Below, piece after piece: positions 1 to 59,622 of a stretch of DNA of 59,622 nucleotides. Positions within the stretch are counted from its first letter, which is position 1. The number at the start of each line of letters is the position of its first letter. The notes beneath the pieces were generated by a model that saw only the letters and a program-made list of their open reading frames with translations, was not told the origin of the DNA and did no database searches. The translations under genes were made by a program, and so were the position numbers. Source of the DNA: Nemertoderma westbladi (Eukaryota > Animalia > Xenacoelomorpha); the NCBI GenBank assembly GCA_032718475.1, contig JAUCBJ010006787.1, positions 1-59,622 of the forward strand, written 5' to 3'.

Positions 1-1260
1 GCGCTTTCGAAGACCTTTAGCAGTTTAACCTGCCAAAATTTATATGTCTTTTCGTTAATTAAAACCACTTTAGCATACGACAATAATTTATGCTAATACG
101 CAAAACATTAGCCGAAGTCAGCCCATGCGCGATCATTCACCCGATGGATCTACACCCGGGAGACTGAATTCGGATGCTTGAATTGTATTATTACAGTGTA
201 AGGTTGCAGTGTATACCTAATGTATTATTCGATAGATCGTTAATAATTAATCTCTGACAGATATTATTGGCTTTCGGGAAATATTAACAGTTCCTTTAGG
301 ACGTGGCGCTTTATCTATTTAAACAGAACTAAGACTTATACTAAAACGCAACGATACTGCTTATGATTAAAGTATAAAGCGTATTCTTTAGGAAATACTT
401 TGTTACCAATCACAATCATACACACTATTCTGCCGACAGTCAGTATATTTGATCACACATAAAGAGAGCAGTAATTGACTCACGTAGGGTCTGCTAAATA
501 ACATTGGATTCAATACACACCACATTAATATAAATCGCAATTGTTATATATAGCCGGTCTCTCTAACCTGTAGTGTTATCAAGAAAATTGGGAATTGGGT
601 GATTTATCCGTATTATCCAAATAGCAATATTTCCATCAACAAATATTTACAATTAATAACTGACGGTAAAATAACAGTACAAACAATATGATTAATGAGT
701 TAGTATCAAGATTAGTTAATGAGTATGATTATCAAGTTAAATTAGTTCGTTAAGTTAGGTAACAGTTTATACTTTCGATAATTCAAGCAGTTTACGGTAC
801 AGCAGTATCTATCCAAAAAATGCCGGTGTTTCTGGCTTAGACAGCAATAACAACAAAGTATCAACTCTAAAACAGTAAGACAGAACACTCTCCTTATGAT
901 CGGCAGGAAAGCTACACGTCGACAGGAAAAACCGCCCTGATTGGCCCAAGCCAAACAAAGAACCACGCGGCCAATGGCTGTTTCCATGTCAGCAACCAGC
1001 TGCTAGATGTCGTAATATGAATCATTACGGCTAAGCTGTGAAAGGTGGTTGGTGCATTACAAGTTTTTGTCTTACCATGTCCGCTAAAACACGTATATAG
1101 CAGAATTACTTTTATGTCCGTTAAAACACCTGTAAAGGTACCTTGCGGGCGAGGGGAATATATATACAGTTAGAAAACCTTTTTTAGAGTATTCCAGCGC
1201 CGGGGGGGGGAACTGGCCAGCAAAGGCAAACGTATCAGTTATCCCACAAAAGCTTTTACA
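1..1260 (-). mobile_element. LTR of Bel/Pao family 1 (diverged relative of the 34833-52185 element); left end just outside the window
   Basis: Colinear similarity to LTRs 34833-35972 and 51001-52185 (gaagacctttagcagtttaacctgccaaaatttatatgtc ... ggtaccttgcgggcgagggga ... aaaagcttttaca). Ends in ACA at 1260 and abuts LINE RT sequence, so it is inserted into the LINE. Carries a roughly 80-90 bp insertion near 1165-1240. Confidence 0.9.
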
Positions 1261-3001
1261 AATAGTAATGGGGCTAATGTGTCACCTTTCAGTACGCCAG
1301 CCAGGATTGAGAAAAACTCAGTTTCACCATCTGGTGAGAGTACCTGCGCTTCTGTGTCACAATATAACAATCCCATGCCTGCAACAATTACTTCTGGTAT
1401 TCCATAAGCTCTTAGGATTTCAAGCATTTTACCTCTATGGATGGAGTCGAATGCCTTCTTGAAGTCCACAAAAGTCATGACTGCGGGGAGATTCTTTGAC
1501 TTAATTCCTTCAATCAGTCTCCGTAGTGCAAGTATCTGAGCTATTGTTGATCTACTTGGTCGAAATCCGTTTTGGCTCTTACGCAGTAGTTTCTCTGTGA
1601 GGCATAATCGTATATAGAGTCATTTTATTGTACATTTTGGCAGCTACCACAAGCAGACAGATCCCACGATAGTTTGTTGGTATGCCGAGGTCTCCTTTTT
1701 TGGGGAGAGGCTTTAATTAGCCTTTAGTCCAAATTGGTGGTGGCTTTTCGCCTTTTAACATCCGGTTGCAAATATTCAATAATGGTCTGTTTAGCACTCC
1801 GGTTTTCCATACCTCCACTGGGATTTCATCTAATCCACTCGCTTTATTATTGGACATGCTTTTAATGCTTCTTTGGAGTTCGGCAGGTGTGAAGTCCCCT
1901 GTTTCTATAGGTAGTGTCTTGTCATATATTTTCCTAGTAGGGCTGACATCGATGTTTGGTGGCTGCCCAAGCAAGTTGCTGAAGTGATTTTTCCACTTCC
2001 CAACACGTTCTTCAGGACTATCGGCTTTGTGGCGCCCCTTTGCGCAACTTTTGCGACCAGATACCTCATTTACAGTTTGCCAGGTAAGTCTTGATTGTTG
2101 CTGTATGTGAGCAGTTGTAATTGCTTCAGTTTTATCCTGTATGTACTTTTCCGGGCTGATGTTGTAGGCCAATTTAAGATCGTCCTTAGCTTTCTCAACC
2201 TTGTTAATGTTTTCGGTTGTTGGTTGTTCGGTTTTAACTTTGTAGGCTATCTTAAGATCTTCTCTCTTACAATTGACCTCATAGTTTTGCCATGGCACAT
2301 ACTTTGCTACATTGATACATGGTACATACTTAGGCATATGCCTCTTAGCTGATTCCTTGTGGGCTGTTATTATATTCTGGTATATTGAATTGGTGGATTG
2401 GTCTTCATCCATTGACTGAAGTGCTTCAAAGCGGTTTTGAACTTCTACTGTATAAGCATCCTTTACAGCATTGTCAGTTCTGAGTTTCTCCCAGTCATAT
2501 TTGATTTGCTTGCTTGTCCTGGGTTTGCTGGCTCTCAAACTGTGTCTGATCTCTGCAGTCACAATTCCGTGGTCCGAACCAATTAGGTTGAACGAGGTGT
2601 ATGCCTCGCAGTTGATCATGCTGTTTCTCCACTTTTTGTTTATAAGGATGTAATCCAGTTGTGCTTTGGTTCCATTAGGGTATTGAAAGGTCCATAGCTT
2701 CCCCTTACTCTTTTCGAATGTGTTGTTTGTTGGTATCAATTCACATTCTTCCATTAGGTCTAAAAGTAAGTACCCATTTCTGATAGAACTGGTGTTATAG
2801 GTGTAACCCTTGATGTCTTCTGGGCCAATTTGCGCATTCAGGTCACCAGCAATGACTTTAACATTGTGTTTCGGAATGTCCTTTATAAGTCCAGTCAGAT
2901 CTTCATAAAACTTGACTGCTTGTTCTGGCTCTGAGGCATTGGTTGGACTGTAGCAACATATAACTGTTGCCTTGGGATTCCCATCAAATGTTGCTATCAT
3001 A
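1261..3001 (-). mobile_element. RTE-like LINE fragment (APE endonuclease plus start of RT), decayed and interrupted by the LTR
   Basis: ORF 1717-3000 has APE motifs (YSPT, GDLNA, LDYIL, SDH) and the pre-RT motif KASGLDEIP; 1239-1478 has the RT motif FVDFKKAFDS. Nearly identical to 28456-30915. Confidence 0.93.
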
Positions 3002-3899
3002 ACCGTGGAATTTATAGGACAGACATTTTAGATACACCCAAACATTAAAATTGATAATAAAAATGAAATCACAGACCCCAAAACCCCCATAATGATAATT
3101 TTAGTGAGTTGGTATGAAGCCATAGTGTCAAACATAACTGACCGATTAACAGACTACAGACAGTCAGGTTTGAGCGGGAAGGTTCAAATTTTAAATGCGT
3201 TTTTCTTGAGATTTTGATTTTTGACATTTAGTATTTTTCAAAAGCTATCTCCTCCGCCATTTTTTAACCAAATTTCTCAATTTTTCTTTTAAATGGATGG
3301 TATTTGTATGTAGAATGATAAATTTTGAGCATATTTTTAAATTTGACTTTTGGCATTGGCTATTTTTCGGAAAAAATATAATTATTTGCATATTTTAAAG
3401 AAAAAAATAAAATAAAAAATTCTGCTCGAATTTTTTTATGCAATCGACCCTCCTCTATCCGAAAAATCAAGTTTCAGAAAGTTCTGATCAAAACTGCGGG
3501 AGAATATGCGTTTTTAGTGAAAAACCACATGTTCGCCATGGCCGCTAGGGGGCGCATTAATTTCACAATTTTTCAGGATGTATCTCATCTTTCACTAACT
3601 TTTGGGGTTAGGAAGAAATTTTTTCGACTAACCATTACCCATTACCCATTGCCCAGCAAACCAAATAGTAGAATGGAAATTATAAGCATGGATAAGAATG
3701 AATGGTCGCTTCTGTCCTAAAGATTGAAAGGCCCTCGGATTACCAGATAAGGGTGGTGTTTCTCGAGTGGTCGAGGAGGGGAAAGATAAATCCTTTTGGA
3801 AATCCTTTTGGTGAATGATGTCGATGAATTTGGTGAATGAGGTCGATGAATTTAGTGATATGATAATAAGAATCATCTAGACAGACAACGAGTGATACA

Positions 3900-6420
3900 A
3901 GGAAATGGAAAATCCTCAAGGAACAGGAACGCGAAAGGGAGAATGACATAATCCGACAATGTAACCTATACTGTGGTCCCCCACAGGTCGATATGCAACA
4001 ACAGTATATTGGTACAGTAAAGTTTGCTCCCGAGTCTGGGGTAATAGGCCTGGTATAGGAACAAGAGGAGGCACAACCCTCCCTTGTACAGATTAGTGCG
4101 CCAGTTACTGGGCGAATGCTAGTCTTCGACTTCTCAAAAACCCAACGGGACATTATATGGAGAAAATGCCTACCGGAAACTGTTACCAGACTACTGATGA
4201 CCGGCCAGATAATAAAAATCGTTTCAGGAATCGGCGCGGACCTCCTACGAGACTTTAGCAAAGGTTGTCTCCCCCATAACCCCGGTAGTAGATGTACAGA
4301 AATTGGTCTATACGTCGATCAAAACTAAACTCTACAGCAAGGAAATGATTGACTTAGCGGCCCCCCGGGATGACGATATTAACAAGGATGACTACAAAGT
4401 TGGAACGGGGATGATGGCATATATCCTAGGGAGGGGGGGGGGGACATGAAACCTCACTATGGGGGGAAAACAGCCACCGTCAGACAGAAATACAGCCGTA
4501 AATACCATGGCCGCCAACCTTCCCTGGGAAGACGAACTCCGGTCCCTTTGGAAGATATACGACATGAGTAAAATCCTAAGATGATACATCACCAAGCATA
4601 TTACTTACAAACTGAAATTCTAGTACTGGGCGGCTTCATATTCCAATTTATTAAGGATATGGTGTTAAAACACCCTGAATGCTTTGATATCCTAAACAAC
4701 GTGACCCGTAAACACCTCGCTTCCTCCGTCCTACACGGCTTCATGGGCTATGAAACCTTAGCACAGTGGATAGTGCTACCAGTCTGGGAAAGCAGGAGTA
4801 ATATCTGGGATATCGCGGAAAACAAAGTAGCATTAGCGTCGCAACAACTACTGCATAACGAACCAGCAGTAAACGACGCAGTCAGACATTCAGTCCATGG
4901 GCATAGGCCTAAACAGCCTCAACCCAAATACATCCTGATAAAACCAGCCCCAAAGTCAAATCCTGACAAAGGACAGTTCGTGGTACAGCGGTCGGTGCGT
5001 ACCCGTATAGCTGCTATCTGAGCCTCCCGCGGCGAGAGCTCTGACGACACGAGGCGAGGAGGGAACCGCAATCTTCTAAGAGACGTCACGGCATCTTGTT
5101 AGAAGAGGAAAACCTCCCCTCTACGAGCGTGGGCCTACACCAGTCATCTAAACGGACTCGTGGGCCAGAGGTTGAGCCACCGTGGGAACCAGAGACACAT
5201 CCTATAACCTCTATCCAGCGGACTATAACCCAGGAGTTGCCGTGGAAAGCACTGGAGATCGACATACCCACCAATTTCGATCGCCCGGAGCTACGGAGAA
5301 TAAGTGCATTACCAGAACTCGACATCTACTATGATATCCCGGAATGCTACGGATTTCTGAAGTTAATTTTCCGGTTCCAGGATATATGCCTAACGGCTCA
5401 CCGCACCAGTATAAACCGGACATCGGAGAGGATGATACCTGGGTCCCTCCCGCCGTTGTCCTCGCAAACTTTGTCTACCCACAACCGGAAATGTTGGCTG
5501 ATGGCACTGTTACAAATAGAGACTATGCGGAATCGATAAACCCCATCAATATTCGAACCACCTTCAACGAGTTTCAGGTAACGGTCACCCAACCAGTCGA
5601 GTGGGAGGAGGAGGTCCCCAACCTCCAACTTCCCATGGAGGGGGCAACGGAAAGGACCCTAAACTTCACCAAACCTTACAAGAAAAAATCCACAAGGCCA
5701 GGGAAACTCGGTTGTCTAAACTCAATAAGATCTATAAGATGCAGATGATGGAAGGGATCGCCCAGAAGGCCCCTATGGTTCGCAGAACATACTGCAAACT
5801 AAACACGTTGACACCGCTTCCCCTCGGCCACTATTGCACCATTTGCGGCAACAGGGAGAACTTCTGCAAACCTCCGGGCGAGGAACCCCATCAAAAGGGA
5901 AAACCGGAGGTCAAAATCCCTGGCGCGTGTACATGGGTGAAGTTGGGAATGGTTCCCTTCTGTTCTTGGAGCAAAATCCGGGGACACAACACCGCCTGCT
6001 GCCCGATATGCTCACTCAGTGCGAAAGTTTCGCGCTGCGAGGTCACCACTTGAAGGCTATGGCCTCAAAGAACCGAGAGTGTTGGGCCGACCTTCCGATA
6101 ACGGAACAGATACGGCGATACGAGGAACTTGAGTATCTCGCGAATCTCCATTCGACTCAAATGGAGATTGGAGAAAGCGGGTACAAATGAGCATTACGAT
6201 ATCCGACACGGCATATTCACCTTCCCCACCAACCCTTGCAACTTCGCAATGAGACGATACGATACCCCCGACCAATATCGTTTCACCTACAAAGCGCTTA
6301 TGCGCAAGGCCACACACCCTGAAGTCGGGCCGATAGCCATACAAACGTGGCTACTCCAATATATACCTGGACAACCCTGGGTTTGGTTAACCGACGGAAT
6401 GGCGACCGATTGGGAAATGA
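3900..6420 (+). pseudogene. Accessory gene copy 1: DEDDy-like 3'-5' exonuclease plus CCHC zinc knuckles (frameshifted, orphaned from gag-pol)
   Basis: Manual translation across stops/frameshifts: GVIGLV*E (ExoI position, 4038-4061), PSLVQISA, LPETVTRLL..IIKIVSGIGADL (ExoII), VVDVQ, KVGTGMMA, DMKP, HHQAYYLQTE (ExoIII), then CTICGNREN, CSWSKIRGHNTACCP, QCESFALRGHH. Same motif order as copies 2-4. Confidence 0.75.
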
Positions 6421-7404
6421 ACTATATTCCCCATCCTGGGGCCGTGATTCCCACGGACACCGGAGTCGAAACCGGATCGGCAGTTCCTGCTAGAAAGTAT
6501 CCGATGGAAAACGGATACCTCCAATCTGGAATGGGCCGATCTTCTCGAACCGGACGATATGGAGGAGGGATAGAGGCTTGTGTCCCGAGCCGCACCGAGG
6601 TTACAGGGCCCATTCCTTTCCTCGGAAGGGTTTTGGGCTTATGTGATGCTCGGAGCGAGGAGGGAAGCAAGCCATGGGGGAGCTACGGAACCCCTCGAAG
6701 CGCGGCTAGCCGATGATCGATACAATTCTTTCTCGATAAACTATAGAGATAAACTCTTGTCGAAGGAAAACAAACTCATTATCGATACTAAAGAACCTTG
6801 GCTCCATTCTATCTCGAAAACAAACTCGATAATCCTGACGATGGGAGTAAAGATCAACCCCAACTTGCCTTTCTGAACTCATTCTGTATCACACAAACTC
6901 GATAATGAGTCAGAACCCGATCACGTCATATGAACCTGGCGACACCATTGACCAGGCCGAGTCATATTATTTAGGACCATACCCTTTATATATAAAATCG
7001 TTTGCTTCTATATAGTTCCCTACGTGGAACAAGGCAATAACAAGATTTGTCGCGTTTGTGTGAAAGAAATTAATTTTATAATTACAATTTATGGATTACC
7101 TCTGGGAAAAGAGGGAATTATTGTTTGGTGTATTTAAATAACTTCAAACAGAAACCGCGTATATTTTTTGGTCAACATTTTTTTGCAGGCAACAGTACAT
7201 CATGCTGTGCAGTTATTTTTTAGGACATCAAAATATATTTTTCAAAATCCTGGCTCAAAATCTTTCTTTATGACCAATTTTTTCCAAGTTTGCCATGGGG
7301 GGAGTGAAATCGATTTTTCGCGCCTCCGTAGGCAAACGTACAAAATACACTTCATCAGGACTCTGATTTTAATAATAAAATAATTATAATATAATTATTC
7401 CCCC

Positions 7405-8140
7405 TGGGATGGGTATGGATCTGGAACCACGCATAGTGGGGCGTGGTGAAAGGGTGGAGGATAAGTAGAAAAATACCGCTGATAGATGAGTCAGGAGGAG
7501 AAGCAACATCAAGAGAGTGGATGGAGGAGAATGGGTTCGATGCACAGGAGCTAGAGGCGATGGGATGGAACATAAATGTTCCTGGCGAGTATCGGTATGA
7601 GGATGAAGAATAGTGGACTGCGAGATGTCCAGAGAGATATCTGGAAAAGACGCCAGTCCAATTAAGAAGCATACCGATAAGGAAGAGGTCGAATAAGAAG
7701 ACAAGGTGGAAGGGGAGATGATGTAAGAAGGTTAATGGAAATAGGAAAGTTAGAGGAGATGTGTTGCACATGAAGCTGGCAGAGTGCAAGGAGGCATTAA
7801 ATGGTAAGCCATTATGCGTACCGAAGGATGACCAAGGGTCATCGGGGGCTTTAACGCCGGCACACACATATTGAGGGGGAGACCAGCAGAGGTGACATGT
7901 ACCAGTGAGGATGACATGAATGACGGCATTCTACCGCCAAGTGATGATAAGATGAAGGGTGGCATTTTGCTGCCAGGGGACCATGAGGAAATCAGTGAGG
8001 TGGAGGAGAAAGGAAGGTCCATTCAAAGAGAGTTGGAATTGACAAGGAGAGTGGGGTGAAGAACAAGAGGACCTACAGGGGGACAGTGGGAGAGTTGCCT
8101 GCTGGAAGAATCGCCCGTAGGTTGTTAAGTCGCCCAATAT
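7405..8140 (+). pseudogene. Degenerate 3' end of a Bel/Pao integrase (element A, family 2)
   Basis: Reads GWNINVPG and LAECKEALNGKPL..GALTPAHILRGR, matching the Bel/Pao integrase C-terminal pattern (compare MEEIAAYLNERPL..EALTPAHYL in ORF 40885-44907). The downstream spacer is homologous to 14270-15233. Confidence 0.75.
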
Positions 8141-8319
8141 ATTGGACTGAGGGGGTTGGAATGAGGGCGAGATGCCCTACCCACACATAAAATAAAAATA
8201 AAATAAGCAAAATAATAAAATAAGTAGTTAGTACCAAGGTAAGCAGTAGGCATAATATGCTAGTGTAGGTAGTTACAATTATGTACGTCAGACGGGTACA
8301 ATAATGTACCAACGTACCT

Positions 8320-8722
8320 AATTTACATACGCACTACTTGTGGGCACTGATGGCGCCATGTGACGAACTGAGGGTGGGTATGTACGCATACCGTAGTTGA
8401 GGGGTACACAGTGCCGTAAAACTTGTGGGCACTGAGGGCGCAAGTGAGGAATAGGGGGGTATGTACGCATACAGTAGTAGAAGGGTACACAGTACCTTAA
8501 AACTTATGGGCACTGAGGGCGCCACATGAGGAATTGAGGGGGGGGGGGGGTATGTACGCATACCGTAGTTGAGGGGTAAACAGTACTGTAAAACTTGTGG
8601 GCACTGTGGGTGCCACATGAGGAATTGGGGGGTATGTACGCATACCGCAGTAGAAGGGTACACAGTACCGTAAAACTTGTGAGCACTGAGGGCGCCACGT
8701 GAGGAATTGAGGGGGGGTATCA
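8320..8722. repeat. ~82-bp minisatellite (about 4.5 units) in the post-pol spacer of element A
   Basis: Unit ggtatgtacgcataccgtagttgaggggtacacagtaccgtaaaacttgtgggcactgagggcgccacatgaggaattga; atgtacgcata recurs at 8380, 8461, 8552 and 8634. Confidence 0.92.
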
Positions 8723-9579
8723 TATGGCAGATAGGATAATAGCACAGGTAGGGGGGAATATAGACAGAATAAATTTAGGGTAAATTGACACATAAGGGGA
8801 ATATTTGTACGAAATAGGAAGAACAAGATAAGAAGAAGGGCCATCACTGATTTAAACTAATCAAGACCATACTTAGTTATCTCTTACCATCCTAAGCCTT
8901 TCCAAGGCACCACCAGTCTGGTGAGAGAGGAGAATTGTGATGGCGGAGAAGACATGAAACGGGCGAGACCGGGAGTGATGAGTCATATGACCTCTGAGAG
9001 GGGGGGGGGGGGGGGGGTTGGGGGGTTAAGAAACGTCATGTAGACGAATGTATAATATACATACTATAGTCAAGTACAACCTTTTTCCAATTAGCTACTG
9101 GGACTGGGGACTAATAGAGTAGAACAGCTTTAGACCGATCTCACTGACATGATGTACACATGCGTGGGACCCGATAAGAGTGTGGAGAGTGACAACGAAA
9201 ATTGGGGAATGGGGGAAGTATGGGGAGGAGGTGCTAGGGTGTGAGGAAGTGAAAGAAGTGCGAGATTCAAGTGTGGGGAGCGAGTATAGAGGAGGATGAG
9301 TCCCAAGGGACTGGTGAGACAAAGGGACAACAAAGTCCGCGAGGAAAATTGTGTGAGGAGTGAGGGCAATCATCTTAAACAGAGACACCAGATACCTTGG
9401 TACAACATAGCTCGCAGATGTACCAAGGATGGGTAGTGACAATAGACCCATGGGGGGCCGGCCTGGAAAGCCGACCCCGAGAAGAAAATTCCACCCCACA
9501 TCCGATATTAGATTGGAATCCAGCGGAATTGAAGTGCACTTATGGTTGATATGCTATCTTCTCACCGGGAAGATAGCAT

Positions 9580-9588
9580 GGGGGGGAG
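9580..9588 (+). other. Polypurine tract of element A
   Basis: GGGGGGGAG immediately 5' of the TGTAAGCGG LTR start defined by the solo LTR at 24951. Confidence 0.8.
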
Positions 9589-10075
9589 TGTAAGCGGATT
9601 CAATTCCGTGCACTACCCACCGAAAATGGGATTAGTGGCATTTTACCAATATAGTTGGTGAGGTGAGATTACCAATAATAATCTCACCTCATAATCAACT
9701 GGGGGGGCGACACACGCCATAAGCCACAGAAAGGAGGTGAGAGGTCAAACCACCTCAGAGGGAGAAACAAGCTAGTGAGCCTAGCACGAGGGATATCGGG
9801 AACAGGGAGTGAGTGGCGAGGTGACAATTAATCAGGTTAAGCCAATAGTGGGCGGGAAAGCACATTGGGGGTGAATAGAGCCCATCTATTGGATATTAAG
9901 GCCGCCCTGTAGTGTAGGACTAATGTAATATTATGTGTCAATGATATAACCATTATGATTACTAATTACTGATTTGGTTGGTTCTCCTTATAGTTGTGGA
10001 ACCGGAATAGTTTTGACCATCGTCACTAACCACTGTATTGCATGTTATTATATTCAGACTGTGCTATTATCGATT
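9589..10075 (+). mobile_element. LTR of Bel/Pao family 2 (3' end deleted)
   Basis: Starts tgtaagcggattcaattccg, identical to the solo LTR at 24951; colinear similarity (agaggtcaaaccacctc etc.) fades near 10075, where gag-like sequence begins. Confidence 0.82.
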
Positions 10076-10079
10076 ACTT

Positions 10080-13000
10080 CCATTAAGGAAGGAGAACAGT
10101 AGAGTTCATCTGGGAGGTCGATACGATACCTCATGAACATAGATATAACGCCGAAAGCGGAAGATGCAAGGAGGAACGAGGAGATGTTGCTATGGGCAAT
10201 CAGAGATGTCGAGTTAGGACGGACAGCAAACCGTCGATGCTTGAACTAGAGAGGGAGGGCCGGTAGGGTTGTATGTTGGGACATTGCCTTCGCCCCGGAG
10301 AAACACAGCCTGGCAAAATATAGCACACACCAGGAGGGGGTATAGAGTGTACTGGGACGAGGAGGATGAGAGAAGAAGGGATTGAAAGGGAAACTTTCCG
10401 TCGGAACATAGCTGCTGATTGATGATATGGTAGTCATGGGGAGGAGTACTCGGAAAATTCGAGAAGATTAAACTTCGATCCGGAGGAACACATCCAGACT
10501 GCAGGACATACTGTAGGCCTTTCTGCACATACTATAGGTCATGCTGGAAGAGATAGTATAAGCGATAGGGTAGCGCGAATGCTGGGATTGGACCCGGAGT
10601 TCGCAGCTTACATACCGGTGAGTAGGCAGGAACCTGCTAGGCCTATATGGTACCTGCACACAAGTATGACTATAATATGCATGGATATAACACATACCCA
10701 GTGGAAGGGGGGAGGGGGTATTGCAGATAGGCAGGTATTGCATGGGCCCCAATTGCATTGGCCTTAGATAGTGAATTTGGCTATCCTGCAAAGATTATCC
10801 GACAAACCTTAAGGGGAATAACATCAGGTGGACTCGCGGACAACCCTTTTAGTATCAAAACCTTAAAACAAAGTAGAAAAGGTGTTTATAGTCTTAAAGA
10901 CGCTAGAAGCGCCATACGAACTCAATGCTTTGAATAACATCACAACCATAACGCAGGCACTACTTTAACCAGATCAGTAGTCTGGTTAAGGTACAAATGG
11001 AGAAAGATCACTTTCTCTACTTTAGAGAAGAAAGATGCAGAGCCGGAGTTGGAGGAGATGTCGAACTTCCTTAACTACGAGGTGGAGTTGTTAACAGATC
11101 CAGTTTACAGTGAGCACAGTTTAGGCAAAGTACTGAAAACGGAATACAGCTGACCTAAACTGGAACATAGTGCCGCGAATACTCTTCCGAAAGTGAGGCA
11201 GTCGCTACCGTATGCGGCCACACAGTGGACTACAAGTCCACAGAGCCCTGGGAATATAGCCACATCGTGGCAGGGACAGAGACAAAACAATAACAGCCTT
11301 AGATATAAACCTAATGCCCCCAGTAGGCCGAGTCCAAACAACCAAAACACTAAACTGCTTGATATGAATCTAAACACGATACACGATGCGCTATATAAGG
11401 AACTCTACAATCCCGATTACAAATGTCAATTGCATAGAAGAGGGACGCATAAGACCATAAACTGTAAGCATTGGCAGGCGTTACTTAAACAAGACCAAAT
11501 AGTTTATACTGGAAAATTTGGACTATGTCACCGATGTGTGGTAGGAGGACACAAGAAGGATGAATATGAAGAACGTCCGATTAAGTATGCCGAGACTGAC
11601 AGAACTGGGGGAACTGGAGACAATGGCGATGAGCACCATGGAAATAAGGAGGAAGGGAACAGTACTACTCGGAGTAGTACCATTAAGAATGATTGGAGAA
11701 AACGGACTATCGATTACAACGCTAATGTTAGTCGATAGTGGAGCAGCGTTCACGCTAATGGAGAGTTAGGTGGCCGAGAAAATAGGATTGAAGACCAGGC
11801 CAAGTAAAATGGCGGTGATGACAATATCAAGCAAGGACGATGTCATGAAGATGAGGATGGGATGGTGTGAAATCGGAGCAATAACACTAGGGTGCAAATT
11901 ACGGGGCTACCATCGAACCCATCCAAATAATGGAGTCGATTAAAATCAACGCCAGGTGACCTACAAAGATCGAGATCGAAAAATATCGGTAACTCAATGG
12001 CATCAACTTCTCCGTGCCCGAACTAGATGTCCCGAAAGTCACTCTCATACTCGGCATGGATTGTCTGACGGCCCATGAGAGGCTACAAACCATATTTGGC
12101 GACGTCAGAGAGTGAGACCTGGTGGCCATTCTGACACCATTCGGATGGACTCTCAGTGGCCCAATAAAGACGAGGATCCCGTTTAGCATATCTGAATCTT
12201 CAGGGTGCATGTTCGCGGGAACGATGAGAGAGATGAAGGATGAAGGGGCGGAGGAACAACTCAAAAGGCTGATACAGCATGATTTTGAGGGGTTAAAGGA
12301 GACCAGGGTAGGAACCTTGGTAGAGGACAAACAGGCGCAGGAGAGCATCAGGAGGAAGTGTGACGGGGGGGGGGGGGGGGGGTGGAATACCATAGGAATG
12401 GTATGGAAGGAGCCGAAGGTACCCCTACCAAACAATCCAAAACTAATCCCAACTAACATCCAAACTACCAAACCATTGGCATCTGCCAAGACAAATGGCA
12501 AAAGCTTAAACAATTACCTACTAGAAGGCCCCAATATTTACAACTCGGTGATAGAAGTTCCTGTTGAGGTTTAGAAATGGAAAACACTCCTTCATGTGCG
12601 ACATCGAGGGCATGTTTAACCAAGTGCGGGTAACTGAGGAGGATAGCGATAGTCAACGCTTCCTTTGGTACAACAGTGACGAAGAACTGTCAGATATACC
12701 AATGTACAAGATGGTGTTACAGAATATGGGGGCCAACTCATCCTCAATCACCACAACTACGGCCATAAGAGATACAGTGGAGGGCAATGAGGGGGAGTAT
12801 AGCAGAGAGGCGATTGATATGATTCCACATGGGTTCTACGTGGATGATGTGATGGGTTCTTGCAACTCCATTGAGGAGTTCATCGAGATGGGGCATGAAG
12901 TTTGTGACATCCTGAAGAAATCGGGATTCAACTTGACGAAGTTCCAGTCAAACTCAAAGGAATTCATGGAAGCCATAGAGGATAAACAACCGGAGGTAAA

Positions 13001-14236
13001 ATCGGATAAACCTATGGTGGTAAAGGAACAGATTATGGTGGACAGAAGAGTAGAATCACAGCAGAAAGCACTAGGGATCGTATGGAACCGGGAGACAGAT
13101 GAGTTGGAATATCAACTGAGTCAGGAGGGTGCCGGGGTCCATACCAAGCGAGGCTATGTATCATACATAGCGATGATTTACGATCCACTAGTGTTAGCAT
13201 CCCCATTGTTAGTCACGGGGAAGCAGATACTTAAGAAGGTTTACAAGATCAAAGATGAATGGTAGGCGGAAGTCCCGATAGAGATATGTAAACAGTGGGA
13301 GAAATTGACAGGGGCTTAGAAGATATGGGAACTTACTACAGTATGCCGCGTGTATACTTCCTGGATGGAGACATGATTGAATTGGAACTGCATATGTTTT
13401 CTGATGTGCTTTATTTGGTACAGTGGAAGGGGAGTCATAAACCCAGACTAGCGTTCAGTAAAGCGAGGTCGACGTCACCAGATTCAGCATCAGTACCGAA
13501 ACTCGAGCTAACGGATGTGAGACTAGGAGTGAGAGCGACAGCATACTTGGTGGATACGATGCCAATTATAGTGGAATCACACTACTGGATGGATTCCATG
13601 ATAGTGTTGGGATGGTTGCATAACGAAAATACCCGATATCCCATATTCGTAGTGAATCGAGTGAACGAGATAAGAGCAACAACAGACTTGGACAAGTGGA
13701 AACGCGTACAACGCCACGCTTTCTCGAGAAAGCAAGAGTTGTGGCAGCATGGTTCACACTTCCTCAATGACAGGTCGAAGTGGCCATTGATGAGGAAAGT
13801 AGTTCCAACCAGAGAGGAAGTAATAGTAGAGGATGAGGGAACCGAATCGGAGGGGGGAGAAATGTTTAGCCAGTTATTGAGGGAGATTAATGAGGCACCA
13901 CCACGATCTAAGACGATAGAGTTGCGTGATAATCCAACAGATAGGTTACTCAGTTACAGCTCGAGTTGGTATAAGATGAAGAAGCTAGTGGCATACCTGA
14001 GGGCTTATGGAGAATTCCTTAGGGGGGCTGGTATGGGCATCAAGATAACACCCACCATTGATCTGGAAGGGGTGGCTAAAACCATGATACGATACGAACA
14101 AGGGAAGGGATACGGAGACAAAGTTGACCGTATTAGGCAACGCCTTCGTCCGGACAGCGAGATAGATGGAAAGATCAGATCCGTGGAGGTTAGAATTGGA
14201 GGAAAGATTGTGCAAAAGATAGGAAGACCTACATGA
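10080..14236 (+). pseudogene. Decayed Bel/Pao gag-pol (element B, family 2); most of the integrase deleted
   Basis: Gag knuckle remnants (CQLHRRGTHKTINC, LCHRCVVGGH), protease LVDSGA, TPFGW, RT SLNNYLLEGP / CDIEGMFNQV / FYVDD, YDPL, RNase H HMFSD..PKLEL..WMDS, then a jump to the C-terminal DGKIRSVEV. Many stops and frameshifts. Confidence 0.92.
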
Positions 14237-15219
14237 GGTAGGTAGGAGGGCACGTCCTAATTAGTTGAGTCGCGAGGGCGAGATGCCCTTCCCACACACA
14301 AAAACAAAACATAAAAATAATAAAAATAAAAACATAAATACGTACCAAGGTATATATAATTTAATTTAGGTAGGCATTATGTATGTCTGATGGGTATGAA
14401 TGTACCAATGTACATAATATTTGGTGTAGGTAGTTATAATCACGTACGTGGGATGGGTATGAATGAACCAAGGTACATAATTTACATACGCACCAAAATG
14501 CCAGGTCAATGGGACCAATATCAGTATATGATATGTACAGTAGTAGAATTAGAAGTGTACATAGTACCATAGTGAGGATTAGAAGGGTATATATTTTATG
14601 ATGGGCACAATATGCCAACGTAAGTAATAAATACCAAAATGCCAGGTCAATGGGACCAATAATAGTGCGTAATACGTACTACAGTAGGCACTGAGGGCAC
14701 CACGTTAGGATTTGAAGGGGGTGGGTAAGTAGGCGTAGTAGAATAGATTGTGTGTGTGTAGGCCGCACGAACTAGACTACTGTAGTGCATAGCCCATAGT
14801 ACAGACTTCGAGTATTGTTACAGAGCCAGAAAGCTGTCTGGTAGGAAGCTAGTACAACAATAAGAACATTGTAGCTAGTCTTTTTTGTAAACAAGTAGTG
14901 ATGAATTACTTATGTAAGTAATTGGGTAATAGGTAGAGTAATAGCATATAATTTGAAGAATATAGCATAATAGTAAAAATAAGAAAAATTGTGTCAACCA
15001 GGGTACTAGAAAATTCTAGAAACATAAATAAAAGTAATGGACAAAATTATAAATTAGGAGTAAAATTGGCACATAAGGGGAATATTTGTACAAAACATTG
15101 GCAAAAAGCAGATAGGAGGTAGGTCATCACTGATTTAAACTAATTAAAACCATACTTAGTTATCTCTAGCCCTACTGAGCCTTTGTAATGCACCACCAGT
15201 CTGGTGAGAGAGGAGAATC

Positions 15220-17378
15220 GTGATGGTGGAGAAACTAGTGAAGAAGAGGAAGTCGGAGAGGAGCGGGAAGGAACTACTAGTGGATTTCACGTTGAGACAT
15301 CCTCAGAATAAGACAAGGGAATACTACAAACGACTTCTGAAGAGTCAGAAAGCGCACGTGCTGCAAGATCAGTTTAGGGAGATGCACAAGCGACGACTGG
15401 TCACGATCTACGGGATGCCGTCGTTGGATAATGCGATCGATGAGTATCTTAGCTACATTGTAAAGGGGGACGAGGGTACTTTCGGCATACCAAAGTATAT
15501 GAGGGAACCACCTAGAAAGGAATGGAGTCAGTTTGTAGATTCTGTGGAGAGGGAGGATATATGGTCCTGGACGACGAGGGGACTGTAAAGGATGATGAAG
15601 GGCTGAGGAGGGGGTCAGGAGGGTCGGGTAGAAATATATTGCTGCATTTAGTGGTGCTGAACGGAGATATTTTTCTATTTGACATAGGGACCTACGGTAA
15701 GAAGAGCGAGCCAAAGTTGAACCATCTACCAGATGTGGTGCAGAAGCTAAGGTCAAAGACTATGATGAAGGTTGGATTGGCGATACGCGATGACACAGAG
15801 AGGATTATTGGACCAGGCACCCCGAATCTTCTGAACATGCGGGTAGTCTACATGGCTATGACGAAACCGGATGGATTGGGATTGGTGGACAACACAGGAC
15901 AATACGGAGCTGTGGCAAAGGGTCAGTTGATGGGACTCGTGTGCCACAAGCCGATGGAGTGGAACAAGTTCCAAGAGGAATACGGGGCAGAACTCAAGTG
16001 GGGAGCGAGACCGGGAAAGGAAGAGTTATATCACTTCCGGAAGGGGGCGATAAAGATATATCAGAAGAGATATGTCCTACAGGAGGACTGGATAATGATA
16101 GCACCCGAGGCAGAAGGGCGAGTCGGTGTTTTACAATACCTGACACCAGGTGGACAGAGAAGTAGACACACCGTACAGATGATGGAAGAAATGTGAGGCG
16201 GATAGAGAGGAGGAAAGAAAGCTAGAGGAAGTCACCAGGAAAGAGAGGAGGGAGGCAGCAGGTAGAGAGGCAGATATAAGGGGAGGGGAATATGATTTGA
16301 GGCCCAAGATTTGGATGAGTTGAGACCTCAGGTACATTCCGGCTAGGGGATGAGGTGGATTGGATGGAAGAGACACCAATACAGTCTACATCTGGACTGC
16401 AGGGAATGCCGATACATGGGGGGTCCGAGGGCGACTTTGGCAGGAAGAGGCCAAGAGCGATGGAGGAGTGGAGCGTTACAGGCGAGTACCAGGCCGGGAA
16501 GGGACATGGTGGATCAACAGGGATCCCGGGTTTGGGGCCGCTCGTGGCAGAGGAAGTAGAGGGGGACGAGATTGGGGAGATGCCGCCGATAGAGAGGATC
16601 GGCCAGGCGGACACGGTCTGGGTGGGCGGGAGAGTGGTGACAGCCAGCGGGGTGAGAGCCTTGGACACCCGGCAAGCGAGCCTTGGAGCACAGGGAGCCG
16701 GTGACGAACTTCCCAGCGAACATGATTCGGCTAGGTAAGCAACTGGGTACATCACCACAGTAGTGTTTGGGGAGACGATGCCGAGGGAGGAGGACATTGA
16801 CATGGGTAGGGAGGACAAGGTTGAAATGTTCACCTATTAGTGGTTCCATAGACCCAGGAGGCTATCCGGAGCCAAGGACGAGTTAGGGCGAGAGACAGTG
16901 ATATATGGTTGCGAGTACTGTGGGAGACTAACCCATCAGCAGAAGAATGGTCTGTATCGCTACCAGAAGTGGGCGACATGCCTATATTGCCACAGGTCTA
17001 CCCATTGGATGGGGGGCGTACCCAAGGCTGCACCACAGGTATTCGAAGTGTAAGTTTAGGGGGCATTTTGAGCATCAGTGCGACTGGATGGATAATGAGG
17101 AGAAGATCCATATTTACGAGGACTGGGTCAATGTCAGGGTCATTACTAGGCAAAGGATGAAGGCCCAGGAGTTCCCGTGGGGTTTTTTCAACATCAATCT
17201 ACCGGCCCATCTGAAGATTACTAAGAGGAGACTAGCATTCATATATCAGGAGGTAATGACAGCGGCATCACATGGTGGTGTTATTAACACCCAAAGATAT
17301 CTAGACATATGGTCGCCAGAGAACATGATGAAATTCAGGAAATTTCTGGTGGAGCATGTGCCGCGACGCGTGAGATGA
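15220..17378 (+). pseudogene. Accessory gene copy 2: DEDDy-like exonuclease plus tandem CCHC knuckles, downstream of element B pol
   Basis: ORF 15522-16196: MVLDDEG (ExoI DxE), LPDVVQKLRSKTMMKVGLAIRDD (ExoII), CHKP, YQKRYVLQED (ExoIII). Region 16905-17090 across frameshifts: CEYCGRLTH, CLYCHRSTH, YPRLHHRYSKCKFRGHFEHQC, then IYEDW...PWGFF. Confidence 0.8.
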
Positions 17379-18163
17379 AAATGATCTTGTAGGACTCTAC
17401 CATAGGGAAGCAGGAGGGGCACTCAGTGGGACCACCTGCGAAACGATATCGTAAATTGATAATGCCTGCACCCAAGGATCCAACAATGGGGCTTGGAAAG
17501 ACGGTATCAGCGCAGAGGAGTAGCCACAAGATCAAACAGGAGGGAAGAAAACGACCAAGGCAGGACGATGATAGGGGCAAGGAGATGATATGGTTTCCGG
17601 AGGGTACGGGAGAAGCACTCTAGAATTCTAGAACTGGTTACGTACGGTAGCCATACGGTGCCCCATACATACCACAAATAACTGTTGAAAGGTCCAGTAG
17701 TATACCACTTACAGGATCCTAGTAACGATGTATCTTACCGTAAGATCTAGTAGTACGGGCTCGTACAGTATCTGACAATAAATCCCAGTCCAGGGAGTCT
17801 AAATAAACAGATACAAATACGCGAACAACTACTGGCGAGGAACAGAGCCTGGTGTCTATTCTAATACGTGGGCGAGTCAAATGCCCGGCGAACTAGACAA
17901 AACAGGATACCCGTCCTCTAACCGGTGAGGCAGATGTACAGTCTACGGTGACAGACCAAACTCATGAGGAAACAATACCCGCGCAGCGAATCCTAACTAT
18001 CGCTAACAGACCCAAATACCGTAAACTTGCCGCGGTGTGATTTATATGGTTTATATAGGAGCTAGTGGATTAACAGACTACCGTAACAATACTGACCATA
18101 ATAAATCAGTCAAAAGGGGGTTGTACCTAAAGTAACGATACTGTCACTCAGGCAAAACAACAG

Positions 18164-19004
18164 TGTAAAAGCTTTGAAGAACATCTGATGGCCTTAGTTA
18201 TAAGAACGTAAATCTATTAACTTGTCATTTGACTTAACTCATTTCATATCGCATTTCATATAACTGAACACATACTGACTGTTCACCGCACTGTTTTAAT
18301 GCTGTTTTATATTGTGTTAATTGCTGTTTATATTGTGTTAATTGCTGTTTATATTAATGGATGTTATATTTGGAGAATACTGATAAATAATCGTAAACCC
18401 CTCAATCTTCTTGATACTGAGGTAAGTGGAGGAAGAGTCTACCGGTAGCAACTGTGACTCAAATTATAGTGGTTTTTTGTGTGAATTAAATGCTATTTCA
18501 TAATCCCTATGTGTGTCAGTTGCAATTCTCCCTTATATATGATAAAAATTAGTGACGGTTGGCAAATTAGTGTAAATTAGTGTGAAGTAGTGTGAAGTAG
18601 TATGAAGTCATATGAAGGTTAATAAAGCATCTCCTAAAGAATGCGCTATTTACGAAACTCCGTGGCCATCTAGTTGTGATTAGTGTAAGTCATAACTCTG
18701 TTTTTATACTTAAAGCGCATCGTCCTAAAGGAACTGTTAATATTTCCCCGAAAGTAAATATAGTTGTCAGAGATTATATAGTAGCAATCAATCGAATAAT
18801 ACAAAGTGGCCTACACCGCAATAACTTCCTAGGGAACCCGAATCCAGTCTCCCACACCGTGGGTCATACGCCGCGCACGGACTGGCTTCGGCGGATGTAA
18901 CTTCAGTACACCAGGTAATTGGTAAGGGCTAAAGTCGATTCATAATCAAAAGGACATTTTTAAAATTGGCAGGTTAAACTGCTAAAGGTCTAAAAGCGCG
19001 AACA
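18164..19004 (+). mobile_element. 5' LTR of a truncated family-1 Bel/Pao element (U3 internally deleted)
   Basis: Starts TGTAAAAGCTTT and ends ggcaggttaaactgctaaaggtctaaaagcgcgaACA, matching the reverse complement of LTR 51001-52185. Confidence 0.85.
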
Positions 19005-20101
19005 TTAATAGATTTTCATTCTTATTGCCCAGTAGGCAATAAACCCAAAACGTACTGGTAGGACGGTAAACTGGAGGCCTGATCCGAACTGGTACTTACA
19101 GGTACAACAGTATTAGTTCGATTGTGATAATTATATATACCGGTAGGTCTTAATATTTAATCGGGGACTGCAGCCCTGGTTTTTATTAGGATTTTACTTA
19201 TTTCTGTCAGTTTTATTTATCTGTAAGTGTAATATTGAGCAGAAGGCGTGTAAGCCTGCTCAGATTGTATAAATAATTTGTAGGCCGGATTGTTGTCTAA
19301 CTGTTGTTAGGTCTGAGGCGATTGCAGTGTATGTAGAGTGTCTGTCCGATAAAGTGCTAGTTAGGAAGGTGGAGGCATCCAGTGCTGTAAGGTAAATCCC
19401 CCACGAAAGAATAAGTCGTACTACGTAGTTAGAACGCTTACTAACTAACCATTTCGGAGATTGCATATACTGTGGTTTATTTAGGCTTGACAGTAGTCTG
19501 CCAGCATTTGGTCTGTGTTTTATTTGAATAGTATGTACGGGTAGCGTAATAATTATTATTCAGAGTTTATGCAAGTATTTGCAACCTACATCTCCCCAAG
19601 TTTATTCCTTACAGTAATTATGCTTGTTATGCATACTGTTATAGTTAAAGTAACCCCGGTACTACTTCAGGACTGCTTGGCGTAGGACAGACTGGTGATT
19701 TTGTGCTCCGGTCACTCCAGCAGATACCGTGGTTCTTTTGGATGTTCACGTATATTTAACTGCTAGTTATATGTTGTATAAGTACTTGTACCTAATTTAG
19801 GGTTTAGAGTACAGTGCTTTCCTGAAAGTGATTTAGTGTGTAGGCAGTATATTTGTGTTGTAACGTGGTTAATAGGTCTGTTTGCTCTGGTAGGCTTCGA
19901 TAATTAACCTCTAGGTATAGGACACTCCGGGTACATAATGTAGTGCTTATAGTGTAAGACTATAAGCCGTCAGACATTTCCTTATCTGGACAACGCAACG
20001 TACTTAATACTACTTTATTGGTTTCAAATGCCGTAATTTCCTGTCAGATTGTAAGAACCAGAAATTCTAACTCCTTGTTAGTCTGGTTTGTAAATTTCTT
20101 G
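19005..20101 (+). mobile_element. 5' leader of the truncated family-1 element
   Basis: Colinear with the reverse complement of about 49480-51000 (e.g. tgtgctccggtcactccagcagat, gtacttgtacctaatttagggtt); cut off by the TTAA insertion at 20102. Confidence 0.85.
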
Positions 20102-20105
20102 TTAA

Positions 20106-21935
20106 CCCTATTAGTACCGGGCTATAAAATGTTGTACAAATACTGGGGGGAGGGGGGGGGGGTCATATTGACCCCCCCCCCCCCCCCCCTCTAAAATCTA
20201 CAAATATTTACGAAAACGTCTGATTTTTTGTTTGTACGTAGGTGTCACTTGTCTGGATCCGACCGAAAAAAAAAAATTTCGAAAAAATGTACTGGGGTGG
20301 TTATATTGCAGAACCAAAATTACAAGTAGTGCACAATTTTCACAAAATTTGAAAGTTACATTTTCGGCTAATTATTTTTCAATACAGGTTTTCTGGGGTG
20401 CAAAATACATTGGAAAATATTTAAAAATGATATGATTACTATAAATGGCTGTTTAGTTCTCCCTGCGTAGGAAAAAAATGAAAAAAACAAGTAACCAGCA
20501 CTTTTCAGTTAGAACACAAAATTTTTATTTCACTTATATGATGCTAAAAATTCACATTTTCAGCTTTTCGAGGGCGCTGATTCTAATGGAATACATTTCT
20601 AATATGCCAGATCATTGCTACTTGTATTTTTCGGCGTAATTTGGCAAATTTTGGTGCTAGCACCAAATTTCGTACCCATCACCAAAAAGTACAAGTTTGC
20701 GATGTCCAGTGCTGTTTTTATTTATTCCATCGGATTCAGGACCCTCATAAACCCGTATAACGCAAGAAACAAGGTGATACTATCTAATTATCAATTTGCA
20801 TATTTTCCAAAATTTGGTGCGAAAAATACAAGTTTGAGAACTCTTATGAAATTTTTACTGATTCCATTGAATTCAGAACCATCACAAACCCGTATAACGC
20901 AAGAAACAAGGTGACACAATCAATTGATATATTTGATGGTTTTCAAAATTTGGTGCTAGCACCACATTTTGCACCCACATCCGAAAAATACAAGTTCGAG
21001 ATGTCTAGTTCGATAATTATATTTTCCATTGAATTCAGAACGGCCATAAACCTCTAAAACGCAAGAAATAAATTGTCAAAAGCAATTTTATCTATTGAAT
21101 GGATTTTCAAAATTTCGTGCTAGCACCGAAATTTGCACACAGCACCGAAAAATACAAGTTTGATACGCTTGGTGCAACTCGTATATATTTCATCGAATCC
21201 AGAACCCCAAAAAACCCCAATTGCGTAAAAAACAAGTTTCAAACAATCAATTTACAAAATTGACTTATTTCAAAATTTGGTGCTGGCACCAAAATTTGGC
21301 ACCCACCGAAAAAAACAAGTTTGAAATTTCTAAATCAATTTATATGAATTCCATCAAATTTCTAACACCAAAAAACCGGTGTAAATCAAAAATAGAGATG
21401 TTACAATTCATATTTAATGAAATGTTCCACCCAGGTTCCACCTTGGTGTAGTGGTTGCATTGAATTCACATCTCTTGTAGGTCGTGGGTTCGATCCTCAC
21501 ATGGACCAGGGCAGTTTTCGTTTCGGCACGAATGCTTTAAAGGGACCAGCCAGGGCGCATCTCTGCTTTGCATCCTTAAGTGGTAGCTAAATGAGTACTA
21601 GAGTTTCCTCTGGGGAGTAAAGTTCTGGGGGGACCGCACTGGAAATAAGTCGTCAGACTTTGTGCGTAATCCCTGGCCTAGTGGCCGAAGAAAATTTACT
21701 TTTACTTTACTTTTATGTAATTTTCAAAAAACGTCTCAAAAAAAGTGCCAAAAGTAGGGTTAAAAAATGGTGCTATAACTCGAAAAGTACCCAATATTTT
21801 TGAAAACGGTTTTCACTACTAGGAAGACAATAGATTTTTAGGAAAAGTCATAAAATTTCAGATTCCCAACTGCGTTTGTTTCAGAATTATAATAAAACCA
21901 CATCATATTGACCCCCCCCCCCGGGTTTAATAGGG
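20106..21935. mobile_element. Non-autonomous piggyBac-like DNA transposon
   Basis: TTAA on both flanks (20102-20105, 21936-21939); termini ccctattagtaccggg / ccgggtttaataggg; subterminal tcatattgacccc motif at both ends; internal degenerate tandem repeats at about 20640-21400; no transposase ORF. Confidence 0.8.
21434..21715 (+). mobile_element. tRNA-derived SINE nested in the piggyBac-like element
   Basis: Pol III A box TGGTGTAGTGG (21444-21454), B box GGTTCGATCC (21487-21496), about 200-bp body and a (TTTAC)n tail. Confidence 0.75.
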
Positions 21936-22847
21936 TTAAGGGCACCTTTATCGTTGTTGAAATCAAAGAGAACAAATATGTTCAATGATGAACGTCAGTG
22001 TGTGATATCTATCAACAAAATCCCTATAAGGTGATATCTGTCATGATATCACTGACATCAAATATCACTGTAAGGGACTCTCGTCATGTGTGGTGAGAAT
22101 ATTCTATGTTCCTTACCTTATACGATTCCTGAGTGTTGCACTAGCTGAATATCGACCTCCCTTCTAACTAGACCTCTGGTTTCTTTCAGGGAATCTGCCG
22201 TTGGATATACCAGTCGGGCGATATGTAATAGACTCCAGACTCCAGAGGTTGTGTCTTGAATGAGAATGATTGGTTTCACTTCCAATGTATATTGTTCTTA
22301 TATTCACTAGTCATATTGTCAATAGTGTTATTGCATGTTGCGTACAATGTATACACCAATAAACAAATGTCATAGGTTAAATAGCAGAGCAATGTAATGA
22401 AAGAGGGGTGATGCTTGATACAGAATCACACTCAAGAATGAAACTCCGCATCCAATATCGACATGTTAAATACACCAAATAGTACCATTATTAGATACTC
22501 GTCCTGACTGTGAATGTCTTGCCAACTCCCAAGCAATATTGTCACCTTTGTTTGCATAACAATGATTACCGTATACCTACTATACTTTCCTATTTTACAA
22601 TAACCACCATCTATAAATATTGCACCCATTTGGCTTCAACAAATATGCAGTGATTAATGTGTTTTGTACTCTCATATTGCTTTTTCACTGTTTGTTTGTT
22701 CATCATCACTCTGACACACCTTGTCATACCACACTGTAACTCAGTCGCTAGCCAGTATTACATCCACTGTTGGTACTCCCTTAACTACGCTCTTTATTGG
22801 TTTGGTATTATTCACTCGCAAATTATTGGTACTATTTTATGGTTCAG

Positions 22848-22970
22848 ATATTGATGAATGTGATACCGATACTGATAATTGCCACATTGATGCTAGCTGC
22901 ACAAATACTGTTGGTGGATTCAGATGTACTTGCAAACACGGCTATGAGGGAAATGGTGAATCTTGCACTG
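22848..22970 (+). CDS. Host exon encoding one calcium-binding EGF domain
   Basis: ttcAG acceptor, GTAAGT donor, 123 bp, phase 1-1; DIDECDTDTDNCHIDASCTNTVGGFRCTCKHGYEGNGESCT fits the cbEGF consensus with six Cys. Confidence 0.92.
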
Positions 22971-23084
22971 GTAAGTATTTAAATAACTATTTCAACTCCT
23001 TCATTCTAATTTAGTTTATAATATATAATAATTGACCAAAAGACTGGAAACCCAAAAAATGCATGGATATTCCTGTTTATCATG

Positions 23085-24320
23085 TATTCTCGCTTATTCT
23101 CAAATCTGATTGGCTAAACAATAGGGTGATATAACTGTATATCACCCAGCTAAAGCCAAAATACCCAATGTAACTACTATAATAACACTCCTAATACAAA
23201 ATTCTAGAACTTACACATTTATTGTTGTGTTTTAGACATTATTTTTGCACAGTCTTCCCAATGTTGAAAGAATTTATATCCATTCCCAACTGATTTAAAT
23301 CACTTTTGTAGCTAATAGGAATATAAAAGTTGCCAACCTGGAGCTAATATTGAAGTCCGCACTATACTGTAGTATAGCCTGTATGACCGTTTTTTGAAAA
23401 TTTTGCATCATCGTTTCGGTTAGAGTTCCGTATAGCACCACATTTATAAATCATATATCATTGATAAAATGGCAACATTGAGGAGTTGCAGAACAATATA
23501 AAAGTATTATATACTATTCTAGAATATAAATACAATAAAAAATTTAATGTTCTAGAACGTATAGCTAGTTTTTTTATTTTAACATTGCTAGTAAATTAAA
23601 ATGAAATATTTTTAAGTAAATTTCCTAATACTTTAAACTGAATATTGATAAAGTTTTTATGGGTTTATTTTTTTTCTTTTTATGTTTTTTTTTTAGTATT
23701 GAGTTTTTTTATTGAAATTTTTATTTTGAGTTTTATCACAAAAAATGATCACACACTGGCTGTACTACATACAGTACAGTATTATTACTGCAGTGCCTAA
23801 ATTCGTCATAAGATGACTTTCAGCAAACCCAGTAATATAAAGAGATTTGAAGAATATGCTTCCGGTGACAGAAAGCAACACTTCTTGCTAAACATCAAAG
23901 ACAGTCAAAACACGAAAACAGCAACAATTCCCATCAATTATAATTAGTAGTTATCTAGGTCTACAAGTAACAATTGCTTGTTCTGACTTAATATTAAATG
24001 AAATTGAACCCTTATCCCTACAATTGTTAATGTTCGGACAACTTGGAGGGAGGGGGGGGGGGGGGGGGGAGGGTTGCAAGGGTGTGTTTGTTTTAGTGGG
24101 GTCTGCGTTTCCCCAAACGTGAAAGATGAAAGAAGCTCATAAAATTTATCAGCGCAATAAGCTCTAATATACATGATAAACATATTATCATCGCCTGTCC
24201 CAGGTGATATACGGTTATAAAACCTTCAGCAAATAAATCATGTATAACTACTTCGGCCTGCGGCCTCAGTAATTATACGACTTATTTGCTTCAGGTTTTA
24301 TAACCGTATATCACCTATAA
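23085..24320. mobile_element. Probable non-autonomous DNA element (Crypton-like structure) with a long terminal hairpin
   Basis: Left palindrome gggtgatataactgtatatcaccc; right hairpin 24202-24316 with a perfect 24-bp outer stem and a tcggcctgcggcctc centre that contains the same sequence. Class assigned from recalled structure only. Confidence 0.45.
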
Positions 24321-24950
24321 TATACCTACCGTATAATCTCTGTTTATTGATATTCCTGATAATCCATTAGATGATGGGGAGAGTGAAACTTAAAACATAT
24401 ACTTATTTAATTTTTTACATTTAAACGCCAAAAGTGTCTCCTAGACAGTAGAACTTCCATAATAATAATTTATAAGCCTAAAGTGTGCGTGCAGGTCCGC
24501 AGCTTGTACAATGTACAATGATATAGTAATAGTCCCCAACAAGACAGGGGATGGGATAACTTGATATAGTAATAGTCCACAACAAGAGAGGGGATGGGAT
24601 AACTGTGGTAATATTGAATGTCCTGTCTTTACAACGACCTGTGGGCAAGTATGGTTTGTCGGCCGGATGGTTAAAACCCTCCATTAATTAAAAATGAATG
24701 AGCAGAATTTAATAAGTACTAATAACCCAATTTGATTTTTAATATTTAAAAAAATATGATTACAATAATGTTAAACAGATTTAAAATCTAATCCTTATCT
24801 CTTATCTCCCTATTTCTTAGCATGCGAGTATTCTTAGCCCGTGGGTATCCTTAGCGCGCGAAACAATAACGTTTATTGTTTTGGTTCCCCCAATACTCCT
24901 CTGAAACCTGCTCCTTTGCAACCTGCTCCTTTACTAATTCGCGGGCTAAG

Positions 24951-25555
24951 TGTAAGCGGATTCAATTCCGCCGCATTACCCTCATAAAATGGAAATGGCA
25001 TTTTCAGAAATATATTGGAGATACGAGATTAGCAGTAACTAATCTCGTATCTCAACCAACACCGGGGACAATACAAACCCCAAAGCCACACAAAGGAAGG
25101 TTAGAGGTCAAACCACCTCGGAAGGGGAGACAGCTAGCAGGGGCCAGCGACAGGGGGGAAACACTCCCAGAGAGTGGAAAGGCGTGAAGTAGGTTATTTG
25201 CCAATAAGGGCGAAGGAGGGCCATCCACTAGGTAAGAGGCCACAGTAATGTAGAAGTGATCACATATATTATCAATGCATATTGGTATATCATTCAGTTA
25301 CTCAGATTGTCAGTTTTAGTGCAGACCTGTGACATTCTTCACCGTCACCAATATCAGTAAAGCATACCGGTATCCATCAAAACTGTACTTCCGCTTTATT
25401 GTGCTATCATTATTAACATTTAGAATATCAAGAGACAACATCGAACTCTCATTATTTTACTACATCGGCCTCGGCCTAGCTGCTGGCACTATCCCTAAAG
25501 TAAAACGATGACGCGTAGTGTATTAATCCGGTCGGGATCCCTTGATCCCGTCACA
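24951..25555 (+). mobile_element. Solo LTR, Bel/Pao family 2
   Basis: TGT...ACA ends, 5-bp TSD CTAAG (24946-24950 and 25556-25560), homologous to LTR 9589-10075; inserted in a small element with cttagc/gctaag inverted repeats. Confidence 0.9.
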
Positions 25556-26014
25556 CTAAGAACACTCGCGGGCTAAGAATTCACCCAACAAATGTACTTG
25601 TTCAGAGCTGTGAATTCTACATTTCTTCTACATTGAATGTACAGCAGCAGGGCATGAATCCTTGCATGGCCAGTTTTCCATTGGCACCAACAAACAGCTA
25701 TAAGGTAGAATAATAAATGCGGTGTAACTGGTGTAATATCGCTGGAGACTTAAACGCTTGTAACTAAAGATTGAAAGCAAAAATAAAAATTCTGGCTCAC
25801 CCAGTCAGTGGTCGGGAGGTGAAACTATCTCTGTTTCAAATTTCATGCAATCTCATTACGATTTGTAAAAAAATTTAGGGGGGGGGGGGGCGTGTCACTG
25901 AATTACGACACTATCTGGGACATGGTGTATACAATATAATTATATTTAGATTGTAATATACTCTACGAACAATTACATTTTGTTACGTTTAAATTTTTTA
26001 TACTACAGTAGCTA

Positions 26015-26296
26015 GTTTTTGTTTCTTTTTTTTAAATGTTCTAGAACTAACACTAGCTAATTTGTTAATTATTTTGATATTTTATTGTATGTTATCTTTG
26101 TATAATTTTTTTATACTAGCTAGTTTTTTTTTTTTTAATGTTCTAGAACTAGCACTGGCTAATTTGTAAATTATTTTAATTTTTTATTGTATATTATGTT
26201 TGTATACATTTTTTATACTAGCTAGTTTTTGTTTCTTTCTTTTTAATTGTTCTAGAACTAGCACTAGCTAATTTGTTAATTATTTTAATTTTTTAT
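26015..26296. repeat. ~95-100-bp AT-rich tandem repeat, 3 units
   Basis: agctagttttt...tgttctagaacta(g/a)cact(a/g)gctaatttgt recurs three times. Confidence 0.85.
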
Positions 26297-26528
26297 GTGG
26301 ATCGGATTGATTAATTAGGATAATCAATTAAACCCTAATTAGGAGTCGTAAGACACCTATTAGGGTTTAATTGTACTAATTAATTGATGACACCTGTCAA
26401 TTAGGGTCTAATTAGCCTAATTAGGAGGTGTCACCCAGACAGTCTGGCACCAATGACACCCAATGACACCCTATGGGTGTTAATAGGGTGTCATATGACA
26501 CCCAATGGGTGTCAGTGGGGTCCAACTG

Positions 26529-28100
26529 TCACCGAGCCGGCCAAGGCTGGCTCGGTGTAGGACTACTCCTGTCGCTCAGCTGTAGTGTGAAGCTGGATCT
26601 CACAATTGGCTGTTGCAACAGAGAGGACCAGTCATGCAGCGGCAAGGCAGATTTCGTTGTTCTGCTAGTACGCAGACTAAGTCTTACCTTGGCCACAATA
26701 AGGCGGTGATCACTGGAGAAGGGTCGTAGTGTAAATGCATTACATACTTGTATAGAGCTCATGTATTTCCTACGAAACAGGATATGGTCTATTTGGGACT
26801 TGTGACCACTGGGTCCACTATGAGTCAATAGCTTTCCAGTTCGCTTCTTGAACTGGGTTCCAGCCGAAAACAATCCATTTCCAGAGATAAAATCCTGAAG
26901 ATGGACGGAATTTCGGTAAACACTATTGCTACAGACCCAGGGCGATGTAGGTGATTGATGCAGACTTGCATTAAAGTCTCCCAGGAATGTTAAGAATGCA
27001 TGCTGATCCACTCCATCAGTAGCTGCTTGTAGATTCTGGTAGAAATTTTCCACCTCCTCTACAGGGGCAACACTAGTTGGAGAGTAGCACACAAGCAGAA
27101 CCACCTTAGGAAACTTCTTAGCCAGTCTTTCAGAACATGAGAAGTGGCAACGGATGATGCGGTTAGAGATTTGGTCTATTTTGTCCAATGCTGCATGTGC
27201 AGTTGGATTCATCAATAGACCAATTCCACCATTGCCACTATCATCTGCTGAAGCGAGGGTGAGTCGCCAACCGCCCCCATGTCCTTAATCAGAACCTCAC
27301 CAGTCTGTCCAGTCTGCATTCGGTGCTCTTGAACACACACTGCACTAAGAGAAAGCTTATCTGCCAAGGCAGTCAGCTCAACTTGTCGCATTGGGGACCC
27401 GAGTGTTAGGGTGTTTACTGAGGCTAGTCTAGTGACTGCCTCAGATTCACCAATGGCTTTGTTGGTCGGGGTGGAACATGATAGTAGCCTCCAACTCCAG
27501 AATCCCTCTCCCCCTCACAATCTGGCCTCCCGGGTGACCCGGGGTTTGGGCCATAAAGGTCATCAGGAAAGGGACTCAAAGAATCGTTTGCCGCTCTCTC
27601 TCCAGTAGGGGGTGAGACAGGCAGCCGGTCAGGGGATAACTGACGCCTGTGAGGCCGATTGTGTCCAGTCATTCCACTGGCCTCTAGTGGCTGGACCTCC
27701 GCATTACTAATGTAATCCATAGTGGGGGTTGGGGGGTGCTTTTTTGCTGAGTCAGCTCTCGGGGCAAATACCACACCCTGGTTTGCCATTCCACAGGGTG
27801 TGTGTCGCAGTGGTGTCAGATATGAGGCCCATCACCCATATCTACTCTGGCGCACATGACCCACCATTGGCTGTGCAGCTCATCTGCTGGGTCATGCCCT
27901 GTACCCTTGCTGCCAGGTGCAGGTCGCAGTGAAGTGCATTCAGAGTGGACATGAGAAGACTCTACTCCTGACCAGCCATTGGTAGATCACCATCTGCCTG
28001 GCCAGGCCATATACCCCTGCAGCCAAGTTTATGGGTCCTTAATCCAGGACCAAGGGCGTCCTTATCCCAGAACGAAGGGGGTCCTAGTTACAGGACCGGA
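26529..28100 (-). mobile_element. 5' part of a second RTE-like LINE (5' UTR plus APE endonuclease), 3'-truncated
   Basis: VCVQEHR, GGIG, CYSPT, LGDFNA, SQIDHIL, SDHRL motifs (ORF 26529-27215 and the upstream frame). The 5' boundary is approximate. Confidence 0.85.
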
Positions 28101-28455
28101 TTTGCCCTAGTAAGAGGGTCTATGCAGCTACAGGTGGCACCTCCCTTATGCTGCATGGAGGTGGCAAGTTTTCTTGATCAACGACCTAGAATACCTGACC
28201 TGCCTGAATTATTCAGGGCGATCTTAACATTAATATTCTTATTCAAAAGGCACCTACTTCCAAGGAACTACTCTCTAAAATAGACACGCTTGGCCTAACA
28301 ACCCACAACAAAACTGAACCGACACTGTACAGTAAGACATCTGCAAACCTTATAGACATCGTAATATTAAATTTTGTACAGCATGTAATAAAATAATGTA
28401 ATTTATTCCCATGTTTTTACTCAGATCATGAATACACAATACTTACACTTACATC

Positions 28456-30915
28456 TACTACTACTACTTCTAGGTCGAGCGAACTCGGACAGTGGAAATG
28501 AGATCCTTCCAGGCTTCCCGATTCTCCATAGTTGTCGCAAATTCGTTATCAGTTCAGTATCCCTTTCAAGTTGATATGTTATGGCCGGTCGTCCACGACT
28601 ACGCTTTCCATGAGTTGGTTGCCAGAAAAGTAGATCTGGTATGACCTCGTCTTTACTTCGCCAACAGTGCCCATTGAATCTTAATCTGCGTTTGCGGAGG
28701 GTGGTTGATACAGGTGGTATTGTACCATAAAGCTCGGCGTTTGTCATGTGTTGTCTCCAGCTGATGTTTAGGGCTGCCCTTAGTAGTCTTGTGTAGCAAC
28801 CATCAATTCGTTGTTCAAGTGATTTAGTCAGTGTCCAGGTCTCACCCCCATATAAAAATACACTTTCCACTGTAGCTCGAAAGAACTTAGTCTTCAGGTG
28901 CCTGGAGAGATCTGATTTCCAGATGGTATCCATTTTTGATAGAGCTACCCAAGCCTTTGCTTTCCTAACTTCTATGTCCTTTTTGCTACTCTCTATCCAT
29001 GATCCAAGGTACTGGAAGTCATCGACCTTCCTTAGTTGATTATTATCAATGGTTGTCAAGTTTCCATCAACATTAAAGGTCATGAATTCGGTCTTTGTAG
29101 CATTTATATGCAATCCAACCTCCCTAGCAGCCCTCTCCACTCCATCCAGCAGAAGCTGTGCATCTGCTAGGGCATTAGAGAGCAGGGCGATGTCATTCGC
29201 AAAGTCGGTGTCTGTGACTGTAGTTGCCGGATAACTACTACTTCTGCGTTCTTGAAGTGTGAATCCCAGGTCTTCACCCTTTGTGGCCGTCCTCATTGCG
29301 TAATCCAGCACAATTACAAATAGTAATGGTGCTAATGTGTCACCTTGAGGTACGCCAGCCAGGATTGAGAAAAACTCAGTTTCACCATCTGGTGAGAGTA
29401 CCTGCGCTTCTGTGTCACAATATAACAATCCAATGCCAGCAACAATTACTTCTGGTATTCCATAAGCTCGTAGGATTTCAAGCATTTTACCTCTATGGAT
29501 GGAGTCGAATGCCTTCTTGAAGTCCACAAAAGTCATGACAGCGGGGAGATTCTTTGACTTAATTCCTTCAATCAGTCTCCGTAGTGCAAGTATCTGAGCT
29601 ATTGTTGATCTACTTGGTCGAAATCCGTTTTGGCTCTTACGCAGTAGTTTCTCTATGTGAGGCCTAATCCTATATAGAAACATTTTATTGTATATTTTGG
29701 CAGCTACCACAAGCAGACATCCCACGATAGTTTGTTGGTATGCCGAGGTCTCCTTTCTTGGGGAGAGGCTTTAGTTGAGCTTTAGTCCAAATTAGTGGTG
29801 GCTTTTCCCCTTTTAACATCCGGTTGCAAACATTCAATAATGGTCTGTTTAGCACTCCGGTTTTCCATACCTCCGCTGGGATTTCATCTAATCCACTCGC
29901 TTTATTATTGGACATGCTTTTAATGCTTCTTTGGAGTTCGGCAGGTGTGAAGTCCCCTGTTTCTATAGGTAGTGTCTTGTCATATATTTTCTTTGTAGGG
30001 CTGACCTCGATGTTTGGTGGCTGCCCAAGCAAGTTGCTGAAGTGATTTTTCCACTTCCCAACACGTTCTGCAGGACTATCGGCTTTGAGGCGCCCCTTTG
30101 CACAACTTTTCCGACCAGATACCTCATTTACACTTTGCCAGGTAAGTCTTGATTGTTGCTGTATGTGAGCAGTTGTAATTGCTTCAGTTTTATCCTGTAT
30201 GTACTTTTCCTGGCTGATGTTGTAGGCCAATTTAAGATCGTCCTTAGCTTTCTTAACCTTGTTAATGTTTTCGGTTGTTGGTTGTTCGGTTTTAACTTTG
30301 TAGGCTATCTTAAGATCTTCTCTCTTACAAGTAACCTCAGAGTTTTGCCATGATACATATTGTTTTCGTTTGGGTTTCTGGGGGATATGCCTCTTAGCTG
30401 ATTCCTTGTGGGCTGTTATTATATTCTGGTATATTGAATTGGTGGATTGGTCTTCATCCATTGACTGAAGTGCTTCAAAGCGGTTTTGAACTTCTACTGT
30501 ATAAGCATCCTTTACAGCATTGTCAGTTCTGAGTTTTTCCCAGTCATATTTGATTTGCTTGCTTGTCCTGGGTTTGCTGGCTCTCAAGCTGGGTCTGATC
30601 TCTGCAGTCACAATTCTGTGGTCCGAACCAATTAGGTTGAACGAGTTGTATGCCTCGCAGTTGATCATGCTGTTTCTCCACTTTTTGTTTATGAGGATGT
30701 TGAAAGGTCCATAGCTTCCCCTTACTCTTTTCGAATGTGTTGTTTGTTGGTATCAATTCACATTCTTCCATTAGGTCTAAAAGTAAGTACCCATTTCTGT
30801 TAGAACTGGTGTTATAGGTGTAACCCTTGATGTCTTCTGGGCCAATTTGGGCATTCAGGTCACCAGCAATGACTTTAACATTGTCTTTCGGAATGTCCTT
30901 TATAAGTCCAGTCAG
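28456..30915 (-). mobile_element. 5'-truncated RTE-like LINE (EN-RT pseudogene) with (AGT)n tail
   Basis: ORFs 30544-30936, 29685-30668 and 28421-29725 join across small deletions; QNGFRPSRS, FVDFKKAFDS, GVPQGD, DFAND (FADD with D>N), FQYLGS; 3' tail gaagtagtagtagtag. Confidence 0.95.
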
Positions 30916-30919
30916 TTCT

Positions 30920-31672
30920 AATATATTTTCTAACAAATGGAAAATTATAACTGAAGGTAAGTGGGTGAATTTTAGAGACCATAAGAATTTTGACAGGGAT
31001 GCTTTTATTAAAAATATTAGTAGTATAATACTGGGAGAATTCTGTATCTATCACATAGCGGATATTGACAAAAAATTAAAAAAAATTGACCAAACAATAG
31101 AATGAGAATAAAATAATATAATAAAATTGATATATACAGGTATAGAATAATATAGAATCAAATATTCGAAAATGTTATAACACTACAAATACAACAGTAT
31201 ATTAAAGACAATAAACTACTATTCCCTCGCCAATTGGGTATCTGCGCAGGTTATTCAACCATAGATACTGTAGTGTAGAGATACTGTACCTCAGTGAATG
31301 CTGGAAAGCTGCACTGAATTCATAAGTAGCAGTAGGTTTTTTAGACATACAGTGAGTAAAGCTTTTAATTCGGTTAATTATGAAACGTTGATAGGGAAAT
31401 TGTCGAATTTAGGCTTTGATCAAACAGCTGTAAAATTGATGAATAGCTATTTAGAAAATAGACAACAGCGAGTATAAATAAACAATGTATAGTATCCATG
31501 GGCAACAGAAAAATTGGGCGTTCCTCAAGGCACCTTGCTCGGGCCGTTACTATTTAGACTATATGTCAATTATTTTCCTCTACATATTCGGATGACACGG
31601 TCTTGTATGCTACTGCCAAAGACCCAAACACAGCAACAGCTATTCTAGAACAAAATATTAATAAATTTACTC
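30920..31672 (+). mobile_element. Old CR1/L2-like LINE fragments
   Basis: RDHKNFDRDAF linker motif and RT remnant SKAFNSVNYETLIGKL..SYLENRQQRV..GVPQGTLLGPLLF..YSDDT with stops and deletions. Confidence 0.8.
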
Positions 31673-33159
31673 CATTTTCTGTCATTTTCGGACGACTCTT
31701 CGATTTATCACTCTCAGCGTTTCAAAATTGTTGCTTTTGGCTATAATTTGGAATATAAGTACAAATATAAGTATAAATAGTATTAAATTTTATTCACAAA
31801 AAATTTAGAAAAGTTGTCCGATACTTTTATGCAGGGTGGCTATGTAGACACCCACAGAAATTTTCAGACTAATTGCTCAAAAATTGTAGAAGTAGGGTTT
31901 GTAGGGTTTTGAAGTTGACAATTTCATAAAAAAAATATTTGGAGATAATTGACCTTTCATGATACATAGTAATAGTAATTTCAATAGGAATCCCAAAATG
32001 GAAATTGTTATAACTTGAAAACTAAAGAGCTATTAAATAGCGGTTTTCAGACTTGGAAACACCATTTAATTGTGCATTATATTAGATCATAAAAATAATT
32101 TCGACATATTTTGGACCAAAATGATGTTATGGGCTATGGTATCCTCCTTGGGTATGATACATTTGTCCTTCCGTGTATATTTAGTATTCCATGGACCAAC
32201 AGAGTTTTTTTGTCTTCAATTCAAATCAGGAATGCGGAACTTTACAGAAGATGATTCTTTCTTCTTGATTGGACAGGGCATTTTGATTAAATTAATACAC
32301 CACATTTTTTTACCGCAAATTACTGCTGTATCAATATCGATACATATTGTTTGTCTGTTATCCCATATTATTCTTTATTATTAAAAATTAATTAAGAATT
32401 ATTCTTTATAAATATATTTCAAAACGTTTTCAGTTCCACATTATATGGTTGGTTAAAGGACGCCATTATTTATCATATAATACGTAAAGAAAGCACGTAC
32501 CTTAACCTACCTGGGAAGAAACCTCATTAAATAGTTGATTGATATTATTAAAATTGAAGGGGGATCCAGGATTGTGGGAATTCAAGTAGTCAGGCTGTTA
32601 ATATTAAGAAATATTAATATAGGTAAAACTCGGAACAAACAGACCAAACCAAGAGTTTATTTCAGATCAAAGATTTAAGAAATGAAAGAATTATATGCTA
32701 CTGAGGCGAGGCCGCGTTTAGAGCCCTGTAAATAATAACACAGCTCCTGCCTGTGCTCTTCTGACTGAGATAAAATTTCGCACTTTTGTAATATCACTAA
32801 TTCAGTGTAATAATAAATGAGCGGAAGCCGTGGTGTATCCAAACCAACTACCCAAATATCCCCAGGCCAATTACCAAAGATATGTAGGCCTAAGCTTAGA
32901 TATGGGACTCTACCAGTCGGCTGTAAACACAGGCTGCAATCTACCAGCTTACAACTAACTCTGTGTATTTTTACCTATCACAATTACCTTACGTTATACA
33001 GTACATACATACACGCTAACCTTTCTGGGATTCACCTTTCAGGTATTCCCCTTTAAAACTTATATATATATATATAGAACCCCACCTTTTCCTGTTAGTT
33101 GCCAGTACATAGTCTGATGCAGACCGGTAGGTCGAAAACTTTTACTATTGTATCTTTAT

Positions 33160-33870
33160 TTATTATAATATACTACTAGGATCGGCATGCTGCATTGCAG
33201 CTGCATTTTTAAGAATGCTGTGCCGGCTTGTCAACAAAATTGCACCGCCACAACTCCCTATCACCCATGACATTTGCTAGATCATCCGCATCTTTAAGGC
33301 CAGTGTCCTTTAAGATGCGTCTCAAGAAAGTCATGGGCTGTCCACCATGCTTATTCACTCCATGAGGCTGCCAAAGTACAAGATTATGCACTGGCTGGTC
33401 CTCACGGCGAAAGCAATGTCCTGCAAAGCGGAGGCGATTTTGTTCTAGTGTCAAGCTTGGGGGAACCAATGAGACACCTTCAATGTTATATAGTGTCTGG
33501 TTGGAGATGTGTGCATTGTACTTGACACAATATACCCGGCGTAGCATTCTTGTGAATGTGCCATCCAGAGATTTGGTGTCCTCAGCAGTTAGAGCCCAGC
33601 ATGGACTCCCGTAGAGGAGTACTGGAACTACTGCTGCTCTAAATAATCGGACCTTAAGTTTCCGATTAATTCTAGGTTCCTTCCAAATCCTGGAAAGCCT
33701 ATTCAAGGCTGCCCATGCCTTTCCCTTACGTTTTCGAAGGTCCTCACCTGACTTCCGGATCCATGATCCCAGGTAACAGAAGTCGTCCACATGCTCAAGC
33801 AAACCATCCTTTGAGCTTATGCTCATCCGATCAGAGACTTGCTGAGGACTTTCAAAGTTAACTGTCAGAA
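33160..33870 (-). mobile_element. 3' end of a third RTE-like LINE family
   Basis: VDDFCYLGSWI..KAWAALNRLSRIW..LLYGSPCW..RLRFAGHC, homologous to the C-terminus of ORF 28421-29725. Confidence 0.85.
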
Positions 33871-34832
33871 TTTTGGTCTTTCTGGATATTATATTATAAT
33901 ATAACCAGCTAAAGACCCTCAATACTTTATTTTTTATATTTTTTCTATCATCTTTACAGTAAACACCTCATTAAGTAGTACCTTAGACAACACAAAACAC
34001 AAGATAAAGAAGCCTAATAGACCACAACAGGAGGGCGCCCGCAGTTACCATACTGTAGCTGTGTTTACAGTGTTGAGTTATTCAGTTATTGGAAATTCCC
34101 TTTATTTCATCCATTGGTTATTTTTAAAGTGTTTAATTTATGGTATATTATAGGAAGGGATCTAGGGGTCTTAACATCGAATGATAAGTTTATTTTACCG
34201 AAAATAACTTATCTTCCCTTCCTATAAATAAATGTATAATAACAAACACCTCGAAAAACACAGCTTGCCACCACATTGTTACTATCATTAATTTATGGTA
34301 ATTCCCAAGTACATAAAGCAACTAAATGTAGTTAATCTTAATAGTAAGTGGCTGCGTTTGATTCGAATAGCCTATACCCCCCTCACTTTTGAACTGATGG
34401 CGCTGGTGACATGTCGATCCACCCAATTGTAGTCTGCTGATGCTGAAGGTAATATCTTACTGTTTTAAACAACAACATAGCTCAAGATTGAAAAGTTAGC
34501 TCTACATGTATATCAATTTCCCCTGGCATTTGCACTCCTTTCCAAATTACTTGACTAAATAATAATTCCCCGTTTTCAATATAAATTAGCTAATAACATT
34601 TCTTAATGATGATAAAAAAAGGCGCAACTAACACTCAAACCACTTTTTAAGGTACCGCATACTTTTTAATACTAGCTAGCTTATGCATCACTAAGTCAGT
34701 GGCTCAAAATGACCACAAACACGTGATTAGTGGGTTTGAAAAATTAATTTGATTTACTTTAAAAAATAAGGGAAAGTAGCAGGTTACAGTGGCTGTTCGA
34801 TTGCTTTCGAGCATTATAAACGAGAATTTATT

Positions 34833-35972
34833 TGTACGCGCTTTTGAAGACCTTTAGCAGTTTAACCTGCCAAAATTTATATGTCTTTTGGTTTATAAAT
34901 AGACTTTAGAAAATGACAAGTATTTAATACCAAGAAACACAACATTAGCCGAAGCCAGCCTAGTGCGCGTCCATTCACCCGCTGGATATACCCGGGAGAC
35001 TGGATTCGGAGGGCTTAGATTGTTATTGCAGTGTAAGCTTACTGTATTATTCGATTGATCGTTAATAAATAATTTCTGACTAATATTATTCACTTTCGGG
35101 AAATATTAACAGTTCCTTTAGGACGTGGCGCTCTATCTAGGTAAACAGAGATATGACTTATACTAAACACAACGGTAAGTCGGTAAGGCTTATGATTCAC
35201 GTATGAGGCGCATTCTTTAGGAAATGCTTAGTTATCAGTCACAATCATGCACACTACCGGTAACACACAATAATGCACACTAATTTGCCGACCGTCAATG
35301 AATTTTATCATATAAAGAGAACAGCAATTGACTCATGTAGTGCTTATCAAATAGCATTAAACTCACTACAAACCACAATAATATAAGTCGCAATCGCTAT
35401 ATGTAACCCGTCTCTCTAACCTGTTCTCCAAATAATATTCAACCAACTGATACAAAATAATAACAACAGTAAAAAGCATTAAGACGGTAGGTTAAGATAT
35501 GATATGATAATGTATGTGCCGTTAAGACTGGACTGATAACAGTTATACGCTCTATAATCTAAGCCTACTAATGTTTCTTCTAAAGTCTGAAACGAATTGA
35601 CTCTAGAGCCGGTGTTCCTGGCCTAGATAGAAACAACACAACAGTATCAAGAAAAACAGTAAGACTGAACACTCCTAGCACGATCTGCCGAAAATCTCCA
35701 CATCGACAGTAAAAATCGCCCTGATTGGCTGTTAAGCTAAACAAAGAACCATGTGTCCAATGGCCGTTTCCATGTCAGCAACCAGCTGTTAGATGTTGTA
35801 ATCTGAATCATCAAGGCTAAGCTGTGCCAGAGTATTTGACGCATTGCGGGTTTTATGCCTAACCATGTCCGCCAAAGCACACATACAGAAGAATGACTTT
35901 TATGTCCGTTAAAACACCTATAATGGTACCTTGCGGGCGAGGGGACTGATTATATCCGCAAAAGCTTTTACA
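34833..35972 (-). repeat. 3' LTR (1140 bp)
   Basis: Direct repeat of 51001-52185; by eye about 7 substitutions, a 2-bp indel and a 43-bp deletion. Confidence 0.96.
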
Positions 35973-35982
35973 CCGCTCCCTA
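35973..35982 (-). other. Polypurine tract
   Basis: Sense strand TAGGGAGCGG directly precedes the TGTAAAAGC start of the 3' LTR. Confidence 0.7.
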
Positions 35983-36005
35983 ATATATGTAAATACTCTA
36001 AACAG

Positions 36006-37776
36006 TTAGTCTTTTTTGCGCGGACGGCGTTTACGCAGTTTTTTAAAGCTGGCCAGAGTCCTTTTCTCTTTGGGGCGAGCCACTTTACAAGGAGGGCTAT
36101 AACTCCTGGGTGAAGGGTGCAATATAATTGCATCAGAGGGTGTAGGATTATGGTCGGTGTATCCGCCAGTCGAAGTGCCGGGTTGATTGACATCAACGTC
36201 GGGGGAGAGGGGTCTAACGGCTTTGAGAGCGCGTTTTAAGACAGCCGCTCTTACGGGTCCTTTACGAGTGGTCTGAACGAGAGCCGTGGGTGGACCATAG
36301 GCAGTTAGAAACCTCCGGGGTTTAATGGTTCTTTCCAACTCGCGTTCGCGGGCTCGGTATTCGTAAGGCCGTCGATATACTTCCTGTAACTCGGGGTGTG
36401 AGTTAACAAATAAGTCTCCATAGTCCGGATCCTGACGGATATAATTGATTAAGTTATAGGAATGAAGGTCGCTAGGATTAACACTCCTGAGAAATTTGCG
36501 TACGAACTTGGTTGAAATACATTCTCCGACGTGCTTCAGTAGTTCGTAACTCGATATGCGTGATTTCTGTTCGACAGAAGCGAATAGATAAGGATGGAAC
36601 GCATAAATTCCTTCGTAAGCGCGTCCAGGATAATAACGATGGCGCGAATCACAATGTAAATCAGCGTTCGCTTCCCAAGCTCTGATGTAACGTAGTGTGA
36701 TCATTTCATCTATGCTTTCCAAATCGTGATTAAAAGGGCAATCGAAAGCGTCCCTTTAGTTGACAATGGTGACATTGAGTCATAAATTGAGGGCAAACCG
36801 CAAAAATGTGCAAGTTATTGAGTCTGCAATATGCGCAATAGATTTCCATCGTAGGTTGTTCTTGGAAATAGGAACAGCGGACGTTTGTGTCCATGGGCGT
36901 AACATGGTCTCTCGATGCGCATAACCGACAACGTTGCCTAGAAATATAGTTGGCATGTCGATAATCGTACGCAGTGAGACACTGTGGACCTTGATACCAT
37001 TCTAGGATGTAATCGTTGTCGCTGTTCCGGGGCGCGATAGGTTGAATCTCCTCAGATTCTAGGCATATTGGTTCGTCTTCCCAGTGCATAGCTGAGGTGG
37101 GCGTGTCTGTCTCTTCAAGTGGACCTATTGTCTGAATTTCCACGACCGAATAACCTGTGGGGATTCGAGGTCTTTGTATAACAGAGGAGTGCAAGTTCGA
37201 TATACAAATCTCTTTGAAAATGGCAAATCCAGCGCTATCTAACTTCTCTGCAGCTGAGTTTCTTAGGCTGAGCTTGATCAAAGCGTGGTCTTTAAATTGG
37301 CTATCCACGTTGCGGAACGGGGTTAAAAATTGCCGGAAACATTCGAAGCGGATGAATTTATTATGTTCATCTAGCTTAGCGAGTTTGGTCCCAAGTATTA
37401 ATGGATGGTCGCGTATAGTACGACTGCACACATCGGCTAGCCAACCGGCAAGTGCGGTGTTTTCAAATATCGTGTAGATAGCTAAGGAGGGACGGAGTGG
37501 AACACTCATGAAGCTATACACGGCGCCAGTTGCGGTCAATGGTCCATCAAAGTATAATCGAGAATAATGGTCTCCGTATACTTGTTGATAGTTGATGGGA
37601 TTTCCGACTTTGAAATTCCATCCGTATTCCTGAAAGGCAAGATGTCCGATGGAAGTTCGTTGCACCTTTGTAATGTTGCTGGACGTATTAGCATACATGG
37701 TGCGAAAGAAACCTCGGCCTTCTGCCCATGGAGCAATCAGCTGAGTATCTACGAAAGGATATGGGATATTTTCCAT
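36006..37776 (-). pseudogene. Accessory gene copy 3: C-terminal half of the exonuclease-like domain, CCHC knuckles and basic tail (two ORFs split by a frameshift)
   Basis: FVDTQ..SIGHLA..NFK..YQQVYG..IYTIFE aligns with copy 4 (CVDTQ..GIGYLA..DFKP..YNKIYG..IYVVME); CRLCASRDH, CAYCRLNNLHIFAVCP, CHHCQLKG[fs]AFDC; ends KKLRKRRPRKKD. ExoI/II not recognisable upstream. Confidence 0.75.
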
Positions 37777-38769
37777 ATTCCAAAAGTCGTTTGCCTAATA
37801 TGTCTTCCATTGATGGTAGTGGTAGAGAGCAGGGGAAGACCTATGTCGTATTCAGAAATATTCAGAAATACGATCTCAGTTCTCAGTTGGAGGATTCAAT
37901 CGTTCGAAGACTATCTCCAAATGAATTTATCCCTAGTGCGAGGAGGTAAACACCAGTTCAAGGATATGTTTGTCTCAGTTGTTCTACATAAGATTTATAT
38001 CTCTAATCATTGAGGGAGGTGAACAACCAGATTTATGACACATAATGGTACCAGTTGTTCACAAACAATCTGCGTGTCCTTTCAGTCCTTGTTTGTATCA
38101 CGGTTGTGGACTTAAGGAAATTATTGATGGTTGATTTTCTAATCAACAACGAGAGGGTGGAAGTTGATATCATAAATATCAACAGAATGTGACATGGACA
38201 AGAGGTGCGGACACCAATATGAGCATCCAGATTAACAGTAAGGGATGGGAGGTTTAGTAAGAGGCGGTATGATCAATACCACGATACGGCAATGATTGGT
38301 CGATCGTCTCCCAAAGCTCGGAGCGCGTTGGGAAGAGAAGGTGGGACGAAGTATGTTGTATTTTCAATAGCGATGTATAGAGTGATAAAGGGAGTAAAGA
38401 GGAAAAAGGATATATGGTAGTATCTATAAGATACCACAATGGACATGTTTCCGTCACATCATCATTCATTCTTGCCCTTTAATTGTGACACTGATCACAA
38501 TAATTACAGGAAAACGATGAAGGAAGAGAAAATTACAGCCTCCCGAAGGAGACCGCCCGCGAGCACCCGTGCCCCGGGGAAAACTATTCACATTATGGAC
38601 CCTGGACATTAACCCATGTCTCTTCTCCAGTGTTCTCCTCTATTTGTCTTTACTAGCTTTCTTCCACGTTCTATCTTTCGAGTTGTTTTCGAATAAAATT
38701 CTCGTGTTCCATTCTCGGTTCATCATGCCGACTCCGCTGGGTATGATATTTAAATAGAACCATTTCCCT

Positions 38770-39048
38770 TTAGGTGTCTCCATCGTCCGTATCATGTAAA
38801 TCGATAGGATGGCCGGTAGTTAAGAAGTCCATATACGTACCATTACGATTCGTATAGCGAGCGGTGAATTTTCGATAGTCCAATTCACGCGCAAGTTGCT
38901 CTTGGGACATCGGCGGTTCGATATAACGACCATCGTCCTCCGTAATGGTTGGATCGGCTTCACCGCGTATTAAGCTATCCACAAATGCTTGTAAAGGTAG
39001 AGTATATCGCTCCCTAATACCAAGATCATCTTCTATCAACTCCGTCAT
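38770..39048 (-). CDS. 92-aa ORF, possibly the N-terminus of the accessory gene
   Basis: ATG-initiated, same strand and upstream of copy 3, protein-like composition; no recognisable motif. Confidence 0.3.
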   Translation of the reverse strand: MTELIEDDLGIRERYTLPLQAFVDSLIRGEADPTITEDDGRYIEPPMSQEQLARELDYRKFTARYTNRNGTYMDFLTTGHPIDLHDTDDGDT

Positions 39049-40488
39049 ATCTGCTATCTGAGTTTATTAATATCAAAATGAGTTTATGTTTAGGCTAGCG
39101 GGCGTCGCTGCCTACCTCTCGTTGCCCCCGGACAGTGGGATTCTCAGCGCCGATGTACCGTCGTCGCGGTGTTTACGCCAACATGTAGCAACAGCACGAC
39201 AACGATAACCGGCACAAGTCACTCCACTGTCCGTCCCAAAGGCTTGGATCCATTTTAGGTTCTTTCTATAGGAGAGTTGGGTTACTTTTACAATTGCGAC
39301 TAGCTACTGTAAACATACTTTAGCAGTAACATTACACCTATAAACGCACAAATTCCACACAACTGTCACCAATTGTACACATACAGGCCATTTGTCCGTT
39401 AGTCAGTGCCTTCCAGAATGTCACGTTATTACTGTGTATCCTTGGATACTAACAGGGTGCTATGTATTCTCTATGCTATGCAATGGGACAAGCTTTCTAT
39501 TGTTCTTTTAACTTGCTTCTAATTCTAGCGTGGGTGTTGCTATGGTGACATTATGGAAAGCTAGCGGTAGAATTAGGGTAATTCTCATGCATACAGATCT
39601 GGAATGCTATTTAATAGTAATTCTTTAATTGTCAATATCCTCTTTATACATGATTTTATTAATTTTATTGGCTATTGACTATATGTCGGAGATTCTCGCA
39701 CTCTAATACACTCAATATGATGAATCTCCGCTCCCATGATCTATTAATTAATGGAATTTTGGGAATGTTATAAATTGCACAAAATGACAATTTATGAAAT
39801 TCATTTAAAATATGAATTTAAATTTATTCCCGTGAATTTTATTATTTGATGTTAATATTGACACAATTTTTATTCCAGAGCATGTCTGGCGACCTAGGAT
39901 CCTTAATTCTATAAAATTGTCTTTTAAGAGTATCGGTAAGTACTGCGATATCTTAATCGACTAGAAATTTTAAAGGATCTGAATTTTACAAAATTTTAAT
40001 AAATATTAAATTAATATTTAAGATGGGTACCAATTTATTCCAGAACTTGTCTGGGGACGTTAACCACTGATTCTAGAATTTGTCTTTCAAGTATATCGGT
40101 GGGTGCCGCGATATCTTAATCGACTAGAATTACAGATGGTCAAAAGGTTTAACAGATTTATTTGCGTTTTTACGCTACTGTTAGAGGGACATCACGCTAC
40201 TATATGTATTATTTAATATAAGGTAGAAGAGCAATATCGCACGAAGCAATGTCAGTGTGAAGAGGCAAGTCGTTTCCAAGGTCTACCCAGAGCTTGGTTT
40301 AGCCGAGACACGAGGATCTGAACTTTGCATTCCTAATACTCTGCCTACCAATAATACTTGAATATAGTAGTGGCTTTATTGTACTTTAATAAGTACAGAC
40401 ATTTCATCTTACTGTAGTCACGTATTTATAATATGATACGGACAGTAAGGAAAGAGAAAAATTATTTCTCGCCGTCACACTAAATATA

Positions 40489-43400
40489 TTATATATATGT
40501 AATTACGTAATAAACACTAATATATTGCACTAATCTACTAAATAATCTAAAATAACCTTCTACTAAATAAAATTGAATAAAAACGATTATAATAAAGTAC
40601 ATAATAATGTTCACATATAAAATATAATAAAATAGATAAAATAATATAGTCATACACCCACTCCAGACGTATATTGGGGAGTCCCTAGATGTTTGAGGAA
40701 TTAGGGAGGTGGTCGTGGGAAGAGTGTCTTGTCTTCCATAGTTTCCGGAGAGTTCTCTGTCTCTTTCCAGTAAACATAAACGACCAACTGGGCGGTTGAG
40801 TTGTTGCGTCTCAAAGATTATACCTGGCTTCTTGAAGTTACGCCGCATGACGACGAGTTCTACCGAGCGTACTAAACCATCATCCTAGATGTGAGTCTCG
40901 ATGATACGACCTGTCTGCCACCGTTTACGTGGGAGGTCTGGATCTACAATAAACACCATATCTCCGGCGCTGACGTTTTCTTGCTGCTCAAACCACTTAG
41001 TTCGAAGTTGTAGCGTGGGCAGATAATGTTTCTCGAAATGGTCAGCGAAACGACGGGATAGCAACTGCATAAGTTGCCAAGTTCGACGGCAGTATTCGTC
41101 TCTGTCGGCAATCTCCGATCGTGGGAGCATGGCTACAGGTTTCTTCAGTAGGTAGTGCGCGGGTGTTAGCGCTTCCAGGGAATCGGGACTCGATGAGACT
41201 GGCATAAGCGGTCTCTCGTTGAGATAGGCAGCTATTTCCTCCATTAATGTCCGCAAAAGTTCGTCGGTGAGATACACGCGGCATGGCACTATAAAGTGAA
41301 ATGCGGTCTTGACACTTCTAATTAATCTCTCCCAACTTCCTCCCCACCAAGGGGCGTCGGCGGCGTTGAAGGTCCAGCTAGACGCTGTTATCCTTAGCTG
41401 ATCGTCCACCTGTCTTTGGTTCCAGTCCTTCACGTAAGCCTGTATTTCGTTGTTGGCACCAATGAAGTTCGTTCCCTTATCCGATCTCATGGTATTACTC
41501 GTCCCGAAGCGAGCGATCTGTCGGCGTAAACTTAATACGAAGCTGTTGGTAGATAGATCGTTCACCATATTGAGATGGATGGCTCTACAAGTCATGCATA
41601 CGAAGATGACACACCATCTCTTGACTATAGTCCTAGCACGATATACTTCAATAGGGCCAAATAAATCTACACCAGTATTAGTAAAAGGTGGTTCATAGAA
41701 GCTTACTCGTTCCCTAGGTAATTCTGCCTCTCGCTGTGTTAAAGGCCTACTGAATGCTTTCCTACAGGGTATGCAGTTCCTAAGAACTTGGTTCAGAGCT
41801 CTACGGGGTTTATCAAAATAATAGCGAGTTCGGATTTCGCTAAGAACTCGTTCTCTACCAGCATGATAAAGTTTGCTGTGAACATCTACAATCATCTTGA
41901 TTTGTACTTCAAGATTTCTAATGAGTATGGGGAATTTAGTGTCAAAGGATAATGGCGCATTGGTGAGCCTTCCTCCAACACGTATTAACCCATCTATCAT
42001 TGTGCTAGAGAAGCGATCCCGTAAGCGCATCTGCGGATTTCTCAACAACAGGAAATACTTATCGGAATCTTCATAGCATTGCAGGAGTCTCAGTATCTGC
42101 TTATTGGTTTCTTCATGCTCCTGGTAACTGATTTTTTCCTTTAGAAACCGGTCGGATGTCTTATATTTGGGTAAATTTTTAATAACATGAACTTGCGCAG
42201 ATGTCAATGGAGCGGTATCACTAATGGTCTTCGTCCTGGAGTAGTGATGATGAAAACATCTCCTTAAATATGTGACGGCTTTACAGAGCCGATTCCAGGA
42301 ACTGTAGTGATGCATTGCTCTCTGCAGCAGGGGTGAGATTCCTTGCGAGACGTCTGGTATTCCAGATTTCCAATCTCTATCTCTAATTTCCACAACAGAC
42401 TTAATTGTGGCGAGGGATTGTGGATCCGAAGCATCATTTCCGGAAGTATGTAATACAGATAGATCGATCGTCGGTTTAAATAACTTCGATTTACTCGCCC
42501 GGGTTTTAGATTTGACTGTCTCCGCTCCCTTGGCTTGTCTAATCTCTGCCGTAGTAAGGTGAGGAGGCCATTCATCCTCTTCCTTGCTCAGGAAGTCGGG
42601 TCCACTCAACCAGTCTGGAGTATCTATCAGTTCCTGTGGAGTCGCTCCCCTGGAGGCGATATCGGCTGGATTAATCGTACCAGGGCAATGTCTCCATTGA
42701 TCTATCTTTGTGCGACTAAGAATAATAGCTACCCTGTTAGTAACAAAAACGCTGAACTGACAGACTTCATTGGTTATATACTCTAACACGAGTAAAGCGT
42801 TGGTCCAATAAACAGTTTTCTCCAGTGGATAGTCGATTTGTTCTGTTACGTTCCGGCCGATGGCTGTAGCGTATAAAGCCGCTTTTAACTCCGCTCGAGG
42901 AACCTTTAACTTGTTGTTAATCAATGCCTTAGAGGTAACCAAGGCGACTTTGATTCCATCCGGAGTTTCGACTCGCAGATATGCTACTATACCTATTCCC
43001 ATGTCGCTGGCGTCTCCAAACACATGGAGTTGATAGGAATACGTAGGAAGAACATGACCAAAATATGCACGGGAAATTACAAAGCTCTCGATGGCAGGTA
43101 GAGAATCTTCCCATTTCATCCACTTCTTTAACAGTTCTCCCTTAAGTGGATCGTCCCATGAGTGGTTTTCAAGCCACATTTGTTGTACTAAACTCCGAGC
43201 AATCAATATAACTGGGCTAATAAATCCCAATGGGTCGAAATAAGTGCTCAGGATACTTAAACAAATCCGTTTGGTCCGAACTGGATTATCTCGCTGTTTT
43301 AGCTGAAAAAACAGGATATCTCTTTCAGTGTCCCACTTCAAGCCAAGCGTCTTGGTTTCTGGAAGATCGTCCTTTATTAAGTCTAGGTCTTTCGTTCCTC

Positions 43401-44907
43401 GGTCTTCTACCGGTATCGCTTCCAGAAACTCACGGGAGTTGCTAGTGAATTTTGTCAGTCGAAATCCACCTCTTTTCAAACACTCTACCGTTCCTTTCGC
43501 GACATCAATGGCTTCTTCTTCTACTGATGGAAGGGACCTTAAATTATCGTCCATGTATATATTACGCTTGATGTTGTCTATCACCTCTTTTGAGAAGGCG
43601 TCTCGGTTGTCATTCGCAGTGGTCCGCACCACGGAGCAGGCGTTGGAAGGGCTTGATATGATCCCAAAAGCCTGGATGGTCATCCAGTACTCTACCGGTT
43701 TCTGGTTGAGATCTCCTTCAGGCCACCACAGAAATCTCAGGCTGTCTCTATCTCTATCCAGCGCCTTGACTTGTAAGAACATTCCTTCTATATCGGAGGC
43801 GAACGCGATGGAATATTGTCTTAATCTTAAAAGTATTCCCAACAAAGATTGGAGTAAGTTGGGTCCTGGTAACAACTCGGAATTAAGGGATTGGCCCATA
43901 TATAGAGCGGAGCCATCGAATACGACTCGTACTTCGTGGGGTTTACCGGGTTTGGGAACGTAATGATGTGTTAAGTAATACGTTCTCTCAGTCACTGGTG
44001 TTCCTTCCGGTACTCGCTCCGCGTATCCCTTTGTTATAAATTTCTTCAACTGAGTTTGGTACATTTCTTTAGCTGAAGCATTAGCCGTAAGGCGTCGATG
44101 TAATTGAGCGATTCTTTTCTCTGCCAAGGGTCTGTTATTTATAAATCTAGGTTCTCGTTTTCGAAATGGTAGGCCGATTTCATATCTACCTTGGTCCTTT
44201 AAAAAACGTGTAGTTGTTTCCTGGATTTGCTTGGGTCTTTCTTCTTCTATCGATAGGGCCTTATCATATGAATTGGGCTCTACCAGTTCTTGAGTAAAGA
44301 ATCGTACGGCGAGTTCGTCCCGAGTTCTAGTGTTGTAGCGCTCTATCTCATCATTTAGTTCGTCATTGTAATCAATGGGTCCCGATGGGCGAATCAGTTG
44401 ACATAGGTTCACCTGGTTTTTCCACGTTTTGTTTTCTGTAAGTAGGTCGATTGTGTTCTCTTCATCGAAGAGTTGGTAGATGTCGTCATTATCTGAGGAG
44501 TATGGTGTTCCCTCAGTTAGTTCTTCCACCCCACTGCTCTCCACTTCCCAATCGTTTACTTGGTATATTCGTTCTTGTGGCATTCTCTCTTCGAGAGTTT
44601 TGCGGGAAGGGCCAGTAAAGTACCAACCTACTCTAGTTCTTACCGCATAGGTTTGCAGTGGCTGCGGTTGAGCAGGCCGTTTCTCCAATGTCTCGAGCGC
44701 CTCATGCGCGTTTTGGCCGATGAGTATTTGCACTCCAGGATAATCTGTCTGGAATCGAGGTATCTTAAGATGTTGGATGCTCTCATCCTCGTCCCAATTA
44801 TAAAGGTCTGCTTGGGTAGTAGCGAAGTTCTTTATAGCCACCATTTTTACCGACCTTATACCTTGTGCTCCTAATTTATCCTGGGGGGTGGACACTGGAC
44901 AACACAC
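40489..44907 (-). pseudogene. pol: Bel/Pao pol (RT, RNase H, integrase) with an in-frame TAG at 40885-40887
   Basis: VRVVFDGS, SLNSELLPGP, DIEGMFLQV, YMDD, FDPLG, FGDAS, RAEL, WTNA (usual D is N), NPADIASRG, HHCC, GVDLFGP / SDKGTNF / WERLI; reading continues in frame after the stop as DDGLVRSVELV..RPVGRLCLL. Confidence 0.95.
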
Positions 44908-47059
44908 CTACATAGTAGTCTGCCGTTAGGGTAGATTTCCAAACCTGCATAATTCCTGACATATTCAATTTAGTCCGGAATTTGGGTTGTCCAGCAAAGA
45001 TATCTTCGGCTAGTTCTTGATCGATGAATGTTCCTGTGCTGCCGGAGTCAAGGAGGGCGTTCACTATGTAACTTTTGTTAGGACCGTGAACTCTTACCTG
45101 CACTACAGGAAATTCTCTGATTCCTACGTTGGAAGTTGGAGCTTTCCAAGATGGTTGTCTGGCAAAAGTAGTTGGGGGAAACTCATTGTCGGTGTCCTTT
45201 TCGTAAGTAAGTGCTCGATACACTGCGGTATTTATTAGGTAACAGGATTCGTTGGCGTCGGAGAATTCGTCAGTATAGAATCCTTCCATCTCAGACTCTT
45301 GATCAGTGTCATTTACATCACTGAATTGGACATGTAGTTCGGGCTCACTTACCTGATTCGGGTTGTCTCGTTCGAACTCACTGTGTAACAAGATGTGATG
45401 TTTCGCGCCACACTTTGCACACTTTACGTCGGAGTAACAGGTTCGCCGTTGGTGTCCTGATCTGAGGCAATTATAGCATAACCGCTTATCCCACATGACT
45501 GCACGTTGGTCTACAAGGGATTTCTTTAGAAATTCAGCACACGCACTCAAACGGTGGGTCCCGTCGCACAGCGCACAGTTAGGTTTTATGTTACTCACTT
45601 TACCTTGGGTAACCTGATGCACTCTCGTTCTTTCTTCGGGCTTTCTTCCGTGCATTCTGTTAGGAGACTGAGGAGGGGTCTTGGCAACCTGTTCTCTCCT
45701 ATCTTTGGTTCGAGCCTTGTATTTACTTACGTCCTTTGAGGTTTTGCTAACGTAGTAAGATCGGTCAGTGTCTTTCCCGCTGTCCTCTTCTTGAGAAGCT
45801 TGGCTTTCGCCATCGTCAGTGTAACACACTGGTGTTACTCTTCTCCTAGAAACGGGTTTCTCACTTACCTTATTTTCCGATGTTTTCTCTCTGGACTGCT
45901 TGATGAGTTGTAGTTTTACTTCACCATCTAAGAAGGACATGAGATCAGCCATGGTAGGACTTCGTCGTTGCTGCTCATTCATATACAACACTTTCTTGTC
46001 CCAACGTGTACATACTCCACCCTTTGGTAAAGTAGAGACTACGGCTCCAATAACCATGGAACTCTGATATTCATGAGACTTACCTAACCAGTCCAATTGT
46101 ATACAGATCTCCTGAATCTCATCGGAAAACTCTATAATCCCGCTACTAAGGAAGTTTCTGGGGGCTACTAATTTTGCATACAAATACTTAGCTATGTTAT
46201 CCTTGTTACCATACCTGATGTTTAATGTATCCCAAACTTGTCTTAATCCATCTGGGTGTCCAATGAACTTTAACGCCATTAACTTGGGAGGTCCTTCCAA
46301 GCACTTGATGAGGAATCTAAGTTTCTCTCCGTTAGATAGTACAGAGTTCTGTATGCTATCTTTGTAATATTCATTGAAAGGTAACCATTTCATCTCATCA
46401 CCATTGAATTTGACGATTTCTCCCACTTTAACCGCTTGGCGGGCTTCTGTTCTAGCCATCTGACGCGTAAAGCTTTCTTGGGCCATCGTGTTATTTAATA
46501 TCGAATTATCGGTATATGAATTTCTCGGATTATTATCAGGTCCATAGGGAATATCATTAACAACAGGTTTATAATCACCCTTAATAGGGTTTGCTATAGG
46601 AGTTTCTACTTCACTAGCAGTATAGATGCGTGTAGGCTCCACACCTTGCGCATGTAATACTTCAGACCTAACAGGTTGACACAATGTTACTGGGGGTATT
46701 GGTATACCCTTTTGTATATTGACTAATTTGTCGCGTTCTAGCGCGATACTTTGCTGCACTTCTTGCAATTCTGCCCTACCTTCCCTTACTGTTCCCTTAA
46801 GTTGGTGGACAGTCTCCTGCATCTGTCCGAGCAGGAGGTTCATCCCCCGCCGTCCCTCCTCTACCCACTCGACCGCCGAAGCGGGAGTCGCCAACATTGT
46901 AGCGGGCCGACGCTGGACGACGGGAGACAAATCTTTGATTTCTCTCTCTGCTTCCAGGACAGGGATATTCTCATGGACTGTTCTACCGGCTACAGGCAGT
47001 GTAGTACTGTGTAAAGGGAATTTAGAGTTAAGCTCTGGAAGTACAGGGGTCTCTAGCAC
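44876..47059 (-). CDS. gag: Bel/Pao gag core, three zinc knuckles and aspartic protease
   Basis: KFNGDEMKWLPF..EKLRFLIKCLEGPP..LNIRYGN; CALCDGTHRLSAC, CYNCLRSGHQRRTC, CAKCGAKHHILLH; ALLDSGSTGTFI. Removing one C from the C6 run near 44885 restores the frame to pol. Confidence 0.93.
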   Translation of the reverse strand: MLETPVLPELNSKFPLHSTTLPVAGRTVHENIPVLEAEREIKDLSPVVQRRPATMLATPASAVEWVEEGRRGMNLLLGQMQETVHQLKGTVREGRAELQEVQQSIALERDKLVNIQKGIPIPPVTLCQPVRSEVLHAQGVEPTRIYTASEVETPIANPIKGDYKPVVNDIPYGPDNNPRNSYTDNSILNNTMAQESFTRQMARTEARQAVKVGEIVKFNGDEMKWLPFNEYYKDSIQNSVLSNGEKLRFLIKCLEGPPKLMALKFIGHPDGLRQVWDTLNIRYGNKDNIAKYLYAKLVAPRNFLSSGIIEFSDEIQEICIQLDWLGKSHEYQSSMVIGAVVSTLPKGGVCTRWDKKVLYMNEQQRRSPTMADLMSFLDGEVKLQLIKQSREKTSENKVSEKPVSRRRVTPVCYTDDGESQASQEEDSGKDTDRSYYVSKTSKDVSKYKARTKDRREQVAKTPPQSPNRMHGRKPEERTRVHQVTQGKVSNIKPNCALCDGTHRLSACAEFLKKSLVDQRAVMWDKRLCYNCLRSGHQRRTCYSDVKCAKCGAKHHILLHSEFERDNPNQVSEPELHVQFSDVNDTDQESEMEGFYTDEFSDANESCYLINTAVYRALTYEKDTDNEFPPTTFARQPSWKAPTSNVGIREFPVVQVRVHGPNKSYIVNALLDSGSTGTFIDQELAEDIFAGQPKFRTKLNMSGIMQVWKSTLTADYYVGVLSSVHPPG

Positions 47060-48723
47060 AGGAGTGGCTTTGGGAATGAATGAATGACAGGCCTAATTAT
47101 TTCAGGCTCATCAACTATAGTAGGGAGTCTTTTGACCTTAATAATTTGGTCTGTAGGTTCTATACTACTTAAGTCTGTGCTAGCTAGTTGTCTTCTAACA
47201 GCTGGGGGCAAATCAGGCAATTTGTGACGGTAAGATGTTTTTCTACGCCTGCTTAGACGAGATCTATTTCCTCCGCCTTCAGGATCGGTGGTTTCGCTTT
47301 CCTCCGATGATGTGTATCCCTGGCGTTTGGGAGTAGATCTTCTCATCATCTGCATGTGACTAGCAGTTAACTGTTTATTTATGTTGTCTTGCGTCTCTTG
47401 CAGATTTTCCAACTCTAGTTGGGTAGTCTCCTCAGACGCTCTCCGTTCTGCTTCTGCCACCGCTGCTTTTCTTTCTGCTTCTGCTTCTGCCGCCGTTGCT
47501 TTTCTTTTTTCTTCTGCTTCTGCCGCCGTTACTGCTGCTGCCTTTCGGTCCTCTATCCGTTTTTTCTTTACTTGTTCTTCTTGGACTCTAGCGAGGCGGA
47601 GTTTTTCATCAAATTTAGCTTGGTTCGCAGCTAACATTTCCGCATCGATTGAGTCCAACACAAGCTTGGTTCCTTCACTATTGGGGCGAAGTCCAGCCAG
47701 TCGTCTCCTCAACTCTTCATCACCCAAGAAGCGTTGATAGTCTGACAGATAGATGTCTATGGCGTCTCTCGAGGGCGGCTTCTCTGCTGCTGTCTCTTCG
47801 CTTTCCACTTGAGAAAGGGTGGCATCGGTTGGTTCTTCATAGGTTGGTCTCTCAGCCAGCTGGGATTTCCACTGGGCCGTTTCTTGAACTTTGAGACCTA
47901 CCCGCTGGAACCAAGTCTTGACAGCAACCTGCAGCGATGTGTCCTGTCTTCTTTTGGAAGTTTCCTCAAAGGCTGATAGGATTAGTCTAATGCGTAGGGT
48001 TCTTTCGCGTACTTGATAAAGCAGCTCTTCCTGCTCTTGAGGTCCTTGGGGTTGTCGAAACAGTTGTTCTTCCAATCTCTCTAAGGAGCCGAAGAATCCC
48101 TGCACATATCCTGCTGCCGACCTCTTCCAAACAGCTGGATCCATCGTATCTTTAGCCACTCCCATCCTGTGTATATCTTCCCAAGTAGCTTCGGACAAAT
48201 CTAACGGGAGTCCGGGTCCGGGAAAGTACCATTGTGACTCGACAATAGACATCAATTCTTCCCTGGCGTATCCCGCATAACTATCTTGGGTCGCTCGCTT
48301 ACTTCTCGCCCAATCGACTTGGTGTTCCTCCACCGCAATCAATATAGTAGTTAGCACTGCGGCAGGAAGGGTGAGAAGGGGATCCGAGTAGGCTGTAGCC
48401 GCCATCTGCACTCCGCGTTCGGGGGTCAGCTCTACAGTATCCGAACTACTGGAGCTATCGGGTCGCTGGGAACGAGTTTCTTGAATAGGATGTTGTTGCT
48501 GTTGGGCAGCTGCTTCCTGGTTCCGTTTGACCTGGGCCCGAGTGCCGATGATAGACCTACGGTGTTGGATTAGCCTAGGGTCTGATACTACTACTGGAGG
48601 GATGACCTTTCTTTCAGTAGGAGGTGAGCTGAACCCCTTTCTTAATCGCTCCACACTCCTATCTGTGTCACAGATGGTTGTATCGATTAGACTGTCTGAC
48701 AGGGTTTGCTGGGTGTCAGACAT
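47053..48723 (-). CDS. N-terminal Gag extension / ORF1, 556 aa, coiled-coil rich
   Basis: Long ATG ORF directly upstream of gag and overlapping it in a different frame; AEAEE/KRKA helical repeats; no recognised domain. Confidence 0.75.
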   Translation of the reverse strand: MSDTQQTLSDSLIDTTICDTDRSVERLRKGFSSPPTERKVIPPVVVSDPRLIQHRRSIIGTRAQVKRNQEAAAQQQQHPIQETRSQRPDSSSSSDTVELTPERGVQMAATAYSDPLLTLPAAVLTTILIAVEEHQVDWARSKRATQDSYAGYAREELMSIVESQWYFPGPGLPLDLSEATWEDIHRMGVAKDTMDPAVWKRSAAGYVQGFFGSLERLEEQLFRQPQGPQEQEELLYQVRERTLRIRLILSAFEETSKRRQDTSLQVAVKTWFQRVGLKVQETAQWKSQLAERPTYEEPTDATLSQVESEETAAEKPPSRDAIDIYLSDYQRFLGDEELRRRLAGLRPNSEGTKLVLDSIDAEMLAANQAKFDEKLRLARVQEEQVKKKRIEDRKAAAVTAAEAEEKRKATAAEAEAERKAAVAEAERRASEETTQLELENLQETQDNINKQLTASHMQMMRRSTPKRQGYTSSEESETTDPEGGGNRSRLSRRRKTSYRHKLPDLPPAVRRQLASTDLSSIEPTDQIIKVKRLPTIVDEPEIIRPVIHSFPKPLLC

Positions 48724-50059
48724 GTTTAGTTATACAGTTGAATGCTTACTGCTATAGTTACAGTTAAAGCAAGTCTAGTAATTCAGTATGACCGTTGGCC
48801 TAGTACCGGTAATTTATTGCAGTATATTAGAATACCGGTATACACTTATAGTATATATAAGTATTGTAAACTAGGTTTGTCACAGAGTACCGGTATATAA
48901 TTTTAGCACAAATATATATAAATATATAATAGGCCTATCGTGAATACCGGTATGCAGCTTACACTTATAGTATATATAAGTATAATTATGAACTAGAATT
49001 AATTACAGAATACTGGTATGATTTCAGCCCAAATTTATAGAAATAAATATAATAAGCCTATGGTAAATACCGGTATGTCAATTATTTTAGAATAATTGAA
49101 TTTCTGAATATTTTAGGGTTACTTGGTTACTTTAACTTACTTTATTACCATTATTTAAGCAGTAGTCCAACTGATATTGAGACCTAGTTGTTGTATGGCA
49201 GGCCTACTATTTATAAATCGTTTGAGTTGATTTATAATATTTATATACCCGTTTAAAATGGGTTTTGTCAATATTTGAAATAAATGTTATTATTTCTGGG
49301 GGAAGTCACTACACAGAAGCTGTGCGCTCTCAGTGAAGTGCTACTTATGGGACACTAAAACAGATAATTCTAATTTACCTAAGTTACTTAATACTACAAA
49401 TTACTTACGATACGGGTGAGATTAAATCTCTAATTAAACACAACAAAATATTACGTACGAAATTGTTAGGGTAATTTTACAGGAAGTCTACAAACCAGCC
49501 TAACAAAGGGTTAGAATTCTGGTTATTACAACGGACAGGGTACTACGGTATTTGAAAATAATAAGTAGTAGTAAATATATTGCACTGTCCAGATAGGAAA
49601 ATACCACCGCCTGATGACCTATAGCCGTATCGCTATAGGTACTACGTTATGTATCACGGAGTGTTCCTACCTGGAAGTTAATTACCGCGGACTACCAGAT
49701 CCAACGTGCCTATTAACCACTTTACAACACAAATATACTGCCTACACACTAATTACCTTCGGAAAGCACTGTACATTAAACCCTAAATTAGGTACAAGTA
49801 CTGGTACAACAAATAATCGGTAGTTAAATATACTTGAACAGTTAAAAGAACCACGGCATCTGCTGGAGTGACCGGAGCACAAAGTCACCAGTCTTTACCT
49901 ACGCCAAGCAGCCCGTGTAGTACCGGGGTTAATTTAACTATAACGGTATGTGTAACAAGCACAATTACTGTAGGAATAAACTTGGGGACATGAATGTTGC
50001 GAATAATCGCATAAACTCTGAATAATAAATATTACGCTACCCATACAGAATACTCAAAC

Positions 50060-50600
50060 AAAATACAAACCAAACGCTGGCAGACTACCACCAAGCCTAA
50101 ATAAACTACAGTATGTGCAGATTCCAAAATGGTTAGTTAGTATGCGTTCTAACACGGTAGTACGACTTATTCTTTAGGAGGGGATTGACCTTACAGCTCT
50201 GGCTGCCCCAACTTACTAACTGGCACTTTATCAGACAAACTCTACACACGCAGCAATCTCTTCAGACCTAATAATAGCTAGACAACAATCCAGCCTACAA
50301 AATATCTGAGTAATAACTATTACGGTACCTGAACAGACCACACAAACAAACACAGGCCAAAACGCTGGCAGAATACTGTCAAGCCTAAATAAACTACAGT
50401 ATATGCAGATTCCAAAATGGTTAGTTAGTATGCGTTCTAATACGGTAGTACGACTTATTCTTTAAGAGGGGATTGACCTTACAGCTCTGGCTGCCCCAAC
50501 TTACTAAACTGGCACTTTATCGGACAAACTCCACACACGCCGCAATTCCTCCAGACTCAACAACAGTCAGACAACAGTCCAGCCTACAATTATCTGAACA
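50060..50600. repeat. ~298-bp tandem duplication in the element leader
   Basis: aaacgctggcaga..caagcctaaataaactacagtat..cagcctacaa occurs at about 50072 and 50370; single copy in the related leader at about 19270-19520. Confidence 0.9.
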
Positions 50601-50774
50601 ATCTGATCAGACTTACACGTCTTCAGCTCAATATTAACTTACATGTAAATAAAACCGACAGAAATAAGTAAAATCTCAATAAAAAAACCAGGGCGGCCAT
50701 TCCCTGATTAAGTACTAAGACCTACCGATATACAATAATCAAAATCGAATAATACTAATGTACTTATACTGGAA

Positions 50775-50938
50775 GTACCGGTTAGGACAGTTGGGCCTAC
50801 AGACCTACAGCAGTACCGATTCTGGCAGTTGGGCCTACGGACCTACAGCAGTACCGGTTCAAGCAGTTGGGCCTACGGACCTACAGCAGTACCGATTCTG
50901 GCAGTTGGGCCTACGGACCTACGGCAGTACCGGTTCAG
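50775..50938. repeat. 38-bp minisatellite, 4 units alternating between two variants
   Basis: cagttgggcctac at 50788, 50826, 50864 and 50902; units end alternately in gattctgg and ggttca(a/g)g. Confidence 0.93.
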
Positions 50939-50989
50939 GTTTACCGGTTGACGGTACTTTCAACTTTATTGCTTACTGCAATAAAGACA

Positions 50990-51000
50990 ATAACTGTTAT
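50990..51000 (-). promoter_or_regulatory. Putative non-tRNA (self-priming) primer-binding site
   Basis: Sense ATAACAGTTAT abuts the 5' LTR, has no TGG, and is exactly complementary to sense ATAACTGTTAT at 51749-51759; the same relation holds for 19005-19015 and 18210-18220. Confidence 0.7.
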
Positions 51001-52185
51001 TGTACGCACTTTTGAAGACCTTTAGCAGTTTAACCTGCCAAAATTTATATGTCTTTTGGTTTATAAATAGACTTTAGAAAATGACAAGTATTTAATACCA
51101 AGAAACACAACATTAGCCGAAGCCAGCCTAGTGCGCGTCCATTCACCCGCTGGATATACCCGGGAGACTGGATTCGGAGGGCTTAGATTGTTATTGCAGT
51201 GTAAGCTTACTGTATTATTCGATTGATCGTTAATAAATAATTTCTGACTAATATTATTCACTTTCGGGAAATATTAACAGTTCCTTTAGGACGTGGCGCT
51301 CTATCTAGGTAAACAGAGATATGACTTATACTAAACACAACGGTAAGTCAGTAAGGCTTATGATTCACGTATGAGGCGCATTCTTTAGGAAATGCTTAGT
51401 TATCAGTCACAATCATGCACACTACCGGTAACACACAATACTGCACACTAATTTGCCGACCGTCAATGAATTTTATCATATATAAAGAGAACAGCAATTG
51501 ACTCATATAGTGCTTATCAAATAGCATTAAACTCACTACAAACCACAATAATATAAGTCGCAATCGCTATATGTAACCCGTCTCTCTAACCTGTAGTGTA
51601 TCAAGAAAATTGGGAAATTTGGGTTCTTTATAGATGTTCTCCAAATAATATTCAACCAACTGATACAAAATAATAACAACAGTAAAAAGCATTAAGACGG
51701 TAGGTTAAGATATGATATGATAATGTATGTGCCGTTAAGACTGGACTGATAACAGTTATACGCTCTATAATCTAAGCCTACTAATGTTTCTTCTAAAGTC
51801 TGAAACGAATTGACTCTAGAGCCGGTGTTCCTGGCCTAGATAGAAACAACACAACAGTATCAAGAAAAACAGTAAGACTGAACACTCCTAGCACGATCTG
51901 CCGAAAATCTCCACATCGACAGTAAAAATCGCCCTGATTGGCTGTTAAGCTAAACAAAGAACCATGTGTCCAATGGCCGTTTCCATGTCAGCAACCAGCT
52001 GTTAGATGTCGTAATCTGAATCATCAAGGCTAAGCTGTGCCAGAGTATTTGACGCATTGCGGGTTTTATGCCTTACCATGTCCGCCAAAGCACACATACA
52101 GAAGAATGACTTTTATGTCCGTTAAAACACCTATAACGGTACCTTGCGGGCGAGGGGACTGATTATATCCGCAAAAGCTTTTACA
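51001..52185 (-). repeat. 5' LTR (1185 bp)
   Basis: Direct repeat of 34833-35972, TG...CA ends, flanked by the TSD. Confidence 0.96.
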
Positions 52186-52870
52186 TTATTTCACTTGTGG
52201 TCAATTTGGGGTGAAGATCACTCACTCTTTTCTCTTGCAGTCAATGTGCGACACTATCTGGCCTCATAATATTATAACATAAAATAATGGTAGGCAGTTC
52301 TGTATTCTGAATTCGTGTGTGTCACATGAACGAAGCCCCGCCATAAACATCCTTGCCAAGATCTGACAAGAATCCTCAATTACTAACAAGAATTAACAAA
52401 AGTCTCAAATCACACCAAGACAATCCAAGCCAATGTCTCTCAATAACCTCCAGTATTATAAATATAATAAATAATAATGATCTTATTCGATAAACAGTAT
52501 TTGAAAAAGGCATCAATTTCGCCTTACTAAGGTCGTCCCTGATGTGCCTCCGTGGGTTTCGGCCGGCCGCTAGAAGACCGGCGCGGGCAGCGGTGGCGGA
52601 CGCGTCCATTGTGTGGGCGAACGCGGACTCGGACCCCGGGACGGCTTAGATGTTAGAGGTCTGGCGGGTTTGTTGGGTACCGGCAGTGGCAGAGTGGCAG
52701 ACTGGTGATGGGTACTGAACCAATTTGTATTGTTTGTATTGTTGCTAGGTAACAGTTTGAATCAGCTGGTGGTGGGTTATATTTGTACTTGTTTTGGTGC
52801 GTTTTTATATTCGAATTATTGTTTGTTAATATTATAATATATGGAGGCTTTTGAGTAAAAAAAAAAAAAA

Positions 52871-53032
52871 ATTTGAAAAAGGAGCACTCTTTGTTACTAA
52901 TTTTTCAATTGAGCGAAATTCAGCTATTCTGTCACTCATGTATCACTCATGTCACTCAGTATTCTATTCATGACAGAATAGCTGAATTTCGCTCAATTGA
53001 AATTAGTAACAAAGAGTGCTCCTTTTTCAAAT
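52871..53032. mobile_element. MITE-like foldback with ~62-bp inverted arms
   Basis: atttgaaaaaggagcactctttgttactaattt(tt)caattgagcgaaattcagctattctgtca and its reverse complement flank a ~36-nt spacer. Confidence 0.85.
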
Positions 53033-53211
53033 ACTGTTTATCGAATAAGATTATTATTATTTATTATATTAAAATTATTATAAATATTATAACTTGATAA
53101 ATTATTTTATACATTATGTTTATTGTAAGGTATTGCTTTTTATTTGAGCAACAAAATTATTTTCTCGCGCAGAATTTTACCAGTAGTACTTAATTATCAA
53201 TTATTTTTTAG

Positions 53212-53346
53212 TTGATTGGTTGGTTTATTTGTCTGACCCATGCCTTAACAATGACTGCGGTGGACACGGAAGCTGTAGCAGTGTCGATGGGGCAGCTCAA
53301 TGTCAATGTGACGAAGGCTATGTTTCCAATGGAGGTGCTTGTATTG
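53212..53346 (+). CDS. Host exon encoding one EGF-like domain
   Basis: ttttttAG acceptor, GTGAGT donor, 135 bp, phase 1-1; DPCLNNDCGGHGSCSSVDGAAQCQCDEGYVSNGGACI has six Cys in EGF spacing. The acceptor position is less certain than the donor. Confidence 0.85.
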
Positions 53347-54140
53347 GTGAGTACATAAATGTAACTGAAAAATTCGCTTTCTTTTTCACCCAAATTAAAT
53401 ATTTTTATGTATCATGACTAATTTTGAAAACAATAAAATAGGAAATGGACCCTACCGAAATTAGCACCTACCGGTATGTACAGATACCGTGGTAGTACCC
53501 TGGTAGTACCCGTGGTGCTACCGTACCTCCCCCCAGAGTTGAAACCACCCACCCCTAATGTATGTTACCATCAGCCCCAAATGCATAAACATGATTCCCC
53601 ACTGAATGCAACCAACCCCAATTAGCACCTACCGGTATGTACATATAAATGATCAGATTTTTAAACAAAATTGCGCAGATGTCAGAAAATGCCCCTGTAA
53701 ATATATAATTATATGATGTTAGACAACCACGACTTTAGAGGGATTGTGATATTAATATGAAAACAATAAAATAGGAAATGGGGTCTTATTCCCTCAGATA
53801 CTACCTAGCATTTAGGGCCACAGTTAGTACTCAGGCACTATGGCCTATTAAAAAATGAAATACCAAATCGATTGTAGTGCTCCCAACCCAACTAACACAA
53901 GGAAAACTGCACCAAACCATGCAGTAATTACAGGTACCAGTAAGTATTGCACGAATAGGCTATCCCATAAATTAAGAAAAATAAAGGACATTTTGTCCGC
54001 CGAAAGGTAAGTCTAAGTAATAAATTTATAAAAATAAAAGGGTTTCGGAGATTTAAACACTGAACCCTGGGATTCGTGGTTCTTCTCATCAGCAGTGTGC
54101 CACGAACCCCACCCCTAACCTAAAAAACTGCACCACTAAA

Positions 54141-54164
54141 CTAGAGACGGGCCTAGCGGCCCGT
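54141..54164 (-). mobile_element. Helitron-like 3' terminus
   Basis: Minus strand reads acgggcc-gcta-ggcccgt (GC hairpin), then ct CTAG followed by T; no matching 5' end identified. Confidence 0.45.
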
Positions 54165-54771
54165 GAAGCAAGTCGTAGGAGACAGTACGAGTCAAGTAAA
54201 AGCTTTTTGTTCTGTCTGATAATCAATTAGTGTGAGGGTAGTCCTGGTGGTGTATGAAAAATTTTCTAAACAACTTCAAACTATAATTATTATGTTGTAA
54301 TCATCTAATGAATTATAAAAGCTGTTGTGATTATAGAAGATAGAGAGCAGTTAGCGAAATGATTATTTTATTCTATCGTGTTGCCGTTATTCCCGACACC
54401 ATGGGGGAAAACGCTGATGCTGGAGGCGGAACTTTTCAGACCATGGAATTCCGGCCAGTCACCGGATATTGGTAGTGGAGAAGGAATACGTTCTTAAATG
54501 CAAGATTGCAGTTGAGAAAAGTTTCATTGGTTGGATATACTCTTTAATGTAACTTCCCTACAGTTGAATCTTGTACTAATCTCACTGAATCTTGATTGAG
54601 AATAAGTTGGGCTTCCCCAAACCAATATACACCAAATATTCACAATAATATAACACGATAATATAAATCCCTACAGTACATTATTTAATTACCCACTGTT
54701 CGCTTAGATTTTGACCTAACTAATGTTCCCCAATTTTCCCTCGGTCCTAGTCTCGGTACCGAAGTGTCGGT

Positions 54772-55060
54772 GTCGGTCGACCCTGTTGCGTGTCCATCCC
54801 ACCCTTCCCGAACCCCGAAGGTATCGGTCATCAGGAAAGCGGTACGGCTTGGCTAAGGGTCGGTCCAGTCGGTAGACCCTGTTGCGTGTCCGTCCCACCC
54901 TTCCCGAACCCCGAAGGGATCGGTCATCAGGAAAGCGGTACGGCTTGGCTAGGGGTCTGTCAAGTCGGTGGACCCGTTTGCGTGTCCGTCCCACCCTTCC
55001 CGAACCCCGAAGGGATCAGTCATCAGGAAAGCGGTACGGCTTGTCTAGGGGTCCGTCGGT
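54772..55060. repeat. 96-bp GC-rich tandem repeat, 3 units
   Basis: ccttcccgaaccccgaagg recurs at about 54803, 54899 and 54995. Confidence 0.92.
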
Positions 55061-55085
55061 TCATCACAGGGACCCAACAACCTAA

Positions 55086-55350
55086 GCTTTCCGAGTCCTT
55101 ATTCAGGCTCGTACTAATGCCGGTCGTGGAACCCACTCCAGGAAGGCAGTCCTCGTCGAACCCTTCCTCCGTTAGTCGGTCGACCCGTCGCAAGTCCCTG
55201 GCGTATGTCGGCAGGCTTTCCGAGTCCTTATTCAGGCTCGTACTAACTGCCGGCGACCAGGGACCGCTAAAGGTCTGTCTGTCGGTTCCCGTCGCAAATC
55301 CCTGACACATTCAGCAGACTTTCCGAGTCCTTATTCAGGCTCGTAATAAC
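55086..55350. repeat. ~32-bp repeat, 3 copies with unequal spacers
   Basis: ctttccgagtccttattcaggctcgta(c/a)taa near 55087, 55216 and 55319. Confidence 0.88.
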
Positions 55351-55859
55351 TGCAGCCAGGGACCGCTAAGGGCAGTCCTTGTCCTTTAGACCTAGCGAGT
55401 TACCCAATCCACCTCTACAGGCAGCAGGAAGTTGGCTAGGCCTAATAGTAATCAGGCAAACCTGAATACTGCTTAACTTTGCCTCCCATCCCTGGCCCTT
55501 AAATACATTAAATGAGTCCCGTACCCCGTAAGTCGCCCCAGTATTCGCCCATAAACCGCCCCCAGTCCATTGAATGTGCCCAAATCCCATGTTCCCGCAC
55601 CCAGTAGTGATATCGGAATATTCATTTAAAATAAATCCAAAAAATATTCAACTCGCGTTAAGAAAAGTTGAAATACCGCGAACAGACCCCCCAATGACCT
55701 TCGTGAGGTCTATCGGTAGATCGAGTTTGCATAGGTCATTTCCCATATAAAAAACCCAAAATTTTAATATTGCATAGTCTTGATTAATTTTTCCTAGAGT
55801 CAGTTTATGTAAATATATAAAAATAAATGTTCGATATAAATGTTCCTGGAATATCCTGG

Positions 55860-57595
55860 TCCTCTATTTCTTACTCTGATACGCCTTTCTGCTCCATCGA
55901 CTCTCGTCGATCACCAGTGCTGGTAGGGGAGCATCAACATCCATCGTGAGCAACGTTTCAGCTTGTCTCCTGGCGGCTCTTCCTTTCGATGGTAGCGGGA
56001 TCATATCCGTCCGTCTTTCCAACTCGGTATTGCGTGCCTCTAGGAACCACTTTCCGTCACCGAACTCTTCCTTATATGAATATAAATGCCTAAGGATCTC
56101 GAATGGGCCGAATAATCCAGCGCTTAGTCATTCAAAGTCATTCGAAGTCATTCAACGCGAAGGTAGTGACTAACTCCCTCGCGGGGCTACCGGAGCCAAG
56201 TGGGGTTTATACGCCTGCTTCCATTGCAGGTTTGGCCGAGGCAACCCGTTTGGCCGCCGGTTCGTACGTGACTTCCGGATCGAGTTGTCGCTTTGGGGTG
56301 GACAGTAGAACACCTTCTTGTAGCCATAATTCCTCCCCATCCGAAGATATCAGTGGTTACTCCGCACCGAGGAGATCGGTAATCGTAGGGATGTCGAACG
56401 GCCCATTCTTCTCATCATTCATCTCTCCCGGTGAGATATTCTCTACCGCTTTGAACGCGTGGTCGATAACTTCGTTCCACTCATAATCGGTAAAGGATCT
56501 AGGAACCGCCTTAATGAGACTATCGAGAGTTTTACAGATGAACTTAGCAACTGTGTATGATTCCATTACGACGTAGATGTAGTTCCGTCGCTCCGGATTC
56601 TCCCACTTGTGGTGGATCGTCCACTTTCTTTCAATGTCCTTCCAGCGACTCTCTCGCTCACTCTTTATTTCTTATTCCGGGTACCCACCATATATCTTAT
56701 TATAATCTTGGAATTTCTGGGGTTTAAAGTCTATACTGCCGTTTAGCACTGCGAGGTAGCCAATACCGGATTTCGTCCGTCTCACCTCTCAGAATCCTCA
56801 CATAAATTCGGCAGATCGTAACCAGGCTAATAGTGTTTGGGTGTCGACGCAATGACTAATGGCGTTGAGATCTTCTCGACGGTTTCTTCCGAAAGGAGCG
56901 TTCGCGTAGTCGTTTCGGACATCCGCCTTTATATCCGACCCGATTTTAATGATGTCGAAGTCAAATAGGATCTGTTGGATCTCAGGTGGTAATAGCCAGA
57001 TCGCACCGGCTGTCCACACCTCCTGTTTGGGTGTCGGAAATATTCGACATACCAACACCAAACCGTCTAGGGTTCCGAGGACGACGACCAAGGATCGACC
57101 GTATTCCTTCGTCCCATACTTCTCCTGGTAGTCGTCGCGATTCTGGATAACTGATATACGTTCCTCTCGCAGTGTTGCCGTACACTTCACTAGGTTTCCC
57201 CAATGGGTGAGGTACGTACTCTTGTCGTCGACGAAACTTTGGCATCATGCCAATGTAATCGCTTTCGAGGTGGGCGTCGCATTTCCCTCGTTTTCGTATA
57301 TCAAACATCGGGATTTGTAGACGATTTGCTAGAACGTTTCCCAGAACGACAACTCATCTCCTCCGGTTGCCTTTTTGTTCCGAGTTCTTTTCAGTCTTGT
57401 ACTAACATCGGTCAACCGGAGTTCTCGTAGATTACGGGAATCCGGTCCCTCTCGCCCGGAGAATTTAACGACTCGCACATTCTCATTTATCAGGGCGTTC
57501 CAATTTGTATCAAAGTTAGGGGATCCAGGTTGTGGATATTCCAGTAAATCTATTGTATTACGTAATTCGCCGATAATTTGGCGATTTGGGTCCAT
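55860..57595 (-). pseudogene. Accessory gene copy 4: DEDDy-like exonuclease (knuckle region absent)
   Basis: LLPPEIQQILFDFDIIKIGSDIKADV (WRN/EXD2-like ExoII region), CVDTQ, then in frame through stops KSGIGYLA..DFKP..YNKIYG..NYIYVVME; no Cys cluster downstream. Confidence 0.78.
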
Positions 57596-59622
57596 ATTTT
57601 CATTTATGTCCGTTGCAAATTTACATCAGTTAATTATAAATCCAGAAAGTCTGATTCTATAGTGACTGCAGAATAATTCAGTTTATTTGTAATTCAGTTT
57701 ATTAATTATTATTGCTATATAGGCATCTACCATCTTATTGCTACTACATTCAGTATTTACAGTTACTATAGCTATACATTAATATCCAACCAGTTTTTGA
57801 CTTTTTATGTCCTCTTCTTTTTCCAATTCTTTTCTTTCTACATTTTATACATTTTTTTTGTCTTTTTTCATTTCTCATTTATTTCTCATTTCACATTTCA
57901 TTTATTTCTTTCCACATTTCATCATTTATTTCCACATTTATCTATTTTTCAGCAGTATTTTCATAATCACCAACCTTTATCTTACAGATGCTAGGGGTGT
58001 CTACAGGTAACGTCTACTATTTTTCAAATCGCTATTTTTCAGCAACCAGTATTTTCATATTCACCAACCTTTATTTTACAGGTGCTACGAGTGTCTACAG
58101 GTAACTTCTACTATTTTTCACCAGTAACTAAATTTAATTTTGCAATTTTTCAGATAACAAAATATTCAACAGGGTTCGAACTCGGGACCGTTATAACTCC
58201 TCACAACTCACCACTCACTCTTCCACCCAACCTCGAGAGAAAAAGGCGATAAATATCCGAGTTATAGCTGTTGATTGCCAAGTAATAATTATTCAATATC
58301 GATTTATTCATCATAACTGGTCGCAGATGTTTACAAATAGCTTGTGGTAGTATCAATTATAAATTATTGTTCATTGAATTCTATACTATAGCATATGTTA
58401 CCAACGAGATCCAATTATTCTAATGATTTCGATAGCATAAAATGCATATTAATTAATACGAAATACATCTAACTAATAATAATAATTTACTTGTTCTACA
58501 TACAGTATCAGTACAATATTGATAGGTTAATTACGTTTGAATATAAGATGGAATGATAATTAATGTTTAGATGTAGGGTATTGATTGTTGTGAGTATGTG
58601 CTAGATATAGCAGTAATAGTGTTATTCGATATGTAACATTATGAAACAATGTCTCATGTATTATACACTGTAGTGTTGCAACTATGTGTAGGTAAGTCAA
58701 TGTGTCAGTGTTAATATAGTATATTACATTTTTTTTTATAATATATTGGTTCTACAGAGTGATGCTGGGTTTTAGCACTATTAATTTGACATTTTTTTAT
58801 TGCGAAATTAGATTCACTGAAAAATCCCATGAATAAACTTTGCGAGACATTCCTTAACTATTCTTTGACAACAAATTGTTTATCTATCTATTTTGAGTAA
58901 AAAATGTGAAAATTAAAATGCAAGTCTTAAAAACTGAGTAAGTACTGTTATATTTATTTAAAAATATGAAATTTCGTCAGTAAATGCGATACTGCTGTAA
59001 TCATCTATTTTTTACTAAAAAATAATAAACTTACTGTATATATGTTGAAAACCAAGCATCATGCTACAGAAAAAATATTAACTTAAAATTCTTCACAAAC
59101 TTATTAACTGAAAATAGTATCTAGCATATATTCAACGTTTAATTTTACATTTTTTTTAGTCAAAGGTAGATTCACTGACATTGTTCTAGAACTTAATAGA
59201 ATTTGCTGTCATGTTGCAAATCATCCTTCATATGCTACCTATGGCGACTGATTTCACTTCTCTGCAAAATATTACACGTATTTCCAGCATTTTTGAAATT
59301 TAGGTCTCCAGTTGTGATACTCGGAGCCAGCTTAAAAACGATTCCTAGCCATATGACTTCTGTTGGATCGGTTGTAATACCTGTTGTCATAGGTTATGTC
59401 ACATTGGTCATTACTGGGGTACGAGGTATGTTCAGATTGGTCTCTTAGATGAGGGTTTGGGAAGTGTTGATGTGGATAATCATGTCTACTCACTCTGTGT
59501 TTCTGATACTGCTGGTATGTTTGACTTTGGTGTCGAGATGATTCTGGGGCATGTCTCCAAGAGTTCCTCACATACTCCGTATGCCTATTATTATCTTGCG
59601 GGATAGATTTATATTGATTACC

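Follow-up and report, generated by a model that had tools for sequence, protein, structure and literature searches.

The gene at positions 15220-17378 on the forward strand of the window, i.e. the whole 59,622-nt stretch of Nemertoderma westbladi DNA analysed here, is a decayed member of a multi-copy gene family. Our preferred interpretation, to which we give about even chances, is that it represents a decayed copy of an accessory gene of a Bel/Pao family, whose product combines a predicted DEDDy exonuclease, three zinc knuckles and a C-terminal domain. It likely encodes an accessory nuclease of a kind whose published examples are to date confined to Gypsy-type elements of rotifers.

The gene is split into at least five frame pieces, one of which is a forward-strand ORF of 226 aa (15516-16193) with the exonuclease motifs in a single open frame. 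It harbours ExoI (VLDDEG, 15564-15581), ExoII (LPDVVQKLRSKTMMKVGLAIRDD, 15726-15794), the RNase D-type W..RP signature (WGARP, 15999-16013) and an ExoIII-like motif (YVLQED, 16071-16088). All the strings that the sequence-only reading had quoted for ExoI, ExoII and ExoIII are present in this one frame, in the DEDDy order. The D-x-E of ExoI lies behind a hydrophobic strand (MVLDDE, 15561-15578), and the K-h-h-x5-D pattern of ExoII is found as KVGLAIRDD 69 residues past ExoI, within the 55-75 residues expected. The claim of an ExoIII motif holds for the string itself and not for the canonical Y-x3-D pattern, as YVLQED reads either Y-x3-E or Y-x4-D, with Glu in place of the expected Asp. The Asp and Glu of ExoI, the Asp of ExoII and the Tyr are all retained in this decayed copy.

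To estimate how often such a series of motifs arises by chance, we required the patterns of the three Exo motifs to follow one another in the right order and at the right distances, with W..RP as an extra. When the ORF was shuffled 200,000 times, the three-motif chain occurred in 54 cases and the chain with W..RP added in none. Among 2,358 six-frame windows of the 59.6-kb sequence, the only one that contains the chain is the ORF itself. This test is post hoc, because the ExoII pattern was re-written after its initial version had missed the ORF.

We searched for relatives of the ORF using protein language models, profiles and structures. In the ESM Atlas, 25 of its 30 nearest clusters carry PF01612, with scores of 0.94-0.95 and 173 of 256 features shared (recognition 3110), although by the tool's own figures one third of shuffled proteins also yield ten family-consistent matches. 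The proposed Pfam check for DNA_pol_A_exo1 was negative, with no match at E values up to 10 for the 15516-16193 ORF, its shorter version 15537-16193 or a read-through ORF at 3900-5018. NCBIfam gave no match up to the same E value, and a PDB sequence search with the ORF gave none. Similarly, phmmer against 1.84 billion protein representatives retrieved no real relative, the sole match being a low-complexity tandem-repeat protein. Word-indexed searches with the exonuclease-like ORF, the first part of the ORF3 of element A (see below) and the read-through ORF, against targets of 0.55-1.75 times the query length, returned nothing, nor did scans of metagenome and viral contigs.

Purpose-built RNase D profiles were then compared with the ORF. 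With 79 enterobacterial sequences, hhalign placed residues 135-171 of the ORF onto residues 102-148 of RNase D, the W..RP region, with a P value of 0.03. The best local match to a profile of 31 diverse proteobacterial sequences is the ExoII motif in register, and it is non-significant; KVGLAIRDD was placed onto the ExoII motif of RNase D by both hmmsearch and hhalign. Neither profile gave a significant score, and that of the ORF against the RNase D HMM was -2.0 bits. AlphaFold models built from the single sequence (pLDDT 37.6) and from a two-row alignment (pLDDT 29.2) are both unusable for judging the fold of the ORF. Foldseek with the model of pLDDT 37.6 gave no match at E ≤0.001, and its weak top rows are unrelated proteins. 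The first 90 residues are predicted with low confidence to follow the order strand-strand-strand-helix-strand, which fits an RNase H-like fold. The order and spacing of the motifs, the PF01612 neighbours in the Atlas, the PF01612 match of a second decayed ORF (see below) and the location of the best local RNase D profile matches at the expected motifs speak for the DEDDy reading. The Pfam, NCBIfam, PDB and phmmer searches, the non-significant scores of the RNase D profiles and the unusable AlphaFold models speak against it. On balance, the ORF is likely to code for a DEDDy-type exonuclease, as predicted from its sequence.

A second, more decayed exonuclease-like frame is present at 3900-5018 on the forward strand. 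It is a single frame with seven in-frame stops that carries an ExoII-like motif (IIKIVSGIGADL) and YYLQTE, and it is followed by Cys-rich remnants at 5835-6002. The ORF piece at 4059-4325 matches a PF01612-bearing cluster of the ESM Atlas (0.90, 176 shared features), and Rotifera is the commonest taxon of one Atlas cluster in that search. The 3900-5018 ORF has no significant pairwise similarity with the 15516-16193 ORF, and no copy of the LTR-like repeat described below was found upstream of it.

The other parts of the gene are distributed over several frames. The N-terminal region (15220-15585, frame 1, 122 aa) opens with codons that fall within a segment common to the 5' copy of the LTR-like repeat. 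The exonuclease-like ORF is followed by a charged, Gly-rich linker (16195-16909) with frame changes and in-frame stops at 16736-16738 and 16838-16840. The three Cys/His knuckles that had been claimed 3' of the exonuclease motifs were found at 16910-17081. They comprise two C-X2-C-X4-H units (CEYCGRLTH, 16910-16936, and CLYCHRSTH, 16979-17005), whose final Cys is missing or was lost at the frameshift between units 2 and 3, and a C-X4-H-X4-C remnant (CKFRGHFEHQC, 17049-17081). The proposed zf-CCHC check gave a zf-CCHC_4 match at an E value of 0.021 and 14.9 bits, under the cut-off of 27. The C-terminal domain (17082-17378) ends with MKFRKFL...stop, and a purine-rich, PPT-like run is located 3' of the gene at about 17405-17420.

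Other genomic copies of the gene were found in two DNA runs, in which about 17-42 contigs per site cover the exonuclease-like ORF at identities of at least 80%. Contigs bridging 15155-15422 and 15011-15269 indicate that the junction between the LTR-like repeat and the gene is kept in other copies. The two stops in the linker are private to this copy, as each contig of other copies that covers them differs there. In at least two other copies, 15244-15550, the bulk of the N-terminal region, is swapped for 21-24 other letters (joints 15243 to 15551 and 15246 to 15551). These replacement stretches lead directly into the exonuclease-like frame, and one of them contains an in-frame ATG.

As claimed, the gene lies downstream of, and on the same strand as, the pol gene of a Bel/Pao element, hereafter element B. 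The gag knuckle region and pol of the latter (11154-14236, forward strand) encode RT and Peptidase_A17 domains; they lack an integrase and still have the C-terminal end of pol. Its pol (12116-14236) matches RVT_1 and Peptidase_A17, and the gene starts 984 bp past the pol stop. The interval contains an LTR-like repeat of about 960 bp with TG...CCA ends (14266-15199), directly upstream of the gene, and behind it a PBS-like TGG... motif (15202-15218). The pol gene ends about 30 nt short of the repeat, and the accessory gene begins 5 nt past the PBS-like motif. A second copy of the repeat with an identical PBS-like 27-mer, also on the forward strand, precedes the decayed gag-pol of this element at 8157-8935. 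There are no tRNA genes in the window to which the PBS-like motif could be matched as a primer. No match to the LTR-like repeat was detected 3' of the gene up to 18400. The LTR at 18367-19043 was considered as the 3' LTR of element B and rejected: it is followed by an A-type leader (19083-20105, compared with 50787-49476), and it opens another A-like element because this leader resembles the one behind the 5' LTR of element A.

Element A (34832-52185, reverse strand) is a complete Bel/Pao element of 17.4 kb, with ORF0, gag-PR, pol and ORF3, LTRs of 1.15 kb that are 95.6% identical and have TG..CA ends, and a 5-bp target duplication. Its ORF3 (36009-37794; 354 + 249 aa with one frame change) is located between pol and the 3' LTR, and its stop is 37 nt before the PPT and this LTR. 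The landmarks of this ORF3, i.e. YPFVD..IAPWAEGR, three knuckles and KFVRKFL, are collinear with those of the B gene. IAP.AEGR is common to both and occurs twice in all six frames, compared with 0.0 expected from 200 shuffles. It is separated from the first knuckle by 807 nt in element A and 812 nt in the B gene, and in both the three knuckles are followed by KF(V)RKFL. The YPFVD of element A has the Y-x3-D form. The env position proposed for the gene is thus supported by the related ORF3 of element A and not by element B, in which the LTR- and PBS-like sequences separate pol from the gene.

The pol-ORF3 interval of element A, the expected site of the exonuclease part, has no minus-strand open frame of more than 97 aa. 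As this interval is closed though gag and pol are open, a working nuclease is seemingly dispensable for the A lineage. When the B ORF was compared by Smith-Waterman alignment with the 3900-5018 ORF, the ORF3 and gag of element A, and the 5000-6800 frames, z relative to shuffles never exceeded 2.4; hence, the paralogy of the B gene with the ORF3 of element A and with 3900-5018 is proposed from the landmarks. Nothing significant was found by tblastx and tblastn, and MAFFT on the untrimmed pair mis-registered the motifs.

The arrangement next to element B is open to another explanation. Instead of being the ORF3 of element B, the gene might belong, as the first and possibly sole ORF, to a distinct non-autonomous LTR element with Bel/Pao-family LTRs; a nested or tandem insertion, or recombination between LTRs, would have brought it next to element B. 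We regard this as a realistic possibility, somewhat short of an even chance. It would account for the location of the gene just past a PBS-like motif and a TG..CCA-ended repeat, for the same LTR and PBS 5' of the B gag, for the end of pol shortly before the repeat, as before a 3' LTR, and for the LTR-end-to-gene junction kept in other copies, at least two of which join 15243 or 15246 to the exonuclease-like frame, one with an in-frame ATG. However, intact element A has a collinear ORF3 between pol and its 3' LTR, no second LTR is visible 3' of the gene, and the same layout would result if a gag-pol-ORF3 element had undergone internal deletion or been copied from a spliced RNA. If the gene is an accessory gene of the Bel/Pao family, as we prefer, its LTR-PBS-gene layout likely reflects an internal deletion, an origin from subgenomic RNA or a recombination between elements sharing LTRs, and derivation of the B copy from a plain gag-pol-ORF3 element is less likely than these.

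The nature of the N-terminal half is also debatable. The gene could encode a genuine retrotransposon accessory or Gag-like knuckle protein that has its exonuclease motifs by coincidence and adopts another fold in its N-terminal half. The negative or unusable outcomes of all profile, sequence and structure tests, the after-the-fact tuning of the motif test and the Atlas matches gained by a third of shuffled proteins are in line with this idea. Three knuckles are the normal pattern of Bel/Pao Gag proteins, and those of the element A gag are found at 45395-45577. Nevertheless, we find this explanation rather unlikely, given that four ordered motifs including W..RP are absent from all the shuffles, that the best local profile alignments sit at homologous motifs, and that two ORFs devoid of detectable mutual similarity both reach PF01612 clusters with at least 170 shared features. 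A catalytically dead DEDD derivative that would serve solely to bind RNA, in the manner of Maelstrom, EXD1 or Egalitarian, appears a little less probable still. The Glu for Asp replacement or one-residue shift in ExoIII would agree with it, as would element A, in which the expected site of the exonuclease part is closed next to open knuckle and C-terminal parts; in addition, Rodriguez et al. (2017; PMC5408684) describe DEDD derivatives in piRNA factors that are inactive, and rotifer ORF3s in which the motif is altered to DEED. Against it, the ExoI Asp and Glu, the ExoII Asp and the Tyr are kept even in the decayed B copy, and Glu can ligate metal as well.

The gene resembles several known systems. 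Like the cellular PF01612 proteins (RNase D, Rrp6/EXOSC10, WRN exonuclease, Mut-7, Nibbler and EXD1/2), the ORF has the motifs ExoI D-x-E, ExoII K-h-h-x5-D, W-x2-R-P and the ExoIII Tyr in the same order and with approximately the same spacing. Unlike them, it has no profile match, a Gly-rich insert after ExoI, Glu as the last acid, a spacer between W..RP and Tyr that is 12 residues longer, and no detected HRDC domain. Some Bel/Pao elements, including Tas, Cer7, Roo and others, have env-like ORF3s. The ORF3 of element A is similarly placed between pol and the 3' LTR; in contrast to the env-like products, the protein encoded here bears knuckles predicted to bind nucleic acids.

In agreement with the sequence-only reading, which cited DEDDy extra ORFs in gypsy-type LTR elements and Terminons of bdelloid rotifers, Rodriguez et al. 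(2017; PMC5408684) report DEDDy-type, RNase D-like ORF3s in the Juno1/2 and Vesta2/5 LTR retrotransposons and in Athena/Terminon elements, with Ty3/gypsy-type and Penelope-like carriers, 'strong homology' of the ORF3s to DEDDy exonucleases, and Cys/His zinc motifs in Vesta2/5. As in the rotifer Juno/Vesta elements described there, an RNase D-like DEDDy exonuclease, here predicted, is encoded by an extra ORF of an LTR retrotransposon, and one catalytic acid is altered in both cases, giving DEED in the rotifer ORF3s and D-E-D-E in the B ORF. By comparison with those published descriptions, our gene differs by its Bel/Pao carrier, a domain that is undetectable with Pfam and the three Gag-type knuckles behind it. 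It is probably a variant, carried by Bel/Pao, of the DEDDy-ORF3 theme that the rotifer elements exemplify. A full-text literature search retrieved no paper linking Bel/Pao with a DEDD exonuclease, with the phrase 'Bel Pao' possibly missing the slash spelling.

The product would thus consist of a predicted 3'-5' exonuclease domain of the DEDDy type (RNase D/WRN-like), three zinc knuckles resembling those of Gag and a small domain at the C-terminus. The knuckles may hold the protein on the single-stranded RNA or cDNA of the element inside the particle, where the nuclease domain might trim or degrade 3' ends, be they those of the element's own RNA or primers or those of host small RNAs. The functions proposed earlier, i.e. 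anti-piRNA activity, primer processing and proofreading, are speculation. In a bolder scenario that we consider decidedly unlikely, a Bel/Pao lineage independently captured a knuckle-tethered DEDDy exonuclease as a third gene, the nuclease acts on the 3' ends of small RNAs or cDNA to evade silencing, and some sublineages such as that of element A later lost it and kept the RNA-binding tail. If true, an independent Bel/Pao capture would be the second or third uptake of the DEDDy class by LTR retroelements outside the rotifer Gypsy-type elements.

The window offers a natural contrast between one lineage with nuclease motifs and an apparently recently active lineage with the knuckle tail only. 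If the assignment holds, DEDDy cargo would be a recurrent solution of unrelated LTR retroelement superfamilies rather than a rotifer oddity, and its role in the life cycle of retroelements, be it to process 3' ends, to handle primers or to counter small-RNA defences, would become a general question.

The exonuclease-like and zinc-knuckle gene downstream of the pol of a Bel/Pao element (15220-17378, plus strand; the B gene) is decayed and broken over at least five frame pieces. A motif check of the window recovered all the motif strings quoted in the sequence-only reading, and a single 226-aa frame (15516-16193; the B ORF) houses ExoI (VLDDEG, 15564-15581), ExoII (LP..KVG..IRDD, 15726-15794) and an ExoIII-like motif (YVLQED, 16071-16088). 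In addition, WGARP (15999-16013) fits W..RP, a signature found ahead of ExoIII in RNase D. This frame is followed by three knuckles, CEYCGRLTH (16910), CLYCHRSTH (16979) and CKFRGHFEHQC (17049), and then by a 100-aa C-terminal tail that ends in MKFRKFL...stop, at 17378. Using regular expressions, the ExoI, ExoII and ExoIII chain with order and spacing kept was found in 54 of 200,000 ORF shuffles, and in none of 200,000 when W..RP was added. Of 2,358 six-frame windows covering the 59.6 kb, the one with the B ORF alone contains the chain. These figures are post hoc and indicate orders of magnitude only, as the ExoII pattern was reworked from the RNase D consensus when an earlier version had missed the B ORF.

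The DEDDy exonuclease assignment made from these motifs was not borne out by Pfam profiles, to which the B ORF has no match at E values up to 1 or 10. NCBIfam gave no match, PDB sequences gave only a nucleoporin row (E 1.4), and phmmer against 1.84 billion representatives returned a single tandem-repeat junk protein. Word-indexed protein searches and scans of metagenome and viral contigs found nothing. The B ORF scores -2.0 bits with an HMM of 31 diverse proteobacterial RNase D domains. AlphaFold gave pLDDT values of 37.6 (single sequence) and 29.2 (two-row alignment), and the outcome of Foldseek on such a model therefore carries no meaning. In the low-confidence single-sequence model, the first 90 residues follow the strand-strand-strand-helix-strand order expected of a DEDD core. 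Of the 30 ESM Atlas clusters nearest to the B ORF, 25 carry PF01612, the family of DNA_pol_A_exo1 (score 0.94-0.95, 173/256 shared features, recognition 3110). An hhalign comparison with 79 RNase D sequences from enterobacteria places residues 135-171 on the W..RP block, positions 102-148 of RNase D (P 0.03). The B ORF is probably a DEDD-derived domain. Since its last catalytic acid is a Glu (Y-x3-E) or is shifted by one residue, it may or may not be active as a nuclease.

A separate decayed frame at 3900-5018 (plus strand), interrupted by seven stops, contains the ExoII-like sequence IIKIVSGIGADL and YYLQTE. This second ORF has no Pfam match and no detectable pairwise similarity to the B ORF. 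The best local match of both ORFs to the diverse RNase D profile is the ExoII block, in register and non-significant. An 89-aa open piece of the second ORF (4059-4325) reaches a PF01612-bearing ESM Atlas cluster (0.90, 176 shared features), 17% of whose members carry PF01612 and whose commonest taxon is Rotifera. By its motifs and Atlas placement, the second ORF provides independent support for the DEDDy reading. It forms the exonuclease-like start of a long decayed region (3900-6713, plus strand) that keeps largely to a single frame and contains Cys-rich remnants (5835-6002). The element to which this region belonged can no longer be recognized; upstream are AT-rich junk and a LINE fragment.

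The window, analysed by self-comparison and by Pfam scans of every open frame of at least 110 aa, is transposon-rich eukaryotic DNA. Element A, on the minus strand (34832-52185), is a very long and complete Bel/Pao element of ~17.35 kb, flanked by a 5-bp target duplication, with 1.15-kb LTRs that are 95.6% identical and have TG..CA ends. It encodes ORF0 (558 aa), a gag-protease with DUF1759 (open over 738 aa), a pol with Peptidase_A17, Integrase_H2C2 and DUF5641 (open over 1340 aa) and a downstream ORF3. ORF0 (47056-48729, minus strand) lies upstream of gag and overlaps the start of its frame; its second half is rich in Ala, Glu and Lys, and it has no Pfam match. Element B (plus strand) also belongs to Bel/Pao and is old and decayed; its gag knuckle region spans 11154-11738 and its pol, which lacks the integrase, 12116-14236. 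The remainder consists of LINE fragments and more A-like LTR pieces. Two LINE copies (1242-3027 and 28424-30919, minus strand), 94% identical over 1.65 kb, encode an apurinic-type endonuclease and a reverse transcriptase, and their first ORF weakly matches a MATH domain (E 0.0064). The window starts with an A-family LTR piece (1-1157) that is 74-81% identical to the LTRs of element A. Tandem arrays with units of ~137-164 bp (20645-21377) and ~102-109 bp (25974-26333) lie in an AT-rich stretch between elements.

The env position proposed for the exonuclease-like gene in Bel/Pao elements applies to ORF3 of element A; the B gene instead follows an LTR- and PBS-like repeat. The pol stop (14236) is separated from the B gene by a 960-bp repeat (14266-15199); a second copy of this repeat (8157-8916) is located 5' of the decayed gag of element B. 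Both copies start with TG, end with CCA and are preceded by a purine run; 3 nt after each is an identical TGG-initiated 17-mer inside a perfectly conserved 27-mer. Judged by these features, this is the anatomy of a putative LTR and primer-binding site. The 5' copy also holds a tandem array (8336-8717; 82-91-bp units, 72-93% identical) that is absent from the 3' copy. Homology between the copies stops at 8960/15243, a few codons past a common ATG. Contigs of other copies span the junction between LTR end and gene (15155-15422 and 15011-15269), and in at least two variant copies 21-24 other letters, in one case with an in-frame ATG, link 15243/15246 directly to 15551, where the exonuclease-like frame starts. 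No LTR of the same family was found between the B gene and the A-like LTR and leader that come next. Thus, both here and in other copies, the gene is the first ORF behind the LTR and PBS, rather than one placed between pol and a 3' LTR. This layout fits an internally deleted derivative, cDNA of a subgenomic RNA with the first gag codons in its leader, or recombination between elements sharing LTRs. Directly after the B gene, 18367-20105 is a partial 5' LTR and leader of the A family in plus orientation; contig depth is very high from 17622 on, which marks the boundary.

ORF3 of element A (37794-36009, minus strand; 354 + 249 aa, split by a single frame change) stops 37 nt before the polypurine tract and 3' LTR and is therefore a true env-position gene. 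Its pairwise scores with the B gene are not above those of shuffles. The two share five collinear landmarks: Y-x3-D followed by IAPWAEGR in A, matched by IAPEAEGR in B, an 8-mer pattern seen at just these two places when all six frames of the window are read (0.0 expected in 200 shuffles); a first knuckle at a distance of 807 nt (A) or 812 nt (B); two further knuckles at comparable spacing; and KFVRKFL (A) or KFRKFL (B) 88-93 residues past the third knuckle. We take this to reflect homology across the C-terminal two-thirds. Between pol and the Tyr motif, the place expected for an exonuclease part, element A has no minus-strand open frame of more than 97 aa, and only a weak, collinear, non-significant remnant is present. 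As its gag and pol are open and its LTRs young, the A lineage appears to have moved without a functional nuclease part; this speaks against catalysis being essential in this lineage. The pol-to-ORF3 spacer is 2.7 kb long, AT-rich and devoid of long ORFs. It includes a 97-aa open piece (38770-39063, minus strand) in which two short stretches, FVDS.. and RYIEPP, recall the N-terminal part of the B gene; because their spacing differs, any kinship is uncertain.

In each of two DNA runs from the same organism, about 17-42 contigs per site with at least 80% identity cover the B ORF region; their divergence is mostly 5-20%, with an excess of transitions. At the linker stops 16736-16738 and 16838-16840, every aligned contig departs from the window. 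These stops are therefore private to the B copy, and other genomic copies keep the frame into the knuckles open.

The three Gag-type knuckles would tether the protein to single-stranded RNA or cDNA, and 3' ends would be the target of the DEDDy-like domain at its N-terminus, with element RNA, primer, cDNA and host small RNAs as candidate substrates. As described by Rodriguez et al. (2017; PMC5408684), RNase D-like DEDDy ORF3s occur in the rotifer Ty3/gypsy-type elements Juno and Vesta and in Athena/Terminons, with the motif altered to DEED and, in Vesta2/5, a Cys-His-Cys motif. Compared with Juno and Vesta as presented there, the carrier here is Bel/Pao and the knuckle is triple. Full-text literature on Bel/Pao, DEDDy and retrotransposons yielded no published case of Bel/Pao with a DEDD exonuclease. 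The evidence consists of decayed, orphan sequences only; if the assignment holds, the DEDDy-ORF3 theme would extend to another superfamily, in combination with a triple knuckle.

What the first reader, a model, noticed from the sequence alone, without database searches (positions are those of the whole stretch)
18164..19015. Second copy shows four compensatory changes in the same 11-bp duplex
Seen: in this diverged relative the post-LTR 11-mer is TTAATAGATTT (19005-19015) and the LTR has its exact reverse complement AAATCTATTAA (18210-18220) in the homologous context (ttataagaacgt|11-mer|...cttaac versus ttatagagcgt|11-mer|...cttaac). The LTR 11-mers of the two copies differ at 4 of 11 positions, each mirrored in the PBS, and pairing again stops at exactly 11 bp. 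This 11-mer is not palindromic, which removes the main caveat for the first copy. Inference: the duplex is maintained by selection or by the replication mechanism.
Basis: seen in the sequence. Interest (0 to 1): 0.88.

Follow-up and report, generated by a model that had tools for sequence, protein, structure and literature searches.

The report
Self-priming signature in BEL/Pao retrotransposons
A family of jumping genes in an animal genome lacks the usual tRNA landing site and carries instead 11 letters that match a stretch of its own terminal repeat, with changes mirrored on both sides between subfamilies, so it likely starts copying itself with a piece of its own RNA, which the reference description of this group does not allow for.

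Summary
18164-19004 is the 5' LTR of a truncated copy (B) of a high-copy BEL/Pao retrotransposon family; a full-length relative (A, 52185-34833) lies on the minus strand. In both, the 11 nt directly after the LTR's CA are the exact complement of an 11-mer at the homologous LTR position; 4 of 11 letters differ and all are mirrored. The primer site predicted beforehand from a third copy's LTR appears in contigs of 3 of 4 runs (linkage not shown). Of 8 distant BEL/Pao relatives with readable LTRs, 6 have an exact 11-12 nt self-match (1 contiguous, 5 across a splice junction), 1 has 10/11, 1 is tRNA-like. Best reading (0.78): Tf1-like self-priming, the primer being copied into the primer site each cycle. 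Not shown: transcript start, cleavage, priming; the helix is absent from global folds and no TATA box sits at -30. ICTV describes tRNA priming for this family; ten searches found no BEL/Pao self-priming paper. The scan noted the same signature before in other genomes. New variant of a known mechanism.

The parts
18164..19004 (+). 5' LTR of copy B (841 bp, TG...CA); only 46 nt precede the 11-mer, against 426 in copy A, so about 380 nt of the upstream LTR are missing
18210..18220 (+). LTR 11-mer of copy B, predicted self-primer
19005..19015 (+). Primer-binding-site position of copy B, exact complement of 18210-18220, no TGG
18872..19000 (+). Predicted 5-bp stem (18872-18876 with 18996-19000) closing the LTR's 3' domain just before the primer site
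   Evidence: in MFE and centroid; whole domain z -0.59, weak
19022..19042 (+). Predicted 8-bp hairpin just 3' of the primer site in B
   Evidence: -8.8 kcal/mol, 0 of 200 shuffles (stretch chosen around the hairpin)
19016..20105 (+). Leader of copy B, 82-83% identical to A's leader; homology ends at 20105, no gag or pol of B found
34833..52185 (-). Copy A: full-length BEL/Pao element, 17,353 bp, 5-bp target duplication AATAA
51001..52185 (-). 5' LTR of copy A (1,185 bp)
51749..51759 (-). LTR 11-mer of copy A, predicted self-primer (second copy at 35536-35546 in the 3' LTR)
50990..51000 (-). Primer-binding-site position of copy A, exact complement of 51759-51749
51004..51138 (-). Predicted 6-7-bp stem closing the LTR's 3' domain next to the primer site; partner sites 51138 and 51004 both vary in contigs, A-T to T-A
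   Evidence: z -3.2 and -3.7; linkage not shown
50964..50986 (-). Predicted 9-bp hairpin just 3' of the primer site in A
   Evidence: -9.2 kcal/mol, 0 of 200 shuffles (stretch chosen around the hairpin)
40885..48729 (-). Coding region of A in three overlapping frames: 558-aa frame without Pfam hit, gag/protease frame (DUF1759), pol frame (YMDD, Peptidase_A17, Integrase_H2C2, DUF5641)
35973..35981 (-). Purine-rich tract AGGGAGCGG before the 3' LTR of A
34833..35972 (-). 3' LTR of copy A (1,140 bp; 7 mismatches and a 45-bp gap against the 5' LTR); not followed by the primer site
1..1260 (-). LTR of a third subfamily (C), cut by the window edge a few bases before its end
760..770 (-). LTR 11-mer of copy C (ATAAACTGTTA); a primer site complementary to it appears in contigs

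Best explanation
These are copies of a BEL/Pao LTR retrotransposon family whose primer site is the exact complement of an 11-mer in its own LTR, and the element likely uses that 11-nt piece of its own RNA, not a tRNA, to start reverse transcription. Steps: (1, shown) 11-mer and primer site are complementary, the site sits at +1 after the LTR, and the match is kept through letter changes. (2, predicted by folding) the primer site lies between a stem that closes the LTR's 3' domain and a hairpin in the leader. (3, inferred from Tf1) the 11-mer anneals across a 750-780 nt loop, is cut on its 3' side, probably by RNase H, and is extended into the LTR. (4, inferred) plus-strand synthesis copies the primer, so the daughter's primer site is rewritten from the 11-mer; a mutation in the 11-mer is mirrored within about two cycles without needing selection on the pair. 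(5, open) whether the 11-mer is the capped 5' end of the RNA, as in Tf1, or is cut from inside it; I put 55:45 on the 5' end for this family.
For: Exact 11-bp match at +1 in 2 of 2 copies with both parts in the window, 4 mirrored changes, no wobble; by hand, from 67.5% LTR identity, about 1e-5 if the primer site changed independently. Prediction noted, then met: a primer-site type complementary to copy C's 11-mer in X1 (11 contigs), X5 (1), X4 (1), not among the rows shown for X3. A fourth primer-site type (X1 11 contigs, X3 4) differs from B at 3 and from A at 4 of 11 letters, which a fixed host primer would not allow. Within the A type no variant is listed at 50991-51000, one at 50990 in a single contig of depth 2.2, while +13 and +14 vary. 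Relatives at about 40% RT identity: exact match of 11 nt in L004, L005, L009, L010, L012 and 12 nt in L015, 10/11 in L003, none in L014; shuffles as good 0/200, 0/200, 0/200, 0/60, 0/60, 0/200, 1/200. The length equals Tf1's 11 nt (PMC7175516), and Tf1 cDNA carries the primer site copied into DNA at its 3' end (PMC11042837). In A, B and C the 11-mer starts at a T|A step, as Pol II starts usually do (rule recalled).
Against: No RNA data on start site, cut or primer. The helix is weak (-10.1 and -7.9 kcal/mol) and not in the global MFE: pair probability at most 0.05 (A) and 0.01 (B) for an RNA starting at the 11-mer, 0.57-0.77 only for B started 15 nt upstream, 0 when started 30 nt upstream. No TATA box 25-30 nt upstream of the 11-mer; a TTAT motif lies at -11 instead. 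In the splice-type relatives only 3-6 nt come from the first exon and the site starts at +1 to +9, which fits a 5'-end primer poorly. The C-type test adds little information (about three letters), is unlinked to copy C, matches one letter beyond 11, and one difference per contig is unplaced. L003 has a mismatch. Three of the six exact relatives come from one assembly, two of them near-copies. The host's tRNA set was not available.
Confidence: 0.78

Rival explanations
1. The 11-bp helix is a long-range RNA structure kept by selection (packaging, dimerisation, translation switch); priming is done by something else at or near the same place.
For: Conserved stems flank the site; the leader arm 50984-50975 has two possible partners in A, as in a switch.
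Against: No wobble or one-sided change in A or B; fixed length of 11-12 nt in 8 of 8 exact cases; position at the LTR end where the primer must sit; no TGG site.
Confidence: 0.1
2. The genomic RNA ends at the 11-mer (cut/poly(A) site in the 3' LTR) and its own 3' end, or that of the co-packaged RNA, primes.
For: Lead from scan note e1-7468529; in L004 and L009 an AATAAA follows the matched segment directly; B's site begins with TT.
Against: No AATAAA or ATTAAA upstream of the 11-mer in A, B or C; A's site begins with A; in L004/L009 the signal lies downstream, so the RNA would end after, not at, the 11-mer.
Confidence: 0.05
3. A host RNA (tRNA half or other small RNA) primes, and the LTR match is a relic or coincidence.
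For: ICTV gives tRNA priming for the family; half-tRNA primers exist in copia; host tRNAs could not be checked.
Against: Four different primer-site sequences in one genome, each of the three testable ones matching an LTR 11-mer.
Confidence: 0.04
4. DNA-level template switching or gene conversion homogenises the two sites with no role in priming.
For: Would also give exact complements.
Against: In 5 relatives the exact match exists only after joining GTRAGT and YAG sites, so the template is RNA; no reason for a fixed 11 nt at the LTR end.
Confidence: 0.03

Closest known systems
Tf1/Tf2 (Schizosaccharomyces pombe), Tj1, Tosmo1-3 and the Tf1/sushi group, Ty3/gypsy chromoviruses
   Same: Primer site directly after the LTR's CA, complementary to 11 nt of the element's own LTR, no tRNA match (PMC7175516, PMC4600332, bioRxiv 2022.12.06.519325; passages). 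Stems next to the primer site.
   Different: Pol is BEL/Pao, not gypsy, no chromodomain hit. Loop of 748-784 nt. The 3' flanking duplex is best predicted as a local hairpin, not a pairing with the LTR as in the 'pretzel'. Transcript start at the 11-mer not shown; relatives build the 11-mer across a predicted intron.
TAR/Houba/Osr-1 (Ty1/copia) and Tcn1 lineages of plants
   Same: Self-priming predicted from sequence alone, by a match of at least 10 nt starting 0-5 nt after the LTR (PMC6317226, passages).
   Different: Other superfamilies and hosts; that survey covers plants only.
Belpaoviridae / BEL/Pao as described by ICTV
   Same: LTRs of 0.2-1.2 kb, gag-pol with protease-RT-RNase H-integrase order, polypurine tract (PMC8742986, whole text).
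   Different: ICTV gives an 18-nt site for tRNA-Arg or tRNA-Gly and genomes of 4.2-10 kb; here an 11-nt self-match and 17.35 kb.

Membership tests
BEL/Pao LTR retrotransposons (Belpaoviridae) | Pol of BEL/Pao type with RT-RNase H before integrase | tested here: met
   Peptidase_A17 1.7e-35, Integrase_H2C2, DUF5641, DUF1759; the 120 listed homologues all carry PF05380
BEL/Pao LTR retrotransposons (Belpaoviridae) | TG...CA LTR pair, target duplication, polypurine tract | tested here: met
   Copy A. Copy B has one LTR only and is assigned by 67.5% LTR and 82-83% leader identity to A
Belpaoviridae, ICTV profile traits (descriptive; I take Pol as the criterion of membership) | 18-nt primer site for the 3' end of tRNA-Arg or tRNA-Gly | tested here: not met
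   No TGG after the LTR in A or B; profile
Belpaoviridae, ICTV profile traits (descriptive; I take Pol as the criterion of membership) | Genome of 4.2-10 kb | tested here: not met
   17,353 bp
Tf1/sushi group (membership) | Ty3/gypsy chromovirus Pol, usually with chromodomain | tested here: not met
   not filed as a member
Tf1-type self-priming (works like) | Primer site next to the LTR's CA, complementary to about 11 nt of the own LTR | tested here: met
Tf1-type self-priming (works like) | The 11-mer is the 5' end of the transcript | not testable with these tools
   Only contigs were available; motif evidence mixed
Tf1-type self-priming (works like) | RNase H cut between nt 11 and 12 and extension from nt 11 | not testable with these tools
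   needs biochemistry or cDNA-end sequencing
Tf1-type self-priming (works like) | Three-duplex 'pretzel' with both flanking duplexes formed with LTR sequence | tested here: inconclusive
   5' flanking stem in local folds of A5, A3 and B; 3' duplex with the LTR is 10 bp in A, 7 bp in B, and competes with a local hairpin
BEL/Pao subclade (Sinbad, Suzu, Sailor and others) | Placement with named reference elements | not tested
   No named references in hand; the RT tree leaves copy A on a long branch, unresolved, among marine-invertebrate relatives and apart from L014

The most novel reading that the evidence does not exclude
A broad group of marine-invertebrate BEL/Pao elements primes with an 11-nt piece cut from inside its own RNA, the length set by a ruler in the reverse transcriptase rather than by the transcription start; in many families the piece is assembled by host splicing, and this window's family is an intron-less form. 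Primer and primer site then evolve as a self-rewriting pair, free of any host RNA.
Probability: 0.3. Interest if true: 0.82.

Novelty: new variant of a known kind. Interest (0 to 1): 0.62.

Why it matters
The reference description of BEL/Pao elements has them primed by a host tRNA and calls their replication poorly understood. Self-priming is shown for Tf1 and predicted for some gypsy and copia lineages; this would add the third LTR superfamily and an animal-only one. It bears on whether self-priming or tRNA priming came first in LTR elements, explains why tRNA-based annotation finds no primer site in such elements, and gives natural A/B/C variants with which primer copying can be tested without altering anything.

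Tried and rejected
Extension of the duplex upstream of the 11-mer across a 3x3 loop: looked conserved by eye, but 192 of 1,166 (A) and 34 of 822 (B) other LTR 12-mers do as well; rejected. Splice-built primer in A or B: none with canonical donors; a possible LTR intron (donor at +169/+212, acceptor about 34 nt before the LTR end) has motif support only, and none of the 10 joints listed reads as that intron. Scan of metagenome contigs with a conserved LTR motif: 2 hits, both chance; viral contigs: 0 by motif, 0 by protein. No own genome is held. No RNA holder listed. No tRNA or Rfam match in the window. The degenerate plus-strand BEL/Pao pol at 12419-14002 (34% to A) gave no readable LTR ends, so no test. 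8 of 16 related loci had no readable LTR pair. My first pass called L005 and L015 negative because it allowed offsets only to +4; widening the offset after seeing the sequences found them, with shuffles run at the wider offset. The 354-aa frame near A's 3' end has no Pfam or Atlas hit. The matching 46-56% frequencies at 51138 and 51004 are weak evidence, since several subfamily-diagnostic sites sit near 45-50% and X4 gives 85% against 48%. Two primary papers were not held.

Full report
What the window is. The window is eukaryotic, repeat-rich DNA; no own genome is held. Self-comparison shows four related LTRs. Copy A runs on the minus strand from 52185 to 34833 (17,353 bp), with TG...CA LTRs of 1,185 and 1,140 bp that differ by 7 mismatches and one 45-bp gap, a 5-bp target duplication AATAA and a purine-rich tract before the 3' LTR. 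Its proteins carry Peptidase_A17, Integrase_H2C2, DUF5641 and DUF1759; the nearest database proteins are at most 45% identical, and those that are named come mostly from echinoderms and cnidarians, with a mollusc, a brachiopod and a fish. It is a BEL/Pao element. Copy B, the finding, is a plus-strand LTR at 18164-19004 followed by a leader 82-83% identical to A's, ending at 20105 with no coding part found. Copy C is an LTR at 1260 to below 1, cut off a few bases before its end. Summed contig depths of 1e5-1e6 over the LTR against under 600 in the last flank bins suggest a very high copy number, though the tool warns that depth is no copy count.

The observation. All of it holds. In B the 11 nt after the terminal CA are the exact complement of 18210-18220; in A those after 51001 complement 51759-51749. 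The LTR 11-mers differ at positions 2, 4, 7 and 11 and each change is mirrored. The sites are homologous: B's surrounding 60 nt align best to A's LTR positions 377-391 (scores 47-50; mean 23.7, sd 6.4). Chance for B alone is 1.9e-3 anywhere in the LTR and 2.5e-5 near a fixed place; 180 of 58,411 window 11-mers have a complement in the preceding 1,200 nt. With A and B 607/899 identical, independent change of the primer site would give this pattern about once in 1e5 (my hand estimate). The 11-mer is no more conserved than the LTR (7/11). An apparent second helix upstream did not pass a control (192/1,166 and 34/822 LTR 12-mers as good), so the limit of 11 bp stands.

A prediction test. Before the second lay I noted the primer site that copy C's 11-mer (770-760) requires. 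On A's LTR/leader junction, loose ends before 50992 in X1 (11 contigs), X5 (1) and X4 (1), read together with the letters that fit, give exactly that site, plus one more matching letter; X3 shows no such row among those listed, and 28 rows were not shown. The test is modest: the C type differs from A by a one-base shift, the contigs are too short to link it to C's 11-mer, and one difference per contig is unplaced. A fourth type (X1 11 contigs, X3 4) follows a B-like LTR end and differs from B at 3 and from A at 4 of 11 letters (my note says 4 from B; that was a miscount); its LTR partner is not in hand. Four primer-site sequences in one genome argue against a fixed host primer.

Structure around the site. 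Local folds put a stem closing the LTR's last 130-140 nt right before the site in A's 5' and 3' LTRs (z -3.2, -3.7) and, with 5 bp and z -0.6, in B; a hairpin of 9 and 8 bp follows the site in A and B. One pair of the closing stem varies on both sides in contigs (51138 and 51004), unlinked, and B breaks that pair. Tf1's 'pretzel' has two flanking duplexes with LTR sequence (bioRxiv 2022.12.06.519325, passages); here the 3' one is 10 bp in A and 7 bp in B and competes with the local hairpin, so the likeness is partial. The primer helix itself is weak and absent from global minimum-energy folds over the 750-780 nt loop.

Relatives. A Pol alignment fetched 16 loci from GTDB contigs; 8 have a readable LTR pair. 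L005 has an exact contiguous 11-nt self-match at +5. L004, L009, L010 and L012 have an exact 11-nt match, and L015 a 12-nt match at +9 of an uncertain LTR end, only across a GTGAGT or GTAAGT donor joined to a YAG acceptor; L003 has 10 of 11 across such a junction; L014, from an insect symbiont assembly, has TGG at +5 and no self-match. Shuffles reached these values 0 times in 60-200, once in 200 for L003. The splice idea came from the scan's earlier notes; I tested it on these loci, by sequence only. L004, L009 and L010 come from one assembly, L003 and L012 from another. In the RT tree the self-matching loci fall in separate starred groups, copy A is unresolved on a long branch, and L014 lies outside; 4 short segments (L013, L015, L016, L018) were left out and 16 of 120 proteins were used.

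How it most likely works. Shown: the match, its place, its covariation. Inferred from Tf1, whose first 11 bases pair with the primer site and are released by RNase H between bases 11 and 12 (PMC7175516, passages) and whose cDNA carries the site copied into DNA at its 3' end (PMC11042837, passages): the 11-mer anneals, is cut on its 3' side, is extended into the LTR, and is later copied by plus-strand synthesis, which rewrites the primer site. This accounts for exact Watson-Crick mirroring, free drift of the letters and a fixed length. Confidence 0.78. Open: where the RNA starts. A T|A step begins the 11-mer in A, B and C, but there is no TATA box at -25 to -30, and 3-6 nt first exons in relatives are hard to square with a capped 5'-end primer; an internal primer measured by the enzyme is the bolder reading (0.3). 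Rivals: a selected structure with another primer (0.10), priming by the RNA's 3' end (0.05; no poly(A) signal upstream), a host RNA (0.04), DNA-level conversion (0.03).

Compared with what is known. The ICTV profile gives an 18-nt site for tRNA-Arg or tRNA-Gly, tRNA priming and 4.2-10 kb (PMC8742986, whole text); Achilles, listed in a 'Pao-like' search, has an 18-nt tRNA-Tyr match (PMC4580426, passages). Self-priming is described for Tf1/sushi and predicted for Tcn1 and copia TAR/Houba (PMC6317226, PMC4600332, passages). Ten searches listed no paper on self-priming in BEL/Pao; term look-ups in PMC554778 and PMC3118150 found no 'PBS' or 'tRNA', and passages of PMC3601003, PMC8220671, PMC3286476 and PMC6934838 did not describe it. 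The library lacks most subscription journals, Repbase and GyDB; no supplements were read. Levin 1995, Lin and Levin 1997, Butler 2001 and Atwood-Moore 2006 were seen only as citations (not held). I recall, unverified, a report that the nematode element Cer7 encodes its own primer; the paper was not held and may be partial prior art. The element works like Tf1 but is not a member of the Tf1/sushi group. The scan noted this signature in other genomes: 8 notes from at least 3 genomes and 2 more; nothing on this DNA. Those notes are leads, not support.

Verdict. Real, well above chance, and best read as self-priming in a superfamily described as tRNA-primed: a new variant of a known kind, inferred from sequence, with no transcript or biochemical test. 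Interest 0.62.

Noticed in passing
L004 1001-1782, L009 1001-1874, L010 1563-3215, L012 LTRs, L015 4290-4698, L003 5615-6180: BEL/Pao relatives (animal DNA inside bacterial genome bins) whose primer site matches an 11-12-mer formed only by joining a GTGAGT/GTAAGT donor to a YAG acceptor inside the LTR; L004 and L009 differ in the three first-exon letters and their primer sites mirror this. Splicing itself not shown.
   Followed up: partly
L003-L018: 16 GTDB species-representative contigs carry BEL/Pao elements, most likely host DNA binned with symbiont genomes.
   Followed up: no
window 36006-40880 (minus): About 5 kb between pol and the 3' LTR of A, with 354-aa and 249-aa frames (Cys/His-rich end) without Pfam hit; the 354-aa frame also has no Atlas hit. 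Makes A far longer than the ICTV range.
   Followed up: partly
window 40885-48729 (minus): Copy A is young (7 mismatches in 1,140 LTR bases) but its coding region lies in three frames, where many relatives have one protein of about 2,000 aa, and one RNase H motif position departs from 104 of 106 motif hits in relatives: probably defective.
   Followed up: partly
window 18164-18209: B's upstream LTR is shortened by about 380 nt at a CTTT microhomology with the LTR terminus kept.
   Followed up: no
window 51275-51301, 18722-18748 and the matching place in C: A block of about 27 nt (TCCTAAAGGAACTGTTAATATTTCCC core) is invariant in all three LTR subfamilies despite about 30% divergence; it contains 8 nt complementary to A's primer site. 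Function not examined.
   Followed up: no
window 1256-2902 and 28421-30919 (minus): Two 94% identical LINE copies (endonuclease and RT domains); the left one is cut where LTR C begins.
   Followed up: no
window 8163-8950 with 14274-15233; 12419-14002: Old plus-strand BEL/Pao remnant with strong G skew, tandem units at 8336-8717 and 72-83% identical flanking repeats.
   Followed up: partly
window 52871-53032, 24202-24316, 26310-26384: Near-perfect palindromes of 75-165 bp, possibly miniature DNA transposons.
   Followed up: no
run X4: A run labelled as a second organism holds contigs of the same family, including the C-type primer site.
   Followed up: no

Follow-up and report, generated by a model that had tools for sequence, protein, structure and literature searches.

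The closest precedent for the gene described here is the third open reading frame (ORF3) of the Juno and Vesta LTR retrotransposons of bdelloid rotifers. In the available sections of the report on these elements (Rodriguez, Kenefick and Arkhipova 2017, PMC5408684), Juno, Vesta and the rotifer Athena/Terminon elements were described as carrying an ORF3 of the DEDDy exonuclease type, and it took sensitive profile-profile comparison to recognise it. A Cys-His-Cys motif was noted there in the ORF3 of Vesta2 and Vesta5. The same sections refer to catalytically dead DEDD relatives that bind RNA, and name Maelstrom and EXD1, which belong to the piRNA pathway, as DEDD relatives that lack catalytic activity.

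The window that we analysed, a whole stretch of 59,622 nucleotides from Nemertoderma westbladi, contained a young, very high-copy Bel/Pao retrotransposon at 34833-52185 (17.35 kb) on the minus strand, as were the LTRs, purine tract and reading frames of this element given below. Its 5' LTR (51001..52185) and 3' LTR (34833..35972) both had TG..CA ends, with boundaries read from the sequence, and were about 99% identical; blastn between the element ends aligned them in two blocks (98.8% and 99.5% identity) with one indel of about 40 bp. The target-site duplication TTATT was read directly on the left (34828..34832), and the same five letters stood beyond the other LTR (52186..52190). A purine-rich tract at 35973..35985, whose reverse complement ended in ..AGGGAGCGG ahead of the 3' LTR, resembled a polypurine tract and would serve as one. 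The frame at 44876..47092 encoded gag, with DUF1759 (Pfam, E 2.3e-11) and two CCHC knuckles, together with an aspartic protease. Downstream of it, the pol gene (40489..44907) encoded reverse transcriptase (RT), Peptidase_A17 (E 1.7e-35), integrase (Integrase_H2C2, E 3e-07) and DUF5641 (E 5.7e-13) according to Pfam, its tail being assigned by reading frame. The element had the features by which Bel/Pao elements are recognised: a short target-site duplication around two LTRs that start with TG and end with CA, the domain order PR-RT-RH-IN and a gag with DUF1759. About 4.5 kb separated the end of pol from the 3' LTR. The sequence-only reading of the window had placed an accessory gene in this gap, inside a full-length element bounded by a target-site duplication; the LTR pair and the TTATT duplication bore this out, and the motif chain VDTQ..GHLA..FK..YG, the knuckles and the basic tail were all found where it had put them. 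No duplicated leader was found between the region upstream of gag and the spacer between pol and ORF3 of the same element.

We consider it probable, at roughly 0.6, that this gene is the ORF3 of the element, broken in the present copy, and that its family derives from a DEDDy 3'-5' exonuclease combined with CCHC knuckles and a C-terminal part that has a basic, NLS-like tail. Its first long frame, ORF A (36733..37776), had a Met of its own nine residues ahead of VDTQ and 348 open codons. It comprised what appeared to be the C-terminal half of an exonuclease-like domain, with the motifs VDTQ, IGHLAF, NFK, Y..VYG and IYTIFEN in this order, then an acidic linker, two full knuckles (one of the form CX2CX4HX9C at residue 283, the other CX2CX5HX4C at residue 314) and the start of a third, CHHCQLKG (CX2CX4), that was interrupted by a change of frame. 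The knuckle spacing was near-canonical with respect to the retroviral C-x2-C-x4-H-x4-C, and the Pfam zf-CCHC model gave no score. The frame break, read from the sequence, lay within the third knuckle at 36722..36776. ORF B (36009..36755) contained the end of that knuckle (..DAFDC), about 200 amino acids to which no fold was assigned and a basic, NLS-like tail, 14 of the last 26 residues being K/R; its stop codon (36006-36008) stood 33 nt ahead of the purine tract and the 3' LTR. No match to ORF B was found in Pfam, PDB or NCBIfam. Upstream of ORF A, in the place expected for the N-terminal half of the domain, a stretch at 37795..38772 that was unique in the window held no long frame, and beyond it lay ORF C (38773..39063), an acidic frame of 97 amino acids with its first Met near 39048 and high depth among sibling copies. 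ORF C is a possible candidate for the N-terminal part of the gene; it was not significantly similar to the sequences that precede the other copies in the window. Self-matches aside, a tblastn search of the window with ORFs A, B and C gave nothing below E 0.1. An intact member of the family would bind nucleic acid through its knuckles and act on the 3' ends of RNA or single-stranded DNA. Its targets could be the RNA or cDNA of the element itself or host small RNAs, and the basic tail would bring the protein into the nucleus. The copy in the window would yield no working protein.

Like the ORF3 of Juno and Vesta, as far as the available sections describe it (PMC5408684), this is an extra gene after pol in an LTR retrotransposon, for which a relation to RNase D/WRN/Mut-7-type exonucleases is here a lead only. 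In both cases the same type of ORF was found in unrelated element lineages, and no transmembrane segment or coiled coil was present. On the other hand, the carrier was a Bel/Pao element, a group not among the carriers named in those sections, and the domain was followed by three CCHC-type knuckles, a tail domain of about 200 amino acids and a basic end. Moreover, the rotifer ORF3s are described there as keeping the catalytic residues (DEED), whereas the window copy lacked the half with ExoI and ExoII. Our literature search found no report of a DEDDy-type ORF3 in Bel/Pao elements. Extra genes of LTR retrotransposons show what aids their spread beyond gag and pol. If the exonuclease ancestry is true, the same kind of gene would occur in yet another retroelement group, the third, and in a different animal, fused to NC-like knuckles, and at least two and perhaps four lineages with only 20-30% identity would carry it. 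This would favour the idea that retroelements exchange nuclease genes from a common pool, and would provide a testable candidate for 3'-end processing or for interference with small RNAs.

In each of four runs, which came from four studies, sibling copies covered the whole of 35973-49900 (30 of 30 bins), so the possibility that siblings lack the region did not hold. Short indels exactly at the junction of ORFs A and B were present in sibling contigs of the runs X3 (n=5), X4 (n=1) and X5 (n=1), the last of which may be an RNA run, and further contigs ended loosely at 36750 (12, 3 and 1, respectively). The break, placed inside the last knuckle by the earlier reading, is thus a real difference from sibling copies. 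Because siblings cover the gene and differ by an indel exactly at the break, the gene is cargo of the element and this copy of it is damaged; the data support the frame break being a lesion of this copy or its subfamily. Since about half of the junction depth in X3 (16,696 of 35,330) was without the indel, the broken form may itself be multi-copy. Among the best-supported sibling differences in ORFs A and B, 11 of 23 were synonymous, against a neutral share of 0.22-0.30 (P 0.006-0.049), which gives a weak hint of past constraint.

The sequence-only reading had suggested that this version of the gene may be a catalytically dead binder. In a general form, ORF3 would normally be a shortened relic of an exonuclease, devoid of ExoI and ExoII and binding nucleic acid in the manner of Maelstrom and EXD1, and only the frame break would be private to this copy. 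The Met and the long open frame of ORF A agree with this, as do the synonymous excess, the known RNA-binding dead DEDD relatives and the abundance of the ORF A region among siblings, where its depth in X3 (170-250 thousand) was similar to that of the knuckle region. By description there was also a likeness to Maelstrom and EXD1 in an exonuclease-derived domain without the full catalytic residues, Cys/His zinc binding and RNA binding. However, Maelstrom keeps the whole fold and ORF A has half of it, and from general knowledge of the fold one half of a DnaQ-type domain would probably not fold by itself. The alignment of ORF A with RNase D began at residue ~95 of 210, that is, at the midpoint of the domain. 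The ExoI (D-x-E) and ExoII (D) motifs were absent from ORF A, and nothing recognisable as either was found across the whole element, as had been noticed earlier: a profile of the N-terminal halves of copies 1, 2 and 4 of the gene, run on the window, found those three only (best other match E 2.1, none in the element). Additionally, residues 71-215 of ORF A did not match the N-terminal halves of the other copies. To judge from these comparisons, the N-terminal half has not diverged but is missing.

The sibling copies also argued against a dead binder. Upstream of the Met of ORF A, similarity to them was lost over some 100 nt (bins 37749-37970), so most siblings carry other sequence there. In X3 and X4, the sibling depth of about 0.9 kb upstream of ORF A was 10-1000 times below that of either flank; over 37860-38636 the depth was 5-24 in X4, compared to 800-14000 on the flanks, and 5-25 thousand in X3, compared to 160-740 thousand. 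This depth pattern suggests that the part upstream of ORF A has probably undergone replacement or rearrangement, either in the present copy or in the small subfamily to which it belongs. We also considered the stretch at 37.8-38.7 kb as an inserted repeat and rejected this, as it had no terminal repeats or duplication and no second copy in the window. The commonest variant seen in X4 was a deletion of 37086-38689, which takes the first ~230 codons of ORF A (joint depth 2918, with ~3800 beside it). The present copy had further lesions, and its pol frame, ending at 40489, contained an internal stop at 40885-40887, a codon inside which nearly all sibling contigs differed. With the N-terminal half missing, the upstream 0.9 kb rare and the pol stop absent from siblings, the window copy looks like an ordinary decayed copy. 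Thus, the suggestion of a dead binder was not sustained. A truncated dead copy fits better because ORF A starts in the middle of the domain, the ExoI/ExoII half is absent and the sequence upstream is rare, and we regard a normally dead ORF3 as rather unlikely.

Descent of the gene family from an RNase D/WRN-type (DEDDy) exonuclease, as the preferred reading has it, is likely but not proven, and its support came mainly from a language-model match and a collinear alignment of copy 2. In the Atlas language-model search, copy 2 gave a best score of 0.95, with 25 of 30 matches in a PF01612 set at 0.94 (173 shared features). It aligned collinearly with residues 1-210 of E. coli RNase D at a score reached by 1 of 1000 shuffles, the p of 0.003 being one of four tests under a gap-lenient scheme chosen by the analyst. 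The pairs in this alignment were LDDEG/LDTEF, LVDNT/LIDTQ and RYVLQEDW/EYAAADVW, so that copy 2 resembled RNase D and the PF01612 group (WRN, Mut-7, Rrp6) in the collinear motifs LDDEG, LVDNT and YVLQED. Residues 3-127 of ORF A aligned with residues 95-194 of RNase D at p 0.064. When the alignment of all four copies was compared to RNase D with hhalign, ExoII, DTQ and the ExoIII region aligned in order at a probability of 0.83% (P 0.067), and the ExoII-like IIKIGSDIKAD of copy 4 was placed on ITKFLHAGSEDLE of RNase D. The counterpart of ExoIII differed by method, since RYVLQED of copy 2 paired with EYAAADV in the pairwise alignment and hhalign paired the YG motif instead. ORF A kept PxPFVDTQ and Y-x3-E. 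Unlike the cellular members, the family had E rather than D as the last acidic residue of the Y-x3-D site (IYTIFEN in ORF A, RYVLQED in copy 2, IYVVMES in copy 4), and its K..W motif and ExoIII were separated by a long insert; no Pfam score was reached by ORF A, copy 2 or copy 4, and ORF A had no ExoI or ExoII.

An alternative is that ORFs A and B are an orphan accessory gene, a gag-like nucleic-acid chaperone with NC-type knuckles that is unrelated to exonucleases, the common motif chain being due to chance or convergence. The searches of curated profiles and structure sequences, which were all empty, fit this view. Pfam, searched at E up to 10 with ORF A, ORF B, copy 2 and copy 4, gave no match; NCBIfam held no exonuclease family among its results, the lone match being a sub-threshold amidotransferase to ORF A (14 bits, cut-off 570); and PDB, searched by sequence and by profile, yielded nothing relevant. 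A profile of 79 RNase D sequences, all from Enterobacterales and 78-100% identical because the genome-contig scan gave only these, found nothing significant among all 1845 translated pieces of the window; ORF A was fifth at E 11 and copy 2 was absent among the best 25 matches listed. HMMER of ORF A against 1.84 billion representative proteins returned two matches, both low-complexity repeats. Word-indexed searches with ORF A at near and shorter lengths gave 0 matches, none of the 49 and 4 pattern matches in metagenome and viral contig scans was confirmed, and Atlas gave no usable match to ORF A. No relatives of copy 2 were found at E up to 1. The AlphaFold2 models had a mean pLDDT of 30.8 (ORF A alone) and 36.0 (copy 2, four-row alignment), too low for a fold search. 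Moreover, clusters of knuckles are generic, the gag of the same element having two.

The kinship among the copies stood against an orphan origin. ORF A aligned with copy 4 (56360..57244) at a score of 56, compared to a maximum of 49 in 300 shuffles (p 5e-4), and with lenient gaps the observed score was reached by 1 of 1000 shuffles; the alignment continued through IYTIFEN/IYVVMES. Through its N-terminal half, copy 4 was in turn tied to copy 1 (p 5e-7) and copy 2 (p 0.01), the copy with the Atlas lead and the RNase D alignment. The VD[TNQ] motif was the sole invariant column pair across the four copies and aligned with LIDTQ of RNase D, and copies 1, 2 and 4 shared an invariant D in motifs like IIKIGSDIKAD. 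The direct comparisons of ORF A with copy 2 (p 0.11) and with the copy-1 piece 4572-5018 (p 0.83) were not significant, nor were the leave-one-out profiles, in which ORF A was found at E 1.6 with copy 4 alone and was absent among the best 12 matches listed with copies 4 and 2. No significant match of ORF B or ORF C to any other copy was found. Accordingly, the earlier claim that copies 1, 2 and 4 are this same gene was supported only in part, by a significant similarity to copy 4 and, for copies 1 and 2, by way of copy 4. On this evidence we hold an orphan gene to be unlikely.

A broader version of the exonuclease ancestry, in which an old ORF3 lineage with exonuclease and zinc knuckles is common to several deeply diverged Bel/Pao lineages and here became a shortened, dead nuclear RNA binder directed against host small-RNA defence, as a counterpart of Maelstrom and EXD1, seems to us quite improbable.

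Some Bel/Pao elements, such as the nematode Cer and Tas, have an envelope-like ORF3, as do some Ty3/gypsy elements. Apart from its place as the third gene, after pol and ahead of the 3' LTR, nothing in the present gene suggested an envelope, a reading that is hardly credible and that we rejected: zinc knuckles with a basic tail are rather the marks of a protein that binds nucleic acid inside the cell, neither ORF A nor ORF B had a hydrophobic segment that could span a membrane, the maximum 19-residue Kyte-Doolittle mean was 1.1 (ORF A) and 0.39 (ORF B), and there was no start resembling a signal peptide.

The sequence-only reading had the gene shared by two Bel/Pao families. A second family was indeed present in the window, with an RT 34% identical to the pol of the element at 34833-52185. 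Copy 2 is putative cargo inside the LTRs of this second element; it began right where a repeated block ended.

The window was retroelement-rich animal DNA, and one element in it, bounded by an LTR pair and a flanking duplication, occupied 17,353 bp on the minus strand (34833-52185). Its LTRs (34833-35972 and 51001-52185) were 98.8% and 99.5% identical in two blocks with one indel of about 40 bp between them, they started with TG and ended with CA, and TTATT was present on both sides of the element. Pfam assigned it to Bel/Pao: the ORF at 40885-44907 (1340 aa) matched Peptidase_A17 (E 1.7e-35), Integrase_H2C2 and DUF5641, and the ORF at 44876-47092 matched DUF1759 and an aspartic protease. Past its stop codon at 40885-40887, which was 131 codons before the pol end, the pol frame ran on to 40489. 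Therefore, about 4.5 kb lay between pol and the 3' LTR, as estimated in the sequence-only reading.

Other frames of the element had features of their own. The gag-protease and pol frames overlapped by 32 nt (44876-44907). A short indel near 44889 was found in roughly 35-65% of the depth of the siblings (other copies of the element in sequencing-run contigs) in all four runs, so the junction of these two frames varied within the family. Upstream of gag, a 558-aa frame (47053-48729, minus strand) overlapped gag by 40 nt; it was charged, rich in Ala, Glu, Lys and Arg and helical-looking by eye, and no Pfam family or knuckle was found in it. This frame may encode a long extension at the N-terminus of gag.

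The accessory region (ORF3) between pol and the 3' LTR began, 5' to 3' on the minus strand, with a frameless stretch of about 1.4 kb. Then came ORF C (39063-38773; 97 aa, acidic), another frameless stretch of about 1 kb (38772-37795), ORF A (37776-36733; 348 aa counted from the first Met) and ORF B (36755-36009; 249 aa), all on the same strand. ORF B was in a different frame from ORF A, overlapped it by 23 nt and stopped 33 nt short of the purine tract and LTR. The motif chain previously attributed to the accessory gene was present in ORF A (VDTQ, IGHLAF, NFK, Y..VYG and IYTIFEN, with an acidic linker after them), which also contained one CX2CX4HX9C and one CX2CX5HX4C knuckle, both complete, and the beginning of a third. 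The frame change split this last knuckle, as had been noticed, leaving CHHCQLKG in ORF A and ..DAFDC in ORF B, and the predicted basic tail was found at the end of ORF B (14 K/R among the last 26 residues).

A search for siblings found seven sequencing runs, six of them with part of the stretch, under two species labels and from four studies. When contigs of four runs were compared with 35973-49900, every one of the 30 bins had coverage, and the summed depth was very high. Thus, the family was high-copy and the accessory region belonged to it, in agreement with the proposal that the gene is cargo of the element. We then compared the contigs of three runs (X3, X4 and X5) more closely on 35973-39300. 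At the ORF A/ORF B junction, sibling contigs carried a short indel relative to the window copy (five in X3, one each in X4 and X5), further contigs had loose ends at 36750 (12, 3 and 1, respectively), and in X3 the indel accounted for about half of the depth (16,696/35,330). Since the siblings differed exactly at the junction, the frame break is a lesion of the window copy or its subfamily rather than a feature of the gene. Similarly, nearly all sibling contigs from four runs differed within the pol stop codon, which is private to the window copy or a small subfamily; thus the pol of this copy was damaged too.

Directly upstream of ORF A, depth at 37860-38636 fell to 5-24 in X4, against 800-14,000 on both flanks, and to 5-25 thousand in X3, against 160-740 thousand. 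Therefore, most siblings had something else there, or nothing. A deletion variant joined 37085 to 38690 with six other letters between, which eliminated ~230 codons from the start of ORF A; its joint had a depth of 2918 beside ~3800 in X4, was also seen in X5 and had matching loose ends in X3.

ORF A started in the middle of the putative domain, and a profile of the N-terminal half, built from the other in-window candidate copies of the exonuclease-like gene (copies 1, 2 and 4), matched only these copies and had no match in the element. The ExoI/ExoII half was thus as unrecognisable as the sequence-only reading had stated when it raised the possibility of a catalytically dead binder. However, the rare upstream stretch, the broken third knuckle, the pol stop and the abundant deletion variant all fit a decayed copy and are not evidence for a purpose-built binder. 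We therefore consider the window copy an ordinary broken one and a purpose-built dead binder unlikely. An envelope reading of ORF A and ORF B was rejected because neither contained a hydrophobic segment.

For the gene in the family at large, 11 of the 23 best-supported single-letter sibling differences listed for ORF A and ORF B were synonymous. A neutral synonymous share of 0.22-0.30 gave P from 0.006 to 0.049, depending on transition weight, which hints weakly at constraint on the gene during diversification of the family.

The other three copies were decayed, each with an exonuclease-like part followed by Cys/His clusters: copy 1 at about 3.9-6.2 kb (3870-6190, plus strand), copy 2 at 15.2-17.4 kb (15208-17378, plus strand) and copy 4 at 56360-57244 (region to 57625, minus strand; a single frame interrupted by three stops). 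We compared them by Smith-Waterman scores against shuffles, with stops as X. ORF A scored 56 with copy 4, where the best of 300 shuffles reached 49 (p 5e-4); with lenient gaps, one of 1000 shuffles reached the score and the alignment ran from VDTQ over IG.LA, FK and YG through IYTIFEN/IYVVMES. The N-terminal half of copy 4 matched that of copy 1 (p 5e-7; tblastn E 0.001) and copy 2 (p 0.01), and copies 2 and 1 gave p 0.67 in this half. The VD of VD[TNQ] made up two of the three invariant columns in a four-copy MAFFT alignment. We read this as homology between the first ~125 residues of ORF A and the C-terminal half of the copy 4 domain, extending via copy 4 to copies 1 and 2.

The claim of one and the same gene had sequence support for this segment. 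ORF A gave p 0.83 with copy 1 (4572-5018) and p 0.11 with copy 2 (0.033 and 0.23 with trimmed pieces), its residues 71-215 gave p 0.55-0.94 with the N-terminal halves of copies 1, 2 and 4, and 15 tests of ORF B and ORF C against pieces of the other copies yielded nothing significant. Leave-one-out profiles placed ORF A at E 1.6 (copy 4 alone) or outside the best 12 matches listed (copies 4 and 2), and tblastn with ORFs A, B and C against the window did not detect copies 1, 2 and 4. The remainder of the claim rests on architecture, namely knuckles after the domain and a position after pol.

A second Bel/Pao family (family 2), whose RT was 34% identical to that of the element, was represented by a pol 1 kb upstream of copy 2. 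A block of ~0.8-1 kb in family 2, upstream of gag (8163-8950), was repeated between pol and copy 2 (14274-15233) at 72-83% identity; it had internal tandem repeats of ~82-91 nt and no TG..CA ends, and both block copies ended at ATG. The block may represent an LTR, a leader sequence that was duplicated, or an internal promoter. Copy 2 started where the second block ended and, if that block is an LTR, would lie outside the family 2 element.

We put the probability that the domain has DEDDy exonuclease ancestry at about 0.6. Copy 2, with an open 226-aa frame (15516-16196) containing LDDEG, KVGLAIRDD and YVLQED, gave a best score of 0.95 in an Atlas language-model search, where 25 of 30 matches belonged to a set of clusters labelled 3'-5' exonuclease, 34% of whose members carried PF01612 (0.94, 173 shared features). 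Against residues 1-210 of E. coli RNase D, its score was reached by one of 1000 shuffles (p 0.003), with LDDEG/LDTEF (ExoI), LVDNT/LIDTQ, CHKPMEW/CGRPMSW and RYVLQEDW/EYAAADVW (ExoIII) collinear. In the same set of four tests, ORF A (3-127 against 95-194, starting PYPFVDTQLIA/PQPLIDTQILA) gave p 0.064, and copies 4 and 1 gave p 0.23 and 0.52. In an hhalign comparison, the four-copy alignment and RNase D had ExoII (IIKIGSDIKAD/ITKFLHAGSEDLE), VDTQ/IDTQ and the region of ExoIII correctly ordered, but at a probability of 0.83% (P 0.067). Against this ancestry, no exonuclease was returned by NCBIfam, by Pfam at E up to 10, or by PDB searches with sequences and with profiles. Nor did a profile built from 79 RNase D sequences of Enterobacterales reach significance with any of the 1845 translated window pieces (ORF A was fifth, E 11). 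A deep alignment was not possible because the protein collections searched contained no relatives, and two AlphaFold2 runs gave pLDDT of 30.8 and 36.0, too low to be informative.

An intact gene would encode an RNase D/WRN-like domain, three NC-like knuckles and a basic nuclear-type tail. This predicted architecture suggests a protein whose knuckles would hold RNA or single-stranded DNA and which might trim or cap 3' ends, and candidate targets would be the RNA or cDNA of the element or small RNAs of the host. The closest precedent was the DEDDy ORF3 of the rotifer Juno/Vesta and Athena elements (PMC5408684), an idea repeated in PMC6431247 and PMC6338049; the authors of PMC5408684 discussed the same functional options for these ORF3s and left their activity untested. 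DEDDy domains have also been described in Dada DNA transposons (PMC3706591). No report of an exonuclease-type ORF3 in Bel/Pao was found in the full-text literature, subscription journals and Repbase notes aside.

Contigs of X5, a run with another species label, matched ORF A and ORF B at 85-99% over 36169-38218, including one 192-nt alignment with 2 differences, which points to a host that is a close relative or to recent exchange of the element. Elsewhere in the window, an LTR-like sequence at 1-1166, cut by the window start and 81-88% identical to the element LTR, probably represents a related subfamily, as a solo or partial LTR. Tandem units of ~100 nt with open frames on both strands lay downstream of copy 4 (54716-55305). 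Two LINE copies with endonuclease/phosphatase and RT frames (1256-2902 and 29314-30919, minus strand) were 96-98% identical, and a third LINE RT fragment was located at 33209-33967.

Follow-up and report, generated by a model that had tools for sequence, protein, structure and literature searches.

Self-priming of reverse transcription has been described for Tf1, in which the first 11 bases anneal to the PBS (primer-binding site), with RNase H cutting between bases 11 and 12 (PMC7175516, partial text). Tf1, Tf2 and Tj1, of the Tf1/sushi group of Ty3/gypsy chromoviruses, carry no tRNA site and have an 11-nt LTR segment complementary to the site just past the CA of the LTR, and the locus described here is like them in both respects (PMC7175516, PMC4600332, PMC10085805; partial texts). 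Self-priming has also been predicted from sequence for the plant TAR lineage of Ty1/copia (Houba, Osr-1) and for Tcn1 (PMC6317226, partial text), and its prediction outside Tf1/sushi implies that the trait arose in more than one superfamily. For Bel/Pao elements, the ICTV profile of the Belpaoviridae lists a genome of 4-10 kb with an 18-nt site at which tRNA-Arg or tRNA-Gly of the host binds, and calls their replication poorly understood (PMC8742986); an earlier sequence-only reading of the locus, which held Bel/Pao to be generally tRNA-primed, agrees with this profile.

The 59,622-nt stretch of DNA analysed here (the window) contained a Bel/Pao LTR element of 17,353 nt (~17.4 kb) on the minus strand, running from 52185 to 34833. 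Its 5' LTR (51001..52185, minus strand; 1185 nt) started with TG at 52185 and ended with CA at 51001, and its 3' LTR (34833..35972, minus strand; 1140 nt) also had TG..CA ends. Copies of the target-site duplication AATAA (minus strand) abutted the outer sides of the 5' LTR (left copy, 52186..52190) and the 3' LTR (right copy, 34828..34832), and a purine-rich tract abutting the 3' LTR (35973..35981, minus strand) is, from its position, the likely polypurine tract (PPT). Along with these LTR characters of Bel/Pao (two TG..CA LTRs, PPT and target duplication), the Pao-type gag and pol domains, in the order PR-RT-RH-IN, placed the element in Bel/Pao (Belpaoviridae); Pfam matches included Peptidase_A17 (E 1.7e-35), Integrase_H2C2, DUF5641 and DUF1759. 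Among the protein matches listed, PF05380 was common to all 120 relatives, and the nearest were 39-45% identical, most of the named ones coming from echinoderms, cnidarians, a mussel, a brachiopod and a fish. The element resembled the Belpaoviridae of the ICTV profile in its Gag-PR-RT-RH-IN order, LTRs up to 1.2 kb, PPT and 5-nt target duplication, but differed in the absent tRNA site, the length of 17.4 kb and the extra 3' frames (PMC8742986). Because membership is protein-based, the missing tRNA site departs from the description of priming and not from Bel/Pao membership. Unlike Tf1/sushi elements, the 17.4-kb element had Bel/Pao domains and ~750 nt between primer and site, and no match to a chromodomain was found in it (Pfam); it is not a Tf1/sushi member but probably works like one. 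Aligned over 1140 columns, the two LTRs showed 7 substitutions and, besides these, two gaps (43 and 2 nt), a likeness that suggests a young insertion. Tandem or near-tandem repeats, including 38-nt units and one 288-nt duplication, were present in the 2.2-kb leader and elsewhere inside the element (50774-50963, 50017-50597, 48830-49077, 39869-40129).

As the sequence-only reading had claimed, no TGG-type PBS followed the 5' LTR: the first 100 nt past it held no TGG, and the 18-nt site for a host tRNA 3' end described by ICTV was absent there. No tRNA genes were found within the window. The primer-binding position, that is, the 11 nt abutting the CA of the LTR (50990..51000, minus strand; sense ATAACAGTTAT), was exactly complementary to an 11-mer inside the LTR (51749..51759, minus strand, LTR positions 427-437; sense ATAACTGTTAT), the candidate self-primer. 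The 11-nt complementarity claimed earlier was reproduced (51000-50990 is the reverse complement of 51759-51749), and so was its exact extent next to U5, the pairing starting at offset 0 and ending at 11 on either side. The length and position match those of Tf1 in the available part of PMC7175516, in line with the Tf1/sushi-like geometry that had been proposed. A sequence-matched copy of the 11-mer, an alternative source of the primer, was located in the 3' LTR where the same reading had put it (35536..35546, minus strand, with its first base at 35546), and these three places were the only ATAAC.GTTAT sites in the whole window. An 11-nt match was obtained with 1 of 200 dinucleotide-shuffled LTRs and with none of 60 decoy leader 30-mers. 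That single shuffle, and the 10/11 identity of the two 11-mers of the main copy as direct repeats, would fit a chance match, or an AT-rich palindrome (such as a protein-binding site) that was duplicated as a short direct repeat; the earlier caveat that the 11-mer is a near-palindrome accordingly holds for the main copy. The 11-mer also shows a 6-nt likeness to the anticodon loop of a tRNA-Asn, a lead that came to nothing; the search gave five matches, which were in other genomes and were not host tRNAs. Contigs of run X1, whose kind is uncertain, covered all 30 bins of the main element with many variants; over 50950-51790 they left 51733-51790 uncovered, and no variant fell within 50990-51000 among the 40 of 62 variants listed. 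These contigs were not counted as evidence.

A sister-family LTR (18164..19004, plus strand; 841 nt, TG..CA), ~71% identical to the main LTR, was also present in the window. Its 11-mer (18210..18220, plus strand; AAATCTATTAA) occupied the place homologous to that of the main 11-mer, as judged by aligning the 46 nt upstream with the 11-mer itself excluded, and was the exact complement of the sister's own primer-binding position, which was non-palindromic (19005..19015, plus strand; TTAATAGATTT). The sister leader (19016..20105, plus strand) was 82-83% like 50787-49476, and no coding region followed it in the window. Between the sister and main families, positions 2, 4, 7 and 11 had changed on both sides of the helix with 11/11 pairing kept, so that PBS/LTR covariation, the check foreseen for family members, was found as four matched changes in one within-family comparison of two copies. 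None of 200 shuffles and none of 60 decoys gave the 11/11 match of the sister, and in a neutral-drift simulation the 11-mer needed in the sister arose in 9 of 2,000,000 runs at 29% divergence and in 8 of 2,000,000 at 36%. The sister 11-mers were 2/11 identical as direct repeats, and the near-palindrome caveat does not extend to them; palindromy and duplication therefore both fail as an explanation. With complementarity of 11/11 at the homologous place despite that 2/11 identity, and with the trait recurring in 10/11 relatives (see below), the reading as chance or duplication is largely refuted already, and we give it next to no weight. The pattern of matched changes indicates that the pairing is under selection. 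Upstream of its 11-mer the sister LTR had just 46 nt (18164-18209), against 426 in the main LTR, with the same first 12 letters; this short upstream part could reflect a deletion inside the LTR, or the LTR may naturally have a short U3. A third related LTR (1..1190, minus strand; ~74% identical) was cut by the window edge before its primer site, which for that reason could not be read.

Relatives were searched with an RT-RNase H alignment of the main element and 28 of the 120 listed proteins, which fetched 79 metagenome loci and 42 genome-contig loci; a direct repeat flanked the RT match in 42 of the 120 loci having one. For the pairing test, 17 loci were kept and one was dropped for an LTR cut by the contig end (L086), two were added from 20 further stretches (L156 and L165), and a near-copy of L165 (L166) and a repeat of L101 (L167) were excluded. 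Of the 11 relatives in the clade of the main element that lacked TGG and had both LTR ends known, 10 paired with their own LTR, beating 59 or 60 of 60 decoys. Two of these paired contiguously (L027, 10 nt; L080, 10 nt with a wobble). In the other eight, pairing required a junction between a GT[AG]AG donor and a YAG acceptor rich in pyrimidines; it extended over 11-15 nt, with a wobble in one, and splicing in these relatives is predicted from the motifs. Just 3-9 paired letters stood upstream of the donor in the splice-type relatives, and a polyadenylation hexamer occurred within ~100 nt past the junction in 7 of the 8. The remaining relative (L077) missed the strict pairing test, 20 of 60 decoys being as good, and gave 10 nt under loose rules, with 1 of 40 shuffles as good. 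Self-pairing was found in none of the seven TGG-type Bel/Pao elements, which were equalled by 20-58 of 60 decoys. A second case of matched change was provided by L084 and L085, which differed by three matched letter changes across the splice junction. In every case the helix lay where a primer would bind, at 0-4 nt from the CA, and wobble pairs were present in 2 of the 12 significant cases. Nine further loci with only the start of the LTR were scanned without a null and were not counted; four gave spliced matches of 11-15 nt (one of them from the same family as L003), two gave contiguous matches of 10 nt and three gave nothing.

The claimed self-priming was thus backed as far as tRNA-independent priming from the element's own LTR is concerned, by the compensatory change in the sister and by the contrast of 10/11 with 0/7. 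We consider it quite probable, from these pairing patterns, that RNA of the element's own LTR, in one form or another, serves as the primer. The main family looks like an intron-free form of a clade in which the prediction for most members is a primer put together by splicing. A spliced primer was also sought for the main element itself; a 10-nt junction match was obtained under loose rules, with 7 of 40 shuffles as good, and was rejected, since it was gone under strict splice rules and the sister copy had no GT at the corresponding place. No relative was found in viral contigs. Some bacterial and archaeal genome bins (L080-L121; G001-G005) were rich in Bel/Pao, with 72 matches in G001 and 63 in G004. 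The genome-contig Bel/Pao loci look like animal DNA within bacterial bins, and the Bel/Pao in the bacterial and archaeal bins is most likely host-animal DNA binned by mistake.

In a quick IQ-TREE tree (114 rows, 7 short rows dropped, unnamed rows only, midpoint root), the main element was sister to 91 rows within a 92-row clade (SH-aLRT 97), although its exact place is unsure because its branch is long (1.41). Every labelled self-pairing locus fell within the 92-row clade and the five TGG loci of the tree fell outside it, most rows being without a readable LTR.

Among the ways in which an own-LTR primer could be made, we favour Tf1-like 5' fold-back priming, with a probability of roughly 0.55. 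The 11-mer near the RNA's 5' end would fold back onto the primer site and would then be cut free, probably by the RNase H of the element, to become the primer for reverse transcription; we infer that the helix would form, that the 11-mer would be cut on its 3' side and that it would come from the 5' LTR. When tRNAs serve as primers, the site is rewritten from the primer during plus-strand synthesis. If this also happened here, the two 11-mers would stay exactly complementary, which fits the mostly wobble-free pairing observed. Our main grounds for proposing priming are that the helix takes the place of the tRNA site throughout the clade, lies at the primer position and has almost no wobble pairs. 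It is slightly better than an even bet, on the sequences compared, that a whole animal branch of Bel/Pao has given up tRNAs and is primed by a piece cut out of its own LTR RNA, with the host spliceosome joining two LTR pieces into the primer in most members and the main family representing a ready-made, intron-free form. With such a spliceosome-built primer, reverse transcription in most members would depend on splicing. In this the clade differs from Tf1/sushi, as relatives of the main element mostly need a splice junction, and none was described for Tf1/sushi in the available portions of the literature. It likewise differs from TAR and Tcn1, which belong to other superfamilies and hosts and for which the accessible part of PMC6317226 mentions no splice-built primer.

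Since covariation shows selection on pairing and not the use of the pairing, the helix could instead be structural, with a role in cyclisation, strand transfer, packaging or a switch, and another primer could be used, for example an internal tRNA fragment; priming by a tRNA half or an anticodon loop is known from Copia and Helenus elements (PMC6317226, PMC10886601; partial texts). We regard this as rather improbable, because in all cases the helix coincides exactly with the primer position, at 0-4 nt from the CA, and stands in place of the TGG site instead of beside it, none of the seven TGG loci pairing. Moreover, the sister families differ at 4 of 11 letters, a change that one conserved tRNA could not follow, and wobble pairs are rare.

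The sequence-only reading had also placed the transcription start at 51759, which is unsupported, and under fold-back priming the start need not be there. A TATA motif was found at LTR position 417 (sister, 36) and an initiator-like motif at 442 (sister, 62), both weak, with a TATA-to-initiator spacing of 27-28 nt in both copies that would fit a start ~17 nt downstream of where the 11-mer begins. Such motifs are short and common in an AT-rich LTR, with 14 TATA and 8 initiator-like matches in the main LTR. Were transcription to begin at that point, the RNA would carry the 11-mer solely in its 3' part. For the splice-type relatives, with so few paired letters ahead of the donor, transcription is unlikely to begin at the first of them. 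The spacing of the two motifs, the few letters before the donor and the position of the polyadenylation hexamer, as for a terminal intron, would suit a primer that acts on a second RNA in the particle and derives either from the 3' LTR part of the transcript or from a short RNA made of LTR alone. A spliced primer RNA with an unspliced template would also explain how the intron persists, but 5' fold-back keeps the intron as well if the 3' LTR copy is unspliced. Given the frequency of the motifs, and with no precedent found in the literature as far as its texts were available, we judge a 3' or trans source unlikely and retain 5' fold-back as the preferred reading. Downstream of the 11-mer, the LTR contained a possible splice donor (~51591) and acceptor (~51035) on the minus strand; the sister copy had a perfect donor consensus at the counterpart of the ~51591 site (18425-18432, plus strand), and the 43-nt gap of the 3' LTR was just upstream of this possible donor.

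The RNA around the primer site was predicted to form a U5 hairpin (51020..51043, minus strand), conserved in sequence in all four LTR copies of the window and with core pair probabilities of ~1.0, and a leader hairpin just 3' of the primer site (50964..50986, minus strand), an equivalent of which was predicted in the sister copy. The 11-bp duplex was weak (-10.1 and -7.9 kcal/mol). In folding of the main copy its probability was <=0.03, and a local hairpin of the LTR end and primer site competed with it; in the sister copy it reached 0.47-0.85 only with the shortest 3' extension and was 0.0 with longer ones. Minimum-energy folding did not recover the helix. The Tf1-type 'pretzel' would be pseudoknotted, so the folding method cannot draw it. 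The loop between the 11-mer and the primer site, ~750 nt in the main copy, was longer than in the relatives. For the two flanking duplexes of the Tf1 pretzel (PMC10085805, partial text), candidate partners were a segment at 51191..51206 (minus strand), with complementarity to leader sequence 3' of the primer site, and a second at 51130..51138 (minus strand), which can pair with the U5 end (51010-51004). Neither was significant alone, 4 of 60 shuffles being as good for the first (sister counterpart, 20 of 60) and 11 of 60 for the second (sister counterpart, 23 of 60), so that 4-23 of 60 shuffles equalled the best partners, which lay at homologous, nested places in both window copies. No flanking duplex was significant among 11 relatives.

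The coding region of the main copy was broken into three overlapping frames with a further in-frame stop, and the median length in relatives was 1820 aa. The first frame (47053..48729, minus strand) had no Pfam match at threshold. The gag-like frame (44876..47092, minus strand) had DUF1759 and a weak aspartyl protease match below the cutoff, and the pol frame (40489..44907, minus strand) encoded RT, RNase H, integrase and DUF5641, with the in-frame stop at 40885. In pol, 27 positions shared by at least 95% of the aligned relatives had a different residue, five of these positions being acidic. With its pol broken, the main copy could not show the priming reaction. Given how alike its LTRs are, the copy may already have been defective when it was mobilised, serving as a template in trans; some of the coding defects may stem from divergence of the family or from errors in the assembly. 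Two extra overlapping frames before the 3' LTR (36006..37794, minus strand) had Cys/His clusters and a basic tail and gave no Pfam, protein or Atlas match.

No published report of self-priming in Bel/Pao was found in full texts, titles and abstract openings, with subscription journals, Repbase and GyDB outside the scope of the search; this is consistent with the earlier statement that none was known. Related articles gave no such report in their available parts (PMC13524379, PMC3601003, PMC8220671, PMC6934838), those of PMC554778 having no mention of PBS or tRNA and those of PMC3118150 none of PBS, primer or tRNA. If the reading is true, Bel/Pao would be the third superfamily with self-priming, making it a repeatedly evolved solution, and the failure to annotate a PBS in these marine Bel/Pao elements would be explained. 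With a splice-assembled primer, genome replication would be coupled to RNA processing in a manner for which the literature search found no published example. Ready-made tests are provided by the matched changes that occur naturally in pairs.

In addition to the main element and its sister copy, the window contained a second, decayed Bel/Pao pol (12555-14236, plus strand), 34% identical to the main RT region, for which no LTR pair was found and which was located within a skewed stretch (~4000-18000). The minus strand also carried a LINE-like element in two broken copies (1256-3027 and 26529-30919), 93.8% identical over 1649 nt, which matched endonuclease and RT. Long inverted repeats at 52454-53077 and 24202-24316, comprising 57-nt arms, a 165-nt near-palindrome and 43-nt arms, are possibly small DNA transposons. 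Further, minisatellite arrays with units of ~80-165 nt were identified at 8336-8717, 20645-21377, 25974-26333 and 54762-55059.
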